A stretch of 58,520 nucleotides of DNA, taken from positions 1-58,520 of the IMG/VR virus record IMGVR_UViG_3300036987_000072, one strand, 5' to 3'. Numbering within the stretch: position 1 is the first letter of the stretch; each line of letters opens with the position of its first letter. A program made the position numbers and the translations under genes. Positions 1-58,520 of the stretch are shown in pieces. The stretch is from a virus. Its lineage: Duplodnaviria; Caudoviricetes. Under the pieces are notes generated by a model, which saw only the letters and a program-made list of their open reading frames with translations, did no database searches and was not told the DNA's origin.

Positions 1-2
1 TC

Positions 3-614
3 GCGCGCGGGCTCGATTATGCTCTCGTCGTCGAGGACGACGCCATCCTGCCGCACGATCTTCCGCAGATCGTGCAGACGGTGTTGGCCAATGCCCCGCC
101 GGCCTGGGACTACATCCACCTGTCGGGCGACGTACAGCGCGCTTTCAAGCCCGTCGCATCGCTGGGAGTGACCGGCAAGCTGGTCCGCTATTCGCGTGTC
201 CCTGGTGGCACCGTCGGCTATTTGATCAGTCGCGAAGGCGCGCGGAAGTTCCTCGTGCCATCGAAGCGCATATGGCCGATCGATACCGATTTCCGGCGGC
301 CGTGGACATTCCGGTTGGACATATTCGGGGTGCATCCGAGGGTCATCAATCATAGCGACGACCTGGGCTCACCGATCCAGGCGCTGGGGGGCAGGGCCCG
401 TCAGCGCCGCGGGCTTCCGAAGCCTTCGCGGCATTCCTTGACAGGAAATCCGCTTCATAGCCTGGGCGGTGCCTATCACAATATCCGCTCGCTGGGTCTG
501 GTTTGGTGGGCGGTCTGCTGCTGGCGGAACTTGCAGCGGAAGCTCTTGGGCTCCAAGGCGAGCGCCGCGCGAGAGCAGGAAGCGGCCGTCGCTGTCAGAT
601 CGGGTGCGCTGTAG
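3..614 (+). CDS. Glycosyltransferase family 25 (LPS/LOS biosynthesis), 5'-truncated by window edge; host gene
   Basis: Frame is open from the window start: ARGLDYALVVEDDAIL (GT25 EDD motif), GTVGYLISREGARKFL, WPIDTDF. Confidence 0.8.
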   Translation, partial: ARGLDYALVVEDDAILPHDLPQIVQTVLANAPPAWDYIHLSGDVQRAFKPVASLGVTGKLVRYSRVPGGTVGYLISREGARKFLVPSKRIWPIDTDFRRPWTFRLDIFGVHPRVINHSDDLGSPIQALGGRARQRRGLPKPSRHSLTGNPLHSLGGAYHNIRSLGLVWWAVCCWRNLQRKLLGSKASAAREQEAAVAVRSGAL

Positions 615-733
615 CGCCTAAGTGTGTGCGTCTTGCTCGCGTGTAAGTCTACAGTTCGAGCCAACTCGCGGGACAATACTCTCAACGTTCGCGTGTGCGT
701 GTCTCGGGTGAACAATTTGCTGGTGCTCGATTT

Positions 734-1942
734 ATGTTTGGCCTGATCAAGCTGCCAAAGGCGCATCCTGAAGTCGTGGCGACGCTTCGGTCTGCCATCG
801 ACGACGCCGTCGAGATAAGGTCTATCAAACCGAATTCCCCGTTCGACATTGCAAGAGGACTGGCTCCATCGTCGAGCCCTCATATCGATCAGCTTGCCGA
901 TCTGTTCGAGTTGATGCGCGAAGGGGCAAAAGAACCGTATCACCACAGGTTGATCCAAGACGTGGATCGCAGAACGGCCTCATGGCTTCTACACCGCATG
1001 CGCTTTGAGTTGAGAGCGCGGACTGCACGCCATAGAATCGAGGAAGCGAAGCTCCGAGGTGCGGTGACCTGGAATGGTCAGGTAGATGACGCAGCGATTG
1101 TCGCTCACGTGCTTCAACGGCTTGGCGTTCCAACGCTCTACGCTGAGCTTTCTCCCTTCAAAGGACGCTATTTTCTCGATTTCGAAGGCGTAAATGCCGC
1201 CTCGTCGCTGCAGAGCGTGCGGCCCGAAGAACTCGATCCGTACGAGGATGAAGAGGATCTGTTTGGTCGCTTGAAAGACAGCTACCTTGGGCGACGAACG
1301 TCATCGAGCGCTGTGCAGGATCCCAGCGGCTTGCCGCGCGACTTTGTTTTTGCCGCTCTGCAAGTTCCTACCGACACTCAAATCATACTCCATGGCGGCG
1401 CGATACGCCGTCAAACTGAGTACGTGTCTTTGCTCGGCGAGTTGCTGCCGTTGTTGCCCCCTGGTACCGCGCTCGTCGTCAAACCTCATCCCATGTCACC
1501 GTATAGCGACGCGTATTTGAGGCGTGCCATAGGTCGAGAGGTTTTCGTAGCCAGCGGCTATGAGACGCGCGACCTGCTCGAGCGTTGCAGGGCGATCGTA
1601 ACGGTCAACAGCAGCATAGGTGTGGACGGGTTCTTGTTCGACAAGCCGGTGATCGCAGTTGGGAATGCGCCTTGGGTCAAACCCGCGCTTGCGATGCGCG
1701 CGAGCACGGCCGTGGAAATCGCGACGTCTATTGCAAGCTTGCCCAAGTTCGAAAAACGTCTGCGCCAGAGGTTTCTGGCGCACTGGTTTCACGCCTACAC
1801 ATGGCAGCAGTTCGAGAAGCCGGCCGTGTTGAGGGAATTCGTCGCCCGGAAGCTTGAGGTCGCGCAGCAGCGTCTAGCCCCCCCCGGCGATGGCTTCATG
1901 AGCCGAAACGTGCGCCCGGTGTCGGCAGCGTTGGCCATGTGA
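734..1942 (+). CDS. Capsular polysaccharide modification/export protein, KpsS/LipB-like; host gene
   Basis: Motifs FAALQVPTDTQI, VVKPHP, TVNSSIGVDGFLFDKPVIAVG typical of the KpsS/KpsC family; start could be 695 or 734. Confidence 0.7.
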   Translation: MFGLIKLPKAHPEVVATLRSAIDDAVEIRSIKPNSPFDIARGLAPSSSPHIDQLADLFELMREGAKEPYHHRLIQDVDRRTASWLLHRMRFELRARTARHRIEEAKLRGAVTWNGQVDDAAIVAHVLQRLGVPTLYAELSPFKGRYFLDFEGVNAASSLQSVRPEELDPYEDEEDLFGRLKDSYLGRRTSSSAVQDPSGLPRDFVFAALQVPTDTQIILHGGAIRRQTEYVSLLGELLPLLPPGTALVVKPHPMSPYSDAYLRRAIGREVFVASGYETRDLLERCRAIVTVNSSIGVDGFLFDKPVIAVGNAPWVKPALAMRASTAVEIATSIASLPKFEKRLRQRFLAHWFHAYTWQQFEKPAVLREFVARKLEVAQQRLAPPGDGFMSRNVRPVSAALAM

Positions 1943-1949
1943 TTGGGAG

Positions 1950-1967
1950 TGGCGATCCCGGCAGGAT
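1950..1967. repeat. att core, left copy (TGGCGATCCCGGCAGGAT)
   Basis: Identical to 58394-58411, the 3' end of tRNA-Arg. Confidence 0.92.
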
Positions 1968-2010
1968 GTCCACCCGCTAAAAATCGCGTGTATTATCATA
2001 TAGTTGGCCA

Positions 2011-2046
2011 CGGTGGGAAAGTCACCCGATGTCGCGGTGGGAAAGT
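2011..2046. promoter_or_regulatory. Putative integrase arm-type sites, 2x CGGTGGGAAAGT
   Basis: Copies at 2011-2022 and 2035-2046; same 12-mer at 58305-58316 and an inverted partial copy at 58354-58363 near the other att. Confidence 0.65.
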
Positions 2047-3170
2047 TTTGTTCCCGGTTCGGCCTCACCATCCTCGTCGCCGATGAGCTTCATGCCCTTT
2101 CCGGCGAGCTTTTTGCGGTTCGCCTTGCGGGTGTACGTTTCGGCCTCGGTTAGCGACTTCCAGCCGAACATGGACTGCAGCTCGTGAGTGGTGGCGCCGT
2201 TGTCGGCGGCCATGGTGGCGTCAGCCTTGCGGATGCCGTGGGCCGAGCATTGTGGCAGCTCGGCCTCGTCGCACCATTCCCGGAATTTGTTGCCGAACCC
2301 CTTTATCGAGAACGGCACGCCGAGCGATGTCACCAGCAGGGTTAGGTCGCCCGTCGGGCTCGCTTCAATGATGCGCGCCAACTCGGGCAGCACAGGGATC
2401 TCGATGTCGACCGGATGCCGCTTGCGGTTTTTGTACTGGCGCATGCGGAGCCATCCGTTCCGCAGGTGCTGCTTCCCCAGGCGGACGGCGTCCGATTTGC
2501 GCAGGCCAGTGTAACGAAAGATCGCGAACGCGAGGCGCGCCTTGGTGCCGATCGGATGGCGGCGCTCGAACTGTTCGATTTCCGCCTCGGTCCAGGTGTG
2601 ATGCCCACCGCCGAGGGCCTTCTCGTGCGGCACGTCGCGCGCCGGATTGCCCTCGATGCCGGGCGTGTCGTCGTCAATCGCCCAGGCGAACACGTAGCCG
2701 ATGCACTTGATGCGATGGTTGGCAGCGGTGGGGAAGCCGGCGGCGGCCTTGCGATCGCGCAGGACGCGCACCTGCTTAGGCCCCATCTTGCTCGCGGGCA
2801 TGTCGCCGAACACTTCCGGCGCACCGGGCCGCCGCGGCTCCGCAAATGTGCCTGTCAGTACGCCGCGTCGAAACGATTGCGTTTGGCTATCGAGGCCGAG
2901 GAAACTGCGGGAACGCATGTAGTTCTCGGCCAGCCATCGCCAGGTGCCTGGAGCTGGTGCGCCGTTTGGATCGGATGCCGCCGGTGGAGCATCGCCGCCG
3001 CCGGTCAGTTCCTTGTACCTGGCAACAAACTCGGGACTGCCGAGCGGCTCCTTGATGCGCGTTTTCGGCATGCCTTTGCCGCGCCAATAGTAAACGCGCA
3101 CGTTCCCGTGCCGATCGGTGTCGGTGTAGACGTATGGGAATTGCACATCGACCACGGCGCCCCTCGTCAT
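2022..3170 (-). CDS. int: Tyrosine recombinase/phage integrase
   Basis: YTGLRKSD (R), SAHGIRK (H-x-x-R), GW and TY catalytic motifs; adjacent to att; ATGA overlap with xis supports start 3170. Confidence 0.93.
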   Translation of the reverse strand: MTRGAVVDVQFPYVYTDTDRHGNVRVYYWRGKGMPKTRIKEPLGSPEFVARYKELTGGGDAPPAASDPNGAPAPGTWRWLAENYMRSRSFLGLDSQTQSFRRGVLTGTFAEPRRPGAPEVFGDMPASKMGPKQVRVLRDRKAAAGFPTAANHRIKCIGYVFAWAIDDDTPGIEGNPARDVPHEKALGGGHHTWTEAEIEQFERRHPIGTKARLAFAIFRYTGLRKSDAVRLGKQHLRNGWLRMRQYKNRKRHPVDIEIPVLPELARIIEASPTGDLTLLVTSLGVPFSIKGFGNKFREWCDEAELPQCSAHGIRKADATMAADNGATTHELQSMFGWKSLTEAETYTRKANRKKLAGKGMKLIGDEDGEAEPGTKLSHRDIG

Positions 3171-3424
3171 GGGGCGACGTTGTCCCAAATATCGTCCGGC
3201 TTTTCGGACGCCCGCCCCGCCACATCGGGCAATGCCTCAAAGGCGATGTCAAGCCTAACAACGTCCCATACAACGCGGCCATCAATTCGCTTCGGCCGGG
3301 GCATGCGGCCGTCGGCGACCATTTCGTCGAACTTGGTGGCGCCTACGCCGACGTATTCGGCGGCCTGTTCACGCGACAGGCCGCGCGGGGACATTCCCCT
3401 CGGTAAGACGGACCGCCGAGCCAT
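3167..3424 (-). CDS. Excisionase/AlpA-like HTH protein
   Basis: PRGLSREQAAEYVGVGATKFDEMVADGRMPRPKRIDGRVVWD; immediately upstream of int. Confidence 0.8.
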   Translation of the reverse strand: MARRSVLPRGMSPRGLSREQAAEYVGVGATKFDEMVADGRMPRPKRIDGRVVWDVVRLDIAFEALPDVAGRASEKPDDIWDNVAP

Positions 3425-3425
3425 T

Positions 3426-3809
3426 TCACCCCCCTGCAGCCGCCGGTGCGGCCTGAGCGGCAATCGGAAGTGCGGTGTCGGGCGGGACTGCGGCGCCGGC
3501 GAGGACCGCCAGGCGGCGCTTGGCGCGATAGCGATCCTCTGGTGGGATGCCACCCGCGTCGACGCCCGCCAGGTCGTGCCGGTGCGTGCCCATGGCGATA
3601 CGCCGGAGATAGATGCGCGAGGACGTGTATCGGCTAAACCAGTCGCGCAGGCGCGCTTTGTCGGCGTTCGGATAGAGCGCCAAGAGGTCGTAAAAAATGC
3701 CGATCTTGAGCGCCTTTGGACGCTGAGCCGCGAACACGCCGGGCAGCTTGCTCGGCGACACGCGGAGGATCTGCGCTAGCTCGCGCTGGTATTCCTGCAG
3801 GGTGCTCAT
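3426..3809 (-). CDS. ProQ/FinO-domain RNA-binding protein
   Basis: LPGVF..RPKALKIGIFYDL, RYTSSRIYLRRIAMGTHRHDLAG match the FinO/ProQ signature (PLKIGI, YT..YL, R.DL.G). Confidence 0.8.
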   Translation of the reverse strand: MSTLQEYQRELAQILRVSPSKLPGVFAAQRPKALKIGIFYDLLALYPNADKARLRDWFSRYTSSRIYLRRIAMGTHRHDLAGVDAGGIPPEDRYRAKRRLAVLAGAAVPPDTALPIAAQAAPAAAGG

Positions 3810-4078
3810 GCGGCTGCCTCGGCGCTGGCGAGCACTAGCGTGTGGCCGTCGAGCCGGAAGCTGCGAAAGCCGCCGCGCTTCTGGGCGACAACCGCCTCGA
3901 GGAGCGCCGGCTCGATCAGCGCAAACTTGAAGCCCGCCATCACGCCGACGAAATCGTCGCCGGCGTAGCGGTCGCGCATATAGCCCGCTGCTTCGTCGAG
4001 CGCCTGCTTTAGGGTTTCGCCAGCGCCCCATATGCCGGCGGGTGCGTCGGTGTAGGCCGCATAAATTCGAGTGGTCAT
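3806..4078 (-). CDS. Hypothetical phage protein
   Basis: SD-like AAGGGG, ATGA coupling to the ProQ gene. Confidence 0.6.
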   Translation of the reverse strand: MTTRIYAAYTDAPAGIWGAGETLKQALDEAAGYMRDRYAGDDFVGVMAGFKFALIEPALLEAVVAQKRGGFRSFRLDGHTLVLASAEAAA

Positions 4079-4103
4079 CAAATGCCCCTTGGTTCGATTC
4101 CCA

Positions 4104-4152
4104 GGGAGCGCGAGCACGTAGAAGGGAGGATGATCGACGCGCTCGCGCCCCC
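4104..4152 (-). ncRNA. Intergenic 16-bp hairpin with CCUCCC anti-SD-like loop
   Basis: GGGGGCGCGAGCGCGT / ACGTGCTCGCGCTCCC pair fully with two G-U pairs on the minus strand; loop CGATCATCCTCCCTTCT. Confidence 0.45.
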
Positions 4153-4155
4153 GCC

Positions 4156-4470
4156 TCAACGGTCCGCCGCCGAACCGTTGTTCTCTGCAGCGCGTCGGGC
4201 CCTCTTTTCGATGGCGTCAAGCTCGACTGCGTGCGCGTTGCACATGGAGGCGTGGGCGCGCGCGCGCCGCCGCTCACCGTGCGGTGTCTTGAGATTGTCG
4301 GCGTGCTGCTGGCAGATCAGCGCCGCCTCGATGAACGCCTCGCGCATGAAGCGAAGGCGCCCCCACAGCGCGCGCATTGCGCCATCGGTCGGTGGGACCT
4401 CGGGTGGCGCCGGCGCCGCGAACGCTTCGCGCATGGCATCGCCGGACGTGTCGCGACGGACGCCGCTCAT
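4156..4470 (-). CDS. Hypothetical phage protein
   Basis: ATGA-coupled to 4467-4775 in the early-left operon. Confidence 0.55.
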   Translation of the reverse strand: MSGVRRDTSGDAMREAFAAPAPPEVPPTDGAMRALWGRLRFMREAFIEAALICQQHADNLKTPHGERRRARAHASMCNAHAVELDAIEKRARRAAENNGSAADR

Positions 4471-4775
4471 CGCGTCGTTCCCACTTCAAGCGCAGCGCGC
4501 AGGCGCTGGGCGCATTCCTGGGCCGACGCGGGCGCGCCGACTGCACCCAGAGCCGCAAACACCAGCTCGAGCCGGCCGCCGTGGGAGATTGAGCAAAGCA
4601 ATCGCCTAGCGGCATCCTCGGCAATTTGCTCCGGCTTCGGCATCGTGCCGAACTGGCGTTCCCAAAGGCGGGCGGCCTCAAGGATCTCGTGCATCGTGTT
4701 CGACGTGATGAGGTCGATCGACTTGTGAAGCTTTGGTGCCGGCTGCGCCGACGGGTTCGCATTCGTTTCGGTCAT
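4467..4775 (-). CDS. Hypothetical phage protein, first gene of the early-left operon
   Basis: SD GCGGGGA upstream; downstream of a leftward promoter/operator. Confidence 0.6.
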   Translation of the reverse strand: MTETNANPSAQPAPKLHKSIDLITSNTMHEILEAARLWERQFGTMPKPEQIAEDAARRLLCSISHGGRLELVFAALGAVGAPASAQECAQRLRAALEVGTTR

Positions 4776-4804
4776 CGGAATCCCCGCTTAGGTTGTGCCG
4801 GCCC

Positions 4805-4833
4805 AACGTCGGAAATTTCCGACGTTACGTCAA
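4805..4833 (-). promoter_or_regulatory. PL-like promoter with repressor operator
   Basis: Perfect 22-bp palindrome AACGTCGGAAATTTCCGACGTT (4805-4826) next to minus-strand -35 TTGACG (4828-4833); more TCCGAC half-sites to ~4880. Confidence 0.7.
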
Positions 4834-4951
4834 TTCAATTTCCGACGCTCAACGCAGCTTCCGACCTACAGCGTCGGGAACGTCACCGGCGGACTGGCGC
4901 CCTCGAGCTGTGGCCGTTAGGGTGTGGAGGGAATGGGGAAGGGGAATCAGG

Positions 4952-5497
4952 ATGGCACCGACGATCCGCGCGGCGATCGCCGCCGCAGCGCTGGGACTGA
5001 GCGCCAGCGCCGCTAGCGCGCAGTGGGTTCACAGCGCCGGCGAGGACGATCCGTTCGCAGGCGGGGCGCTGCAGTTGGCGATGAGCTTTAGCGAGATGGG
5101 CGAGATGGTCGCCTTCCGTTGTACGACGTCGGCCGACCTGGCGTTCATGTATGTCAGCATGGAAAAACCGACCGACGACCTGGCCGCAAACCTACCCACA
5201 TTCGCAGCGGGCAAGCCCGCACTGCTCGTTGTCGTCGACGACGATCCGGTGGTGCGTCTGCCGGCCGCGATCGAGATTACACCGGACCACGAGCGTCTGC
5301 GCTACGTGGCCGTTGGTGCGGCCGTGGCGCCGCTGGCGCAACGCGTCGGGGCGGCGCGCAAGCGCGTGGCGATCGCCTTCGAATTTAATGGTCAGCGCGT
5401 CCAGAGCACGGCCGTCAACGTGCGCGGATCGAAGTCCGTCATGTCGAAATTGGTCACGGCGTGCCGGCTAGGGGCCGACAGCGCCGCCGCGCGCTAA
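4952..5497 (+). CDS. Exported/periplasmic hypothetical protein (possible moron or exclusion protein)
   Basis: N-terminal signal peptide MAPTIRAAIAAAALGLSASAASA-QW; convergent with cI. Confidence 0.65.
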   Translation: MAPTIRAAIAAAALGLSASAASAQWVHSAGEDDPFAGGALQLAMSFSEMGEMVAFRCTTSADLAFMYVSMEKPTDDLAANLPTFAAGKPALLVVVDDDPVVRLPAAIEITPDHERLRYVAVGAAVAPLAQRVGAARKRVAIAFEFNGQRVQSTAVNVRGSKSVMSKLVTACRLGADSAAAR

Positions 5498-6138
5498 ACT
5501 GCGCCAGAGTCGCCATTTTCGGCCATATCGTCGATCACGTAGGCCAGCGTGCCCTTGATGACGGCGATGATTTCTGTGCTCGGATCAGTCAGGGAAATGA
5601 TTTCATTAATGCCCGACGAGTTGGTCACCAGCTTGTTGGGCGGGATGAACTGCCGGACCACCGTCCCGTAATTTTTCGTGCCCTGGTAGCTGTCGGTCAG
5701 CTGGGCGAGCACAACCTTGCCCGCCGCGATCTTGGCTGGGTCGGCCTCGTTAAGGTCGATCGCGAGAATGTTGCCCTGCAGTATCGGCCGCGGGCGCTGG
5801 TCGAGGGCGTTGGTCAGCATCTTGAACAGGGCGACATTCGCCGGCGGCGTCGGATAGTTCGGGCGCGGGCTGATCGCGACCGCGTCCTCCATCATGCCGC
5901 CGGGGATCTGAGATATTGCGACGACCGCCGGCACGCCGAGTGCCGCGGCGGGCAGTTTTAGGCGCTTGGCAAGTATCAGCTTTAGGTCATTCGACATCGC
6001 CCGCGGACTCCGCTTGATCAGGTAGTCGTTGAGGTAGGTCCGCGATTTCCCAAGCTCGCGGGAAACCTCGGCCTGATCGAGCCCAAGTTGCTCAAGGCGG
6101 CGCTCGATGAGCGCGCGAATGGCATCCGAATCTTCCAT
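5494..6138 (-). CDS. CI-like repressor (N-terminal XRE HTH, degenerate S24-like C-domain)
   Basis: LDQAEVSRELGKSRTYLNDYL HTH; divergent from a cro-like gene across the operator region. Confidence 0.8.
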   Translation of the reverse strand: MEDSDAIRALIERRLEQLGLDQAEVSRELGKSRTYLNDYLIKRSPRAMSNDLKLILAKRLKLPAAALGVPAVVAISQIPGGMMEDAVAISPRPNYPTPPANVALFKMLTNALDQRPRPILQGNILAIDLNEADPAKIAAGKVVLAQLTDSYQGTKNYGTVVRQFIPPNKLVTNSSGINEIISLTDPSTEIIAVIKGTLAYVIDDMAENGDSGAV

Positions 6139-6200
6139 ACGCCGGATGCTACTCGCGGCGTCGTCAGAAAACACCGGGGAACCTGTCCGACGCAAGGGGC

Positions 6201-6224
6201 TTGACGCGTCGGATGAATCCGACG
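6201..6224 (+). promoter_or_regulatory. PR-like -35 (TTGACG) followed by operator CGTCGGA-N4-TCCGACG
   Basis: Same operator motif as 4807-4824; extra half-site TCCGACG at 6186-6192. Confidence 0.7.
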
Positions 6225-6234
6225 ATCAAGGGGC

Positions 6235-6483
6235 ATGACGCTCGCACAAACAGCACAGGTCGAGTTCAAGCGGCAAGTCGAGGCTTTCCTCGCACTCAGC
6301 GGCATGAGCCATTCTCGTTTCGGTCTGGATGCCTGCGGCGACAAATCATTTGTGACGGACATGCGTAAGGGTAACCGCGAGTTTAGGCCGGCAACAATCG
6401 TGAAAATTGAAACATTCATGAACACTTGGCTGGCAGCAACAAATGCCAACATCGAGCCTGATCGCCTTAGTGCCAGTTTGTAA
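6235..6483 (+). CDS. Cro-like HTH regulator
   Basis: VEAFLALSGMSHSRFGLDACGDKSFVTDMRKG, typical alphaproteobacterial phage Cro-like protein; position opposite cI. Confidence 0.78.
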   Translation: MTLAQTAQVEFKRQVEAFLALSGMSHSRFGLDACGDKSFVTDMRKGNREFRPATIVKIETFMNTWLAATNANIEPDRLSASL

Positions 6484-6684
6484 AGCATTTCTTCGAGCGT
6501 CTGAGTGCGCGATCACACTTAAATGAACGCTGTTGTGTTTGTAGCTCGTCCCATCAGCTCACAGAGCGTCTGCGTTCGTCGCATCAGCTGGGTGTGACGG
6601 GCCCTGCCGCTCAAAGCAGGTGGTTGCGCCGTTCCCGCGCTTGGCCAGGTCCGGTCACGCGTCCTGGCGAGGGGATCGGCGGTG

Positions 6685-6760
6685 TGCGGGGTAGAGCAGA
6701 GGCCAGCTCGCCTGGTTCATACCCAGGAGGTCGGAGGTTCGAATCCTCCTCCCGCTACCA
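6685..6760 (+). tRNA. Phage-encoded tRNA-Met(CAT), initiator (fMet)-like
   Basis: 76-nt cloverleaf with CAT anticodon, TTCGAAT T-loop, encoded CCA, 1:72 mismatch (T:T) and A11:U24. Confidence 0.9.
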
Positions 6761-6868
6761 GTTTTCGTTGCCGGCGCGTGATGACCATGGGTGTGCGTTT
6801 CTCTCTCAAACTAGCCCGGCCGATCAAACCCGGCCGGGCACCTTTGGCGAGTACGTGTGCGGGGGCAC

Positions 6869-7504
6869 ATGCTGGAACCGCGGCCCGAAATCTTTCTCGC
6901 GTTGTCGCTGGCGGCTCTCACCGTGAGCGCGGTGGGCATGTGCTTTGTGCGGCGCAACGAGTCCAAGGCGGGACCGCGCCCGGCGCCATGGTCTGACCAG
7001 CCGAGTCCAGGGCCCCGATCGACGAGTCCAGGGTCCGGCAATGGTCGAGTCCCGGTCACGGCAAAGGACTCCCGGCCCGATTATCGCATCCAAATGAATG
7101 GCCACGCGCACGCCGTCGAGTTCGTCCGGTGGATGCGCGACCATGGGTTCGTGGGCCGCTATGCGGCGGCTGAGATCCTCGACTACTACGCTTGGTTCGC
7201 GATCGACTTCCGCGCGTTTCCGCTGCCGCAGTCGTTGCTTCTGGCGGCACTCAACGGTCACGGCGGCGTGCGCAAAAAGCGCGATCGCATCAAGGACCCC
7301 AAAACGGGCCGCGTCCTCAAGCTGGCGTCGGGCTCACCAGAGCGCACGACCTATTACACGATCGGCGAGGCGCCGGCCGAGCACTTGCCGGCTGGCGTCG
7401 CCGCGACGCCGCCAGGTCGCCGCGTCCCGAGCAAGGCTAAGCCCGCCGGCGGCGACGACTTGTTCGTCGGCGAGGAATTCACGACGAGGAAAAAAGCGGC
7501 ATGA
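6869..7504 (+). CDS. Hypothetical protein with N-terminal membrane anchor
   Basis: Hydrophobic IFLALSLAALTVSAVGMCFV, Pro-rich linker, basic C-domain; ATGA coupling to the next gene. Confidence 0.6.
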   Translation: MLEPRPEIFLALSLAALTVSAVGMCFVRRNESKAGPRPAPWSDQPSPGPRSTSPGSGNGRVPVTAKDSRPDYRIQMNGHAHAVEFVRWMRDHGFVGRYAAAEILDYYAWFAIDFRAFPLPQSLLLAALNGHGGVRKKRDRIKDPKTGRVLKLASGSPERTTYYTIGEAPAEHLPAGVAATPPGRRVPSKAKPAGGDDLFVGEEFTTRKKAA

Positions 7505-7947
7505 GCGGCTACGTCGACAAGACAGAGCGAGTTCCGCGGCCCTTCATCGTCGAACGAAAAAGGGCGTCCCGCCGTGCTGGCGCGTCTGCATTGCGCGGCC
7601 GGCCGGCGGGACCGACCGAGGAGCAGATCCACCGCACGGTCGTGCAGTGGCTCGACCGGCGCCGCACGGCGGGCGTGCACTTTTTTCATCCCGCTAACGG
7701 CGGGTTCAGAAACAAAGGCGAGGCCGCTCGCCTCAAGGCGATGGGCGTGCAGGCCGGCGAGCCGGACATCGTGCTCATCTTTCGCGGCCGCATATACGGC
7801 CTCGAGCTGAAAGCTGCGGGCGGCGTGCAGTCGCCCGACCAGGAACACATCGAACGTCAGTGGGAAGAAGCGGGCGCGACCTATGCGGTGGCGCGCGGCC
7901 TCGACTATGCGCTCGACACTTTGAGGGATTGGGGACTGCTGCAATGA
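7501..7947 (+). CDS. VRR-NUC domain nuclease
   Basis: EEQIH..FHPANGG..LKAMGVQAGEPDI..LELKA..SPDQ, PD-(D/E)XK VRR-NUC pattern. Confidence 0.85.
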   Translation: MSGYVDKTERVPRPFIVERKRASRRAGASALRGRPAGPTEEQIHRTVVQWLDRRRTAGVHFFHPANGGFRNKGEAARLKAMGVQAGEPDIVLIFRGRIYGLELKAAGGVQSPDQEHIERQWEEAGATYAVARGLDYALDTLRDWGLLQ

Positions 7948-8141
7948 GCACACACAAAACGACGGTGGCCGACATCGTGCGCACCGGACTAACCGCCGCC
8001 GCAAGTATGGCCGGCGCATCCGCAGCCGGCGCCGAGGGCGCGCTGGACGCCTCGCGTGTCGCTGAGCTTGAGCCGAAACGCGTGCGGCTGGCGCCGCCGC
8101 CGACGAGCCCGGGATACGAGCCCGACATGCTCGACGACTGA
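7944..8141 (+). CDS. Small hypothetical protein
   Basis: ATGA coupling to the VRR-NUC gene. Confidence 0.45.
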   Translation: MSTHKTTVADIVRTGLTAAASMAGASAAGAEGALDASRVAELEPKRVRLAPPPTSPGYEPDMLDD

Positions 8142-8147
8142 AAAAAC

Positions 8148-9359
8148 TTGAGCCTCCAGGGTTGGCGCCCGGGAGGCTCACAAGAGGTCGCAGCTTCGGC
8201 TGCGATGACGGGCTGGGGGCAGCCCGCTGACGACGCGCAGAGTCTCATTTGCGCGCATCACGGTCAAGCCCTCGCAGATCAAAAGCCGGGGGCGGCTGTG
8301 GCAGATAAAAAGACAAAAAAGCGCGATGACGGGGAGGAGGCGAAAGCCGGTGCCCTGCTGCAGGCGTTCGTCGATTTGATCGACGCCGGCGATGCGCAAG
8401 ATCAACTCATCTTGAACGCGCTGGTGCGCTTCGCCGACTGGCGCACGGGCGTCGCCTATCCGAAATACAACACGCTCGCGGAGCTGGCGAAGTGCTCGCG
8501 CCGGACGGTGCAGCGCCGGCTGCGCCAGATGAACGGCGACCTCATCACGCTCGACGAGCGCTTTGACGAGCAAGGCAGCGGCCGTCAGACGAGCAACGAA
8601 ATCACGCTCGTGGGCTATGCCGATTGGTTCGCGGCGGTGAGCGCCGGCGGCATCGTCAGGAAGCCGAAAAAGCTCAAAAAACGGCGCACCCCCCCTGGAC
8701 AATCTGACCAGGGGGCAGAGGCGAGTGCCGGCGCCACCCCCCCTGGACAAGTTGACCAGGGGGACCCCCTAGACACTCTGTCCACGGGCCCTGGACACCA
8801 GGTGTCCACCCCCCCTGGACAGCTGGTGTCTACCCTTGAACCTTCACTTAACCCTTCACCTGACCAAGTCTCCCCCCCTCCCCCCCGCAAACGGGGGGCG
8901 AGAGAGAGGGATGATTTAATCGAGCAGCTGCGCAGCAGCAGGCCAGACTGTGGACGAGCGCTGGAAAAGCTGTTGGCGCCGCTGCTCGCACTGGTCCGGC
9001 TTGACGCGCCTAATCCGGAATTCGCCGCCGCCACGCTCGCGGACTTTGCCGAGAAACAAACCGACGACGTGCTCGCCGAGGCCTACCGGCTGCTGACCGA
9101 GCCGGGCAAGCACTATCGCCGATACAGCGCCAAGCCGGCCGACATCACCGACGCGATCCGCACGGCGCGCACGGTCGTCAAGGCGCGCGAGAGCCTGCAC
9201 AAGCGCTCGCCGATCATCTTCCGAACGTCACCCGACTTCGAGGCGGCGATCGCCAAGGTCGCCGAGCAGAATCCGGCTTATGCGGCATCGCTTCGCGGCT
9301 GCGACTACCTACGCCGCGCTGATCTCAAATCTTACGGCATCGAGCAGGTGGCCCCATGA
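8148..9359 (+). CDS. Replication initiator (wHTH) containing the origin; true start may be 8204 or 8298
   Basis: AYPKYNTLAELAKCSRRTVQRRLRQM HTH and internal iteron array as in lambda O-type genes. Confidence 0.78.
   Translation: MSLQGWRPGGSQEVAASAAMTGWGQPADDAQSLICAHHGQALADQKPGAAVADKKTKKRDDGEEAKAGALLQAFVDLIDAGDAQDQLILNALVRFADWRTGVAYPKYNTLAELAKCSRRTVQRRLRQMNGDLITLDERFDEQGSGRQTSNEITLVGYADWFAAVSAGGIVRKPKKLKKRRTPPGQSDQGAEASAGATPPGQVDQGDPLDTLSTGPGHQVSTPPGQLVSTLEPSLNPSPDQVSPPPPRKRGARERDDLIEQLRSSRPDCGRALEKLLAPLLALVRLDAPNPEFAAATLADFAEKQTDDVLAEAYRLLTEPGKHYRRYSAKPADITDAIRTARTVVKARESLHKRSPIIFRTSPDFEAAIAKVAEQNPAYAASLRGCDYLRRADLKSYGIEQVAP
8689..8835. repeat. Iteron array/putative replication origin, five palindromic CCCT(G/A)GACA...TG(A/T)C units
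   Basis: CCCCTGGACAATCTGACCAGGGG, CCCCTGGACAAGTTGACCAGGGG, CCCCTAGACACTCTGTCCACGGG, CCCTGGACACCAGGTGTCCA, CCCCTGGACAGCTGGTGTCTA. Confidence 0.75.
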
Positions 9360-9856
9360 CCTACACCGCCGAGCGTTCCCGTGACCTGTTGAACCGGATA
9401 GAACCGCAGGAGCGCGAAGACCCGCGCAATCGCCTGCTCGACGCATTCGACGAGTACGTCGACGCGTTGGTCCGCCACGAGCTGGTGCCGATCGCCGTGA
9501 GCCGCCTCGAGGGCCGCCATCGGGGGCTGGCCAATGCGCTGGCGGCCTTCGGGACGACGCCGATCGCCACGGCCGCCGCGCTCGAGGAGGCCCGCCAGGT
9601 GGCGCTGCCGCCGTCGACGATCGAGCCTGCACTGCCGGCACCGGCACCGGCGCCGGCGCCGATCGCGGACCCCGTCGAGGACAGCGTCGCCGCCGAGCTG
9701 GAGCTGACGCGGCGCATTGCGGCGCTCAACATGGCGCACCCCAAAAACCCCGGTGGGCGCATGATCGTCGAGGCTGCCAAGGCCGACGCGCTGGCCGCTC
9801 TGCAGGCGCTGACGGCGACCCGTCGCGCTCGATCGCGCGCTGGGGGCGGCCAATGA
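9356..9856 (+). CDS. Hypothetical phage protein
   Basis: Coupled by ATGA overlaps on both sides. Confidence 0.6.
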   Translation: MTYTAERSRDLLNRIEPQEREDPRNRLLDAFDEYVDALVRHELVPIAVSRLEGRHRGLANALAAFGTTPIATAAALEEARQVALPPSTIEPALPAPAPAPAPIADPVEDSVAAELELTRRIAALNMAHPKNPGGRMIVEAAKADALAALQALTATRRARSRAGGGQ

Positions 9857-10554
9857 CCGAGGCTTTCCGGCCGAAAGGCTCCTACGCCGTCATGGCCGAG
9901 CGGCAAAATCCGAAAAATAAGCTCGCGTTTTTCCCGACGCCGCCATGGGCGACGCGAGCGCTCATGACGCACGTTCTGACGCCTGACGATTTCGAAGGCT
10001 GCGACGTGTGGGAACCGGCCGCCGGTGCCGGGCACATGGTCGGCCCGCTCGGTGAATACTTCGCCAAGGTGCACGCAAGCGACGTGCACGACTACGGCAT
10101 GGGCTATGGGCGCGGCTCATTCGTCGGCGCCGGCGCCGACGTCGCCAGGCTCGATGTCGCGCCCGATTGGGTCATCACCAACCCGCCGTTCCCGCTGGCC
10201 ATCGAGTTCGTATTGCGCGCGATCGACGAGGCGCGCATCGGCGTGGCCATGCTGATGCGCCATAGCTGGACCGAGGGCAAAGAACGCTATCGCCGGATTT
10301 TCTCAGTGCCCGGACGCTCGCCCGTCAAGATCGCCCAATTCGCCGAGCGCGTGCCGATGCACAAGGGGCGCTGGGTCGTGAACGGCAGCTCGGCCACGGC
10401 TTACTCGTGGTTCGTTTGGCGCCGGCACGGCGGCAACCAACCGCGCGAACATTTCCTCATTCCGCCGACCTGTCGCCGCGAGCTATCGCGCCCCGACGAC
10501 GCCGAGCGGTTCAATGGCGTCTACGAAACCAAAAAGAGAAAGGCAGCAGCATGA
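9853..10554 (+). CDS. Orphan amino (N6-A/N4-C) DNA methyltransferase
   Basis: FFPTPPW, WEPAAGAGHM (SAM-binding motif I), VITNPPF (motif IV). Confidence 0.85.
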   Translation: MTEAFRPKGSYAVMAERQNPKNKLAFFPTPPWATRALMTHVLTPDDFEGCDVWEPAAGAGHMVGPLGEYFAKVHASDVHDYGMGYGRGSFVGAGADVARLDVAPDWVITNPPFPLAIEFVLRAIDEARIGVAMLMRHSWTEGKERYRRIFSVPGRSPVKIAQFAERVPMHKGRWVVNGSSATAYSWFVWRRHGGNQPREHFLIPPTCRRELSRPDDAERFNGVYETKKRKAAA

Positions 10555-10964
10555 CCACGACCACCGTCGACACGAGCCGCGTCGATAACATCGAGCTTCG
10601 ACAGCGCATCGCCAAGCAAGCCCTGGTGCGCGCTGCAATTAACGCGGCGATCGGGCAACTCGAGGAACCGTTCCGCGCACGCATCGCCACCGTCGAGGAC
10701 GAGATGGCCGAGGCGACGCGGTTACTGCGCGACCAACTGGAGCAGCACGACGAGGAGAACGCGGTCGACGACAACCAAGCGATCGATTTCGACGACATAA
10801 CGGGCATGCCGGCGACGTGCTGCGTGTCGGGCCTGGTGCTGCTCGAAAGCGACGACCTGGTCGAGGATCTCGAGGGCCGCACGGCGTTGAAGGCGGTCCT
10901 GCCGTGGCCAGAGACGCAGGCACTGCCGGATCTCATTCCCGCCGATGTCGATGAGGCCGCTTGA
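10551..10964 (+). CDS. Hypothetical acidic protein
   Basis: ATGA coupling; coiled coil followed by an acidic C-terminus. Confidence 0.6.
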   Translation: MTTTTVDTSRVDNIELRQRIAKQALVRAAINAAIGQLEEPFRARIATVEDEMAEATRLLRDQLEQHDEENAVDDNQAIDFDDITGMPATCCVSGLVLLESDDLVEDLEGRTALKAVLPWPETQALPDLIPADVDEAA

Positions 10965-11344
10965 CCATGTCGAAGACTGAAAACGCAGTGCTGAGCAACA
11001 GCGAGCAGATCCTCAAGGCGCGCGTCGAGCGCCGCCTCGAGGTCATGGAAACCATCGCCGACGGCCAGCAAACGCTCAAAGACTACAAGGCCGAGGACAA
11101 GGCCGACGGCTTCACCGAGAAAGCCATCGGCCAGATCATCAAGGAGCTGCAGAAAGGCGTCGACTTCCAGGCGGCGCAGCTGCTGCTCGAGACGGAAGTC
11201 GACAGCTACCGCAAGGTCAACGGACTGCCGGTCACGCTCGAGGACGCGCAGAAACGCGCGTTGTCGGCAGCCGAGGTCGCCGAGCCGAAACGCAAGGCGT
11301 CGCGTGGCAAAAAAGGCAAGGACCCGCACGGCAGGCCGAACTGA
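10961..11344 (+). CDS. GapR/DUF2312-like DNA-binding protein (divergent)
   Basis: LKARVERRLEVME..LKDYKAEDKADGFTEKAIGQII..VDSY aligns by eye to the GapR pattern (IERxE..KDxxAEAKxxGFD.K..R.II). Confidence 0.65.
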   Translation: MTMSKTENAVLSNSEQILKARVERRLEVMETIADGQQTLKDYKAEDKADGFTEKAIGQIIKELQKGVDFQAAQLLLETEVDSYRKVNGLPVTLEDAQKRALSAAEVAEPKRKASRGKKGKDPHGRPN

Positions 11345-11346
11345 GG

Positions 11347-11700
11347 GTGATGGACATGGAAGCACCGCAGGCAGTGGCGCTTGACGCGCTCGAGATCGAG
11401 GCGCTGCGCAGCGTGCGCGACAAGCTGCGCAGCCTCGAGAAGCTGACGCACTCCAAAGGCGGTATGAGCGAATTGCGCCAGATCCTGCATGCCTGGGTGC
11501 GCGAGAACGCCGGCGGCGAGGTCGACGATCCGGACCTGCGCGCCGCCGGCGAGAAAGTGAAGCGGCTTGCCAAGCTGGCGCGCATCGGCGTGCCGGGCGC
11601 GCGGCAGCTGCGCGGCGTGCTGCAGTCGGACATCGCCGAGGTCGAGGCGAAGCTGCGCGGCGAGGAAATCGCCAGCTTCGAACGCGAGGCGCGGGCATGA
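11347..11700 (+). CDS. Hypothetical phage protein
   Basis: Tight operon packing. Confidence 0.6.
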   Translation: MMDMEAPQAVALDALEIEALRSVRDKLRSLEKLTHSKGGMSELRQILHAWVRENAGGEVDDPDLRAAGEKVKRLAKLARIGVPGARQLRGVLQSDIAEVEAKLRGEEIASFEREARA

Positions 11701-11900
11701 GAGCGCCGACGCTGATCGAGGTCGAAAGCTTGTGGAGACTCCTGGTGCGCGGCGCCAAGAGGAATCGCGGGCAGAAAGCGGAGATTGAATTCGTCTCGCA
11801 GGTATATCGCCTCGACGGCGTAGCGGTGCAGGCGACCATCCGCATGGAGATCTGCCCCGTCGTCGACAACGGCGGCGCAACGGCAAAGGTGGCAGCATGA
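11697..11900 (+). CDS. Small hypothetical protein
   Basis: ATGA overlaps at both ends. Confidence 0.55.
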   Translation: MRAPTLIEVESLWRLLVRGAKRNRGQKAEIEFVSQVYRLDGVAVQATIRMEICPVVDNGGATAKVAA

Positions 11901-12649
11901 CAGTGCGCCCGATCATTTTCGCCGGGCCTATGGTCTACGCGATCGAGGCTGACGACAAGACGCAAACGCGGCGGATTCTCAAGCCGCAGCCACCGACCGA
12001 AGAAGCGTTCCCGGGATCTAGCTTCGGCATGAGCCGCGCCGTCGACGACGGCGTCAAAATGTACTCCCTCAACCAATACGACGCGCTGCCGAAGCACCCG
12101 AGAAAATGGGATCTGGTCGGCAGCGTCGGTGTTGCGCGCGACGCCGGCTTTCCGTTGGTCTACGACGCCCGGTTCGCCGTCGGCGACCTGTTATGGGTGC
12201 GCGAAACGGTGCGCGCCGCGGAGGACGGCGCACACATCGCCCACGTTCGCTATCCCGCCGATGGGCATTGGCAGGAGATCGAGAACACGGGAGAGGCCGC
12301 CGACCGCTGGGGTGTGCTCTGGGGGTATCGCGGCAAGCTCGGTGCCACCGTGCCGGCGATCCACATGCCGCGCTGGGCGTCGCGCTTCACGCTGGAAGTG
12401 ACCGACGTCAAGGTCGAGCGCCTGCAAGCCATCAGCTTCGCCGACGCTAAGGCCGAGGGCGTTTTCAGTGTGCCGGTGCACCGGGATCTGCACCACACCA
12501 ATTCGCGCGTGCGCTTCGCCGGCGTCTGGAATGACATCAACGGCGCCGGGGCCTGGGACCTAAACCCCTGGGTGGTCGCGCCGACCTTCAAGGTGCACCG
12601 CGTCAACGTCGACGCGTTCCTGGCGCAACGGGAAAGGACAGCGGCATGA
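11897..12649 (+). CDS. ASCH/PUA-like conserved phage protein
   Basis: RPIIFAGPMV..KTQTRR..LWVRET..IHMPRWASRFTLEVTDVKVERLQ..AKAEG..WDLNPWV family motifs. Confidence 0.7.
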   Translation: MTVRPIIFAGPMVYAIEADDKTQTRRILKPQPPTEEAFPGSSFGMSRAVDDGVKMYSLNQYDALPKHPRKWDLVGSVGVARDAGFPLVYDARFAVGDLLWVRETVRAAEDGAHIAHVRYPADGHWQEIENTGEAADRWGVLWGYRGKLGATVPAIHMPRWASRFTLEVTDVKVERLQAISFADAKAEGVFSVPVHRDLHHTNSRVRFAGVWNDINGAGAWDLNPWVVAPTFKVHRVNVDAFLAQRERTAA

Positions 12650-12867
12650 CGACACTGACGGGCGGGCAGCGCTACAAGCTGCGCGCGGAGCTGCAGGGAC
12701 TGAAGGAGCTGGGCAAGAGCATCCGCAAGATGCGCGCGCCCTATGACGCGATGCTGGCCGAGGTCGACGTACTGATCAGCCAGACGCTCGAGCGCTACGG
12801 CGTCGGCACGGTGGCGGGCGCCGAGGCGCTGCTCGAGGGCAAGCAAGGCGAGGATGGCAAATGCTAA
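12646..12867 (+). CDS. Small hypothetical protein
   Basis: Coupled overlaps. Confidence 0.55.
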   Translation: MTTLTGGQRYKLRAELQGLKELGKSIRKMRAPYDAMLAEVDVLISQTLERYGVGTVAGAEALLEGKQGEDGKC

Positions 12868-13229
12868 GCCCCGCCCTGGTCGCCGACGAGACGCGGCGCA
12901 TCATTAGCGCGATCGCCAAGACGCGCTTGCCTATGAGCGATGAAAAGGCGCTGCAGGCGGCGATCGAGATCGTCCTGCTCGACAACGGTTTCACGTTCAC
13001 GCGGGAGGCGCTCGTCGCCGGCGGCATCATCGACTTTCTCGCCGGCGCCGTCGGCATCGAGGTCAAGATCAAAGGACCGGCGCGCGAGGTCCTGCGCCAG
13101 CTCACCCGCTACGCCGAGGACGATCGCATCGAGCACCTGGTGCTCGTCGCCGCGTTCCCCTGCGCCATGCCCCCGATGATCGGCGGCAAGCGCTGCACCA
13201 TCGTCGACGTCGGGAGGGCCTGGCTGTGA
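12861..13229 (+). CDS. PD-(D/E)XK restriction-fold nuclease-like protein
   Basis: EKALQ..RE..IIDFL..GIEVKIKG..QLTRYA (D..ExK..QxxxY). Confidence 0.7.
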   Translation: MLSPALVADETRRIISAIAKTRLPMSDEKALQAAIEIVLLDNGFTFTREALVAGGIIDFLAGAVGIEVKIKGPAREVLRQLTRYAEDDRIEHLVLVAAFPCAMPPMIGGKRCTIVDVGRAWL

Positions 13230-14971
13230 GCGAGACGACGTCGCCGGCGCGAACGTATGGTGCAATGGAATCCGTCATTGGCGGCTGGATGATCAACGAG
13301 CTGGAGCCGCACGTCGCGCTGCGCCTTAAATCGCTGTTCCCGCGCATCCCCCGGCATGCGCGCGTGCCGTTCTACCTGACCGGCGGCCCGCAGCTCGACG
13401 CGGACCTTTCCTGGTTCCTGCAGCGCTACCCGCTCCGGATGAGCGCCGGCGACGTCTTGAAGCTCACCGAACGCAAGACGCTATTCGAAACGCAACAGGC
13501 CGCGCTGGGCAGCATTCTCAGCGCCGACTGGAAGCCGACCACTAAGCTGATGTTTCGCCACAACCGGCCGCCGTACCCCTACCAGCAGCAGGCCGCGGAA
13601 ATGTGCCGGCGGCTGGGGCGCCTGCTGCTGCTCGACGACGTTGGCATGGGCAAGACGATCAGCGCGCTCGCTACCATTGCCGTGCCGGAGCTGCTGCCGG
13701 CGGCGATCGTCGTGCAGCCGCACCTGGCCGACCAGTGGAAAGACGAATACATCGACGCGTTCACGCACCTGAAAGCGCACATCATCAAGGGCACGCGGCC
13801 CTATGAGCTGCCGCCGGCCGACATCTACATTTTCCGATATACGAATATTGCCGGCTGGGTCGACTACATCGACAAGGCGCCTTTCAAGTCGGTGATCTTC
13901 GACGAGATCCAGGAGCTGCGGCACGGCTTCGATACGCAGAAAGGCGCGTCGGCGAGGGCCTTCCTGACGCATGCACGGCTTAAGATGGGCCTCACCGCCA
14001 CGCCGATCTACAATTACGGGTCGGAGATCTTCAACATCATCGAGTTTCTCGATCCCGGCGCGCTGGGGACGTGGATCGACTTCACGACGGAATGGTGCTC
14101 GAGGCACGGCACGCACTGGAAGGTCGACGATCCGCCGGCGCTGGGCACGCACCTGGCCGAGCAGCACCTGTCACTGCGGCGCCTCGAGGGCGACGTCGGC
14201 AGCCAGATGCCGCCGGTCAACACCATCATTCAGACGATCCCCTATGACGAGGAGGTCGCCGCGCAATCGGAGGACCTGGCGCGGCAGCTGGCGCTCACCG
14301 TCACGCGCGGCGACTTCATGGCCAGCGGCCAGGCGGCGCGCGAATTCAATGCGCTGATGCGGCACACGACCGGCGTCGCCAAGGCGCGGCACGTGGCGGC
14401 GTTCGTCAAGATCCTGCTCGGCCACGGTCGGCCGGTGCTGCTGACGGGCTGGCATCGCGACGTCTATGACATCTGGATGGCCGAGCTGGCCGAGCACGAG
14501 CCGATGCTGTTCACGGGCTCGGAATCGACGACGGCGAAAAGGAAGGCAAAGAAGGCCTTCATGGCCGGCGACACAAACCTGCTGATCATGTCGCTGCGCT
14601 CCGGCACCGGCCTCGACGGCCTGCAGGAACGCGGGTCGACCGTGGTGTTCGGCGAGCTGGACTGGAGCCCGCAGGTGCACAAGCAGGTGATCGGCCGCCT
14701 ACGCCGGCCCGGGCAGACGCGCCAGGTCGACGCGATCTACCTCGTCACCGACGGCGGGTCGGACCCCTACCTCGTCACCACGCTCGGCATCAAAGCCGAC
14801 CAGAGCCGCGGCATCCTCGACCCGCTCGCCGGCGTCGAGCAGCAGCACACCGACGCCAGCCGGATCAAAGAGCTGGCCGAGCTTTATCTGCAGGGCAAGA
14901 CGCGCCTCGACACGCTGCCGCGCCGGCGCGAGCCGGAGCAGATCGCCCTTTTCGGAGACGATGCGACATGA
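13226..14971 (+). CDS. SNF2-family (SF2) helicase/ATPase
   Basis: LLLDDVGMGKT (Walker A), IFDEIQ (Walker B), LTATPIYN, GTGLDGLQ, QVIGRLRRPGQ. Confidence 0.9.
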   Translation: MSETTSPARTYGAMESVIGGWMINELEPHVALRLKSLFPRIPRHARVPFYLTGGPQLDADLSWFLQRYPLRMSAGDVLKLTERKTLFETQQAALGSILSADWKPTTKLMFRHNRPPYPYQQQAAEMCRRLGRLLLLDDVGMGKTISALATIAVPELLPAAIVVQPHLADQWKDEYIDAFTHLKAHIIKGTRPYELPPADIYIFRYTNIAGWVDYIDKAPFKSVIFDEIQELRHGFDTQKGASARAFLTHARLKMGLTATPIYNYGSEIFNIIEFLDPGALGTWIDFTTEWCSRHGTHWKVDDPPALGTHLAEQHLSLRRLEGDVGSQMPPVNTIIQTIPYDEEVAAQSEDLARQLALTVTRGDFMASGQAAREFNALMRHTTGVAKARHVAAFVKILLGHGRPVLLTGWHRDVYDIWMAELAEHEPMLFTGSESTTAKRKAKKAFMAGDTNLLIMSLRSGTGLDGLQERGSTVVFGELDWSPQVHKQVIGRLRRPGQTRQVDAIYLVTDGGSDPYLVTTLGIKADQSRGILDPLAGVEQQHTDASRIKELAELYLQGKTRLDTLPRRREPEQIALFGDDAT

Positions 14972-15309
14972 GCCAGGCAAAGGCCAAGAGCCAAGAGCCG
15001 CTGCCCTCTGACGATAGCAGCGCCATCACCGTCGGCATGCTGCGCGACGCCGGGCAGCGGCTGCACATTTCCTGCGGAAATTGCGGCCACGAGCGCGAGC
15101 CGCGTCTCGACACGCCGCCGTTCACCAAGTGGCGCGACGACCTGACGGTCGGGGAAATTCGCAGCAAGCACCTGACGCCCTGCAGCGCCAGAGGCTGCGG
15201 CGAAAAGCGGAAAATTTGGGTCCAGATCGCGAACGTCGAGGCCAGCGCCGAGGATCGTCGCACATGGGGCTGGACCGAGAACGAAATCGCCGACGCCGAG
15301 AAGCGTTGA
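14968..15309 (+). CDS. Zn-ribbon hypothetical protein
   Basis: CGNC...CSARGC. Confidence 0.6.
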   Translation: MSQAKAKSQEPLPSDDSSAITVGMLRDAGQRLHISCGNCGHEREPRLDTPPFTKWRDDLTVGEIRSKHLTPCSARGCGEKRKIWVQIANVEASAEDRRTWGWTENEIADAEKR

Positions 15310-15354
15310 GCAGTGCTGCGTCAGTGCGTGCGTTTGAAACCTTGGAGCACGACC

Positions 15355-15579
15355 ATGCGGAGAGCAGTTTTCACGATCCTGGCAGCGCTGGCGGCCTTCG
15401 CCTTCCTGATGTTGGGCTGGCGGGTCATCATCAATCTACTCATCGAAACGGGCGTCGACGTCGGCGATAGCGACGCCGGCGAGGCGCTCCGTGGCTACTT
15501 CGCCACCGCCTGGGCGATCGGCGCTCTAGCGCTGTCGCTCGCCGCGTGGGCGCGCATGTCGCGCCGTCTCGATCTGTGA
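15355..15579 (+). CDS. Small membrane protein (2 TM)
   Basis: SD GGAG; two hydrophobic segments. Confidence 0.55.
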   Translation: MRRAVFTILAALAAFAFLMLGWRVIINLLIETGVDVGDSDAGEALRGYFATAWAIGALALSLAAWARMSRRLDL

Positions 15580-15589
15580 GGCGCAGCAC

Positions 15590-16087
15590 ATGGCGATCGA
15601 CAAGCTTTACGTGACCGAAAACCTCCCTGACGTCTGGCAGGCCTCGCCGGCGCCGACGGACGAGTCCTGGATGGTGCCGGTGTATTCCGGCGACGGAATA
15701 GACCGCATGGCCGACGCGGTCGTCGACTACGCGCGCTCGATGCACCAGATCAGCTGGTGGGAGGCGGCGTTCTGCGGCATCGGCGCGGTGACCGTGGCCA
15801 TCGTCGGTTGGGTCATCGTGGTCGGCTCGATCGAGATCTGGAGCGAGAACCGCCGGCGCGATCGCCTGGTGGTGGCGATCGCCAGGCGCGCCTGGCACGA
15901 GCTGTCGCCGGCTGACCTGGTCGACGCAGAGAAGCGCTGGCCGGACGTTTTCCTCGTCGCCCGACATCTGATCGAAATAGAGCGGCAGTCGGTCGTCGAG
16001 CGCACGCGCATGGTGCTCGACGCGTGGTTCGGAAAGCAACGCGCCGACGCGGTCGCCGCGGCCGAAATCGAGGGGAGGGCGGCTTGA
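15590..16087 (+). CDS. Hypothetical single-TM protein
   Basis: SD GAGG; AAFCGIGAVTVAIVGWVIVVG. Confidence 0.55.
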   Translation: MAIDKLYVTENLPDVWQASPAPTDESWMVPVYSGDGIDRMADAVVDYARSMHQISWWEAAFCGIGAVTVAIVGWVIVVGSIEIWSENRRRDRLVVAIARRAWHELSPADLVDAEKRWPDVFLVARHLIEIERQSVVERTRMVLDAWFGKQRADAVAAAEIEGRAA

Positions 16088-16305
16088 TCATTTCGACGAT
16101 CGCCCTCGTCGCCGTCTATCGCCGGGTGTTCCGTGCCAAGCCGCTGCTATTCCACGACGTGCGGACGCCGGCGAGACAGGAACGCCGGCGAGCGCGCATT
16201 GAGCGGTGGATGGGCAAGCTGGGGGTATGCGTGGCGCACGACTACGTCGCCAGGCATGAGACACCGACCGACAAGCGACGGCGCTGGAAACGAGGGGGCG
16301 CGTGA
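16084..16305 (+). CDS. Small basic hypothetical protein
   Basis: TTGA/GTGA overlaps fill the operon gap. Confidence 0.4.
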   Translation: MIISTIALVAVYRRVFRAKPLLFHDVRTPARQERRRARIERWMGKLGVCVAHDYVARHETPTDKRRRWKRGGA

Positions 16306-17273
16306 GCCAGATCTATTATCCGGCGACCGAGACCTGCCCGGCGATCGGCGTGCGCGTCATCGTCGTCTGGGCAGGCCGCGAATTGAGCGCAGCGCGCACC
16401 CGCGACAAGAACAGCGGCGCCGTGCGCTGGGTGACGACCGAGCACGGTCAACTCGTAACACTGCCGCCGCGGGGCCTGGAGAGCCGCTGGGGCGAGGAGC
16501 CGGAGGGCTGGCGCCCCGAGCAACCCGAGACGTGGCGGGCGCCGCTGCCGGAGCCCCTGACGTCGTGCGCGCCACGTATGGCGGACGCGCGACCTGGTCG
16601 CGCCAGATCCGGCGGCCGTTATGCGGCGATGTCGGCGCAGGCGGCACAATCGGATGCGACGCGCCGCGAGATCGAAGCCGAGCTGGGCGCCGTCGACGAG
16701 GCGCGCGCATCCGAACGGCAATGGTGGCTCGGCGAGCTGCTCAGCTATTCGCCCGCCGGCGAGATCTCGGTGCGCGAGGCCGAGGGCCGCGTCGCCCGCG
16801 CCATACTCACCGACGGCATCAAGGGCAAGCACGGCGGCCCGGCCGGCATGGGCGAAACCTCGAGCGCGCTGTCGGGCTTTGTGCACGAGACGCTACTTTC
16901 GAGCGACGCCGACGGAATGCTCGAGCGCTTCGAGCCGACGCCGCGGGATCTCGCCGACTACACGACGGCGTTCGCCTGGTTCACGGCGCTCAACCCGCCG
17001 GAGCTGTGGCACCACTCGCGCAAAGCCTGGACGCTCAGCCAGGCGCAGTGCGTGCTGGTGTGGCGGATGATCATGCCGCCGCTGTCGTGGCGCTCGATCG
17101 CCAAGAACGCCGGCGGCAGCCATGTCGGCGCGCGCCAGATCTACGGCGCCGCGCTCGCCGGCGTCACGCGGGCGGCGAATGGCCAGGCGGTGCTTCAGCA
17201 CGTGAAAGTGAAAGATCGGATGGCGGCGCTGCGCGCGGCGAACCGCAGGGCAAAGGTGGGGCATGACGGCTAA
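16302..17273 (+). CDS. Putative transcriptional regulator with C-terminal DUF6362-like/HTH region
   Basis: PTPRDLADYTTAFAWF..VLVWRM..SWRSIAKNAGGSHVGARQIYGAAL resembles the DUF6362/sigma-region-4-like pattern. Confidence 0.5.
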   Translation: MSQIYYPATETCPAIGVRVIVVWAGRELSAARTRDKNSGAVRWVTTEHGQLVTLPPRGLESRWGEEPEGWRPEQPETWRAPLPEPLTSCAPRMADARPGRARSGGRYAAMSAQAAQSDATRREIEAELGAVDEARASERQWWLGELLSYSPAGEISVREAEGRVARAILTDGIKGKHGGPAGMGETSSALSGFVHETLLSSDADGMLERFEPTPRDLADYTTAFAWFTALNPPELWHHSRKAWTLSQAQCVLVWRMIMPPLSWRSIAKNAGGSHVGARQIYGAALAGVTRAANGQAVLQHVKVKDRMAALRAANRRAKVGHDG

Positions 17274-17841
17274 CCATATCCAATCGCTAAAGCCGGCCGC
17301 CGGCGCGCGCCGCATCGAGTACGTCGACGAGACGCCGCGCCGGCAACGCCGCAGCGACGGCGAGATCCGCGCCGAGGAGGACCTGGGGCACCATTGGGTG
17401 ACCGTGCTGTCGGTCGAGCGGCCGGTGCCGCGCTATTTCGGCGACAACCGCGGCATGCTGCCGATCTGGGTCGAGGCCAATGCCGATTGGCGGCAGGCAG
17501 GCCGCGCCTTCGATCAGCAGCAGCCATCGCCGGCCATGCGCGCGGTGCGGCTAGCGGTGCTGGGCGTGCGCTCGGATGCACACGCGGCGCAGCTTAAGAA
17601 GGTGCTCGACGAGGCCCTCGTGGGCCGCGCCGTAGGCCTCGAGGCCGATGCGCTGCGCTTGCGATTCCGAAACGGCGTCGACTTCGGTGAGATTGACGAA
17701 TGGTGGCCGCCGTTCCTGCTCGACGTACTGCTTCACTGCGAGGCGGCCGCGGCAGATTTCGAGACATTCACCCGCGAAGATCACGAGCGCCAGGTGGCGC
17801 AGCGTGCCGAGCGCGAAGACAAGCGGCGGGTCGGCCGGTGA
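17263..17841 (+). CDS. Hypothetical phage protein
   Basis: Operon packing, GC-rich codon usage. Confidence 0.6.
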   Translation: MTANHIQSLKPAAGARRIEYVDETPRRQRRSDGEIRAEEDLGHHWVTVLSVERPVPRYFGDNRGMLPIWVEANADWRQAGRAFDQQQPSPAMRAVRLAVLGVRSDAHAAQLKKVLDEALVGRAVGLEADALRLRFRNGVDFGEIDEWWPPFLLDVLLHCEAAAADFETFTREDHERQVAQRAEREDKRRVGR

Positions 17842-18182
17842 CAGTCTACGTCGACGACATGGCGGCGCCCTATCAGCCCAAGCACCGGCCGGGGCGCACT
17901 TACGTCATGTGCCACATGATCGCCGACACCGACGACGAGCTGCACGCCATGGCGGCCGCGATCGGCGTCGCGCGCCGCTGGCATCAGGGCGACCATTATG
18001 ACATCGCCAAATCGAAGCGCGAGCAAGCCATCAAGCTCGGCGCCGTGCCGCTGCCGATGCGGACGCTCGCCGCCATGGCCATGCTGCGGCGCTGGGGGCA
18101 GCCGATGGGCGAGCCCGCGACGGCGATGCAGCGCATCAGCGAGTATCGAAGTGCACGCGTAAGAACCGAGGAACCGAGATAA
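17838..18182 (+). CDS. DUF4031-family protein
   Basis: VYVDD..MCHMIADTDDELHAMAAAIGVARRWHQGDHYDI. Confidence 0.8.
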   Translation: MTVYVDDMAAPYQPKHRPGRTYVMCHMIADTDDELHAMAAAIGVARRWHQGDHYDIAKSKREQAIKLGAVPLPMRTLAAMAMLRRWGQPMGEPATAMQRISEYRSARVRTEEPR

Positions 18183-18427
18183 TGAGCAACGACAATTCGC
18201 AGGCGCCGCCTATCGAACTGGCGACGACGAAAAGTGAAGACGAGCCAATGCTGCAATTCTTTGCGTTTGACCATCTGCCGCCGCACCTCGCGGCGATCAG
18301 CGGCTCGTTCTGCCAGTTGGCGCACGAGATGTGTGCGCTGTTGCCGCGCAATCCCGAGCGCACGGCCGGGCTGCGCAAGCTGCTCGAGGCGAAAGACTGC
18401 GCCGTGCGGGCCAAGCTGTTCAAGTAA
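18182..18427 (+). CDS. Conserved small phage helical-hairpin protein (Acb2/Tad1-hairpin-like candidate)
   Basis: FFAFDHLPPHL..LAHEMCALLPRNPERTAGLRKLLEAKDCAVRA. Confidence 0.55.
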   Translation: MSNDNSQAPPIELATTKSEDEPMLQFFAFDHLPPHLAAISGSFCQLAHEMCALLPRNPERTAGLRKLLEAKDCAVRAKLFK

Positions 18428-18460
18428 CCGAGCGTAGAACTAAACCGAGGAAAGACGAAA

Positions 18461-18685
18461 ATGCTGAAACGTGACGAGATTGCCAACCCGAACAGCTGCC
18501 TCAACAAGGCAGCCGATGACGAGCCGGTTTTCGTGCTGCGCGGCCGCGACGCGCTGGCGCCGGAGATCGTGCGCGATTGGGCCAACCGCGCCGAGGCAAA
18601 CGGCGCGTCGGCCGACAAGGTCGACGAGGCGCGCGCCCTCGCCGACAAAATGCACGCGTGGCCGGCGCGGCGGATGCCGGATTGA
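18461..18685 (+). CDS. Conserved small phage protein (DEPVFVLRGRD motif)
   Basis: SD GAGGA; recognisable phage motif SCLNKAADDEPVFVLRGRDALAP..WA. Confidence 0.65.
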   Translation: MLKRDEIANPNSCLNKAADDEPVFVLRGRDALAPEIVRDWANRAEANGASADKVDEARALADKMHAWPARRMPD

Positions 18686-18852
18686 TGGAGCCTCAATGGG
18701 CAATAGGGGCGCTGGCGTTTATACTCGCCGGCGCCAACGCCCTTCTCCTCGTCGAGGTTAGGGGGCTCATCCGCCGCGTCGACGCACTCAGTCGCGAGGT
18801 TTGGAAGTTGAAAGCGGCGGGGCAAGTCATCCCGCCGTCCCGCAACGATTGA
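18685..18852 (+). CDS. Small single-TM protein
   Basis: TGATG coupling; WAIGALAFILAGANALLLV. Confidence 0.5.
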   Translation: MEPQWAIGALAFILAGANALLLVEVRGLIRRVDALSREVWKLKAAGQVIPPSRND

Positions 18853-18869
18853 GGCGAGCCGCGCCGAAA

Positions 18870-19280
18870 ATGGAGACCCCAATGGGCAGCAACGTGGTGA
18901 ACCTCAAGCGGGCCGAGAGCCGCGCCGTGCCGGCGCCGGACGTCGACGGTCTGTCGCTCGGAGACATTCGCAAGGTCGAAGTGGCGTTCGAGGATGGGGC
19001 ACCGCAGACGTATCTCATCCACAAGGATGACGTTGAGACATTCATCGAGGCCACGCTCAAGCTGCATTGCGACCCCGGCGTCAATCCAGTCACTAAGGCC
19101 GAGACAACCAAGGTCTGGCAAATCCGCGTCGGGAAGCTGAAGCGGGAAGGCCCATATTGGTGGACGACGCCAGCGCTAGACGGCCGCGTCCCAGGCGCGC
19201 ACATTTTTGATTGCTACGGCACCGAGTGCGTATGGATGAGCAAGGACGCCGAGCGCAGATATGCGGAAAGCGACGACTAG
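18870..19280 (+). CDS. Hypothetical phage protein
   Basis: Operon packing; start 18870 or 18882. Confidence 0.55.
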   Translation: METPMGSNVVNLKRAESRAVPAPDVDGLSLGDIRKVEVAFEDGAPQTYLIHKDDVETFIEATLKLHCDPGVNPVTKAETTKVWQIRVGKLKREGPYWWTTPALDGRVPGAHIFDCYGTECVWMSKDAERRYAESDD

Positions 19281-19289
19281 GGCGAAATC

Positions 19290-19676
19290 ATGCTGACGCA
19301 CCTGGTTCTCGCATGGGTGACGGTCCTCGCCGTGGCGTTGGGCAGCGTCGAGGCCGTCGACGGTGACACGGTGCGGGCGCTGGGCCAGTCCTGGCGCCTG
19401 ACCGGCTTCGACACGCCCGAGACGCGTTACGCCAGGTGCAGCCGCGAGTGGATGCTGGGCGTGGTGGCCAAAAACCGGCTGCAGCGCCTGGTCGACGGCG
19501 CCGGCGTAATCGAGATCCACGCGCGCCGCGGCAAGGACAAATACGGCCGCGGGCTTGGCGCGCTTATGGTCGACGGCGAGGATGCCGCCGACATCATGGT
19601 GCGGGAAGGGCTGGCGCGGCCCTACAGCGGGCGCGGGAAGCGCGGGAGCTGGTGCGGTGGGGGATGGGTGCGGTGA
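19290..19676 (+). CDS. Thermonuclease (SNase-family) with signal sequence
   Basis: AVDGDTV..RLTGFDTPET..DKYGRGLG..MVREGLARPY. Confidence 0.88.
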   Translation: MLTHLVLAWVTVLAVALGSVEAVDGDTVRALGQSWRLTGFDTPETRYARCSREWMLGVVAKNRLQRLVDGAGVIEIHARRGKDKYGRGLGALMVDGEDAADIMVREGLARPYSGRGKRGSWCGGGWVR

Positions 19677-19754
19677 GCACGATCAAGGCTTGGCGCTGCT
19701 GTTCGGCGGGATATGGGGGAAGTGATGGCGGGTTTTCCAATGTGGAAAGTGTGG

Positions 19755-20366
19755 CTAGTCCCTAACGAACAGCCGCCACCGATCCTTATTTGCCTCACGC
19801 CACTCGGGCGTTTTGACTTTGATCCAGTCGGGATTGGGGCCGGACACATAGCGGCTGCCGCGTCGCTTACATACGACGCCTTCGAGGCCGTGCTCGGCGC
19901 AAAGCTCCAGGACCGCCGCGGCGCTATGGAAGGCATGCGAGGTCCGCAGCGTGTCGGTCGCCTCACGCTTGAGCACCCGCCGCACCAGGGCACGGCGCGC
20001 TTCTAGCGGCTCGTTGACCATCGGAACGCCATTGAAGGCGAGAATGTCGAAACAGTAGACGCAGCAGCCGTCGCGTTCGCCGCGCATGAGAGCGTAGAAG
20101 TTCGGCCAGCCTGAGACGTCGGGCGCTACAATCTCGCCGTCGAGGATCAGCGACTTGAACGGCAACGCGGCGACGGCATCAGCGAGCTTGCGGAACCGCC
20201 GTGTGAGGTCGCCACCATTCTTGCCGTAGATCGTCGCCGCGCCGTCGACCAGGTGCATCTGCGCACGGAAGCCATCGTGCTTGAGGTCATACAGCCAGTC
20301 GCGCCCGGTGGGCGGCTCTGAGGCGAGGACCGGTGCGCTGGGCACGATGAAGGGGGAGCGAGGCAC
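19755..20366 (-). CDS. ATP-dependent DNA ligase, adenylation domain only (LigD/LigC-like)
   Basis: LKHDGFR (KxDG), LDGEIV, FDIL, EGVVCK, WIKVK motifs; ORF ends shortly after motif V. Confidence 0.85.
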   Translation of the reverse strand: MPRSPFIVPSAPVLASEPPTGRDWLYDLKHDGFRAQMHLVDGAATIYGKNGGDLTRRFRKLADAVAALPFKSLILDGEIVAPDVSGWPNFYALMRGERDGCCVYCFDILAFNGVPMVNEPLEARRALVRRVLKREATDTLRTSHAFHSAAAVLELCAEHGLEGVVCKRRGSRYVSGPNPDWIKVKTPEWREANKDRWRLFVRD

Positions 20367-20430
20367 GCGCGTTACTTAAGCGCGACGATCGGGTCCAGCA
20401 AGGCGAGAGTCCGCGCAGGCGCCGTCGGGA

Positions 20431-20459
20431 TTGTTCTTCTTCTGTTCTCGGGGTAGAAG
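20431..20459 (+). promoter_or_regulatory. Putative SOS promoter with alphaproteobacterial LexA box GTTC-N7-GTTC
   Basis: GTTC-TTCTTCT-GTTC at 20433-20447 overlapping TTGTTC-17nt-TAGAAG. Confidence 0.65.
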
Positions 20460-20484
20460 CGGGGGCAGAGAGAGAGGCCCAAGC

Positions 20485-20691
20485 ATGCCCGAGGACGATC
20501 ACACATACCGAAAAACGCTGGCCGTGGGCGCTGCCGTGCAGGTCCGCTTCGGCGGGCGTTGGCAGGAGGCCACGATCGTCAACAAGTCGGAGCGGGGCAA
20601 GAGCGAGACCGTGCTCGCGAAAACCGCGGACGGGACGTTCGTGTCGGTCCGCGATCCGTCGCAGTGGAGGCCGTCGCGCTTACCAAAGTAA
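20485..20691 (+). CDS. Small basic beta-barrel-like (Tudor/SH3-like) protein, probably SOS-induced
   Basis: SD GAGAGG; LAVGAAVQVRFGGRWQEATIV; directly downstream of the LexA box. Confidence 0.6.
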   Translation: MPEDDHTYRKTLAVGAAVQVRFGGRWQEATIVNKSERGKSETVLAKTADGTFVSVRDPSQWRPSRLPK

Positions 20692-20769
20692 AAACCCCGG
20701 AGCTGGGGGCACCAGCAACCGGGGGAATTATTCAAAGTCTGAATATTTTTTGCATGTTTTCCGTCGCCG

Positions 20770-21837
20770 TTAGGAGGCGGCGGCGAGGACCTTGCACCGT
20801 CCGGCCTGGGTCCGCGCGGGGATGAGCCGCTGACGCTCCCAATCGCGGCACCAGTCCGACACCGTCTGCTTAGGGCGACCGGACAGTCCGACCAGCGTGT
20901 CCTGCGAGGGGAACGTCCGGCCAAGCGCCAGCTCGAACAGCACGTGCTGCAGGGTTTCCGTCTTACTGAGGCGGCCGCCGGGCGCCGGACGGTCCGGCTT
21001 TGGCGTCGGACCGTTGCGATCGTCCGGACCAAACCACCGCCGATCGACGGACGGTCCGGCCTCGAAGGACGTCTGCGCCGTCTCGGCCGGCGTGGGCAGG
21101 TGCCGGCGCTGACGGTTCGGCCCGAACGCTCGAGCAAAGCACCAGATGGTGCCAAACTCGAAGAACAGCGTCAGCATGTAGGGGAAGGCGAGGCCTGCGC
21201 CGGCCGCCACCTTGCCCTTGTCGTAGCCGAACGCGGCCGCCGACGTGGCGAACTGCTCAGCTGCCGGGTCGACCGGCGTAGGAGGCGCCAGCTGCGCCAG
21301 GCGCGCCTCGACGCCGGCGAGGCTGTCGGCGTAGACGCTCTGCACCGCGCGGGCACCGAGGCATCGTCGATGGTCGGGGCCGAGCTTTTTGCAGACGGCG
21401 TCGGCATCGCTGCGCTTGGCGGCAAAGGCGGCCGTCTCGCTGGCGATCTTGCGCTCGAGGTCGAGACGCTTGCCGACGGCCAGGTCGTGCTCGCCGGCCG
21501 ACATCATCGTTTTCTCGCCCTGGCGGCCGACGCTGGAATAAATCACCAGGCCGGTGCCGACCAGGAACAGCACCGAGAAGCCGGCGAGGCTGCCGAACTG
21601 CCGGCGATGCCAAGCCTGCTCGGCGAGGATGCCGACCAGCAAGGTGCCGGCGACGATGACCAGCGTCTGGTAGTGCTTGAGCGTGAACTGCGCACCGAGC
21701 GCGACGACATCGTAAAACAGGATGGCGAGCGTTCCGGAGAGCAGGATGACGCCGGCGACGAAAGCGACGCCGCGCCAGGAAAAGGCCGTGCGCGCTGTAA
21801 TTGCAGCTGCTCGACCGAGCGTGTTAAGGCTCTGCAT
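20770..21837 (-). CDS. Multi-TM membrane protein with C-terminal winged-HTH
   Basis: SD GAAAGG; three N-terminal hydrophobic helices, coiled region, a further TM, then FPSQDTLVGLSGRPKQTVSDWCRDWE. Confidence 0.7.
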   Translation of the reverse strand: MQSLNTLGRAAAITARTAFSWRGVAFVAGVILLSGTLAILFYDVVALGAQFTLKHYQTLVIVAGTLLVGILAEQAWHRRQFGSLAGFSVLFLVGTGLVIYSSVGRQGEKTMMSAGEHDLAVGKRLDLERKIASETAAFAAKRSDADAVCKKLGPDHRRCLGARAVQSVYADSLAGVEARLAQLAPPTPVDPAAEQFATSAAAFGYDKGKVAAGAGLAFPYMLTLFFEFGTIWCFARAFGPNRQRRHLPTPAETAQTSFEAGPSVDRRWFGPDDRNGPTPKPDRPAPGGRLSKTETLQHVLFELALGRTFPSQDTLVGLSGRPKQTVSDWCRDWERQRLIPARTQAGRCKVLAAAS

Positions 21838-21963
21838 GTGAGTACCTTTCTTTGCGGATTGGGATGCACACCGGCCCGGGAGTGTTTGCGCACTCCCGGG
21901 CCAACTCGTTTCCTGCGTATTGAGCAGGGGATGGGGCACCCTCGAGGATGCCCACACCGCTGC

Positions 21964-22164
21964 TCAGTCGACCTTGGCGGCCGCCTGCTGCGCATCTTTG
22001 AGGAGGCGGAATGTGCCAAGCTCATTGAGGCGCCCGTCGACGTAGTACGGCCGCAGCGCCGTGGGGTGGCCGCAGTGGCGGACGAGCACGCCGGGCAGCT
22101 CGTCGCTCGTCCATTTGTCGTTGCGGCCGGTGGGGCCAGGATGCCCTTTCCAAGTGATGCTCAT
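21964..22164 (-). CDS. Small hypothetical protein
   Basis: In the minus-strand operon, 6 nt from the upstream gene. Confidence 0.6.
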   Translation of the reverse strand: MSITWKGHPGPTGRNDKWTSDELPGVLVRHCGHPTALRPYYVDGRLNELGTFRLLKDAQQAAAKVD

Positions 22165-22170
22165 AACGCC

Positions 22171-22392
22171 CTAGCTCCGGATAGAGACGACGACCGGCCG
22201 ATCGGTCGCGGTGATGTTCGCGGTCGCCTCGATCGGCGTGATGTCCGGCAGCGTGAGATTGAGCGCCACGACGCGGAAACCCTCATCGTGGCCGTGGTTC
22301 TCGACCAGGGCGTCGGCCGCCGTCTGCGCGTCGACGTCGCTCGCCTCGAGGTCGCCGGCGGCGTTGTAGGCTATCCAGAGCATCGCATTCAT
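22171..22392 (-). CDS. Small acidic hypothetical protein
   Basis: SD AAGGGG immediately after the hammerhead. Confidence 0.6.
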   Translation of the reverse strand: MNAMLWIAYNAAGDLEASDVDAQTAADALVENHGHDEGFRVVALNLTLPDITPIEATANITATDRPVVVSIRS

Positions 22393-22409
22393 AGCGTCGT
22401 CCCCTTGTT

Positions 22410-22474
22410 TGGCTCATCAGGCCGGCACTCGCCGGCGACCATCGCGGGGCGCTGGGCCCCGCTAGGTTTCGCCA
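22410..22474 (-). ncRNA. Type II hammerhead ribozyme (copy 1)
   Basis: Minus strand: UGGC GAAA CC UA GCGGGGC CCAGC GCCCCGC GAU GG UC / GCCGGC GAGU GCCGGC CUGAUGA GCCA; complete core, GUC triplet, all three stems paired. Confidence 0.9.
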
Positions 22475-23014
22475 TCACGCTGCGGCCTCAAGCTCGGCCG
22501 TCTTGGCGGCGATCGCCGCCTTGATCCGCTCGACGACGTTCTCGAGGTTAGGCGACTTGCCTTTCGTGTGCACGCGGCTGCGCCAGTCGACGCCGCCACC
22601 AACCTCGCGCCAGGCCGAGGCGCCAAAGTCGGCGCTGTACTTGTGCAGCTCGACAATCCAATCGCCGAACGTGGCCCGCACGCGCCGGTCGACTTCGCCG
22701 GCCTTGTGATGCGCGTGCTGCAGCTCAACGACCGAGAACCGCAGGCCGCCGGCGTCGAACACGTTGCCGGGGTATTCGGCCTTTGGCTTGGCCGTTACGG
22801 CCTTTTCGACGACCTCGAGGGGGACGACGATGCGATCGGCGGCGCCGGCGGCCAGATTGTGCGCGAGATCCAGGCGGCCAGAACAGCCGACCATGATCCA
22901 GGCGCCTTTGTGGTTTTTGCCGAGGACCGCATGCGAGTAGCGCCTCGAGGCGGACGTGCGATTGAGCGTGGTGCCGTCCGGCGCCGTGGCCGTGTGGATG
23001 ATTTTCACCGTCAT
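22475..23014 (-). CDS. Hypothetical protein (179 aa) flanked by two hammerheads
   Basis: Clean ORF whose stop codon abuts hammerhead 1 and whose leader follows hammerhead 2. Confidence 0.7.
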   Translation of the reverse strand: MTVKIIHTATAPDGTTLNRTSASRRYSHAVLGKNHKGAWIMVGCSGRLDLAHNLAAGAADRIVVPLEVVEKAVTAKPKAEYPGNVFDAGGLRFSVVELQHAHHKAGEVDRRVRATFGDWIVELHKYSADFGASAWREVGGGVDWRSRVHTKGKSPNLENVVERIKAAIAAKTAELEAAA

Positions 23015-23033
23015 GTGCTTTTCCCGTGTGCTT

Positions 23034-23097
23034 GGCTCATCAGAGGCGGCATCACCGCCTGACCGTCGCGGGGCTCGAGGCCCCGCTAGGTTTCGCC
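23034..23097 (-). ncRNA. Type II hammerhead ribozyme (copy 2)
   Basis: Minus strand: GGC GAAA CC UA GCGGGGC CUCGA GCCCCGC GAC GG UC / AGGCGG UGAUG CCGCCU CUGAUGA GCC; stem I differs from copy 1 but stays fully paired. Confidence 0.9.
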
Positions 23098-23098
23098 T

Positions 23099-23335
23099 TC
23101 ACGCTGCAACCTTGTCGGCGGTCAGCACCGGCGACATCGAGTAGCGGCCATGGGGGTCGCAGGCCTCGACGCCGTCCCAGATCCGGACGCGACGGGCGCG
23201 AATCTTGCCGTGCGCCGACAGCCAAACCGTCTTTTCGGTGCGCTTGACGACTTCGAATTTGAACACGCAGTCGTAGTCGCAGATCGAGCGGACGGTGTAG
23301 GTGTTGCCGACTTCAAATTTTGCGATGGTGGTCAT
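23099..23335 (-). CDS. Small conserved phage protein, first gene of the hammerhead operon
   Basis: SD GGAG; FEVGNTYTVRSICDYDC..KRTEKTV..GRYSMSPVL. Confidence 0.7.
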   Translation of the reverse strand: MTTIAKFEVGNTYTVRSICDYDCVFKFEVVKRTEKTVWLSAHGKIRARRVRIWDGVEACDPHGRYSMSPVLTADKVAA

Positions 23336-23379
23336 TTGGTTGGCTCCGTGAGTTAAGTGGCTTTGCGATGTCTGGGTTT

Positions 23380-23452
23380 TATTTACCCGAGTAACTTAAA
23401 TAGGTCAAGGGCCAGAGCAGGCCTTGACGCATTTTTTTTACTCGCGTAATTA
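23380..23452. promoter_or_regulatory. Back-to-back sigma70-like promoters, each with a TTAC-N4-GTAA operator
   Basis: Minus: TTGACC(23408-23403)-17-TAAATA; plus: TTGACG(23424-23429)-17-TAATTA; TTACTCGGGTAA (23394-23383) and TTACTCGCGTAA (23438-23449) overlap each -10. Confidence 0.72.
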
Positions 23453-23459
23453 TGTGGCC

Positions 23460-23699
23460 ATGCAGATACACGAGAGCGATGCAGACATGGCCGAACCACC
23501 TCGCCGCCCGCGCGGCCGCCCGTCGACGGGAGTTCGCAAGGCACGTGTGCAGGCATTGCTTGATGTTGAGGACGTCGAGACGATCGAGGCGGCTGCGGCT
23601 ACGCTCGACAAATCGGTCGCCGAGCTGGGCCGCGTGCTGATCAAGGGCGAGATGGCCTGGGCGGACGTGGTCAAGGCGGCAAAGAAGGGGCGGCGGTGA
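23460..23699 (+). CDS. Ribbon-helix-helix (CopG/Arc-like) regulator
   Basis: RPRGRPSTG followed by strand-helix-helix RVQALLDVEDVETIEAAAATLDKSVAELGRVLI; start 23460 or 23487. Confidence 0.65.
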   Translation: MQIHESDADMAEPPRRPRGRPSTGVRKARVQALLDVEDVETIEAAAATLDKSVAELGRVLIKGEMAWADVVKAAKKGRR

Positions 23700-23923
23700 T
23701 GGCGCGGTGCCCGCAGTGTTTGTCGACGTCGGTGGATGCCGTTCCGCAAGCGCTGCCGATGCGAGAATATCGACCCGGTGACGAGCTTGTGCCCGCCCGC
23801 GTATGGTGGGCGTGCGAATGCCTGAATTGCGGCAACGCATGGTCGCAGGCGGGGACGGCGGCGGTTGAGCCGCCGAACATGGTCATAACGAGCGGGCCAT
23901 GGGTGATGCGTGATGGGTGCTGA
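23696..23923 (+). CDS. Zn-ribbon small protein
   Basis: CPQC...CLNCGNAW; GTGA coupling. Confidence 0.55.
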
Positions 23924-23925
23924 CG

Positions 23926-24201
23926 ATGGCTGCGAATGAACGCGAGGCGATCGAGGGGCGACTGCGCACGATGCTGGACGTCGGGCTCGACAAAGGCAAC
24001 GAAGGCGAATTGGTGACGCTGATCGAGCGCATCGCTGTTGCGGCCGTCGCCGAACTCGTCGACCCGCTTTACGCGCTGTTATCGGCGCGCGCCGAGGCGC
24101 TGGCCGGCTGTACCGAGGGCTCGCCGGAGGAGGCCGAGCTGGCGGCGATCGCCACCGCGCTCGACCGCTACGAGGCGCTGCGGCCGCCGGCCGGCCAATA
24201 A
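23926..24201 (+). CDS. Hypothetical protein
   Basis: Operon packing; [20 protein letters not shown]. Confidence 0.55.
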
Positions 24202-24215
24202 AATAGGAGCACACG

Positions 24216-24413
24216 ATGACGACCGCACACCATGACAACGCCGACACGCGAAGACTTAAGGGCAAGGTGGTGAGCCTGGTCGAGCACGAGCCCGGCCACG
24301 TGACCGTGCGTTTCAATGATGGCTCGCTTATCCGCGTGACGGCAGAGGAGCGGGACGTCAACGGCGCAAAGGTTATGGGGCTGGCCGTTCAGACTATCGC
24401 CGTTAGCGAGTGA
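24216..24413 (+). CDS. Small hypothetical protein
   Basis: SD AGGAG. Confidence 0.55.
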   Translation: MTTAHHDNADTRRLKGKVVSLVEHEPGHVTVRFNDGSLIRVTAEERDVNGAKVMGLAVQTIAVSE

Positions 24414-24503
24414 TGCGCGAATGACACGGGCGCATCATTTTGAAAAAGTTGTTTACAGATAGGGCCGAATCGGGTGATTCGACCTCTAGTCTCAACGAGA
24501 CGT

Positions 24504-24534
24504 ACGCCCGCAGCCATCCAGCCGCGGGCGTTTT
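24504..24534 (+). terminator. Putative intrinsic terminator at the start of the late leader
   Basis: ACGCCCGC-N12-GCGGGCGT followed by TTT. Confidence 0.45.
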
Positions 24535-25047
24535 GCGTTTCTGGCGGCACGCGGGTGAAGCAGCCAACTGCGGCGACGACCACCGAACGCGGCCACAAAA
24601 TCATAATGCCGGGGTGTATTCCCCGGTGGTCGGTGCGGAGATGCACGGGGGCGGCTGAGCCGTTTCTGACCGATCTTAAAACAACGCCCCCTAGCCATTC
24701 ACGAATGCCACGCGCCCCACGGTGCTGCTGGGATGAACCCTCGGCGGCAGGTATCTAACCGATGGATCAGGCGGCTCGGCCGGTGGCGCAGCCGGCACGC
24801 CATGCCGTTTACGCCTCTGCTTGGCGGCATGGCACCCATACTTGAGAGCGCTGAAGACCCGCACCGGCTGCCGCGTCGTCCACCAGTATGGCAGCCGGTG
24901 AGCAGTGAGGCGATGACGGACCTAATTGCGCGACCGCACCGCGGCCCGTGCAGCAGCTGATCTCCGGCCCGATCCTGGCAGGCACCCACAAACGCGATTG
25001 ATTTTCGCACCAGGCCAACGCCAGCGAAGAAGGCCGGACCGATCACG

Positions 25048-25311
25048 ATGCAAAAGCTGATGCTCAACGGCGAGCACGCCTGGGTTATTCGGTCGACGTG
25101 CCCTGACCGGGCGGAAATGTTCTTCGAGAGCCACACGACCTGGAACGTCAAGCCGAGCGAGGCGACGATCTTCCGGTCGTTCGACGCCGCCGAGCGCGAA
25201 ATGGTGCGGGCGGCTTCGCTGGGGTTCAAGCTGCCGGGTGAGGTTCACGAGGTCGTGCCGCTGCTAGGAGCGCTCGCAACATTCGCCGCCAAGGCACGCA
25301 GGAAGGGCTGA
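25048..25311 (+). CDS. Hypothetical protein
   Basis: Directly upstream of the gpZ-like gene. Confidence 0.5.
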   Translation: MQKLMLNGEHAWVIRSTCPDRAEMFFESHTTWNVKPSEATIFRSFDAAEREMVRAASLGFKLPGEVHEVVPLLGALATFAAKARRKG

Positions 25312-25314
25312 GCG

Positions 25315-25872
25315 ATGGCCGCGATAACGATGCACTGGTCCGGCGACGGCATCCCCAAGATGCACATCGCCATGGATAGGCTGTCGGGCAACCAGAAGTA
25401 CACCGCCCTGCGCCGGGCGCTCAACCATACCGGCGACAAGGTGCACACCATCGTGCTGCGCACGCTGTCAAAGCAGATCGGTGCGCCCCAGAACGTGATC
25501 CGGCGCTACGGCAAGATCAGCAAGCAGCGCGCCACCGGGGCAGGCCTTACGTACACCATACGGGCTAGTGGTGGGCCGATACCGTTGAAACATTTTCGCG
25601 CGTATCAGACCGCTAAGGGCGTGTCGGCCGCGCCTTGGAACAATCGCAAACTCTATCGCTCGGCGTTCATCATCGGCGGCGGCGGCAACGGCCATGCGTT
25701 CTGGCGCGTGGGCAGTGCGCGCTTGCCGATCAAGGGCATCACCGGCCCGAACGTGCCGAAGGAAATGGTGAAGGATGCGAGCGCTGCCGCGTTCCATTCG
25801 GTAACGTCGGCCGAACTGCCGCGGCGTGTGGCACACGAGATCAAAGTCATCACGAACGGCGTCGTGTCCTAA
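25315..25872 (+). CDS. Minor tail/neck protein, lambda gpZ-like
   Basis: ALRRALNHT..PIPLKHF..KGVSA..SAFI..RLPIK.ITGPNVP. Confidence 0.65.
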   Translation: MAAITMHWSGDGIPKMHIAMDRLSGNQKYTALRRALNHTGDKVHTIVLRTLSKQIGAPQNVIRRYGKISKQRATGAGLTYTIRASGGPIPLKHFRAYQTAKGVSAAPWNNRKLYRSAFIIGGGGNGHAFWRVGSARLPIKGITGPNVPKEMVKDASAAAFHSVTSAELPRRVAHEIKVITNGVVS

Positions 25873-25888
25873 CGAGGGGGCAGCTCGC

Positions 25889-25950
25889 GGGTCCCTTCCA
25901 GGCCCCGCCCCCACCTGCGGGGCGGCGGCCGCCCGGGGTTCGCCAATTTT
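25889..25950 (+). other. Lambda-like cos site (cosQ-like 25889-25895, cosN-like 25920-25931)
   Basis: GGGTCCC TTCC..TGCG GGGCGGCGGCCG CCCGGGGTTCGC parallels lambda GGGTCCT TTCC..TACG GGGCGGCGACCT CGCGGGTTTTCGC; just upstream of terS. Confidence 0.75.
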
Positions 25951-26020
25951 TCAGGTCCAAAAATCTGCATTTCCGTTTCCGGTTTTGCAGTGTTTACGGG
26001 CCTTTTCGAGGGGTCGATAA

Positions 26021-26566
26021 ATGGCGCGCAAGCCGACCAAGAAACCGCGCGTCAAAACTCCGCAAGAAAATGACGGTCCGGAATTGGTGTCGGCCGCCAG
26101 GTTAGCCAAGTGTTTCGGCCTTACAGAGCGCCGGGTGCGGCAGCTCGCCGACGAGGGCGTCGTGGTCAAAAGCGGCAGGGCGCTTTACGACCTCGCCAAG
26201 TCGACGCAGGCCATGTTCCGACACATCCGCGAAACGGAAATCGCTAAGCGTGAAAGCGAGGCGTCGTCGCGTTCGCAGTTCGAAGCCGAGCGAGCGCGCA
26301 AGCTCAAGCTCGAAAACGACGAGAAAGAAAACATCTTAATCGAGACGCCGACGGCGATCGCCGCCATCGACTTCATCGTGGGAAGGCTTCGCACCGGGCT
26401 CGCCGGCGTGCCGGCCAGAGTTTCAGAGGACGTCGCCACGCGCCGGCGAGTTGAGAATGCCATCGACGACGTTCTCCTCGAAGTCAGCGACAACTTTGAA
26501 AAAGCTGCAACCCTTCTGGGTGAGGGGCGCGATCCTTTCGAAGCCGACGAAGCGGCAGCCGCCTGA
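26021..26566 (+). CDS. Terminase small subunit (Nu1-like)
   Basis: wHTH SAARLAKCFGLTERRVRQLADEG..YDL, coiled coil; position. Confidence 0.85.
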   Translation: MARKPTKKPRVKTPQENDGPELVSAARLAKCFGLTERRVRQLADEGVVVKSGRALYDLAKSTQAMFRHIRETEIAKRESEASSRSQFEAERARKLKLENDEKENILIETPTAIAAIDFIVGRLRTGLAGVPARVSEDVATRRRVENAIDDVLLEVSDNFEKAATLLGEGRDPFEADEAAAA

Positions 26567-28553
26567 CGAGTGGGCGAAAGACAACCGGATCTATCCGCCA
26601 TCGTCGGACCGACCAGGTCCTCGCAATGTGCAGCTTACGCCGTACATCGTCGACTACGTTCGGGCCTTCGAAAACCACCTTTACGACACGGTGGCGCTGG
26701 TCTGCGGATCGCAGATGGGCAAGTCGGAGGCCGATCTCGACGTCATCGGCCAAACGCTCGACCAGCGGCCGGCGCCGATCATTTACGTCGCGCCGAGTGA
26801 GACGTTCCTGCGCGAGGAGATTGAGCCGCGTCTGACGTCGCTGATCGAGCAATCGGCGAGCCTCAAGGCGAAGGCGAGCGGCGGCAAGAAGTCGACAAAG
26901 TACAAAAAGATCGTCGCCGGCGTGGCGGTCCGGCTGTTGTGGGCAGGATCTGCGTCGCAGCTGTCGGGCACAACCGCCAAGCTGGCGCTCGTCGACGAGC
27001 TGGACCGCATGGTCAGCAACGTGCAGGGCGACGGCGACCCGCTAACGCTGGTCGATGCTCGAGGCTTTGCGCACAAGGACAGAAAGCGCGGCGTCACGTC
27101 GACGCCAAAATGCGGTAATGCCGACATCATCAGGGACGAGGTTTCGGGCCTCGAATTCTGGAAGCGCATGCCGCCGGAGGACATCGAAAGCCCGATCTGG
27201 CGCGTCTGGCAGCGCGGCACCATGCACCATTTCGCCTGGCCCTGCCCTGAGTGCGCGACCTACTTTGTGCCGCGCTTCAAGCAGCTGCGCATCCCTGAGA
27301 ATGCGACGTCGGCCGAAGCAAAGCGCCACGCGCACGTCGAATGCCCGCACTGCGGCGGCGTGATCGAGGAACACCACAAGCCGGACCTCAACGCTCGCGG
27401 GCGCTACGTGGCGCCAGGTCAGGAAATCTCGCCCGACGGCATCGTCACCGGCGACCCACCGGACACGTCGACCATCAGCTTCTGGGTGTCGGGGATCTGT
27501 TCGCCGTTCGTCACGATCGGCGAGCGCGCCGCGGCCTACATCGAGGCTAAGGAATCGGGCAGCCAAGAAAAGCTGCAGGCGGTAATAAATACCGGCTTCG
27601 GTGAGCTGTGGGCGCCAGGCGCCGGCGACGTTCCCGAGTGGACCGAGGTCGCTGCGCTTCGCAGGCCATACAAAAAGCTCGAGATTCCGGTCGGCGTTCG
27701 GGTTCTCACGCTTGCGGCCGACGTTCAAAAGCGGCGCATCGTCTACACGATCCGCGGCTGGGGCGCTCGCGGCAGTTCCTGGCTGATCGACTTCGGCGAG
27801 CTGCACGGCCACACGACCGAGGACGACGTCTGGAACGACTTCGCCGAGCTGCTGCACCGGCCGATCGAAGATCGCGCCATCCGCATGGCTTTCATCGACT
27901 CCGGTTTCCGCCCCGGCAAGCCGGAGAACGTGCCAGTCAATAAGGTCTATGATTTCTGTCGGCGGTTCCCGCGCCTGGTGTACCCGACCAAGGGTCGCGC
28001 GACGCAGGACAAGCCGCTCATTCCGAGCAAGATCGAGGTCACCGCGCGCGGTTCGGCGCGAAAATACGGCCTCGACTTGATCTGGCTCGACACGGACCAT
28101 TTCAAGAGCTGGGTTCACGAGCGCATCCGCTGGGAGCCTAATCAACCGGGCGCATGGCTGCTGCCGCAGGACACCACCGACGACTACTGCAAGCAGATCG
28201 TCGCCGAGGCGCGCGTAAAAAAGCCGAACGGTCAACCGCAATGGGTCGCGCGCAGCCGCGAGAACCATTACCTCGACTGTGAAGCGATGCAGGCGGCCGT
28301 CGGGCACATGCTCAGCGTGCACCTGATGCGACCGGACGACACCGAAAGCGCGTCACCGCCACCACCGACACCGGCAGAACCGGCGCCGGCGGCCGGCAAC
28401 GTCGCGCAAGCTGCCCAACGTGCTCGAGCCGAGAAGCCACAAACGCCGTCGAAGCCGATCGTCGCGCCACGCGCACTAGCGTCGAAAGTCGACGCCGCAG
28501 CGGCGCGCAAGCAACGCATCCAGGATCTCGCGGTGCGGATGAGGACACGATGA
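26451..28553 (+). CDS. Terminase large subunit (lambda gpA family); start uncertain
   Basis: TPY, GSQMGKSE (Walker A), DELDR (Walker B), TSTP, CPEC/CPHC, DVQ, IDSG, NHYLDC. Confidence 0.93.
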   Translation: MRMPSTTFSSKSATTLKKLQPFWVRGAILSKPTKRQPPDEWAKDNRIYPPSSDRPGPRNVQLTPYIVDYVRAFENHLYDTVALVCGSQMGKSEADLDVIGQTLDQRPAPIIYVAPSETFLREEIEPRLTSLIEQSASLKAKASGGKKSTKYKKIVAGVAVRLLWAGSASQLSGTTAKLALVDELDRMVSNVQGDGDPLTLVDARGFAHKDRKRGVTSTPKCGNADIIRDEVSGLEFWKRMPPEDIESPIWRVWQRGTMHHFAWPCPECATYFVPRFKQLRIPENATSAEAKRHAHVECPHCGGVIEEHHKPDLNARGRYVAPGQEISPDGIVTGDPPDTSTISFWVSGICSPFVTIGERAAAYIEAKESGSQEKLQAVINTGFGELWAPGAGDVPEWTEVAALRRPYKKLEIPVGVRVLTLAADVQKRRIVYTIRGWGARGSSWLIDFGELHGHTTEDDVWNDFAELLHRPIEDRAIRMAFIDSGFRPGKPENVPVNKVYDFCRRFPRLVYPTKGRATQDKPLIPSKIEVTARGSARKYGLDLIWLDTDHFKSWVHERIRWEPNQPGAWLLPQDTTDDYCKQIVAEARVKKPNGQPQWVARSRENHYLDCEAMQAAVGHMLSVHLMRPDDTESASPPPPTPAEPAPAAGNVAQAAQRARAEKPQTPSKPIVAPRALASKVDAAAARKQRIQDLAVRMRTR

Positions 28554-28822
28554 CCGAGCCAACACCTTGCCTCTTGGTGCTGCGCAAGCTCAAGGAAGCG
28601 ATCGACGCGCGCATGACCGGCACGGGCGTGCAGAGCGTCGGCCACAAGGGCCGAACGCTCGAGTACGCAACCATGAACGTCGGCGAGATGATGAAATATT
28701 ATATGCAGCTCTGGCGCCAGTGCCCCGCGGCGCAGGCCGAGCTGCCGGAGCTGCAGCCGCTTGACGGGCCGACCGGCACGCGCGGGCGGCCGGCTATCTT
28801 TGTTGGCAGCGGGCGGGTCTGA
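28550..28822 (+). CDS. Head-tail joining protein, gpW-like
   Basis: MTGTGVQSVGHKGRTLEY; between terL and portal. Confidence 0.7.
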   Translation: MTEPTPCLLVLRKLKEAIDARMTGTGVQSVGHKGRTLEYATMNVGEMMKYYMQLWRQCPAAQAELPELQPLDGPTGTRGRPAIFVGSGRV

Positions 28823-30432
28823 TGGCGAGAACGCGCAAGGTCAGAGCCGCCGCGCCGAGCGTCCAGAAGCCGCGCGCAAGCATGGGTGAAACGGCTTACA
28901 CGGGCGCCAGCCGCCGCGACCAAAACATCGCCATGTGGCAGCCGGGGCTGCGGTCGGCCGACGCTGAAATCATGCGCGACGCCGCGATGGTTCGTGCCCG
29001 AGCCCGCGACCTCGAGCGCAACCACCCCTACGCCAAGCAGGCGGTGCGGATCTCGCGTCTTGGCGTCGTGGGCAAGCAGCTGCGCTATTCCTGCCGGCCC
29101 GACTATCGTTTTCTCGGCATCGACTTCGAGGAGGCGGTCCGCTGGGGGCAGGAATTCGAGCGCGTGTGGGAGAGCTACGCACACGGCCCGTCGTGCTTCA
29201 TCGACGCCGGCCGGCGCATGAGCTTCACGCAGATGATGGGGCTGGCGCACGATCGCGATTTTGTGGACGGCGAAAGCTTCACGACGGCCGAGTGGGCGCC
29301 GTCGCGCAAATGGCGCACGTGTTTTCAGGCAGTCGACGTCGATCGCCTCTCCAATCCGCACGGCGCACCGGAAACGACCTATTTAAAGGGTGGCGTCGCG
29401 CTGAACGATCTGTCGGAGCCGGTTGGCTATTGGGTGCGCGACAGCCACCCGGCCGATGTCGGCTTTCAGGGCGCGCGCGTGTTGAGCTGGTCGTTCGTCC
29501 GACGCGAAACCGATTGGGGCCGATCGGTCGCGCTGCATACGTTTGACGTCAGCCGGCCAGGGCAGACGCGTGGCATGTCTGAATTCGCCTCGGTCATCCG
29601 CGACATGAAAATGGGCCGCGAATACACCGAGACGGCGCTCGCTGCGGCCATTCTGCAGGCGTCCTACGCCGCGGTGATGACTTCGCAGCAGAATTATAAG
29701 GACGCCCTCGAGATCATCGCGTCGGGCCCACCGGACTCGGCGCCCAGCATCGCCGACGTCGCGCTCGAGAACCTCGAGGCGGCCGTCGCCTACCACGACG
29801 AGGCAAAGATCCGCTTCAACGGCGCCAAGGTGCCGATCCTATGGCCAGGCGAGAAGCTCGAACTGCTCACGCCGGGCCAGAGCGCCAACAGCCTCGCCGA
29901 TTTCCAGAGCCACGCGACTAAGTCTTACGCGGCCGGCACCGGCACCGATCCGATCTCGGTGAGCCAGGACTATTCCGACGTGAATTACTCAAGCGCCAAG
30001 ATGGCCGTCGCATCGAACTGGCGGACCTACGAGGCGCGTCGCGAGCGCCTGGTCGGTGGTCTCGCCATGCCGATGGTCGCGGCTTTCCTCGAGGAGATCG
30101 TATTTTCGGGGGCGATGCCGCTGCCGAAAGGCGTGTCGGAGCTAGATTTTTACGATGCACGCGACGCGCTGATCAAAGGCAAGTTTATCACCGCCGGCGC
30201 GCCCATGCTCGACCCGGTCAAGGAGCGCCAGGCGCAGAAGCTTGGCGTCGAAATCGGCGTCGACACCCTGCAGGACATCTGCGCCGAGGAAGGCAAGGAT
30301 TACCTCGACGTGCTCGACCAGCTGCAGCGTGAAGCAATGGAGCGCGAGCAGCGCGGCCTGCCACCGCCGTCGCCGCTGATGCTTCCGCCGGCACCGGCCG
30401 ACGCTGGTGAGAAAGAGGGCGCTCCGCAATGA
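28822..30432 (+). CDS. Portal protein, lambda family
   Basis: RARARDLERNHPYA, RPGQTRG, SQDYSDVNYSSAK, LDPVKE. Confidence 0.93.
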   Translation: MARTRKVRAAAPSVQKPRASMGETAYTGASRRDQNIAMWQPGLRSADAEIMRDAAMVRARARDLERNHPYAKQAVRISRLGVVGKQLRYSCRPDYRFLGIDFEEAVRWGQEFERVWESYAHGPSCFIDAGRRMSFTQMMGLAHDRDFVDGESFTTAEWAPSRKWRTCFQAVDVDRLSNPHGAPETTYLKGGVALNDLSEPVGYWVRDSHPADVGFQGARVLSWSFVRRETDWGRSVALHTFDVSRPGQTRGMSEFASVIRDMKMGREYTETALAAAILQASYAAVMTSQQNYKDALEIIASGPPDSAPSIADVALENLEAAVAYHDEAKIRFNGAKVPILWPGEKLELLTPGQSANSLADFQSHATKSYAAGTGTDPISVSQDYSDVNYSSAKMAVASNWRTYEARRERLVGGLAMPMVAAFLEEIVFSGAMPLPKGVSELDFYDARDALIKGKFITAGAPMLDPVKERQAQKLGVEIGVDTLQDICAEEGKDYLDVLDQLQREAMEREQRGLPPPSPLMLPPAPADAGEKEGAPQ

Positions 30433-31955
30433 CCAAGGCCGAAATCAAAGCGCGCCAGCAGACGCTACGCGATGCCGGTTTTGACGTCGCGATCGACGGC
30501 GTTGAAGGCGACTCCACGCGTAAGGCGTGGGAGACGTACCAGAGCAGCCAGGCGCGCGTTGACCAAGCGAGGGCGGCGGCCGAGGGCGCAAAGGCGACGG
30601 CCGAGGCCGAGCGCGCGAGGTCGGAAGCCGAGGCGATCCGCGCCAGGGCCGAGTTGGCGCGCCAGGAATCGGACGCCAAGAAGCGCATCGACGAGGCGGC
30701 CGAGAAGCAGCGCGCTTTCGATCGCGAGCTGCAGGACCGCGCCGACAAAGAGGCGCGCGAGGCGCGCGAGGGACTGCGCAAAGCCGGCATCAACGCCGCG
30801 GCGCTCGGCGCCGGGCTTTATGGCGGCCTGGTCTACGCCAAGCAGATCGACGCGCACCGCACCACGGCCGTCAATGCAGCCGCTCCGAAGCTGGCGACGC
30901 TCGCCAAAGAGACACGAACGGTCATCAAGCAGTACGAGGCCGGCAAAAACGTGCCGGCGGCCGCCAAGAAGCTGCGCGGCATCGTAAATGCAGCCGACAA
31001 GGCGAAATTCACCGCGCGCGCGCCGCTCGGCATCGGGCCAGCGTTCGTTCTGGCGGTCGAGGGCGCCATTTCTCGATACATCATCGCGCCGCAGTTCGAA
31101 GATCCGACCGCGCGCGAAGCATTCCAGGCGCTCGGCACCACGTCGGCCGTTGCCGCGACCACGATTATCGGCAAGGGCGCCGTCAACGTCGCCACGCCAA
31201 GCGCGCCGGTAAACGGGCGCGACCTGGCCGCCATCGAATCCGCTCGCACGATCGCCGATGCAGAAGCCAAGGCCGTGCGCGCTAAGACGGTAATTCCACG
31301 TGGGCCGCGGTCGACGATCGCGGCAGCGCTCAATAAGGCGAAGCCGGGCGTCAAGCTCGCCGGCGGCGCTGGCGCACTGGCGATCGCCGGTCCTGCAGTG
31401 GTCGCGTTGACGGCGTACGACTCCACCAAGAGCGCAGCGCTGGCCGAGGGCGCCGGTGAGGGCGCCGCCACGGCTCGAGCTGCCGGCACTGCGGCCCTGG
31501 TTGGTGGCGCGGTCGCCGCCGGCGGCATAGCGATCGCGAAAGGCATCATGACGGCCGCGCGCGCGGTCGCCAAGGCGTTGCCCGCCGTCGGCGCGATCGG
31601 CTCGAAAGCCGGTCCTGTAGCGATGGCCGGGTTCGCCGGCTACGCTGGTTATGAGGGCTACAAGGCAGGCGGCGTGCCCGGCGCGGCGATGGGCGTCGCC
31701 GACAGCGTCACCATGGGCGGCCTGTCGCTGCTTAACGAGAAGGCGCGAGCGGCGCTGCTGCCGAATGACGGCAAAGACCGCGCCTATCACGCGCCACGCA
31801 GCGGGCGTGCCTACTTGAACGCGCAGGCGGCCGATCGCAGCCAAGCCGAGCGCCGTGCCGCGCCGGTGACGGCGACCAGGTCGAGCAACGGATGGGTTGA
31901 GGGCTACCTGCGCAGCAACGGCGTGCGCGTCGAAGGCTATCGGCGCGCAGCGTAG
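30429..31955 (+). CDS. Head-region inserted protein A: PG-binding-like N-terminus, Ala/Gly-rich hydrophobic helices, conserved C-terminal module
   Basis: IKARQQTLRDAGFDVAIDGVEGDSTRKAWETYQ resembles PG_binding_1; C-terminus paralogous to the next gene. Confidence 0.7.
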   Translation: MTKAEIKARQQTLRDAGFDVAIDGVEGDSTRKAWETYQSSQARVDQARAAAEGAKATAEAERARSEAEAIRARAELARQESDAKKRIDEAAEKQRAFDRELQDRADKEAREAREGLRKAGINAAALGAGLYGGLVYAKQIDAHRTTAVNAAAPKLATLAKETRTVIKQYEAGKNVPAAAKKLRGIVNAADKAKFTARAPLGIGPAFVLAVEGAISRYIIAPQFEDPTAREAFQALGTTSAVAATTIIGKGAVNVATPSAPVNGRDLAAIESARTIADAEAKAVRAKTVIPRGPRSTIAAALNKAKPGVKLAGGAGALAIAGPAVVALTAYDSTKSAALAEGAGEGAATARAAGTAALVGGAVAAGGIAIAKGIMTAARAVAKALPAVGAIGSKAGPVAMAGFAGYAGYEGYKAGGVPGAAMGVADSVTMGGLSLLNEKARAALLPNDGKDRAYHAPRSGRAYLNAQAADRSQAERRAAPVTATRSSNGWVEGYLRSNGVRVEGYRRAA

Positions 31956-31965
31956 GGGAACAGCG

Positions 31966-34413
31966 ATGGACCGCCAGAAGGATCTCGCGCTCGGTGCCGG
32001 CGCCGCCACGACTCTCGGCGGCGCATTCGCGCTCGCGGCCTGGCGCGATCGCAAGCTGCGCGAATTCGTCGACAACAAGCCGGTGAGCCTGCAGAAGTTC
32101 GATCCGACGCGCATCACCGCCGACCCGGAGTCCTTCCAGTTCAAGGGCGGCGGCGACGCGGCCGGCGTCACGGAGCGCTTGCGCGGCGTCAGCAAGTGGG
32201 ACCCTGTCGCGGCCGGCAAGGCCGTGGTTTTCGAGCGCGTCGATGGCACGCTCGTCATCGCCGACGGTCATCAACGGCTGGGGCTTGCCAAGCGCGTCAG
32301 CGCCAGCGGCCAGCAGGCCCGGCTCGACGGCTATCTTTTCCGCGAGCGCGACGGATGGACGCCCAAGGACGTGCGCGCCTACGCGGCGCTGAAGAACATT
32401 AAAGAGCTTTCCGGCGCCGCGCTGGACATGGCGAAAGTGATCCGCGAGCGACCCGACCTGGTCGACGGCTCGGTTCCCATGTCGGACGCGAAGATCAAAG
32501 AGGCGATGAGCCTCTCGAAGCTGTCGCCCAAAGCTTTCAACATGGTCGCCGGCGGCGTCATTCGACCCGAACTCGCCGTCGCCGTGGGTGATGTCGCTGA
32601 CACCGCGCGGCACGCGTCGCTGATCGGCGAAATGGTGAAGGCCGACGTCGGCACGATCCAACAGGCCAGACTATACGTCGGCCAGGCGATGGCCGCGCCG
32701 AACATCGTCGAAACCAATCTCTCGCTATTCGGCGAGGAGATCGACACGAGGTCGCTCGTCAGCGAGCGGACCGCGGTGCTCGATAAGGCGCTGTCGGTCC
32801 TTAAGAGCGATCGCAAGGTTTTCGCCACGCTCGAGCGCGAGGCATCGCGGATCGAGGACGCTGGCAACAAGCTCGCACGGCATTCGAATGCCGCGCGCGC
32901 CGAGTCCGCTGGCCAGCTCAACGCACTGGTCGAAAAGCTCGCCACCAGGCACGGGCCCGTGTCGTCGATGCTCGATGAGGCGGCACGCGGCGTCGCCGGC
33001 GGCGAGCAGCCCGGCGTAGCAGCCAGAAAATTCGTCGAGACACTCACGGCGCGCGCCAGATCCGCCGGCGGGCTCAATGCACTGCTAACCGGCGAGACGC
33101 CAGCGCCGGCGCCAGCGATAGAGCCGGCGCCAAAGGGCCAAGGGTCGCTGCTACCGGAGCCGACCACGCGGGAGAAAGTCGCCGCGCAGGCCAAGGCGAT
33201 GGAAGTCAAAGGCCGCATCGGCGATCCGGCGGACCAGGGACTATTCAGCTCGAGCAGAGATCAGACGGATCTCGTCGACCAGGCCAAGGCGGCGCCGCAA
33301 CGCGAGCCGCGCAAGCCAACGGCCGACCCGCTCAAGGGGCTTAAAAAGGCGCAGCTGCAGGCTGTCGCAAAAGAGATCAGCGCGCCGGCCGGCGGGAAAC
33401 TGACGGTCGCGCAGCTCCGTGACGGCATCAACGCTGCGGCGGCCGATGGTGGCAAGCTGAGTGCGGTGATCGACAAGATTAAGGGCAACGGGCCGGCTGG
33501 CTGGTCTGACGCCGCCCGCGAGGCAAGCGCGTCTGCGCGCGCCGCCATTAAGGACAGCGCCGGCAACGAGTGGGTGAAGGCGCCGAACAGCGATGCATGG
33601 TCCGTCAAGCGCGAGCCTAATGTGCAACCAGCCGCGGCGGCGACCAGCGCCGTCGACAAGGCATACAAGGCACATCTCGACGCCGTGCGCGACGTCAACG
33701 CCGACCCAAAAACGAAGGCGACCAACATCGCCGACACCCGCGTCGCCCTGCAGGAAGCGCAGCACGCGGCCCGCGCACCGCGGCGCGCTGCGCTCAAGGC
33801 CAACGCCGTCGATAAGCTCGGCGGCAAGCTGGGCGTCGCCGGAATCGCAGCGGCCGCGTTCATCGCCTACGACGCCACGAAACAGCAGGCCGAGGCCGCC
33901 GGCGTATCAACTGCAGATGCCCGGGTCGAGGGCGGCAAGGCGGCGGTGACCGCTGGTGGAATTGCTGCTGCCGTCGGCCTCGGCATCACCAAGGCCGTGC
34001 AGGCAGCCGGCCCCATGATTGGCGGCATCGTCGCTAAGGCATTCGTGCCTGGCACGGTGGCATTCGCGGCCGCAACCCGCGGACGCGAGGGCTACGAAAG
34101 TGGCGGCCTCCCCGGCGCCGGCGTCGAGACCGGAAAGGCGACACTCGATTACATCAGCGGCGGCCTATTGCCCTTACTCAACACGAAAGCGCGCGAGCTG
34201 CTGCTGCCCAACGACGGCCAGGACCGCACCTATCACGCACCGCGCAGCGGCAAGGCATATCTCAACGCGGCCGCGGCGGAGAAAGCAGCTGTCAGCAAGC
34301 CGATCGCCAGCAGCACGCGGCGCGCCGCGGCGCCAGCGCCATCGACCAACGGCTGGGTGCAGGAATACACGCGCAACGATGGCACGCGCGTCGCCAGCTA
34401 TAAGCGCGTCTAG
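31966..34413 (+). CDS. Head-region inserted protein B: ParB/Srx-like domain, HeH-like motif, shared C-terminal module
   Basis: VVFERVDGTLVIADGHQRL (ParB DGHxR); LKKAQLQAVAKE..LTVAQLRDGI; C-terminus paralogous to protein A. Confidence 0.72.
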   Translation: MDRQKDLALGAGAATTLGGAFALAAWRDRKLREFVDNKPVSLQKFDPTRITADPESFQFKGGGDAAGVTERLRGVSKWDPVAAGKAVVFERVDGTLVIADGHQRLGLAKRVSASGQQARLDGYLFRERDGWTPKDVRAYAALKNIKELSGAALDMAKVIRERPDLVDGSVPMSDAKIKEAMSLSKLSPKAFNMVAGGVIRPELAVAVGDVADTARHASLIGEMVKADVGTIQQARLYVGQAMAAPNIVETNLSLFGEEIDTRSLVSERTAVLDKALSVLKSDRKVFATLEREASRIEDAGNKLARHSNAARAESAGQLNALVEKLATRHGPVSSMLDEAARGVAGGEQPGVAARKFVETLTARARSAGGLNALLTGETPAPAPAIEPAPKGQGSLLPEPTTREKVAAQAKAMEVKGRIGDPADQGLFSSSRDQTDLVDQAKAAPQREPRKPTADPLKGLKKAQLQAVAKEISAPAGGKLTVAQLRDGINAAAADGGKLSAVIDKIKGNGPAGWSDAAREASASARAAIKDSAGNEWVKAPNSDAWSVKREPNVQPAAAATSAVDKAYKAHLDAVRDVNADPKTKATNIADTRVALQEAQHAARAPRRAALKANAVDKLGGKLGVAGIAAAAFIAYDATKQQAEAAGVSTADARVEGGKAAVTAGGIAAAVGLGITKAVQAAGPMIGGIVAKAFVPGTVAFAAATRGREGYESGGLPGAGVETGKATLDYISGGLLPLLNTKARELLLPNDGQDRTYHAPRSGKAYLNAAAAEKAAVSKPIASSTRRAAAPAPSTNGWVQEYTRNDGTRVASYKRV

Positions 34414-34428
34414 GACCCCGGGAGCAAC

Positions 34429-35823
34429 ATGGCAGAAATCATCGCGCCGGAGCGGCAAGACCGCTCTGGGGGACCCGGCTTGTCTTACTGGCTGGGTTCG
34501 AAATTCCTTAATCAGCCGCTGGCCATGCAGCTCGCTGCTGCACAGAACCTGCAGGCAGCGATCGAGGGCAAGAGCTTCGACGCTCAGATCTCCGGCCCGT
34601 GGGCGTCGAAGTTCGTCGGCACCAAGGACCGCGGCTCGCAATACCGAGTCACCGAGGACGGCATCGCAGTGGTGCCGGTGCAGGGCGTGCTGGTCGACCG
34701 CGGCGAATGGCTGGGCGATCTCGGCGGCTGGGCGACCAGCTATGAAGGGCTGGCCGAGCAATTCTGCCGGATACGCAAAGACGATGCGATCAAGGCGGTC
34801 GTGCTCGACATCGACAGCGGTGGCGGAATGGTTGCGGGGCTGTTCGATCTGATCGACCAGCTCGGCGACCTGAAAGCGAAAAAGAAGGTCTACGCGGTCG
34901 CCGCGAACCTCGCGGCGTCGGCCGCCTACGCGATCGGGTGCGCCGCGCATGAGCTGTACGTGTCGCGCAGCGGTATCGCCGGCTCGATTGGCGTCATCGC
35001 CATGCACACGTCGTTCTCGCGCGCGCTCGATCAGCAAGGCGTCGACAAGACGATCATCTTCGCCGGCGACCACAAGGCCGACGGCAACCCCTACCAGGCA
35101 CTGACGCACGGCGCGCGGTCAGAAATGGCCGCCTCGATCGACCAAACTTATGCAGATTTTGTTCGCCACGTGGCCAAGCACCGCCCGATCGATGAGGCGG
35201 CGGTGCGCGGCACGCAGGCGCGTGTTTTTCACGGCCAGAAGGCCGTCGACGCCAAGCTCGTCGACGGCGTGAAAAGCTTCGATGAACTCATCGACCATAT
35301 CCGCAAGGGCTCGGGTGCGAGCGTGCGCGGGCAATCCAAACGAGGAGGACGGACAGTGTCCGACGGGAATGCCCCGGCCGCCGCGCGGCCGGACTATGAC
35401 GCAGTGATCGCCGCTGCGCTCACCACCATCGCTGCCGGCCAGAAGCCCGCGGCGGTATCACAGGCCGCCGAACAGACGGCCGCTCCGGCGCCGGCTGCCG
35501 CTGCGCCAGCTGTGGCGGCCGACGCCGTCAAGGCGCGCATCAAGGCGATCAAGGGCTGCGACGCAGCCAAGGATCGCCCGGCGCTCGCCGAGCACCTCGC
35601 GCTCGAGACCGAGATCCCCGCCGACCAGGCCGAGGCGATCCTCAAGGCCTCGGCGGTCGAGGGCGCGGCCTCCGGCCAGAAGCCCGACGCGCTGGCCGCC
35701 GCGATGGCCAACCGCAGCAACAGCGGCGGCGTCAAGCCTGACGTCACCGGCGCCGACGTAAAGCGCCCGTCGCTCGCCGATCGCGTCGCCGCGAAGTATC
35801 CGAACTCGAAAAAGGGAGCCTGA
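34429..35823 (+). CDS. S49 head maturation protease (lambda gpC-like) with C-terminal scaffold
   Basis: LDIDSGGG, AASAAYAIG, GSIGV, AGDHKADGNP. Confidence 0.9.
   Translation: MAEIIAPERQDRSGGPGLSYWLGSKFLNQPLAMQLAAAQNLQAAIEGKSFDAQISGPWASKFVGTKDRGSQYRVTEDGIAVVPVQGVLVDRGEWLGDLGGWATSYEGLAEQFCRIRKDDAIKAVVLDIDSGGGMVAGLFDLIDQLGDLKAKKKVYAVAANLAASAAYAIGCAAHELYVSRSGIAGSIGVIAMHTSFSRALDQQGVDKTIIFAGDHKADGNPYQALTHGARSEMAASIDQTYADFVRHVAKHRPIDEAAVRGTQARVFHGQKAVDAKLVDGVKSFDELIDHIRKGSGASVRGQSKRGGRTVSDGNAPAAARPDYDAVIAAALTTIAAGQKPAAVSQAAEQTAAPAPAAAAPAVAADAVKARIKAIKGCDAAKDRPALAEHLALETEIPADQAEAILKASAVEGAASGQKPDALAAAMANRSNSGGVKPDVTGADVKRPSLADRVAAKYPNSKKGA
35356..35823 (+). CDS. Nested in-frame scaffolding protein (Nu3-like)
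   Basis: Strong internal SD GAGGAGG (35342-35348) before an in-frame GTG at 35356. Confidence 0.65.
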   Translation: MSDGNAPAAARPDYDAVIAAALTTIAAGQKPAAVSQAAEQTAAPAPAAAAPAVAADAVKARIKAIKGCDAAKDRPALAEHLALETEIPADQAEAILKASAVEGAASGQKPDALAAAMANRSNSGGVKPDVTGADVKRPSLADRVAAKYPNSKKGA

Positions 35824-35829
35824 TAATCC

Positions 35830-36504
35830 ATGGCAGTCGTTTCCACCTATCCCAAGCTCTCGGGCGATTGGCTCCGGCATGAAAAGGATGCGCGCCTCAA
35901 CCGCAAGCAGGTCACGATCCTCTCGGGGACCGGCAACCTGGTGACGGGCGCAGTCCTCGGCAAGATCACGGTCGCCGGCGCCTCGTCGGCTGCTAAGGCC
36001 GGCGGCAACACCGGCGGCGGCACGCTGACGCCGGACGTCACCACGCCCGTGCTCAAGGATGCCAAGCCCGGCGTCTACGCCGTGCGCTGCATCGGCCTGG
36101 TCGCCAACGGCGGCTTGTTCTCCGTTACCGATCCGGACGGCGTGGTGATCGGCACCTACACCATCGGCGGCCCGGCGTTTGCCAAGCACATCAAGTTTGC
36201 GATGGCCGACGTCGGCACCGACTTTGCAGTCGGTGACGGCTTCGACGTCACGGTCGCCGCCGGCTCGGGCAAGGTCGCTTACTACGACCCGACCGCCGTC
36301 AATGGCTGCGCCACGCCGTTCGGCATCCTGCTCGACGGGCGCGACGCTTCCACCGCCGACGCTCCGGCTGTCGTCGTGACGGGCGAGGCTGAGATCGTCG
36401 CGCTCAATCTCACCTGGGGCGCTGCTGTCGACGACGGCGACAAGAAGGCCACCGGCCTGGCCTTGCTGGCCAAGCTCGGCTTCCAGGCGCGCCAGCTCGC
36501 CTAA
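35830..36504 (+). CDS. Head decoration protein (gpD-like) with inserted beta domain
   Basis: VTILSG..GAVLGKIT ... YDPTAVNG..GILL..; position before the capsid gene. Confidence 0.8.
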   Translation: MAVVSTYPKLSGDWLRHEKDARLNRKQVTILSGTGNLVTGAVLGKITVAGASSAAKAGGNTGGGTLTPDVTTPVLKDAKPGVYAVRCIGLVANGGLFSVTDPDGVVIGTYTIGGPAFAKHIKFAMADVGTDFAVGDGFDVTVAAGSGKVAYYDPTAVNGCATPFGILLDGRDASTADAPAVVVTGEAEIVALNLTWGAAVDDGDKKATGLALLAKLGFQARQLA

Positions 36505-36538
36505 ACCCCGACACATCTAGGACAAGGACGCAATACAC

Positions 36539-37585
36539 ATGCAGCTCGATTTCCTGCGCGACCCGCGCTACTCCGTCCGAAACGTGTCGGACGCGATCAT
36601 GAAGATCCCTAACGAGTATTCCCTGCTTTCGCAGATGGGGCTGTTTCCCGAGAAGGGCATCCGCACCACTTACGTCGAGGTCGAGACCAAGACGGGCTAC
36701 CTCAACCTGATCCCGACATCTGAGCGCGGCGCACCGGCACCGGAAAAGAAGCGCTCGAGCCGCGCGACCCGCGTCATGAAGACCTTCTTCATGCAGCAGA
36801 ACGACACGATCAAGCCGTCCGACCTGCAGAACCTTCCGCAGTTCGGCACGCTCGGCTCGGATCAGTTCATGGAAGCCTTCGACGACGTGCTCGCCGAGCG
36901 CTTCGCGGAGCTGCAGCGCGGCTACCGCCAGACGCACGAATATATGCGTTGGGGCGCACTGCGCGGCGACGTCTATGACGCCGACGGCGATCGCGTTCTC
37001 TACAACTGTTACACCGAAATGGGTGAAAGCCAGACGTCGATCGACTTCAAGTTCGGCACGACCAACGAGGACGGCATTCTCAAGGCTTCGAAGGAAGCCC
37101 GCCGCTTCATGGAGCAGAACCTGCTCGGCGAGTCGATGACCCGTCAGCTCTATCTGTGCTCGGCGGAGTTTTTCGACGACGTGACCACGCATCCGGCGCA
37201 CGCGAAATTCTACGAGAACAACCCCGTCGGCAAGCCGAACCCGTTCCTCGAAGATCTCGGCGTGAGCTACTTCCAGCACGGCACCGCGACCTACATCGAG
37301 CACAACGGCCAGGCGACCTATCTCAACGCTGACGGCACGTCGACCTCGCGGCGCTTCATCCCCGCCAACGAGTGCATCATCGTGCCGCTCGGCACGCAGC
37401 AGGTGTTCCGCTCGTACTTCTCGCCGGGCGAAATGCTGGACGCCGTGAACATGCCGGGGCAGTCCATGTATGTCTCGCTGAAGGAGCTGGACCACGGCGC
37501 CGGCGTCGAGATCCACACGGAATCGGCGCCTCTGTTCCTGGTGCAGAAGCCCCGCCTGGTGCTGCGCGGTTATTCGAGCAACTAA
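36539..37585 (+). CDS. Major capsid protein (lambda gpE family)
   Basis: GLFPEKGIRT, THEYMRWGALRG, HTESAPLFLVQKP; 348 aa. Confidence 0.88.
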   Translation: MQLDFLRDPRYSVRNVSDAIMKIPNEYSLLSQMGLFPEKGIRTTYVEVETKTGYLNLIPTSERGAPAPEKKRSSRATRVMKTFFMQQNDTIKPSDLQNLPQFGTLGSDQFMEAFDDVLAERFAELQRGYRQTHEYMRWGALRGDVYDADGDRVLYNCYTEMGESQTSIDFKFGTTNEDGILKASKEARRFMEQNLLGESMTRQLYLCSAEFFDDVTTHPAHAKFYENNPVGKPNPFLEDLGVSYFQHGTATYIEHNGQATYLNADGTSTSRRFIPANECIIVPLGTQQVFRSYFSPGEMLDAVNMPGQSMYVSLKELDHGAGVEIHTESAPLFLVQKPRLVLRGYSSN

Positions 37586-37611
37586 GCCAACAACACGACA
37601 CTCAATTCAGG

Positions 37612-37641
37612 GCCCGCCGGCCACAACGCCGGCGGGTTTTG
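37612..37641 (+). terminator. Intrinsic terminator after the capsid gene
   Basis: GCCCGCCGGC-CACAAC-GCCGGCGGGT TTT. Confidence 0.55.
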
Positions 37642-37680
37642 CGTCGAGTGCCGCAGCTTAAAACCCACGGGGGAGATACC

Positions 37681-38112
37681 ATGCGCGTGAAATTCCTGGT
37701 CGAGACGACCGTCCGACTCGATAGCATCAACTCGAAGATCTATCCGGAAGGCTGGGCCGGCGAAGTTCCTGACCAGCTCGGCGCCGACGTTATCCAGCAG
37801 GGCCTGGCCGTCTACGTCGAGCCGACGCTGACGCAGCTGCCGCCAGGCCAGCAGTTCACAGCCGAGCAGGCCGCCGTTCTCGCCGCAGCAGCCGACATCG
37901 CGCTGCAGCAGGCGAACCACGAACAGCAGGGAGAGGGCGCGGGCGACGCCGGCGACGGCAGCGGCACGGCTGACGCCGGCGACGAGCTGCAGCTCGAGGA
38001 CCTCACCAAGGCCGAACTGCTCGAGCTGGCAGAGAAAGCCGGCCTCGAGGGCGTCAAGAAGTTGAACAAGGCCGAGCTGCTCGAGGCGCTCACCAAGCCG
38101 GCGACTGAATAA
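37681..38112 (+). CDS. Head-associated protein with C-terminal Rho-N/HeH motif
   Basis: LEDLTKAELLELAEKAGLEGVKKLNKAELLEAL. Confidence 0.65.
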   Translation: MRVKFLVETTVRLDSINSKIYPEGWAGEVPDQLGADVIQQGLAVYVEPTLTQLPPGQQFTAEQAAVLAAAADIALQQANHEQQGEGAGDAGDGSGTADAGDELQLEDLTKAELLELAEKAGLEGVKKLNKAELLEALTKPATE

Positions 38113-38495
38113 TGCCGTCGCCTTTCTCGGCGGCGCTCGCCGCCATGGAGCCGCAGCTCGACGACCAAATGGGCGAACGCATCGTCATCACGCCAAAGAC
38201 GAATGGTGACTTTGCCGCGGCTGCCGACGGGACCCGGCCGGTCATCGACGTGACGGCCTTGGTCGACTTTGTCGATCCGTCCTCTGCCGATCTCGCCAAG
38301 CTCGACGCTCGGGTGCCTTACGAGGAGCTGGAGGCCGAGATCCGGCGCGAGCTGCTACCGGCAGGCGCCGTTATCCGTAAGGACGACGTCGTCGTGCTGC
38401 ATGAGCGGCCGAGCAAGGACTACAAGGTCGGCCGCGTCGATCACTCCGACCCGGCGCGGCTGCGGGTCATTCTCTGCAAGATCGGAACCGACTGA
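38112..38495 (+). CDS. Head-tail joining protein (FII-like)
   Basis: Size, position and beta-rich pattern. Confidence 0.55.
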   Translation: MPSPFSAALAAMEPQLDDQMGERIVITPKTNGDFAAAADGTRPVIDVTALVDFVDPSSADLAKLDARVPYEELEAEIRRELLPAGAVIRKDDVVVLHERPSKDYKVGRVDHSDPARLRVILCKIGTD

Positions 38496-39274
38496 TGTCG
38501 CTGGCGCGCCAGGCCTTACGGTTGTGCACTGTCCGCGCTCTGCGTGGCCACACGAGCGCCGGCGATCGAGTGCGCGATTCCGAGCAGGGCCCGGTCGAGG
38601 ACTACGTCAAGGACAAGACGCAGCCCCACGTGCTCGTCTACACCGACGACGGCGTTTTCGGCGCCAAGCCGCGCGACCTATTCGACGGCGGATCGCAGGA
38701 TCTCGTCATCGAGATCGTCATGACACAGCGCATGGTCGCTAAATTCGACAACGGCGAGGACGGCGAGACCATCGACATGCCGCAGACTGATGCGGCGATG
38801 GAATTCTCGATCGACGCCATCGCGCGCCAGGTCCGCGTTGCGCTGATGCGCCCCGCCGACCCGTGGGCGGAAATGTGGCGGCGGTTTGCGCTCAGCATCA
38901 CCCAGGGCACCGACAAGCGCGGGTCATCAATGCGCGAAGGTGTGCGCTTTGCTGGCCGGCAAATGCTGCTCACCGTCGAGCTGCCCCGCGACCCCGTGCC
39001 AGGCCAGCCTCTGGGCCCGTTGTGGGCCGATTTCCTGGCGCTCGTCGAGGGCACTGCCGACCTGGCGCCGATCGCGCCGGTGATGCGCGCTCTGATCGAG
39101 GGCGACGACGTCGATCTGCCCGACTGGCAGATCCTGCGCGCCGGCTACGGCATGACGCTCGCCGAGGCGCGGGCGCTGCAGGTGACGCCGCCGGCGGCCG
39201 CCGAAGCCTCGTCGCCGGACTTCGAGGGCGTGACGCCCGACACTCACCCAAGCCCGCCGGGGACGCTGCCGTGA
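38495..39274 (+). CDS. Tail completion/terminator-like protein
   Basis: Position; TSAGDRVRDS..VLVYTDD pattern. Confidence 0.55.
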   Translation: MSLARQALRLCTVRALRGHTSAGDRVRDSEQGPVEDYVKDKTQPHVLVYTDDGVFGAKPRDLFDGGSQDLVIEIVMTQRMVAKFDNGEDGETIDMPQTDAAMEFSIDAIARQVRVALMRPADPWAEMWRRFALSITQGTDKRGSSMREGVRFAGRQMLLTVELPRDPVPGQPLGPLWADFLALVEGTADLAPIAPVMRALIEGDDVDLPDWQILRAGYGMTLAEARALQVTPPAAAEASSPDFEGVTPDTHPSPPGTLP

Positions 39275-39777
39275 GGCTCAACAAGGTCATCATCGACCTA
39301 TATCACCGCCTCGAGGAACTGGAGCGCCGCATCGAGAACCGATCGCGCACGGGCACGATCGAGGAGGTCGACGCAGCCAAGGGCCTGGCGCGCGTGAAGC
39401 TGGGCGTCGACCCGGTCACGCAGCAGCCGTACCTCAGCCCGTGGATACCCTGGAAAGAGATCTCCATGGGCAAGATCAAGACGCACTTCCCGCCGACGAA
39501 AGGGGAGCAGGTGCAGGTCGTCTCGGAGTCCGGCGACATCACCGACGCGGTCATCGACTATTCGCTGCCGTCCAACCAGAACAAGCGGCCGCACGACAAA
39601 GAGGGCGAGGCCGTCATCCAGATCGGCGAAAAGTTCCGCCTCTTGATGAGCGAAAGCACGTTCCACCTCAAGGTGCCTAGCAAGCGCGTCGAGTCCGGTA
39701 AGATCGAGTTTCAGAACGAGAACAGCTCGATCGCAACGCCGCCGAGCGTGTCGGCGGCCGACATTCCGATGAGCTGA
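39271..39777 (+). CDS. Baseplate spike gpV-like
   Basis: RTGTIEEVD..ARV..SPWIPW..PPTKGEQVQVVSESGD. Confidence 0.85.
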   Translation: MRLNKVIIDLYHRLEELERRIENRSRTGTIEEVDAAKGLARVKLGVDPVTQQPYLSPWIPWKEISMGKIKTHFPPTKGEQVQVVSESGDITDAVIDYSLPSNQNKRPHDKEGEAVIQIGEKFRLLMSESTFHLKVPSKRVESGKIEFQNENSSIATPPSVSAADIPMS

Positions 39778-39781
39778 CCAC

Positions 39782-40174
39782 ATGCAGATGCCCGCGGAAA
39801 TGCTCACCGCCATGAAGGCGCAGCTGGTCGAGCCGGCGCGCGGGTGGCGCGTCATGTCAGCCATGCCTGACCAACACACTGAGACGGTCGTGGTTGACCT
39901 GGTGGCCACCGAGGTCATCAAGCGCACGGCCACCCTGACGCTGCAGAGCGATGTCATGGGTAAGGCCATCATCCTGATGCTCGCCGGCGAGGGCGCCGGC
40001 ACGACCTGGTCGGCCGGCAAGGCGATCTTCGGAGGCAATAGTTTCGACTTTACCGACGCCGAGCTTCTGACCTGGTGCAAGAACGCGATCGCCGCGCTCA
40101 GCCCGGTCGTCGTTGTGGCAGTGCTCGAGCAATGGTTCGGCGAGATCCCGCCAGCCGACGATGACGAGGCCTGA
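39782..40174 (+). CDS. Hypothetical protein
   Basis: ORF fills the gap between gpV and the PAAR gene. Confidence 0.5.
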   Translation: MQMPAEMLTAMKAQLVEPARGWRVMSAMPDQHTETVVVDLVATEVIKRTATLTLQSDVMGKAIILMLAGEGAGTTWSAGKAIFGGNSFDFTDAELLTWCKNAIAALSPVVVVAVLEQWFGEIPPADDDEA

Positions 40175-40446
40175 TGTTCGGCGTAGCGCGACGATCACTG
40201 GATACGGCCGCCGGCGCGCAGGTGGGCGCCAATCAAACGCTGGTGACCGTGCAGGGCCAGCTCTGGATGGTGCTCGGCGACGTCAACACGCCGCACGGCT
40301 TCTTTCCGCACGTGCCCGGCGGCGACAACATGGCGCAAGGATCGTCGTTCGTCAGCATCAACGGCATCCCCGTGTGCCGCCAGGGGCACCAGGCCGGCTG
40401 CGGACACCCCACGACGGGCGCCGACTGGTTCAAAATCTCCGACTAA
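40174..40446 (+). CDS. PAAR-like spike tip protein
   Basis: GDVNTPH..H..GSSFVSINGIPVCRQGHQAGCGH. Confidence 0.8.
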   Translation: MFGVARRSLDTAAGAQVGANQTLVTVQGQLWMVLGDVNTPHGFFPHVPGGDNMAQGSSFVSINGIPVCRQGHQAGCGHPTTGADWFKISD

Positions 40447-40460
40447 CAGAGGGCGAGAAC

Positions 40461-40667
40461 ATGAGCGAAAAGCAGCTTTACGAATTCACGCAGGAAGGCT
40501 TTTTTGCCGGCGACTTCTACAAGGTCGGCGCGAAGATCCGCCTCTATCCCAAGCAGGCGCAGCACGAGCTGCACCGCATGCAGCCAGTCGCTCCCGTCGA
40601 GTCGCCGGCGCCTGCCGCCGAGGCAACGCCGGCACCGCGCGCGCGCTCGAGCCGTTCGAAGGCGTAG
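40461..40667 (+). CDS. Small hypothetical protein
   Basis: Purine-rich SD; operon packing. Confidence 0.5.
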   Translation: MSEKQLYEFTQEGFFAGDFYKVGAKIRLYPKQAQHELHRMQPVAPVESPAPAAEATPAPRARSSRSKA

Positions 40668-40671
40668 GCCC

Positions 40672-41076
40672 GTGCCGGACTCGATCGGTATCAGCCGGCG
40701 CACCGGCAAGGTGCTCACCGACTGGGCGCATGTCGTGCAGTCGATCGAGGACATTCTGACGACGCGCGTGCTCACGCGCGTCATGCGCCGCGAGTACGGC
40801 TCAGAGACGCCGAAGCTGATCGACGCGCCGATGAATGACCTGTCGCTGCTGATGTTCTACGTGGCGGCGGCCGAGGCGCTCGATCGCTGGGAGCCGCGGT
40901 TCAATCTGCTCGAGATCTATTTCGTCGATGTCAGCGCCGCCGGCAACACGTCGCTGCGCCTTGTTGGCGAATATCTGCCGCGCGGCCACCTGGGCGACTA
41001 CACGCCCGCAGACGACACTACGCTCGTGCTCAACCTCGTTCAAATGAGCGAGGAAGGGTTCCGAGCCGTCGCTTGA
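40672..41076 (+). CDS. Baseplate wedge gpW/gp25-like
   Basis: HVVQSIEDILTT..RVMRREYGS..ALDRWEPR. Confidence 0.88.
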   Translation: MPDSIGISRRTGKVLTDWAHVVQSIEDILTTRVLTRVMRREYGSETPKLIDAPMNDLSLLMFYVAAAEALDRWEPRFNLLEIYFVDVSAAGNTSLRLVGEYLPRGHLGDYTPADDTTLVLNLVQMSEEGFRAVA

Positions 41077-41100
41077 CGACCTCTCGCAACCGGGTGCCCC

Positions 41101-41991
41101 ATGACACGCTTTGTCGCGATCGACCTCGCCGGCATGAATCCGCCGGACGTCGTCGAACGCCTCGACTATGAAGCGATCCTTGTCGCGCTCAAGGCTGACC
41201 TGGTGGCGCGCCTTGCGGCCGTCGGCATCGCCTACAACGTGCAGGATCTGGAAAGCGACCCGGCCGTCAAGGTGCTCGAGGTCGCCGACTATCGCGAGCT
41301 GATCACGCGCGGCCGTATCAACGACGCCGCGCGCGCCGTCATGTTGGCGTATGCGCACAAGTCGGACCTCGACCATCTGGGCGTCTATTACGGCGTTGCG
41401 CGGCGCGTTGTGACGCCGGCAGATGGCGACACGCCGGCCGTCTTCGAGCTGGATGAGTCGCTGCGCGCACGCATCCAGCTCGCGCCGGAGGCCTTTTCGT
41501 CGGCCGGCGCCGAGGGCGCCTATCAGTTCCACACGCTGACGGTCGACACGTCAGTCAAAGACGTCGCCGTGTTGACGCAGGAAGGCAGCGGCCACGTCCA
41601 CGTCATCCCGCTCACCAGCACCGGCAACGGCGTCCCGGCGAACACTCTGCTCGAGCGCATCCGCGGCCGGCTGCTCGAGCGCAAAATCAAGCCGCTGACT
41701 GACATCATCACCGTGCGCGCGCCTGCGGTTACCAACTACACGGTGCAGGCGACGCTCGAGATCGGCGCCGGGCCCGACCCGACGGTCGTGCGGGCAGCAG
41801 CTCAGGCGTCGGCGCTGCTCTACATCGCGGCACGGCACCGCGTCGGCTTTCCCGTGCGCCGCAACGGCGTCATCGCGGCGCTGGGCGTCGCCGGCGTCGA
41901 GAACATTACCCTCGCCTCGCCGGCGGCCGACATCGTGCCGGCCGAGGATGGCGTCGCGTTCGCTACTGCCGTCACCGTGCAGGCTGCCTAA
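41101..41991 (+). CDS. Baseplate protein J (P2 gpJ)
   Basis: LESDPAVKVLE..RINDAARA..DLDHL..FSSAGAEGAY..KPLTD. Confidence 0.9.
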   Translation: MTRFVAIDLAGMNPPDVVERLDYEAILVALKADLVARLAAVGIAYNVQDLESDPAVKVLEVADYRELITRGRINDAARAVMLAYAHKSDLDHLGVYYGVARRVVTPADGDTPAVFELDESLRARIQLAPEAFSSAGAEGAYQFHTLTVDTSVKDVAVLTQEGSGHVHVIPLTSTGNGVPANTLLERIRGRLLERKIKPLTDIITVRAPAVTNYTVQATLEIGAGPDPTVVRAAAQASALLYIAARHRVGFPVRRNGVIAALGVAGVENITLASPAADIVPAEDGVAFATAVTVQAA

Positions 41992-43389
41992 ATGGTCACG
42001 ACATACCCGCACCTGCTGCCCAAAACCTCGACGCCGTACGAAATGGCGTTGGCCGGGCCGACGGGCCGTCTGACCGACATACCTGTTCCCCTGCGCGATC
42101 TCTGGCGCTGGGATACCTGTCCGGAAGCGCACCTGCCCTGGCTTGCGTGGGCGATGTCGGTCGACCTCTGGAATGAGGCCTGGCCGGTCGAGAAAAAGCG
42201 CAACCTCATCCGGGAGAGCTTCGAGCTTCACCGGCACAAGGGCACGCTGCACACCATCAGCCGCTATCTCGATTACGCCGACGCGCCGCTGCGTCGCGCC
42301 ATCGTGCCACCCGATAAGGCGTTTCCTGGCCGGTCAATGACGACCGAGGAGCGCGCCGCCTGGCTGGCGCGCTTTCCGCAGATCCGGATCTTTCAATACC
42401 GCGACCGGGGCGAGGCGACGTTCGGCGCATTCAGCACCGGCGCATTCAAGCTCGAGAAGTCATTTCTCGGCGCCGGACCGTCGCATACGCCGCCGGCCGG
42501 CGGCACCGCCACCGCGGCCACGTTTTTTCCCTACAAGACAGACGCATGGGAGCGTTACGGCCGCCGCGCTTTCCTCTGGGATAAGGGGCAGCACTACCTG
42601 GCGACCGGCATCGAGACGCAGCTTCGCTGGATCGAGCGCACCCGCCAGGAGAACGTCGAGACAGTTTACGATGGGGAGCAGATCCTCATCCCCGGCAGCC
42701 AGGTGCAGTCGCTGTTCTGTGGCGACATGGCGAAGGGAAACCAGAATAAGCTCAACGGACGGCGCTTCTGCATCAACTCGACGGCACGCTCGCGCATCGT
42801 CACCACCTATCTGCGCCGCGAGCAGCGCACGCTCGAGGACGTGCTCATACCAAACACGACGCGTCCGTCGCTCGACACCATCCAGGCATTCCCGGAACAG
42901 GTGGCAGAGCGCGGCACGTCGCGGCGAGGCCAGAGCATTTTCTGCGGCATGCCGGGGCGCTGGCTCGACCTCGAGACCAAGCAACGCAAGGTCGTCAAGG
43001 GCTTCATGCAGGGCTTTCTGCCCGAGACCACCGCGCCGCTTCGACTCTACGATCGTCTGCACCTGCATGACGAGAACCGGCTGCCGGAGCAACGGCCGGT
43101 CTCGACTCACATGGGGCATTTCCGGCTGGGCATGCCCGCCTACCACGCCCAGCTGACCGTCGAGATCAAGGGCAAACGCTCGCGCTTCCAACTCGGCCAA
43201 TACATGACCGGACACCTCATGGCGTCCGAACAGGCGCCGCTAAGACTCGCCCGCACGGCTGTCGTCCGCGGCAAAGCCAAACGGGACAAAGTTCTGCTTA
43301 AGACGCAAATCCACCGGGTCATCAGAGCCTCTGACGGCGTGCGCGCAAGCGCGGGTCATCGGTCCGGCGGTCTGATCGCCGCTTACTAG
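41992..43389 (+). CDS. Tail protein I (P2 gpI) with long C-terminal extension
   Basis: CPEAHLPWLAWAMSVDLW..HRHKGT. Confidence 0.85.
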   Translation: MVTTYPHLLPKTSTPYEMALAGPTGRLTDIPVPLRDLWRWDTCPEAHLPWLAWAMSVDLWNEAWPVEKKRNLIRESFELHRHKGTLHTISRYLDYADAPLRRAIVPPDKAFPGRSMTTEERAAWLARFPQIRIFQYRDRGEATFGAFSTGAFKLEKSFLGAGPSHTPPAGGTATAATFFPYKTDAWERYGRRAFLWDKGQHYLATGIETQLRWIERTRQENVETVYDGEQILIPGSQVQSLFCGDMAKGNQNKLNGRRFCINSTARSRIVTTYLRREQRTLEDVLIPNTTRPSLDTIQAFPEQVAERGTSRRGQSIFCGMPGRWLDLETKQRKVVKGFMQGFLPETTAPLRLYDRLHLHDENRLPEQRPVSTHMGHFRLGMPAYHAQLTVEIKGKRSRFQLGQYMTGHLMASEQAPLRLARTAVVRGKAKRDKVLLKTQIHRVIRASDGVRASAGHRSGGLIAAY

Positions 43390-43401
43390 GAGAGACGATA
43401 A

Positions 43402-45690
43402 ATGGAAAAGCGGGTCATTCACCGCGACCGGCAGGAAGTGCAGGCCGTCGACTTCAACAACATGGGCGAATTCGCCAAGACGGCGATCGACCACGTGGTG
43501 AAGGACGGCATCCAGGACGCGAAGGGCTGGACCGAGTTTCAGGTCATCGAGTCTGGCACTGCCGAGATCACCGTCGAGCCGGGCCGCATCTACAATGCCG
43601 GTGCGGTTTACGTGGTCGAGACCGACACAGTGTTCGACCTGCTGAGCAATCTGCCGGCGGTCAATAAAAAGTGGGTTGCCATCGTTGGCTGGGGCTCCGA
43701 GGCGGACGTCGACACGCAGCCACGCGACTTCCTGATCGACGCCACGACCGGCGCCACCGAGCCGGCTGCCGTGGCGATGCAGAAGCTACGCAAGGCGAAT
43801 ATCGCAACCGTCGTCGGCGTCGAGGCCCCGCAGCCGGCCAAGCCGGCGATCGACAGCGGCAACGTCATCATCGCCTGGGTACTGATCGACCCCACGGGCA
43901 TCGACACCATCACGCTCAACGAGGCCGCGCGTCTGCCGCAAGTGGCGCGCGAGAAGATCCGCACCGACGACCTGGTCGCCTGGCGCGGCCTGGTCGGCCC
44001 GCGCATCGACTCGATCGCCTCGGACTTGGCGCGTCTGTTCGCCATGATCGCCGGTATGGGCACGTCCCGCCTGATCGAGCAGGTCGCTATCGACGTCGCC
44101 CGCGTCAAGGAAGCACTCGAGCTGGAGGACAACTATTCGTCTTACGGCGCCGACCGCTATCTGGATGAAGGCGAGTCCGACACCGACGACGTCAACTACC
44201 TGGCCAAGGTCGAGGAGGGTATCCGGTTCTCGGCCGACGCTGCCGACATGCGGGCATTGCAGATCTTCAACCCTGTAAACCCGGATGTCGTGACGTCGGG
44301 CGGGCTGTTGCTGCCGAAGTCGACGGACAGCATGCGCTTCAAGGTCGAGCCCTTCTACGAGTCGCTGTCGATCTCGCAGTATCAATACAACACCCACGAG
44401 ATGGTGCAGCGCTCGGTGGCCCGCACGCGCATCCGCTACGGCGAAGAAACGACGGTCTGCACCAACTCGGCATGGTTCCGGTCCGGCCGTTGGGACAGCG
44501 CTCAGAACGTGCTCTTCAAAGACGGGGACACCTGGGAGGTCGTGGGCGGCAACGGTAACGTCAATCACACTGCCGTGCGCTTGCGTCGCTTCTGGGTCGA
44601 TACCTACACGGAGTATTACTGGGACCGCATCACAACGGACCACACCATCAACGGTCAGCAGATCGGCCAGACCTTCCTGAACGCAGCCGACGGCTGGCTG
44701 TCAGCCATCGGGCTATACTTCACCGCCAAGGGCTCGACCGGCAACGTCAACGTCGCGCTGACGCAAGTCGTGTACGGACAGCCTGATCTCGACAATGTGC
44801 TCAGCATGGTGACGCTCAACGTCGCTGACATCCTGACGTCGGCCGATGGCACCATCGAGACCAAGGTCGCCTTTCCCGCGACTTTCCTCGAGGCCGGCAA
44901 GCGCTACGCTATCGTCATCACCACGGCGGGCAACCACTACGTCGCGATGGCGCAGGGCACCCAGTATGCCCAGGGCACGTTCTTCTACTCGGTCGACGGC
45001 GCCTATCAGCAGGGCACTGCCAACAAGGACCTGATGTTCTCGCTGTACTTCGCGAAGTTCAACCGTACGCGCACGGTGGTCGAGCTTACCCCGATGTCGC
45101 TTTCTGGCGGTATCGCGGACATCGACATCTTGGCGCCGATGATCGTGCCGGCCTCGTGCCAGCTGCAGTTCGAGCTGCAGGTCGCGGGCGTGTGGTCACC
45201 GCTGGCGGAGGTCGTGAGCGGCAACACGGTTCTTTACGGATTGCCGCCGCTGCTGCCCTTCCGGGCGGTATTCAACGGCACATCCGACGTGCAGCCGGCG
45301 ATCAACCTCGCCGATAGCCGCTTGCAGTTCTGGCGCCCGCGCACGAACCTCAAGCACATCAGCGAGCTGATCACGCTCGACGAGGGCACGCAGGACCTCA
45401 AGATCATGGTCCTGCTCGAGAACTACAAAGAAGCCAACCACGACTGCGTGGTGAAGATCCTCCGCGACGGCACCGGCTCGGCGATCACCGCCGGCTCGGT
45501 CGTCGACGTCGAGGTCGATCCGCCTGTCGACGCGCGCTCTGTTGCCCATAAGAACATCAAGCGCACCTTCACATGGACGGCCACGCAGCTGACGACGGAT
45601 CTCACGAGCTTCTCGATCGAGATCACGGGGACGACATCATCGGCGCTGGACACTTTCCACGTCGCCGAGCGCGTGCATCTGGCGTTCTAA
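43402..45690 (+). CDS. Large baseplate/tail-fibre structural protein
   Basis: Follows gpI; beta-rich; QTFL..LSAIGLYF..YAIVITT motif. Confidence 0.65.
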   Translation: MEKRVIHRDRQEVQAVDFNNMGEFAKTAIDHVVKDGIQDAKGWTEFQVIESGTAEITVEPGRIYNAGAVYVVETDTVFDLLSNLPAVNKKWVAIVGWGSEADVDTQPRDFLIDATTGATEPAAVAMQKLRKANIATVVGVEAPQPAKPAIDSGNVIIAWVLIDPTGIDTITLNEAARLPQVAREKIRTDDLVAWRGLVGPRIDSIASDLARLFAMIAGMGTSRLIEQVAIDVARVKEALELEDNYSSYGADRYLDEGESDTDDVNYLAKVEEGIRFSADAADMRALQIFNPVNPDVVTSGGLLLPKSTDSMRFKVEPFYESLSISQYQYNTHEMVQRSVARTRIRYGEETTVCTNSAWFRSGRWDSAQNVLFKDGDTWEVVGGNGNVNHTAVRLRRFWVDTYTEYYWDRITTDHTINGQQIGQTFLNAADGWLSAIGLYFTAKGSTGNVNVALTQVVYGQPDLDNVLSMVTLNVADILTSADGTIETKVAFPATFLEAGKRYAIVITTAGNHYVAMAQGTQYAQGTFFYSVDGAYQQGTANKDLMFSLYFAKFNRTRTVVELTPMSLSGGIADIDILAPMIVPASCQLQFELQVAGVWSPLAEVVSGNTVLYGLPPLLPFRAVFNGTSDVQPAINLADSRLQFWRPRTNLKHISELITLDEGTQDLKIMVLLENYKEANHDCVVKILRDGTGSAITAGSVVDVEVDPPVDARSVAHKNIKRTFTWTATQLTTDLTSFSIEITGTTSSALDTFHVAERVHLAF

Positions 45691-45759
45691 AGGCGTTGGG
45701 CGCCCGCTCGCGCGGTGGGCCCCATTGCGCCTACCCAACACACACCTGGAGGACTGCGA

Positions 45760-45951
45760 ATGGCTAAGAAACAACCGGCCAAGGCGGCGACGCCTGCCGC
45801 GATCGACCCCGAGGTCACTTACGAGGTCAAGATCAAGCGAAAGGTCGCGCACGGGCGCACCATCTTGCGGCCGACCGATGCGCGCATCCGCATGCTGGGC
45901 GCGACGATCATCGAGTTGGGCGACGCGGTGGACGTCTATCGGGAGGTCTAA
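45760..45951 (+). CDS. Small hypothetical protein
   Basis: SD GGAGG. Confidence 0.55.
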   Translation: MAKKQPAKAATPAAIDPEVTYEVKIKRKVAHGRTILRPTDARIRMLGATIIELGDAVDVYREV

Positions 45952-45954
45952 GCC

Positions 45955-47034
45955 GTGGCGCAGCAGTTCGAGAGAAAGTATCGCGTTAAAGGCGATGAGC
46001 TGACCGACGACTTTTTTAACTCGCGGTTTCGCGACATCGATCTGCGCGTCGCCGATCTCGAAACGCGCATCGGCGGGTTCGACGAGGCGGTCGATGCGCT
46101 TATCGCCCGCGGTCTGGATCAGATCAATACGCAGCTGCAGGCTTCGATCGCCGCCCTGCAGCTAGATGTCGCGGCCGCCGTCGCTCAGGTTGAAGCTGCG
46201 GGCGCGCTCGTGGCCGAGCTTGAAGATGCCGTGCAGGAGATCATCTCTGGTTCGCTTCCGGCTACAGGCATCTCGGTGGCCGACATCGATGGCGCCGACA
46301 ATGTGCAGGAAGCGCTAGAGCTGATCAGAACTGCGGTCGCCAGCGTGCAGTCGCAGCTCAATGGCATCGGCGACATCATCGTCGTCGACGACATGACCGA
46401 GGCTGCGACACTCACCGGGCTGGATCTTGGCGACGTCATCCACGTCAAGAACAACGGCTCCTCGAAGTGGGCCCGCTATCAGGTGACGACGCCCGCCGAT
46501 GGCACCTGGGCGAATGCCACCAAGGTGGTGATCTTCACCCAGGATCAGGCGCCGGCAAGCCACGTGCATGCGATCGCCGACGTGACTGGCCTGCAGACCG
46601 CGCTGGACGGGAAGGCGGCGGGCACACACGCACACATTATCAGCGACGTAACCGGCTTGCAGACGGCTCTTGACGGGAAGGAGGCTGCCGACGCCGACAT
46701 CATTAAGAAGGATGTCTCAGCCGACCTTGGTGTTGGTTACAAGTCTACATCCAAGGACCAGGGCACCAAGTCGAGCGGCACGTTTACGCCGAGCGTGGCC
46801 ACCGGCAACATCCAGCATTACACCAACAACGGCGCTCACACGTTGGCGCCGTTCACAGATCACACCACGATGGTTCTCGACGTCACCAACGGCGCGTCGG
46901 CCGGTGCAATCACCGTTTCGGGCTTCACCAAGACTACGGGCGACACACGCACCACAACGAACGGGCACAAATTCCGGCTGTTCATCTCAGTCGGAAACGG
47001 CGGCTCGCATCTCCACACCCAGGCGCTCCAGTAA
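45955..47034 (+). CDS. Tail fibre protein
   Basis: Coiled coil followed by two HxH fibre repeats (HVHAIADVTGLQTALDGK, HAHIISDVTGLQTALDGK). Confidence 0.75.
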   Translation: MAQQFERKYRVKGDELTDDFFNSRFRDIDLRVADLETRIGGFDEAVDALIARGLDQINTQLQASIAALQLDVAAAVAQVEAAGALVAELEDAVQEIISGSLPATGISVADIDGADNVQEALELIRTAVASVQSQLNGIGDIIVVDDMTEAATLTGLDLGDVIHVKNNGSSKWARYQVTTPADGTWANATKVVIFTQDQAPASHVHAIADVTGLQTALDGKAAGTHAHIISDVTGLQTALDGKEAADADIIKKDVSADLGVGYKSTSKDQGTKSSGTFTPSVATGNIQHYTNNGAHTLAPFTDHTTMVLDVTNGASAGAITVSGFTKTTGDTRTTTNGHKFRLFISVGNGGSHLHTQALQ

Positions 47035-47043
47035 GAGGCACAG

Positions 47044-47691
47044 ATGGAAAAGATCGGCTATGCGTTGGTCGAGCTAGCGACCGGCGAAATAGCGGCGCTA
47101 GCGCATGCTTTGCCGTGCCGACTGACGGTCCCGGGCGTCGGCGTTGTCGACTTCGACCAGCCCGGGCAGATCATGCCTGACAGCGCTAACCCGACGCACA
47201 TCTTCGTTGAGCGTTGGGCATCGGGCCCCGCATCCCCTGGCGACGTGCTGGTGAGCGAAAGCTCTGAATACGACGACGTCGAGGGGCGCGTCGTCGTCAC
47301 CCGTGAGTGGGAGACACCCGCGATCACAAAGCAGCAGCTTATCGACTATGCGGCTGCGACGCGGCGCGCTCTGACGAATGGCGCAGCACTTATGGATGTT
47401 GGTGAGCGCAGCATCCCGGTCTGGGTGGACCCCGAGAGCCGTGGCTCGATCCTGGGACTGCAGGTCGCGTCCGGCATCATCGAAGGTCTTACCGCTCCCT
47501 GGAAGGGCGCAGACGGTGCCTTCTATTTGCTGACCGCTGCGGAGATCCAGGCGCTGGCTCTGGGTATGATGGCATTCGTACAAGACTGCTTCACCGCTGA
47601 GGCAATCGTTCTCTCTGGCATTGAGGCCGACGCGATCGTTGCGACATCGGCGATTGACGCGGCAACTTGGCCACAAGGCTGGGAGGCATAG
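47044..47691 (+). CDS. Tail fibre assembly/chaperone-like protein (DUF4376-like)
   Basis: WKGADGAF..LTAAEI..FVQDCFTAE..IDAATWP. Confidence 0.7.
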   Translation: MEKIGYALVELATGEIAALAHALPCRLTVPGVGVVDFDQPGQIMPDSANPTHIFVERWASGPASPGDVLVSESSEYDDVEGRVVVTREWETPAITKQQLIDYAAATRRALTNGAALMDVGERSIPVWVDPESRGSILGLQVASGIIEGLTAPWKGADGAFYLLTAAEIQALALGMMAFVQDCFTAEAIVLSGIEADAIVATSAIDAATWPQGWEA

Positions 47692-48435
47692 ATGGGCATC
47701 GACATGCCGCCGAAAGCGGAATTGTGGCTGCCACCTAAGGCTGCCATCATCCGCTCGCACCGCGATATGCGGGAAGCGTCGTTCCCGTTCCCGGCCTTCT
47801 GCCCCAGCAAGTCTCTTGTGATGTCGTTCCGCGGATCAGCAGCGTCGGCCTCGCCCACAATTACCGCCCCGGGCGGTATCGCTGCTGGCGATCTCATCGT
47901 GTTGTTCGACATGTCGAATCTCAACACAGTCATTGTGCCAAGCGGATTTACCCAGCTCGCTACAAGCACGTTCAATTTTTCCGGGGCCAATGTGCGCGCG
48001 GTATTGAGCGGCAAAGTCGCGACTGGATCGGAGGGTGGCTCCAGCATCAGCGGAATGACAGGTGCCGGACAAGTTGCCAAAGTGATGTCCGTCTTTCAAT
48101 GCACCGGTGCGGCAGGGATGTCGCCGGGTACATTCAACGCGCAGGGCACACTGGGCGACCCGGCTGGTCAGACGGTAAGTGCCTCGGGTGGGGCGACGCC
48201 ACTCGTCGTTCTGGGGGCTTACGGGACTTACAACTTCTTCGATAACGGTATCGGTACTCGCGGTTTTTCTCCAGGGAAGGACGGAGAAGCGCAAGCCGAT
48301 TACGGCTCCGGCGACATATGGCTTGCCTACAAGATATACAACGCCGCTCCCGCAAGCGTGTCCATCGATATGGGTGATGTCTCGTCGGGCGGCGGGGGGC
48401 AAAACCTTTTGAGCGGCTGGGTCTCCATGACCTAG
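47692..48435 (+). CDS. Putative fibre-associated/receptor-binding protein
   Basis: Gly/Ser/Thr-rich beta protein (APGGIAAGDLIV..PSGFTQL); more AT-ending codons than neighbours. Confidence 0.55.
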   Translation: MGIDMPPKAELWLPPKAAIIRSHRDMREASFPFPAFCPSKSLVMSFRGSAASASPTITAPGGIAAGDLIVLFDMSNLNTVIVPSGFTQLATSTFNFSGANVRAVLSGKVATGSEGGSSISGMTGAGQVAKVMSVFQCTGAAGMSPGTFNAQGTLGDPAGQTVSASGGATPLVVLGAYGTYNFFDNGIGTRGFSPGKDGEAQADYGSGDIWLAYKIYNAAPASVSIDMGDVSSGGGGQNLLSGWVSMT

Positions 48436-48522
48436 CTGGGCACTGAACAATCTAAGTGGTTTGTCGACAACCCTTCCCCGGCGCCTCTGGCGTGCGGGCT
48501 TTTCGCGCTGGAGAAAACTAAC

Positions 48523-50268
48523 ATGGCAGACATCGCCTTCCACCACGGTACGCGAGTTTTTGAGAGCCTCGAGACCCCGATCCTCATCCGCACCACGCAG
48601 TCGGCCGTGATCGCCCACATCGGCACCGCGCCCGACGCCGACGCGGAAGTTTTCCCGCTCAACAAGCCGATCCTGCTCAAGGGCACGGCCGAATATTCCA
48701 AGGCCGTGGCGCTGGGCGACGCGGGCACCCTGAAAGCCTCGCTCGACGGCGCGTTCGACCAGATCGGCACCTACAATTACGTCATCCGCGTCGAGGAAGG
48801 CGAAGATCTGCCGGAGACGCTGTCGAACATCATCGGCGACGGCGCAGCCATGACCGGCGTGCACGCGCTGCTCAAATGCGAGAGCCTTTACGGCCGCAAC
48901 GTCAAGCCGCGCCTGGTCGTGGTTCCCGGCTTCACGCAGTCGCTCGGCGACGATGGCGTGGCATCGTGCAACATCACAGCCCCGGGCACGAGCTACGAAA
49001 CGGCGCCGACCGTCTACGTCTACCCCGCCGATGCCACCAAGACCGTCTCGCGCACGCCGGACCCCACAAACGCCGGCAACGGAGTCATGACGCTGGCAGC
49101 CCCCGCCTACGGCGCCGGCATCGTCGCCGGCACCTATCGCGTCGAATGCGTCACGGCGGCGGCCAACGCCGGCACCTTTAACGTCGTCGATCCTGCAGGC
49201 CAGATCATCGGCCAGGCCACGGTGGCGGTCGCCTACGACGGCCCGATTAAGTTCACGATCGCCGACGGTGCCAACGACTTCGAGGTCGGCGACGGCTTCA
49301 ACGTCACGGTTTCGATCACGGGCGGCGCCGGCGTCGGTGCTGAGCTGGAGGCAATCGTCCTCTCCGGCGCAGTCAACCAGCTCGTTATCAAGCGCCCCGG
49401 CTTCGGCTACGAGAACGGCATCGCGATCGCCTTCGCCGGCGGCGGCGGTTCGGGCGCTGCAGCGTCGGCCACGGCCGGCGCTGTTGCCAATCCCGTGGTT
49501 GCCGAGCTGGTCGGCGTGCTCGAGAAGCTGCGCGCCGTGGCCCTCGTCGACGGTCCGGACACGACCGACCAGGCGGCCGTATTGTGGCGGCAGAAAATCA
49601 ACTCCGACCGCATCTATCCGATCGACGTCAAGCATCTGGTTTGGGACACCGAGCTTGATGCCTACGTTACGCAGCCCGCCAGCCCGCGCTTTGCGGGCGT
49701 GCAGGCCCGCGTCGATCGCCAGCAGGGCTTCTGGTGGTCGCTGTCGAATAAGCCGATCAACGGCATCGGCGGCGTCTCGCGGCCGATCTCCTACGGCGAC
49801 CAGGCCAACTACCTCAACGAGAATTCCGTCAACACGACGATCAACATGGGCGACGGGTTCATCACCTGGGGCAACCGCGTCGCCACGGCGATCGACCTGA
49901 ATAAGTTCATCTCTGTCCGCCGGACTATGGACTTCATCAACGAGGCCCTCGAGGCCGCGTATATGGAGTTTGTCGACAAGCCGTTCTCGCTCGCCAATCT
50001 CAAGTTCATGATCGAGAGCGGCAACGCCTTCATGAAGGTGCTGCGTGCTGAGGGCGCGATCCTCAACGGCCGGGTGTGGCTCGACTCCGAGCGCAACACC
50101 AACGAGGAAATGGCGCAGGGCCGCGTGACGCTCGGCGTTGACTTCGAACCGCCGGCGCCGATGGAAGACATCCGCCTCGTCACTCACCGCAACATCACGT
50201 ACTACGCCGAGCTGCGCAATCGCGTGCTCGAGGAGATCCGCAGCGGCGCGCTCGCCTTCGCCGCCTAA
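48523..50268 (+). CDS. Tail sheath protein (P2 FI-like) with insertion domains
   Basis: FHHGTRVFE..GTAPDAD..FPLN, GFWWSLSN, WGNR, FISVRR. Confidence 0.93.
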   Translation: MADIAFHHGTRVFESLETPILIRTTQSAVIAHIGTAPDADAEVFPLNKPILLKGTAEYSKAVALGDAGTLKASLDGAFDQIGTYNYVIRVEEGEDLPETLSNIIGDGAAMTGVHALLKCESLYGRNVKPRLVVVPGFTQSLGDDGVASCNITAPGTSYETAPTVYVYPADATKTVSRTPDPTNAGNGVMTLAAPAYGAGIVAGTYRVECVTAAANAGTFNVVDPAGQIIGQATVAVAYDGPIKFTIADGANDFEVGDGFNVTVSITGGAGVGAELEAIVLSGAVNQLVIKRPGFGYENGIAIAFAGGGGSGAAASATAGAVANPVVAELVGVLEKLRAVALVDGPDTTDQAAVLWRQKINSDRIYPIDVKHLVWDTELDAYVTQPASPRFAGVQARVDRQQGFWWSLSNKPINGIGGVSRPISYGDQANYLNENSVNTTINMGDGFITWGNRVATAIDLNKFISVRRTMDFINEALEAAYMEFVDKPFSLANLKFMIESGNAFMKVLRAEGAILNGRVWLDSERNTNEEMAQGRVTLGVDFEPPAPMEDIRLVTHRNITYYAELRNRVLEEIRSGALAFAA

Positions 50269-50342
50269 CACTTCGCCGCGCCGCCGCTGGCACTTGCTGG
50301 TGGCGGCGCATCTGCGCTCGCCCTTTCAGGAGACATCGATCA

Positions 50343-50864
50343 ATGTCCGAGACGCCCGGTTATATTCTGCGCAACTGCACCATTTTCGTCGACCGCATTT
50401 CCAAGGTCGGCCAGGCCTCCGAAATGGAGCTGCCCGTTCCCGAGGAAAAGGTCGAGGAGATCCGCAACGCCGGCATGGTGATGCCGATCGAGGTCAAGCT
50501 CGGTTACGAGAAGCTCGAGCAGGGCTTTAAGATGACCGCCTTCGACCCGCAGGTCCTCAAGCTGTTCGGTCTGCGCATCGGCGACATCAAGGAATTCATG
50601 ATCACCGGCGCGCTCGTCGACGAGGACGGCACCACGCACTCGGCGGTCGCCTACGCGCGCGGCTTCCTCAAGCAGGCCAAGACCGACACATGGAAGCCGG
50701 GCGAGAAAAACGAGACCGAATATATGGTTTCGATCCGGTCCTACAAGCTCGAGATCGATGGCAACCCGATATTCGAAATGGACGCCTTCGAGGTCAAGAT
50801 CGGCGGCGTCAGCCAAACTAAGGACATCCGCAGCGCCCTGCTGCTCGGTGGCGATTCCGCCTAA
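50343..50864 (+). CDS. Tail tube protein (P2 FII-like)
   Basis: RNAGMVMPIEVKLG.EKLE..WKPGEK..YKLEIDG. Confidence 0.9.
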   Translation: MSETPGYILRNCTIFVDRISKVGQASEMELPVPEEKVEEIRNAGMVMPIEVKLGYEKLEQGFKMTAFDPQVLKLFGLRIGDIKEFMITGALVDEDGTTHSAVAYARGFLKQAKTDTWKPGEKNETEYMVSIRSYKLEIDGNPIFEMDAFEVKIGGVSQTKDIRSALLLGGDSA

Positions 50865-50890
50865 CGACTAAACCATCCACGGGGGATTAC

Positions 50891-51559
50891 ATGGCTAAGA
50901 AACCAACGCCGGCAGCCGCGGGGAATGCGGCAGCCGGCGACGGCGCTTTGCGCAAGACGTTTAAGCTTGCGGTGCCCGTTCGCGACGACGCCGGCCATGT
51001 CTGGTCGGAGATCACGGTCGTCGAGCCGGAGCTGCTGCACCGAGTGCACGTGCAGCGCCAAAAGACGGCGACGCGTGCCGAGCAAACCGCGCGGCTCATT
51101 GCTGCGCTTTCGGGCGTGCCGGAGCCGGTCGTCCGCCGCATGAAAACTCGCGACGCGCACACCATCAGTCACTGGATCGACGACGTGGTCGAAAGCGGCG
51201 CGCGCGCCGATGCTTTGGCCGAAATGGCCAGTGGCGAGGAACGCAGGCACGAGACCTCGCGATCGTTCCAGCTGCTCGCGCCGGTGCTGACGGCCGACCG
51301 GCCGGTCACCGAGGTCACGGTCGTCGAGCCGGATCTCGAGGCGGGCATCGCCGTCGAGAAGATGGACCTCGAGGCGGAAAAGACCGCGGCGCTGATCGCC
51401 ATCTGCGCCGGCGTGACCATCCCCGTCGTGATGCGCATGAAGCTGCGCGACATCGTTCGCATCGAGCGGTGGATGGATTTTTTCTTCAACGCTGGCGAGG
51501 CGTCGCCGGCGGAGACCGATCAGGACAGCGACAACCAGGTGCCGGTTGGCGCGACGTAG
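50891..51559 (+). CDS. Tail assembly chaperone (gpE-like), tandemly duplicated domain
   Basis: EITVVEP..LIAALSGVP..MKTRD and EVTVVEP..LIAICAGVT..MKLRD. Confidence 0.8.
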   Translation: MAKKPTPAAAGNAAAGDGALRKTFKLAVPVRDDAGHVWSEITVVEPELLHRVHVQRQKTATRAEQTARLIAALSGVPEPVVRRMKTRDAHTISHWIDDVVESGARADALAEMASGEERRHETSRSFQLLAPVLTADRPVTEVTVVEPDLEAGIAVEKMDLEAEKTAALIAICAGVTIPVVMRMKLRDIVRIERWMDFFFNAGEASPAETDQDSDNQVPVGAT

Positions 51560-51672
51560 CGGTGCAGCTCGCGCGCGAACTCTCAACGCCGATCGAATCC
51601 GTGAAGAAAATGACGCTCGTCGAGGCGGCCGAATGGATGGCCGCCCTGCGCCGCGTCGACAAACAGAAGTGA
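51478..51672 (+). other. -1 frameshift site T TTT TTC and gpE'-like extension
   Basis: Slippery heptamer 51478-51484 in the correct codon phase; -1 frame gives VAVQLARELSTPIESVKKMTLVEAAEW. Confidence 0.7.
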
Positions 51673-51676
51673 GCCA

Positions 51677-53935
51677 ATGGCCACCTTAACGTCGCGCCTC
51701 GTCATCAGCTTGAGCGATCGCGTGTCGGGCCCGGCGCGTGCGATCGCCGGCTCGCTCAAGCGGCTGCAGAGCACGGCGGCCGGCGCGGCATTCGCAACCG
51801 CCGGCCGCCAGGCCAACCGCGCAGGCACGCAGTTCATGCGCGCCGGCGCCTCGGCGTTCACGGCCGCCTATGGCGTGCGCGCGATCATCGAGCCGACGCG
51901 CGAATTCAATGATGCCGTCTGGGGCACCACGGCCGCCCTGCTCGGAACGACCAAGGCGCTCAAGCCGGCGCAGGCGCAGGCCGAGGATCTCCGCAAGACG
52001 GCGATCGACCTATCGAAGCAGTACGGCGTGATGCCGGAAGTGTTCGCGAAAGCGGGCATGGAAGCCACCAAAATGGGCCTCGACCACAAGAAAGCCAGCT
52101 CGGTCATGGAGGCCGCCGGCAAGGTGTGGATGAGCGACAAGGACGTCGACCCGTCGGCGATGGCGAAGTCGCTCGGCACCTATGGCATCGTGTACGGTGC
52201 ACCAGAGGACGAGGAGGCCTATCGCACGCAGACGATGGGGCGCGCGTCGTCACTCGCGCTCGCCGGCGCCAAGACGCGAACCTCGGCCTCGGCGCTCGAG
52301 GAGGGCCTGCGAAACTACATGGGCGTGCATGGCGCGTTCGGTGGCAAATTCGAGGACGCCGTCGCGCTCATCGCCATGGGCAGCAACGTGGCGCTGATGG
52401 AGAAAGAAACCGGCACCGCGCTCAAGTCGCTCACGTCGAGATTCCTGCGCATGCCGGCGGAAGGTCGCGCGGCGATGGCCGGTGCGGGCATCGACACGAC
52501 CAAGTTTATGGATTTCTCGGCCGTCAGCCCGCTGCGCGCCACCGGGCAGCTGGTGCAGCTGTTCCCCGGTCAGCTCAAGAAGGGCGCGCGCGGCAACACG
52601 CTCAAGTTCCTCGAGAAGGCCGAGCGAGACGGCAGGCTGAAAGATCCGGCGATTATCGGCCAGGTCCTCGAGCACCTCGAAAAGCAGGGATTGAAGTTCG
52701 CCGGCGCCGAGGACCGCGACATCGCGCTAACGAAAATCTCCTCGGTCATGTCCGGCGCCGGCGGTAACTTCGACCCGCTCGGGTTCTTCGCCGAGATCTC
52801 GCGCGCCGTGAAAGACGGTCGCGCTGGGCCCGGCATCCTCGGCCTGATCGGCGAGCCGAAGCGGCTGCAGCAATATCTCGCCTTGAACCACGTGCTCGAG
52901 GACACGGTCGCGCTGCGTGACGAGTTGGTCAGCGACCAGGGTCGGTTTCTCGGCCTGGTCGCCGAGGGCTATTCGGAAAGCGACGCCGGCAAGATAACGG
53001 CCATGGAGGCGGCCTGGCGGCGCTTCCAGCTGACGCTCATTAGGAGCGACGGGCTGATGCGAATGCTGTCGACGCTGCAGGGCATCGCCGACGCGTTCGC
53101 AGGGATGCCGAGCTGGGCCTCGAGCGCCGTCGGCGGAATGCTCGCCTTTGGTGCGATCCTGGCGCCTATCGGGTTCGCGATCGCCGGCATCGTCGCGGGT
53201 CTGCGCTCGCTCATGGCGCTGGGCAAGGGCATCGCGCTGCTCGGAGGCCTCGGCGGCGCGGCGGCCGGTGGCAGTTCACTGTTCGGCCTCGGCGCCGGCG
53301 CCGCCGGCGGCGCGGCCGCGGCTAAGGCGTCGGCGAATATGATCAAGGGCATGGGTGCATCTCGCGGGCTAATGGCGTCCGGCCAGATGATAGCGGGCAT
53401 GAGCGCCGCCGGCGCCGGTGCCGGCGCCGCGACGGCGAAAACGGTCGGCAAGGGGCTGATTGCGCGCCTCATCCCGGGCGTCGGATGGGCGCTCACCGCC
53501 GCGAGCCTCGGGACCGGCGCCTATGCGGGTTATGAGGACTACCAAAAGAACGGCGACCTCTGGAGCGCAGCTAAGGCCGCCGGCTGGGGTGCACTGACGC
53601 TCGGCACAGGCGCCGCAAACGCGGCCGAGACGTCGCCGGCGTCGACCGTGGCAGCCGCGGGCCCGGCAGTGGCCAGTGGCCAAGCCGACGGCGGGCTCGG
53701 CAATATGCAATCGCAGGCCTCGCAGATCCCGGGCGCGATCGCCGGCGCCATGGCGCAGGTGCGCAGCATCGTCGCCGGCGTCGACCTTACGGCGGAAGGC
53801 ACGCGCATCGCCAACACGCTCGCGAATGGCATCCGCGCCGGTATCGGCAGCATATCGTCGGCGGCGGGCGCTGCAGCCAGCGCCGCGAGCGCCGGCGCTT
53901 CCATGAATGGCGCCTTTTCGGATGGAGCCCGCTAA
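51677..53935 (+). CDS. Tape measure protein
   Basis: DRVSGPARAI start, TP901-like core (ETGTALKS), Ala/Gly-rich hydrophobic C-half. Confidence 0.88.
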   Translation: MATLTSRLVISLSDRVSGPARAIAGSLKRLQSTAAGAAFATAGRQANRAGTQFMRAGASAFTAAYGVRAIIEPTREFNDAVWGTTAALLGTTKALKPAQAQAEDLRKTAIDLSKQYGVMPEVFAKAGMEATKMGLDHKKASSVMEAAGKVWMSDKDVDPSAMAKSLGTYGIVYGAPEDEEAYRTQTMGRASSLALAGAKTRTSASALEEGLRNYMGVHGAFGGKFEDAVALIAMGSNVALMEKETGTALKSLTSRFLRMPAEGRAAMAGAGIDTTKFMDFSAVSPLRATGQLVQLFPGQLKKGARGNTLKFLEKAERDGRLKDPAIIGQVLEHLEKQGLKFAGAEDRDIALTKISSVMSGAGGNFDPLGFFAEISRAVKDGRAGPGILGLIGEPKRLQQYLALNHVLEDTVALRDELVSDQGRFLGLVAEGYSESDAGKITAMEAAWRRFQLTLIRSDGLMRMLSTLQGIADAFAGMPSWASSAVGGMLAFGAILAPIGFAIAGIVAGLRSLMALGKGIALLGGLGGAAAGGSSLFGLGAGAAGGAAAAKASANMIKGMGASRGLMASGQMIAGMSAAGAGAGAATAKTVGKGLIARLIPGVGWALTAASLGTGAYAGYEDYQKNGDLWSAAKAAGWGALTLGTGAANAAETSPASTVAAAGPAVASGQADGGLGNMQSQASQIPGAIAGAMAQVRSIVAGVDLTAEGTRIANTLANGIRAGIGSISSAAGAAASAASAGASMNGAFSDGAR

Positions 53936-53938
53936 CTC

Positions 53939-54340
53939 ATGTCAGGACCTCTTGGCCCGACGCCGATGGCGCTGGGCACTTACGCGTTCTCGGCGCTCGG
54001 CTTTGGCTTCACCGGCCACGGCCGCGGCCTCGAGACGCCATGGGCCGAGATCGACGTCGCCGCGCGATTCGACTCGCTGCAGTGGACCGGACCGAAGTCG
54101 GAGACGTTCGAAATCAAGGGCGTGATCTTCGAGGCTGAATTCGGCGGCCAGGACTCGCTCGACGGCCTGCGCGACGCCGCTGCGGCGGGCAAGCCGCAGA
54201 TGCTGGTCACGCGCGCCGGCAAGGTGCGCGGCTATCACGTGATCGTCTCGATCAGCGAAGATCGCGACTTCATCGACGCGTCAGGGATGGCGCGCCGCAA
54301 TGCCTATTCGATCGAGCTGAAACGCTACCACACGCGTTGA
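53939..54340 (+). CDS. Tail protein gpU-like
   Basis: MALGTYAF..LQWTGP..IKGVIF..YSIELKRY. Confidence 0.85.
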   Translation: MSGPLGPTPMALGTYAFSALGFGFTGHGRGLETPWAEIDVAARFDSLQWTGPKSETFEIKGVIFEAEFGGQDSLDGLRDAAAAGKPQMLVTRAGKVRGYHVIVSISEDRDFIDASGMARRNAYSIELKRYHTR

Positions 54341-54348
54341 GGGGGAAC

Positions 54349-54573
54349 ATGGCGCGCACGTACGTGACGATCGACGGCGATATGATCGACCTGATCTGCT
54401 ATCGCGCTTATGAGGGCCGCCAGTCGGGCATGGTCGAGGCCGTGCTCGAGGCAAACCGCACAACGATCGAGCTGGCCGACCGCACCGAGATCCTGCCGCG
54501 CGGTCTGACCATCACGCTGCCCGACATACCGCGCACCGTGAAGACCTTCCCGATCATGCCTCTGTGGGACTAG
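54349..54573 (+). CDS. Tail protein X (LysM-like)
   Basis: DGDMIDLICYRAY..VEAVLEAN..LPRG..ITLP..LWD. Confidence 0.88.
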   Translation: MARTYVTIDGDMIDLICYRAYEGRQSGMVEAVLEANRTTIELADRTEILPRGLTITLPDIPRTVKTFPIMPLWD

Positions 54574-54577
54574 GCCA

Positions 54578-55567
54578 GTGCATCCGATCGTCGTGCTCAC
54601 CATTGACGGCAAGCCGGTTTCGCTCGGCTTCATGTCGCGCCTGATTTCCGTGACGGTCACCGACAAGGAAGGCACGACGTCGGACACGATCGACATCGAG
54701 CTGGACGCCGGACCGCCGGCCATGTCGGTGCCGCGCCAGAAAGCGATCATCACCTGCTCGATGGGCTACCAGGAAACCGGCGTCGCCTACATGGGGACGT
54801 TCACCGCCGACGAGATCGAGCTGGGGTGCCTGCCTTACAAGGTGAAGATCCAGGGCAAGTCGGCCGACATGCGCGAAAAGCTCAAGGAACACCGCGAGCG
54901 GCATTTCGATAACAAGTCGGTCGGTGACATCGTCTCGCAGGTCGCCGGCGAGCACGGCCTGCAGGCGCAGGTGTCCGGCAACGTCGGCAGTCACAAATAT
55001 CCATGGTTCGGACAGCAGAGCGAAAGCGCGCTGCACATGGTCAAGCGTCTCGCCGATCGACATGGCGCGCTGTTCGCCATCAAGGACAACAAGCTCATTT
55101 TTGCGGAGAAGGGCGCCGGCCTCACGGCGAGCGGCGTTGCGGTCGGCGGCGTCGTCGTCACGCCGCAGATGATCGTCGAAGGTACGTGCACGGTTAAATT
55201 CGTCGAGCGGCCGGCGCACAACAAGGTGCGCGGCGCCTGGCACGACAAGGACAAGGCCGAGCGCACGTTTGAAGAAGCGCCGGCCGACCCGGAAGGCAAA
55301 GCGTCTTACACGCTGCGCCATCAGTATTCCGACAAGGGCGAAGCGCAGAACGCCGCCAAGTCGAAGGGCAAGGATCTGCAGCAAGCCGCTGACACCACAT
55401 CGGTCACGATCGAGGGCAACGTGGCGGCGCGCGGCGGCGGCAACATGGTCTACGCAGGCGTGCATCCGCAGGTCGACGGACTGCCGTGGATCATAGAAAC
55501 CGCAGTGCACCGTTTCTCGAAGTCGCCGGGCTATCAAACGCAGATCGACGGCAAGGCCAAGGTCTAA
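54578..55567 (+). CDS. Baseplate hub/late control gpD-like
   Basis: RLISVTVTDKEGTTSD..MGY..MGTF..QQSES. Confidence 0.88.
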   Translation: MHPIVVLTIDGKPVSLGFMSRLISVTVTDKEGTTSDTIDIELDAGPPAMSVPRQKAIITCSMGYQETGVAYMGTFTADEIELGCLPYKVKIQGKSADMREKLKEHRERHFDNKSVGDIVSQVAGEHGLQAQVSGNVGSHKYPWFGQQSESALHMVKRLADRHGALFAIKDNKLIFAEKGAGLTASGVAVGGVVVTPQMIVEGTCTVKFVERPAHNKVRGAWHDKDKAERTFEEAPADPEGKASYTLRHQYSDKGEAQNAAKSKGKDLQQAADTTSVTIEGNVAARGGGNMVYAGVHPQVDGLPWIIETAVHRFSKSPGYQTQIDGKAKV

Positions 55568-55586
55568 CGCTCTTAGGGGGCAATCC

Positions 55587-56768
55587 ATGCAATTCGAAGT
55601 TTCGAACGACCGCCTGGTATCAGGCGGCCGGCCGGTCCCGTTTGTGCCGTCGCCGAACGTCGGCGGCCGCATCGAGCCGGCTCTGATCGTCGTGCACTTC
55701 ACCGCCGATCGCCTCGACCCGAACGACTCTGTCAATTGGTTTGCGCGGGCAAAGTCCAGGGTATCGGCGCACCTGGTTCTCGGCCGCGACGGGTCGGTGA
55801 CGCAAATGGTCGATTTCGACCGCCTGGCGATGCACGCGGGCAAGAGCCATTGGAATGGACGCGATGGCTGCAACGGCTTCGCCATCGGCATCGAGGTCGA
55901 CAACCCGGGCGCGCTTGCCATCCGCGGCAAGGACGGCGTCGCCTGGTTCGGCACTCTGTTCGATCGCGAGGTGCACGGCCTGGTCGAGCACACGAGCGCC
56001 AAGTACGGGCACGCGCTCTGGATGCCCTACACGCAGGTGCAGTTGCAGGCATTGCGCGACATCATCGCGGCGCTGGTGCGCGCTTATCCGACCATCGTCG
56101 ACGTCCGCGGCCACGACGAGATTTGCGTCCCGGCGAACCGCAAGAACGATCCCGGCCCGCTGATGGACATGGACGCGCTGCGCGCACTGGTGCCCAAGCG
56201 CGGCGGCCCCGAGCCCGTCGACGTCGAGGGAGCACAGGAACGTCTCGCCTCGCTCGGCTACTGGCCGGGCGACGTCGACGGCCAGATGGGGCCGCGGACC
56301 AAATCGGCAATCCGCGACTTCCAAGATCAAAACCGCATTCCCATCACCGGCGAACTCGACGGCCGCACCCTTGCGGCGCTCGAGAGCGATGCCGCCAAGC
56401 GCATGCCGACGGGCACCCGTGAGGCCGCGCCGCTCGCCCTCAGTGGCAACGAGGCGCTGGCAAAGCGAAGCTCGGAGGTGACATTCGCCGGCACTGTGCT
56501 CGAGGCAAGCGCCAATCCGGCGCCGGCGATGCCCGCCGACCCGATCGCCGCGCTCGACGGTGCTGACAAGGTCATTGCGCACGCCGAGAAGGGGCGCGCG
56601 GTCGTCGAGCGATCCACCGGCTTGCTCGACTGGCTCATCGCCTACCTGCAGACGCCGCAAGGCGTGCGCGTCGGCCTTACGCTGCTCGCTTGCGTCATCG
56701 TTTGGGGATTGGCGCACCACCGCCAGGTCCGCGAGCGCTGGGCGCGTCTCACTGGCCAGAAGATATAA
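55587..56768 (+). CDS. Endolysin: N-acetylmuramoyl-L-alanine amidase + PG-binding domain + C-terminal TM
   Basis: IVVHFT, VSAH, AMHAG, IGIE, GHDEI, RKNDPG; QERLASLGY..DGQMGPRT..FQ..TGELD. Confidence 0.9.
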   Translation: MQFEVSNDRLVSGGRPVPFVPSPNVGGRIEPALIVVHFTADRLDPNDSVNWFARAKSRVSAHLVLGRDGSVTQMVDFDRLAMHAGKSHWNGRDGCNGFAIGIEVDNPGALAIRGKDGVAWFGTLFDREVHGLVEHTSAKYGHALWMPYTQVQLQALRDIIAALVRAYPTIVDVRGHDEICVPANRKNDPGPLMDMDALRALVPKRGGPEPVDVEGAQERLASLGYWPGDVDGQMGPRTKSAIRDFQDQNRIPITGELDGRTLAALESDAAKRMPTGTREAAPLALSGNEALAKRSSEVTFAGTVLEASANPAPAMPADPIAALDGADKVIAHAEKGRAVVERSTGLLDWLIAYLQTPQGVRVGLTLLACVIVWGLAHHRQVRERWARLTGQKI

Positions 56769-56780
56769 CGGGGGCTGACG

Positions 56781-57224
56781 ATGTTCATCGCTGCATTTTT
56801 CAAATGGCTGTGGGTGCTCGTGCTGCCGTGGGTGGGTCCATACCTGCCGGCGGTCCTGCGCAACATCCCCGGCGTCGACACGATCCAGCGCTGGGCGCGC
56901 CGCATGGCGATCGCAGCCTTCGTCGTCGTGCTGCTCGGCGGCGGTTATCTGCTGCTCAAGTCGCTGCGCAATCCTGTCGCCGACTACGTTTCGGCGGCCG
57001 AGGTCAGTGCCCGGCAGATGGCCGAGCGCAACACGCAGATCGAAAAGTCGGTCGCCAAGCTTCACGAGACCCTTAGCACGCGCGAGCTGGAAAACGCCGC
57101 GCTCGCGCTCGAGATCGAACAGCTTCGCAAAGCCATGGAGGATGCCCGTGCGAAATCTCCTGATCCTGACGTTGTTGTGTTTCCTGCCAACGATCCTTGG
57201 CTGCTCCAAAAGCGGCGGCGTTGA
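56781..57224 (+). CDS. Inner-membrane spanin (Rz-like)
   Basis: TM helix then coiled coil; follows the endolysin. Confidence 0.65.
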   Translation: MFIAAFFKWLWVLVLPWVGPYLPAVLRNIPGVDTIQRWARRMAIAAFVVVLLGGGYLLLKSLRNPVADYVSAAEVSARQMAERNTQIEKSVAKLHETLSTRELENAALALEIEQLRKAMEDARAKSPDPDVVVFPANDPWLLQKRRR

Positions 57225-57489
57225 ACTGACGCCGGCGGTGACCATGGACCTGGCGCCAGTGCGCTGCCCGCCGGCCGACCAGCGCATCGTTAGCGAGTTT
57301 CAGCGCACGACGACGGCGCCTGCCGGCGACGTGACCAAGCGCGGCTCGCAGGAATGGCTCGACAAGATGGAGGAGGCCGAGCGGCGTAAGAACCGCGCCG
57401 GCAAGCAGCTCCTTAATGAATACGAGCAATGCCGCACCGGCGCGGGGAGCGCCGGCAGCGTCACCACCAGGTCGCTGACGACGTCCTAA
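57142..57489 (+). CDS. Outer-membrane lipoprotein spanin (Rz1-like), overlapping
   Basis: Signal peptide with lipobox ILG-C; overlaps the 3' end of the Rz-like gene in another frame. Confidence 0.7.
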   Translation: MPVRNLLILTLLCFLPTILGCSKSGGVELTPAVTMDLAPVRCPPADQRIVSEFQRTTTAPAGDVTKRGSQEWLDKMEEAERRKNRAGKQLLNEYEQCRTGAGSAGSVTTRSLTTS

Positions 57490-57546
57490 CGGCGTCGACG
57501 GTCTGCCAGGCGATGGGAAGCTTGAACCGAGGGGATGCCATGAGCC

Positions 57547-57894
57547 ATGCAACAGCAGAGCCGTGGGACTATCGACGTTCCGGAGTGGATGATCAGCTTC
57601 ATCCGCTCGATCGAGAACCGCCTGGGGCGGCTCGATCAGGGGCAGGAGGACCTGACCGATATGGCGATCCGACGCTTGGAGAAGATCGACACGCACATCG
57701 GCGCCTTGCAGGCCGAGGTCGCGACTATGAAGGCGCAACATCAACCGAAGCTGGCGGACCGCCTGCCTCTGTCAGTGCGCGAGATCCTCGCGTGGGCGGT
57801 CGTGGGCATCATGAGCTTCGCGGGCACGCTGTCAGCGGACACGCTGGCGGACAAGCTCGCGGGCACGCTCATCGGCCGGCTGTTTCACCAGTGA
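57547..57894 (+). CDS. Coiled-coil + TM protein, holin/antiholin candidate
   Basis: Coiled coil then ILAWAVVGIMSFAG; in the lysis cassette. Confidence 0.55.
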   Translation: MQQQSRGTIDVPEWMISFIRSIENRLGRLDQGQEDLTDMAIRRLEKIDTHIGALQAEVATMKAQHQPKLADRLPLSVREILAWAVVGIMSFAGTLSADTLADKLAGTLIGRLFHQ

Positions 57895-58031
57895 GCCGGC
57901 GCGAGCTGCAGGCCTGGGGCATCCGCATCAGCCTAATCGTGGTCATCGCGTTCTGCTTTTTCACGACGACCGGCAAAGTCATCGACCGGCTGTCGAGCCT
58001 GCCGTCGTCGACGGCGACCGCCAGCCCTTAA
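57891..58031 (+). CDS. Small single-TM protein
   Basis: GTGA coupling; ISLIVVIAFCFF. Confidence 0.45.
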   Translation: MSRRELQAWGIRISLIVVIAFCFFTTTGKVIDRLSSLPSSTATASP

Positions 58032-58085
58032 CGAGATCCTCGAGCGCGCGCGCAAGCCGCCCCCGTCTTCGTCGCCTCGAGTGTA

Positions 58086-58125
58086 GCCCCCGCCGTCGAT
58101 CCCCCGACGGCGGGGGCGCCTTTTT
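58086..58125 (+). terminator. Intrinsic terminator ending the late operon
   Basis: 13-bp perfect stem GCCCCCGCCGTCG/CGACGGCGGGGGC then GCCTTTTT. Confidence 0.7.
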
Positions 58126-58393
58126 GCGTTTGTGCGGTCGACTACCCGAACGGTGCGCCGTGGCGCAGCGCGTGGCGCCTGGCGGCCGCGCGTGGTCGGC
58201 GCGCACATCTGAGCACGCGGCGATCGCCGCCCGCCAGCGGTCAAATTTGGGGCTAGTCGCTTTGCCGGCAACGCAGCACCAACTGCGAGCGCCACGCCGG
58301 CGAGCGGTGGGAAAGTCTCGCCGTAACCTATTGGAAAACCACGAGGCGCTTGTCTTTCCCACTTGGTGCTAAGTGGCCGACATCGCTCAATTT

Positions 58394-58411
58394 TGGCGAT
58401 CCCGGCAGGAT
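58394..58411. repeat. att core, right copy
   Basis: Identical to 1950-1967. Confidence 0.92.
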
Positions 58412-58470
58412 TCGAACCTGCGACCCTCTGCTTAGAAGGCAGATGCTCTATCCGACTGAGCTACGGGACC
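58394..58470 (-). tRNA. Host tRNA-Arg(TCT), integration target
   Basis: Reverse complement GGTCCCGTAGCTCAGTCGGATAGAGCATCTGCCTTCTAAGCAGAGGGTCGCAGGTTCGAATCCTGCCGGGATCGCCA, 77 nt. Confidence 0.96.
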
Positions 58471-58520
58471 GTGCGCTCTCTCTATATGATTAGGCGAGGT
58501 GAGGCGAGGGGCGCTTATCG

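What the first reader, a model, noticed from the sequence alone, without database searches (positions are those of the whole stretch)
22410..23097. Two hammerhead ribozymes precisely bracket one gene: a self-excising, possibly circularising mRNA cassette in a prophage operon
Seen: two intergenic minus-strand elements each carry the full hammerhead core (GAAA, GUC, CUGAUGA) in type II topology. Stem I differs in sequence between copies (GCCGGC/GCCGGC vs AGGCGG/CCGCCU) yet pairs perfectly in both, which is compensatory evidence. Each starts within 1 nt of the upstream stop codon and ends just before the next ribosome-binding site. Established: hammerheads cut after NUH, leave 5'-OH and 2',3'-cyclic phosphate, can religate, and are known near phage genes without a clear function. 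Inference: cuts at 23061/23060 and 22437/22436 would release a 624-nt RNA holding the whole 179-aa ORF plus leader. Joining its ends would rebuild a complete chimeric hammerhead, so a circular or 5'-OH-stabilised monocistronic mRNA is possible. The operon would process itself into three pieces without host RNases.
Basis: partly seen in the sequence, partly recalled or inferred. Interest (0 to 1): 0.92.

Follow-up and report, generated by a model that had tools for sequence, protein, structure and literature searches.

The report
Two hammerhead ribozymes flank phage gene
Two genuine self-cutting hammerhead RNAs sit on either side of one small gene in a temperate phage, an arrangement described for prophages in 2011 that most likely chops one long message into single-gene pieces; there is no evidence that the piece becomes a circle.

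Summary
Minus-strand 23097..23034 and 22473..22411 are complete type II hammerheads: full core, three helices, and the hammerhead fold as the minimum-energy structure. They fill the gaps between a 78-aa, a 179-aa and a 73-aa ORF. Rfam's Hammerhead_II matches both full length but below its cut-off (21.8 and 22.9 bits against 37). A model built from 64 phage relatives scores them 68.5 and 61.1 bits, with nothing else real in the window.

Perreault et al. 2011 (PMC3088659) described hammerheads flanking single genes in prophages, proposed processing into single-gene mRNAs, and looked for circular or spliced products without finding them. This scan has noted such arrays many times on other DNA. 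Circularisation has no support here: no RNA run holds the stretch, and the ends would be held by only 3-4 base pairs.

Two things are added. A related phage (L035) keeps both hammerheads but carries a different gene between them. In 43 multi-copy loci, homology breakpoints cluster at hammerhead edges.

Verdict: an ordinary new member of a known kind.

The parts
23034..23097 (-). Hammerhead A (type II): GGC-GAAA-stem III hairpin-GUC|stem I hairpin-CUGAUGA-GCC. Predicted cut between 23061 and 23060.
   Evidence: Sequence; Rfam RF02276 21.8 bits, full length; R1 68.5 bits; MFE is the hammerhead fold.
22411..22473 (-). Hammerhead B (type II), same architecture. A fourth stem II pair U22474-A22410 is possible. 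Predicted cut between 22437 and 22436.
   Evidence: Sequence; Rfam RF02276 22.9 bits; R1 61.1 bits; MFE is the hammerhead fold.
22437..23060 (-). Predicted 624-nt cleavage product: 5'-OH end, stem I of A, CUGAUGAGCC, leader with Shine-Dalgarno, 179-aa ORF, GGCGAAA, stem III of B, GUC with 2',3'-cyclic phosphate.
   Evidence: Inferred from the two cut sites. Fold: the 3' stem III hairpin is kept; the 5' stem I region can alternatively pair long-range with product positions 540-556.
22475..23014 (-). 179-aa ORF (P0001) between the hammerheads; function unknown.
   Evidence: ORF list; GC3 0.85; no Pfam family and only a marginal PHROG hit; 5 homologs, all hypothetical.
23099..23335 (-). 78-aa ORF upstream, first gene of the leftward operon; its TGA lies 1 nt before hammerhead A.
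   Evidence: conserved in L035 within an HSP of 80.7% nucleotide identity.
22171..22392 (-). 73-aa ORF downstream of hammerhead B.
   Evidence: conserved in L035 within an HSP of 98.4% identity that also holds hammerhead B.
20770..22164 (-). Rest of the same-strand gene run (66-aa ORF 21964..22164, 395-aa ORF 20770..21957); no hammerheads in it; a terminator-like hairpin at 20710..20694.
   Evidence: no Pfam or PHROG family for the 395-aa protein.
23336..23450 (.). Intergenic region ahead of the 78-aa gene; presumed promoter/operator of the leftward operon (inferred only).
   Evidence: Non-coding gap. The only promoter-like match is on the + strand at 23424..23453. L035 has an AT-rich palindromic stretch at the same place.

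Best explanation
These are two cis-acting type II hammerhead ribozymes in the intergenic spacers of a leftward accessory operon of a lambda-like temperate phage. The phage carries an integrase, a gpA-type terminase, a lambda-family portal and a tRNA gene at its end.

When the operon is transcribed, each ribozyme folds and cuts after its GUC. The transcript splits into the 78-aa message, a 624-nt message for the 179-aa protein, and the distal message (73-aa gene onward).

Because the topology is type II, each upstream piece ends flush in the long G+C-rich stem III hairpin with a 2',3'-cyclic phosphate. Each downstream piece begins with a 5'-OH directly at the stem I hairpin, followed about 30 nt later by its own Shine-Dalgarno. 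After cutting, only 3-4 base pairs of stem II hold the pieces together, so they separate.

The likely effect is that neighbouring genes are uncoupled in stability and translation, as with an insulator. This also lets unrelated genes be dropped between the ribozymes and still be expressed.

Shown here: the ribozyme sequences and folds, their positions, family-wide covariation, and co-orientation. Inferred: cleavage in vivo, end protection, and the effect on expression.
For: All core nucleotides and the three helices are present in both copies. The MFE is the hammerhead fold. Both match Rfam Hammerhead_II full length and score 68.5 and 61.1 bits with R1. A core-only pattern finds 2 matches against 0.19 expected.

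Family evidence: a strict pattern found 74 viral loci. In 64 non-redundant sequences all 6 stem I pairs covary. Among 189 distinct hits, core position 7 varies as expected for hammerheads (U 154, C 20, A 11, G 2; 2 without the motif).

Arrangement: R1 gave 229 hits in 75 sources. 43 of the 75 have 2-12 copies, and within every source all copies are on one strand.

Position: of 206 non-redundant hits, 172 have an upstream open frame of at least 40 codons ending nearby, and in 107 of those 172 the stop lies within -4..+5 nt of stem II. The window's two copies are at +1.

The genes lie on the same strand with high GC3.

Literature: Perreault 2011 reports such clusters cleaving in vitro and, for one, in E. 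coli. D. vulgaris type II hammerheads cleave in vivo, including two in close proximity (coordinates as printed).
Against: No cleavage assay and no RNA data exist for this phage.

Both copies fall below Rfam's gathering score and are not listed in a whole-window E<=1 search.

Neither copy has the loop I/3'-tail pseudoknot: the best complements are 3 and 2 bp, no better than shuffled tails. Perreault 2011 found this pseudoknot critical for fast cleavage at low Mg in the ribozymes tested, so cleavage here could be slow.

In the relative L035 the copy corresponding to A has GAUC instead of GGUC, which gives a C.A mismatch at the base of stem III. Its MFE is not the hammerhead fold. Selection on that copy may therefore be relaxed.

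In the fold of the whole 624-nt product the stem I region prefers a long-range pairing, so the 5' hairpin cap is not assured.

The expression or stability benefit is inference only.
Confidence: 0.72

Rival explanations
1. The excised 624-nt RNA is ligated into a circular mRNA, either by the reverse hammerhead reaction on the rebuilt chimeric ribozyme or by a host RtcB-type ligase. Alternatively, the two outer pieces are joined, 'splicing' the gene out.
For: The geometry is right. Both copies share GGC/GCC and the core, so the product's two ends can form a complete hammerhead, and hammerhead products carry the ends that RtcB joins. Eukaryotic retrozymes flanked by hammerheads are circularised this way, mainly by the ligase: more than 80% with RtcB against about 3% self-ligation in vitro (PMC7229834, passages read).
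Against: Perreault 2011 looked for circular and spliced products from clustered prophage hammerheads and was 'unable to detect either'. The ends would be held only by 3-4 bp across 540 nt, and the pair probability of that stem in a thermodynamic fold is 0.001 for both the linear and circular forms. No tertiary pseudoknot is present. No ligase of the right chemistry was seen in the operon; the nearby 203-aa protein is an ATP-dependent DNA-ligase domain, lies beyond a terminator-like hairpin and an opposite-strand gene, and needs 3'-OH/5'-P ends.
Confidence: 0.07
2. Besides or instead of an RNA role, the roughly 65-80-nt hammerhead units act as shared linker sequences. Phage genomes recombine at them, so genes between them behave as exchangeable cassettes. 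The pair here marks the borders of a swapped-in gene.
For: L035 is collinear with the window, and homology stops at the 3' edge of hammerhead A (23034) and resumes 8 nt before stem II of hammerhead B (22481). The window has the 179-aa ORF between them; L035 has an unrelated ORF of about 38 aa. The two flanks have different histories (80.7% and 98.4% identity). The two window copies share a 19-nt identical 5' half plus GCAGCGTGA upstream, but have unrelated stem I. Internal blastn HSP endpoints lie within 12 nt of a hammerhead edge in 278 of 446 cases (39.6 expected if uniform) among 11 related array loci, and in 124 of 336 cases (32.6 expected) among the other 32 multi-copy loci. 0 of 14 loci with distant homologs of the 179-aa protein have a hammerhead, so the ribozymes do not travel with this gene family.
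Against: In these arrays nearly every gene boundary holds a hammerhead, so 'junctions at hammerheads' cannot be separated from ordinary phage mosaicism at gene boundaries; the null model used was uniform position. Ordered pairs recount the same events and the loci are related. All loci were chosen for having a hammerhead. A conserved island next to a non-homologous gene ends an HSP there whatever the cause.
Confidence: 0.3
3. The two elements are inactive relics or chance look-alikes. Alternatively, they act only as structured RNA (stabilising hairpins or an attenuator) without cutting.
For: Sub-threshold Rfam scores; no pseudoknot; a weakened copy in L035.
Against: Every invariant core position is intact in both copies. 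Stem I is completely different between the copies yet fully paired. Copy B and its flanks are 98.4% conserved in L035. The family shows strong covariation and strict co-orientation. No U-tract follows the hairpins, and the terminator scan lists nothing there.
Confidence: 0.06

Closest known systems
Clustered type II hammerhead ribozymes flanking single genes or short gene blocks in prophages (Perreault et al. 2011, PLoS Comput Biol, PMC3088659; Rfam RF02276)
   Same: Type II topology, intergenic position, co-orientation with the genes, a single gene of no fixed identity between two ribozymes, and a prophage or temperate-phage setting. The proposed role (cutting a polycistronic RNA into single-gene mRNAs) and the circular/spliced alternative are both already stated there.
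   Different: These two copies have a long stem III (a 7-bp inner helix behind a conserved UA/GA-N frame) and a 4-5-nt loop I with no pseudoknot to the 3' tail, so they score under Rfam's cut-off. The host phage is a 65% G+C lambda-like phage from environmental metagenomes.
Desulfovibrio vulgaris type II hammerheads loc 2 and loc 3 (cyPhyRNA-seq, RNA Biol 2021, PMC8782182)
   Same: Two type II hammerheads in close proximity near phage-like genes; there they were shown to cleave in vivo and during in vitro transcription.
   Different: No experimental data exist for the present pair. Sequence relatedness to those copies was not tested here.
Retrozymes and viroid-like circular RNAs with hammerheads (Cervera & de la Pena 2020, PMC7229834)
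   Same: A unit bounded by two hammerhead cuts, whose ends carry 5'-OH and 2',3'-cyclic phosphate and can rebuild a ribozyme.
   Different: Those are non-coding eukaryotic repeats or retroelements with type I/III ribozymes, and their circles have been observed. Here the unit is a protein-coding phage gene with type II ribozymes, no circle has been observed, and the only search for circles in prophage clusters (Perreault 2011) was negative.
Synthetic ribozyme insulators such as RiboJ
   Same: A hammerhead placed ahead of a ribosome-binding site removes the upstream RNA context and leaves a 5' hairpin.
   Different: RiboJ is an engineered part. This comparison concerns mechanism only.

Membership tests
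Hammerhead ribozyme, type II (Rfam RF02276) | Conserved core: C3 U4 G5 A6 N7 G8 A9, G12 A13 A14, A15.1-U16.1, and cleavage triplet NUH | tested here: met
   CUGAUGA, GAAA and GUC are present in both copies at the right places; the G10.1-C11.1 pair is present (GCC/GGC).
Hammerhead ribozyme, type II (Rfam RF02276) | Three helices around the core, with stems I and III closed by loops and stem II open (type II permutation) | tested here: met
   The MFE and centroid structures of both elements are exactly this junction. Stem II has 3 bp in A and 4 bp in B.
Hammerhead ribozyme, type II (Rfam RF02276) | Helices supported by covariation among relatives | tested here: met
   All 6 stem I pairs show compensatory changes in 64 sequences. 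There are 17 distinct inner stem III helices among 29 sequences with the same frame. The stem II and outer stem III pairs were fixed by the search pattern, so they say nothing.
Hammerhead ribozyme, type II (Rfam RF02276) | Score at or above Rfam's gathering threshold (37 bits) | tested here: not met
   22.9 and 21.8 bits, with the full model length matched. The deficit comes from the long stem III insert and the short loop I. This is a curation threshold, not a biochemical feature.
Hammerhead ribozyme, type II (Rfam RF02276) | Loop I/3'-tail pseudoknot of 4 bp or more (present in a majority of type II; not obligatory) | tested here: not met
   The best complements are 3 bp (A) and 2 bp (B), no better than shuffled tails. 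33 of the 64 relatives have 4 bp or more.
Hammerhead ribozyme, type II (Rfam RF02276) | Site-specific self-cleavage | not testable with these tools
   No RNA run holds the stretch; a bench assay is needed.
Clustered prophage hammerheads (Perreault 2011) | Two or more co-oriented hammerheads flanking a gene or short gene block in a phage or prophage | tested here: met
   Two copies on the minus strand, 624 nt between cut sites, one ORF between them. Phage context: integrase, terminase, portal. The record is a virus record.
Ribozyme-derived circular RNA (retrozyme/viroid-like) | Detectable covalently closed RNA of unit length | not testable with these tools
   No RNA data. The thermodynamic fold gives no support for end-joining geometry.
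Ribozyme-derived circular RNA (retrozyme/viroid-like) | Non-coding repeat unit, tandem or LTR-bounded | tested here: not met
   The unit is a single-copy protein-coding gene. Only the roughly 65-nt ribozymes repeat.

The most novel reading that the evidence does not exclude
Hammerhead units are portable adaptors of phage gene cassettes. The same ~65-80-nt element (last codons and stop, ribozyme, Shine-Dalgarno) gives any gene dropped behind it an autonomous, end-capped message. Because it is the only sequence shared by otherwise unrelated cassettes, it also serves as the homology at which phages exchange those cassettes. This would be an RNA-level counterpart of integron attC sites or of the 'linker' sequences proposed for lambdoid mosaicism. 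The swap of the 179-aa gene for a ~38-aa gene between the same two ribozymes in L035, and the 4-7-fold excess of homology breakpoints at hammerhead edges, are what such a system would leave behind.
Probability: 0.3. Interest if true: 0.6.

Novelty: new member of a known kind. Interest (0 to 1): 0.25.

Why it matters
The biological purpose of the many bacterial and phage hammerheads is still open; the 2019 review PMC6765202 (passage read) says more work is needed to define it. This pair adds one clean, minimal example: one gene and two ribozymes in a temperate phage. It could serve as a simple test case for three questions: whether ribozyme cutting changes the stability or translation of the flanked gene, whether any circle forms, and whether the ribozymes mark exchange points. 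It does not change the picture by itself. The useful by-product is the comparative result that gene content between conserved hammerheads turns over and that mosaic junctions pile up at their edges. If that holds against a proper null model, it would link a ribozyme to genome modularity.

Tried and rejected
Rfam at gathering thresholds found only two tRNAs. A relaxed whole-window search (E<=1) found no twister, pistol, hatchet, twister-sister or HDV-like ribozyme, and did not list the hammerheads at that search size.

No near match to GenBank phages was found for 18000..28000.

RNA evidence: no RNA holder was listed. Laying DNA contigs of X1-X4 showed only that X2 carries the window type and X4 the L035 type. 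There were no joints, and this says nothing about expression or circles.

The 179-aa protein has no Pfam family, only a marginal PHROG hit, and no viral relative by peptide patterns. It has 5 hypothetical homologs.

I considered that the ribozymes might travel with this gene family. This was rejected: 0 of 14 homolog loci hold a hammerhead at E<=1.

I considered a link between the nearby ATP-dependent DNA-ligase-domain protein (19755..20366) and RNA circularisation. This was rejected on end chemistry and because it lies beyond a terminator-like hairpin and an opposite-strand gene.

I looked for a third hammerhead after the 73-aa gene, as in L035. None exists in the window with filters off.

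I looked for a pseudoknot or another obvious tertiary contact for the short loop I. None was found.

Literature searches for hammerheads as mosaic or cassette junctions in phages and for bacterial hammerhead circles with RtcB returned nothing on point beyond Perreault 2011. Supplementary files were not seen, including Perreault's figures S1-S3 on the tandem arrangements, and they may bear on the circular-product claim.
Full report
WHAT IS THERE. The window is a complete 58,520-bp virus record with 65% G+C. It carries a tyrosine integrase (2022..3188, minus strand), a gpA-type large terminase (26451..28553), a lambda-family portal (28822..30432) and a tRNA gene at its right end. It is therefore a lambda-like temperate phage or prophage.

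Between the rightward early genes and the rightward packaging genes lies a short leftward gene run. It holds a 78-aa ORF (23335..23099), a 179-aa ORF (23014..22475), a 73-aa ORF (22392..22171), a 66-aa ORF and a 395-aa ORF. All have GC3 of 0.82-0.91, and none has a Pfam family.

THE TWO ELEMENTS. The spacers after the first and second ORFs are each filled almost completely by one element. Read 5' to 3' on the minus strand, each has: GGC, GAAA, a long hairpin, GUC, a second hairpin, CUGAUGA, GCC. This is the hammerhead core in the type II permutation, with stems I and III capped and stem II open.

Every invariant core position is present, including the G10.1-C11.1 pair. Folded alone, each gives exactly the three-way junction as both MFE and centroid structure (-32.8 and -35.7 kcal/mol; z -2.8 and -2.9).

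The predicted cuts lie between 23061 and 23060 and between 22437 and 22436, 624 nt apart. The upstream TGA codons end 1 nt before stem II. The next ATGs lie 19 and 18 nt after stem II, each behind a GGGA-type ribosome-binding site.

IS IT MORE THAN CHANCE. A sequence-only core pattern with no pairing required matches these two places and nothing else in the window. Shuffles give 0.19 matches on average, and 1 of 100 shuffles gave 2 or more.

Rfam's Hammerhead_II model aligns both from end to end, but at 22.9 and 21.8 bits, below its 37-bit cut-off. In a whole-window search at E<=1 they are not listed. By Rfam alone they would therefore be missed. The alignment shows why: stem III holds 24 nt where the model expects about 13, and loop I is very short.

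I then scanned IMG/VR with a strict pattern taken from the two copies and obtained 74 loci. In the 64 non-redundant sequences, RNAalifold recovers the hammerhead junction. All six stem I pairs show compensatory changes; for example, one pair is UA 26, CG 21, GC 14. The stem II and outer stem III pairs were fixed by my pattern and carry no information.

A covariance model built from this alignment (R1) scores the window's copies 68.5 and 61.1 bits. With filters off, the next best place in the window scores 14.2 bits and has a broken core. There are exactly two hammerheads here, and no other ribozyme class.

THE FAMILY AND ITS HABITS. Searching the 74 loci plus the window with R1 gave 229 matches at E<=0.05. 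43 of the 75 sources hold two or more copies, up to 12 (L052), 11 (L041) and 10 (L016). In every source all copies lie on one strand.

Among the 189 distinct hit sequences, core position 7 varies (U 154, C 20, A 11, G 2; 2 without the motif). This is the one core position known to be free.

Of 206 non-redundant hits, 172 have an upstream open frame of at least 40 codons ending within -30..+12 nt. In 107 of those 172 the stop codon lies within -4..+5 nt of the first base of stem II. The tight abutment seen in the window is therefore a property of the family.

These loci were chosen for having a hammerhead, and many are related to each other. The counts describe the family and are not independent events.

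WHAT IS SPECIAL ABOUT THESE TWO COPIES. First, they lack the loop I/3'-tail pseudoknot. Perreault et al. found it in most type II hammerheads and showed it to be needed for fast cleavage at 0.5 mM Mg in the ribozymes they tested (passages read). Here the best complements are 3 and 2 bp, no better than shuffled tails, whereas 33 of the 64 relatives have 4 bp or more.

Second, stem III has a conserved frame: GAAAC-Y, then U-A, an A.G mismatch, a 6-9-bp helix, then GA, a bulged base, and RG-UH. This frame is shared by 29 of the 189 distinct hits, with 17 different inner helices. I do not know of a description of this frame and did not search for one specifically.

THE RELATIVE L035. One IMG/VR contig is collinear with the window. 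L035 3705-4374 matches window 23034-23702 at 80.7% identity; this block holds hammerhead A, the 78-aa gene and the upstream region. L035 3261-3575 matches window 22167-22481 at 98.4%; this block holds the 73-aa gene and hammerhead B.

Between the 3' edge of hammerhead A and a point 8 nt before stem II of hammerhead B there is no homology. The window has the 179-aa ORF with its leader there, while L035 has an unrelated ORF of about 38 codons. The ribozymes are kept and the gene between them is exchanged.

L035 also has a third hammerhead after the 73-aa gene, which the window lacks. Its copy of A reads GAUC for GGUC, which mismatches the base of stem III, and its MFE is no longer the hammerhead fold. 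DNA contigs of run X4 carry the L035 type and those of X2 the window type; these may not be independent of the two records.

The two window copies share an identical 19-nt 5' half and also the nine bases GCAGCGTGA before it, yet have unrelated stem I sequences.

MOSAIC JUNCTIONS. Following this lead, I compared multi-copy loci pairwise with blastn. I asked where internal HSP endpoints fall inside the array regions.

In 11 related array loci, 278 of 446 endpoints lie within 12 nt of a hammerhead edge, against 39.6 expected for uniform placement (examples). In the other 32 multi-copy loci the figures are 124 of 336 against 32.6 expected.

This is a real pattern, but the null model is weak. Nearly every gene boundary in these arrays holds a hammerhead, phage mosaic junctions favour gene boundaries in any case, and ordered pairs recount the same events.

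THE GENE BETWEEN THE RIBOZYMES. The 179-aa protein has five homologs among 5.8 billion clusters, all hypothetical; one is from a Loktanella genome. Pattern scans found 10 metagenome and 4 genome loci with distant relatives, the latter from Thalassovita, Loktanella, Tritonibacter and an alphaproteobacterial MAG. None of these 14 loci has a hammerhead at E<=1. The ribozymes do not belong to this gene. This fits the statement in Perreault 2011 that the flanked genes 'are not constant'.

HOW IT MOST LIKELY WORKS. Shown: sequence, fold, position, strand and family behaviour. Inferred: that the leftward transcript is cut at both GUC sites.

Because the topology is type II, the two products of each cut are joined only by the 3-4-bp stem II, so they should part at once. 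The upstream product ends one base past the closing pair of a G+C-rich stem III hairpin and carries a 2',3'-cyclic phosphate. The downstream product begins with a 5'-OH at the first pair of stem I.

From general knowledge of bacterial mRNA decay (recalled, not read here), 3' hairpins block 3' exonucleases, and a base-paired 5' end without a monophosphate is a poor entry site for RNase E. Each gene would thus get its own capped message, uncoupled from its neighbours. This is also how synthetic ribozyme insulators are thought to act (recalled).

One caution: in a fold of the whole 624-nt product, the stem I region prefers a 16-bp long-range pairing with product positions 540-556, while the 3' hairpin persists. 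Such long folds are unreliable, but the 5' cap is not assured.

THE CIRCLE. Nothing further supports a circle.

The thermodynamic model gives the needed stem II pairs a probability of 0.001 in both the linear and the circular molecule. There is no tertiary clamp. No RNA data exist.

The authors who first described such clusters wrote that spliced or circular products were conceivable but that they 'were unable to detect either'. Where hammerhead-bounded units do circularise, in retrozymes, a protein ligase does most of the work: more than 80% with RtcB against about 3% self-ligation in vitro. I put the circle at about 7%.

COMPARISON WITH WHAT IS KNOWN. The arrangement matches Perreault et al. 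[quoted passage not shown] Cleavage was shown in vitro for three tandem arrangements and in E. coli for one.

In D. vulgaris, three type II hammerheads, two of them in close proximity, cleave in vivo. A 2019 review still lists the purpose as undefined.

This scan has already recorded many phage hammerhead arrays on other DNA: 206 notes hold the search words. The follow-ups shown reached the same conclusion.

VERDICT. The claim of novelty does not hold. This is a new, small and slightly atypical member (no pseudoknot, long stem III, below Rfam's cut-off) of a known kind.

The most interesting thing not excluded is that hammerhead units serve as the exchange points of phage gene cassettes. I give that about 0.3.

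Noticed in passing
L052:2556-10578 (+), L041:3718-12339 (-), L016:6922-13918 (-), L069:1598-4401 (-): Uncultured phage contigs carry 8-12 co-oriented type II hammerheads within 3-9 kb, roughly one per gene boundary. These are far denser than the window's pair.
   Followed up: partly
L004:5043-5186 (-), L030:3778-3920 (-), L062:3903-4045 (-), L050:266-408 (+), L041:12198-12339 (-): Two hammerheads lie directly back to back with no base between the two model matches, so there is no gene between them. The purpose is unknown.
   Followed up: no
window 23091-23061 and 22470-22437 (-); 29 of 189 distinct family hits: There is a conserved stem III frame: GAAAC-Y, then U-A, an A.G mismatch, a 6-9-bp covarying helix, GA, one bulged base, and RG-UH. 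It is shared by phages of very different G+C content. It could be a protein or tertiary-contact site. I did not check whether it has been described.
   Followed up: partly
L035:3691-3770 (-): The relative's copy of hammerhead A has GAUC instead of GGUC (a C.A mismatch at positions 15.2/16.2), and its MFE is not the hammerhead fold. It may be a weakened or decaying ribozyme.
   Followed up: partly
L035:3138-3218 (-) versus window about 22165: L035 has a third hammerhead after the 73-aa gene, with stem II GGCC/GGCC. Homology with the window ends exactly at the stop of that gene, and the window has no ribozyme there.
   Followed up: partly
window 23059-23044 and about 22521-22505 (-): The stem I region of hammerhead A is complementary over about 16 bp to a palindromic stretch near the 3' end of the 179-aa ORF (product positions 2-17 with 540-556 in the MFE of the 624-nt product). 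It could be chance in G+C-rich RNA, or a competing structure.
   Followed up: no
window 57984-58117 (+): There is a sub-threshold, full-length match to Rfam radC RNA (31.4 bits against 40; E 0.03) near the tRNA at the right end.
   Followed up: no
window 19755-20366 (-): A 203-aa protein consists of little more than an ATP-dependent DNA ligase adenylation domain (PF01068, 3.2e-26). This is unusually short for a ligase.
   Followed up: no
window 23101-23093 and 22477-22469 (-); L035:3575-3567 (-): The bases GCGTGA before stem II are conserved along with the ribozyme, even where the ORF stops earlier (TAG in L035). The repeated unit therefore starts a few bases upstream of the ribozyme and supplies the stop codon.
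   Followed up: partly
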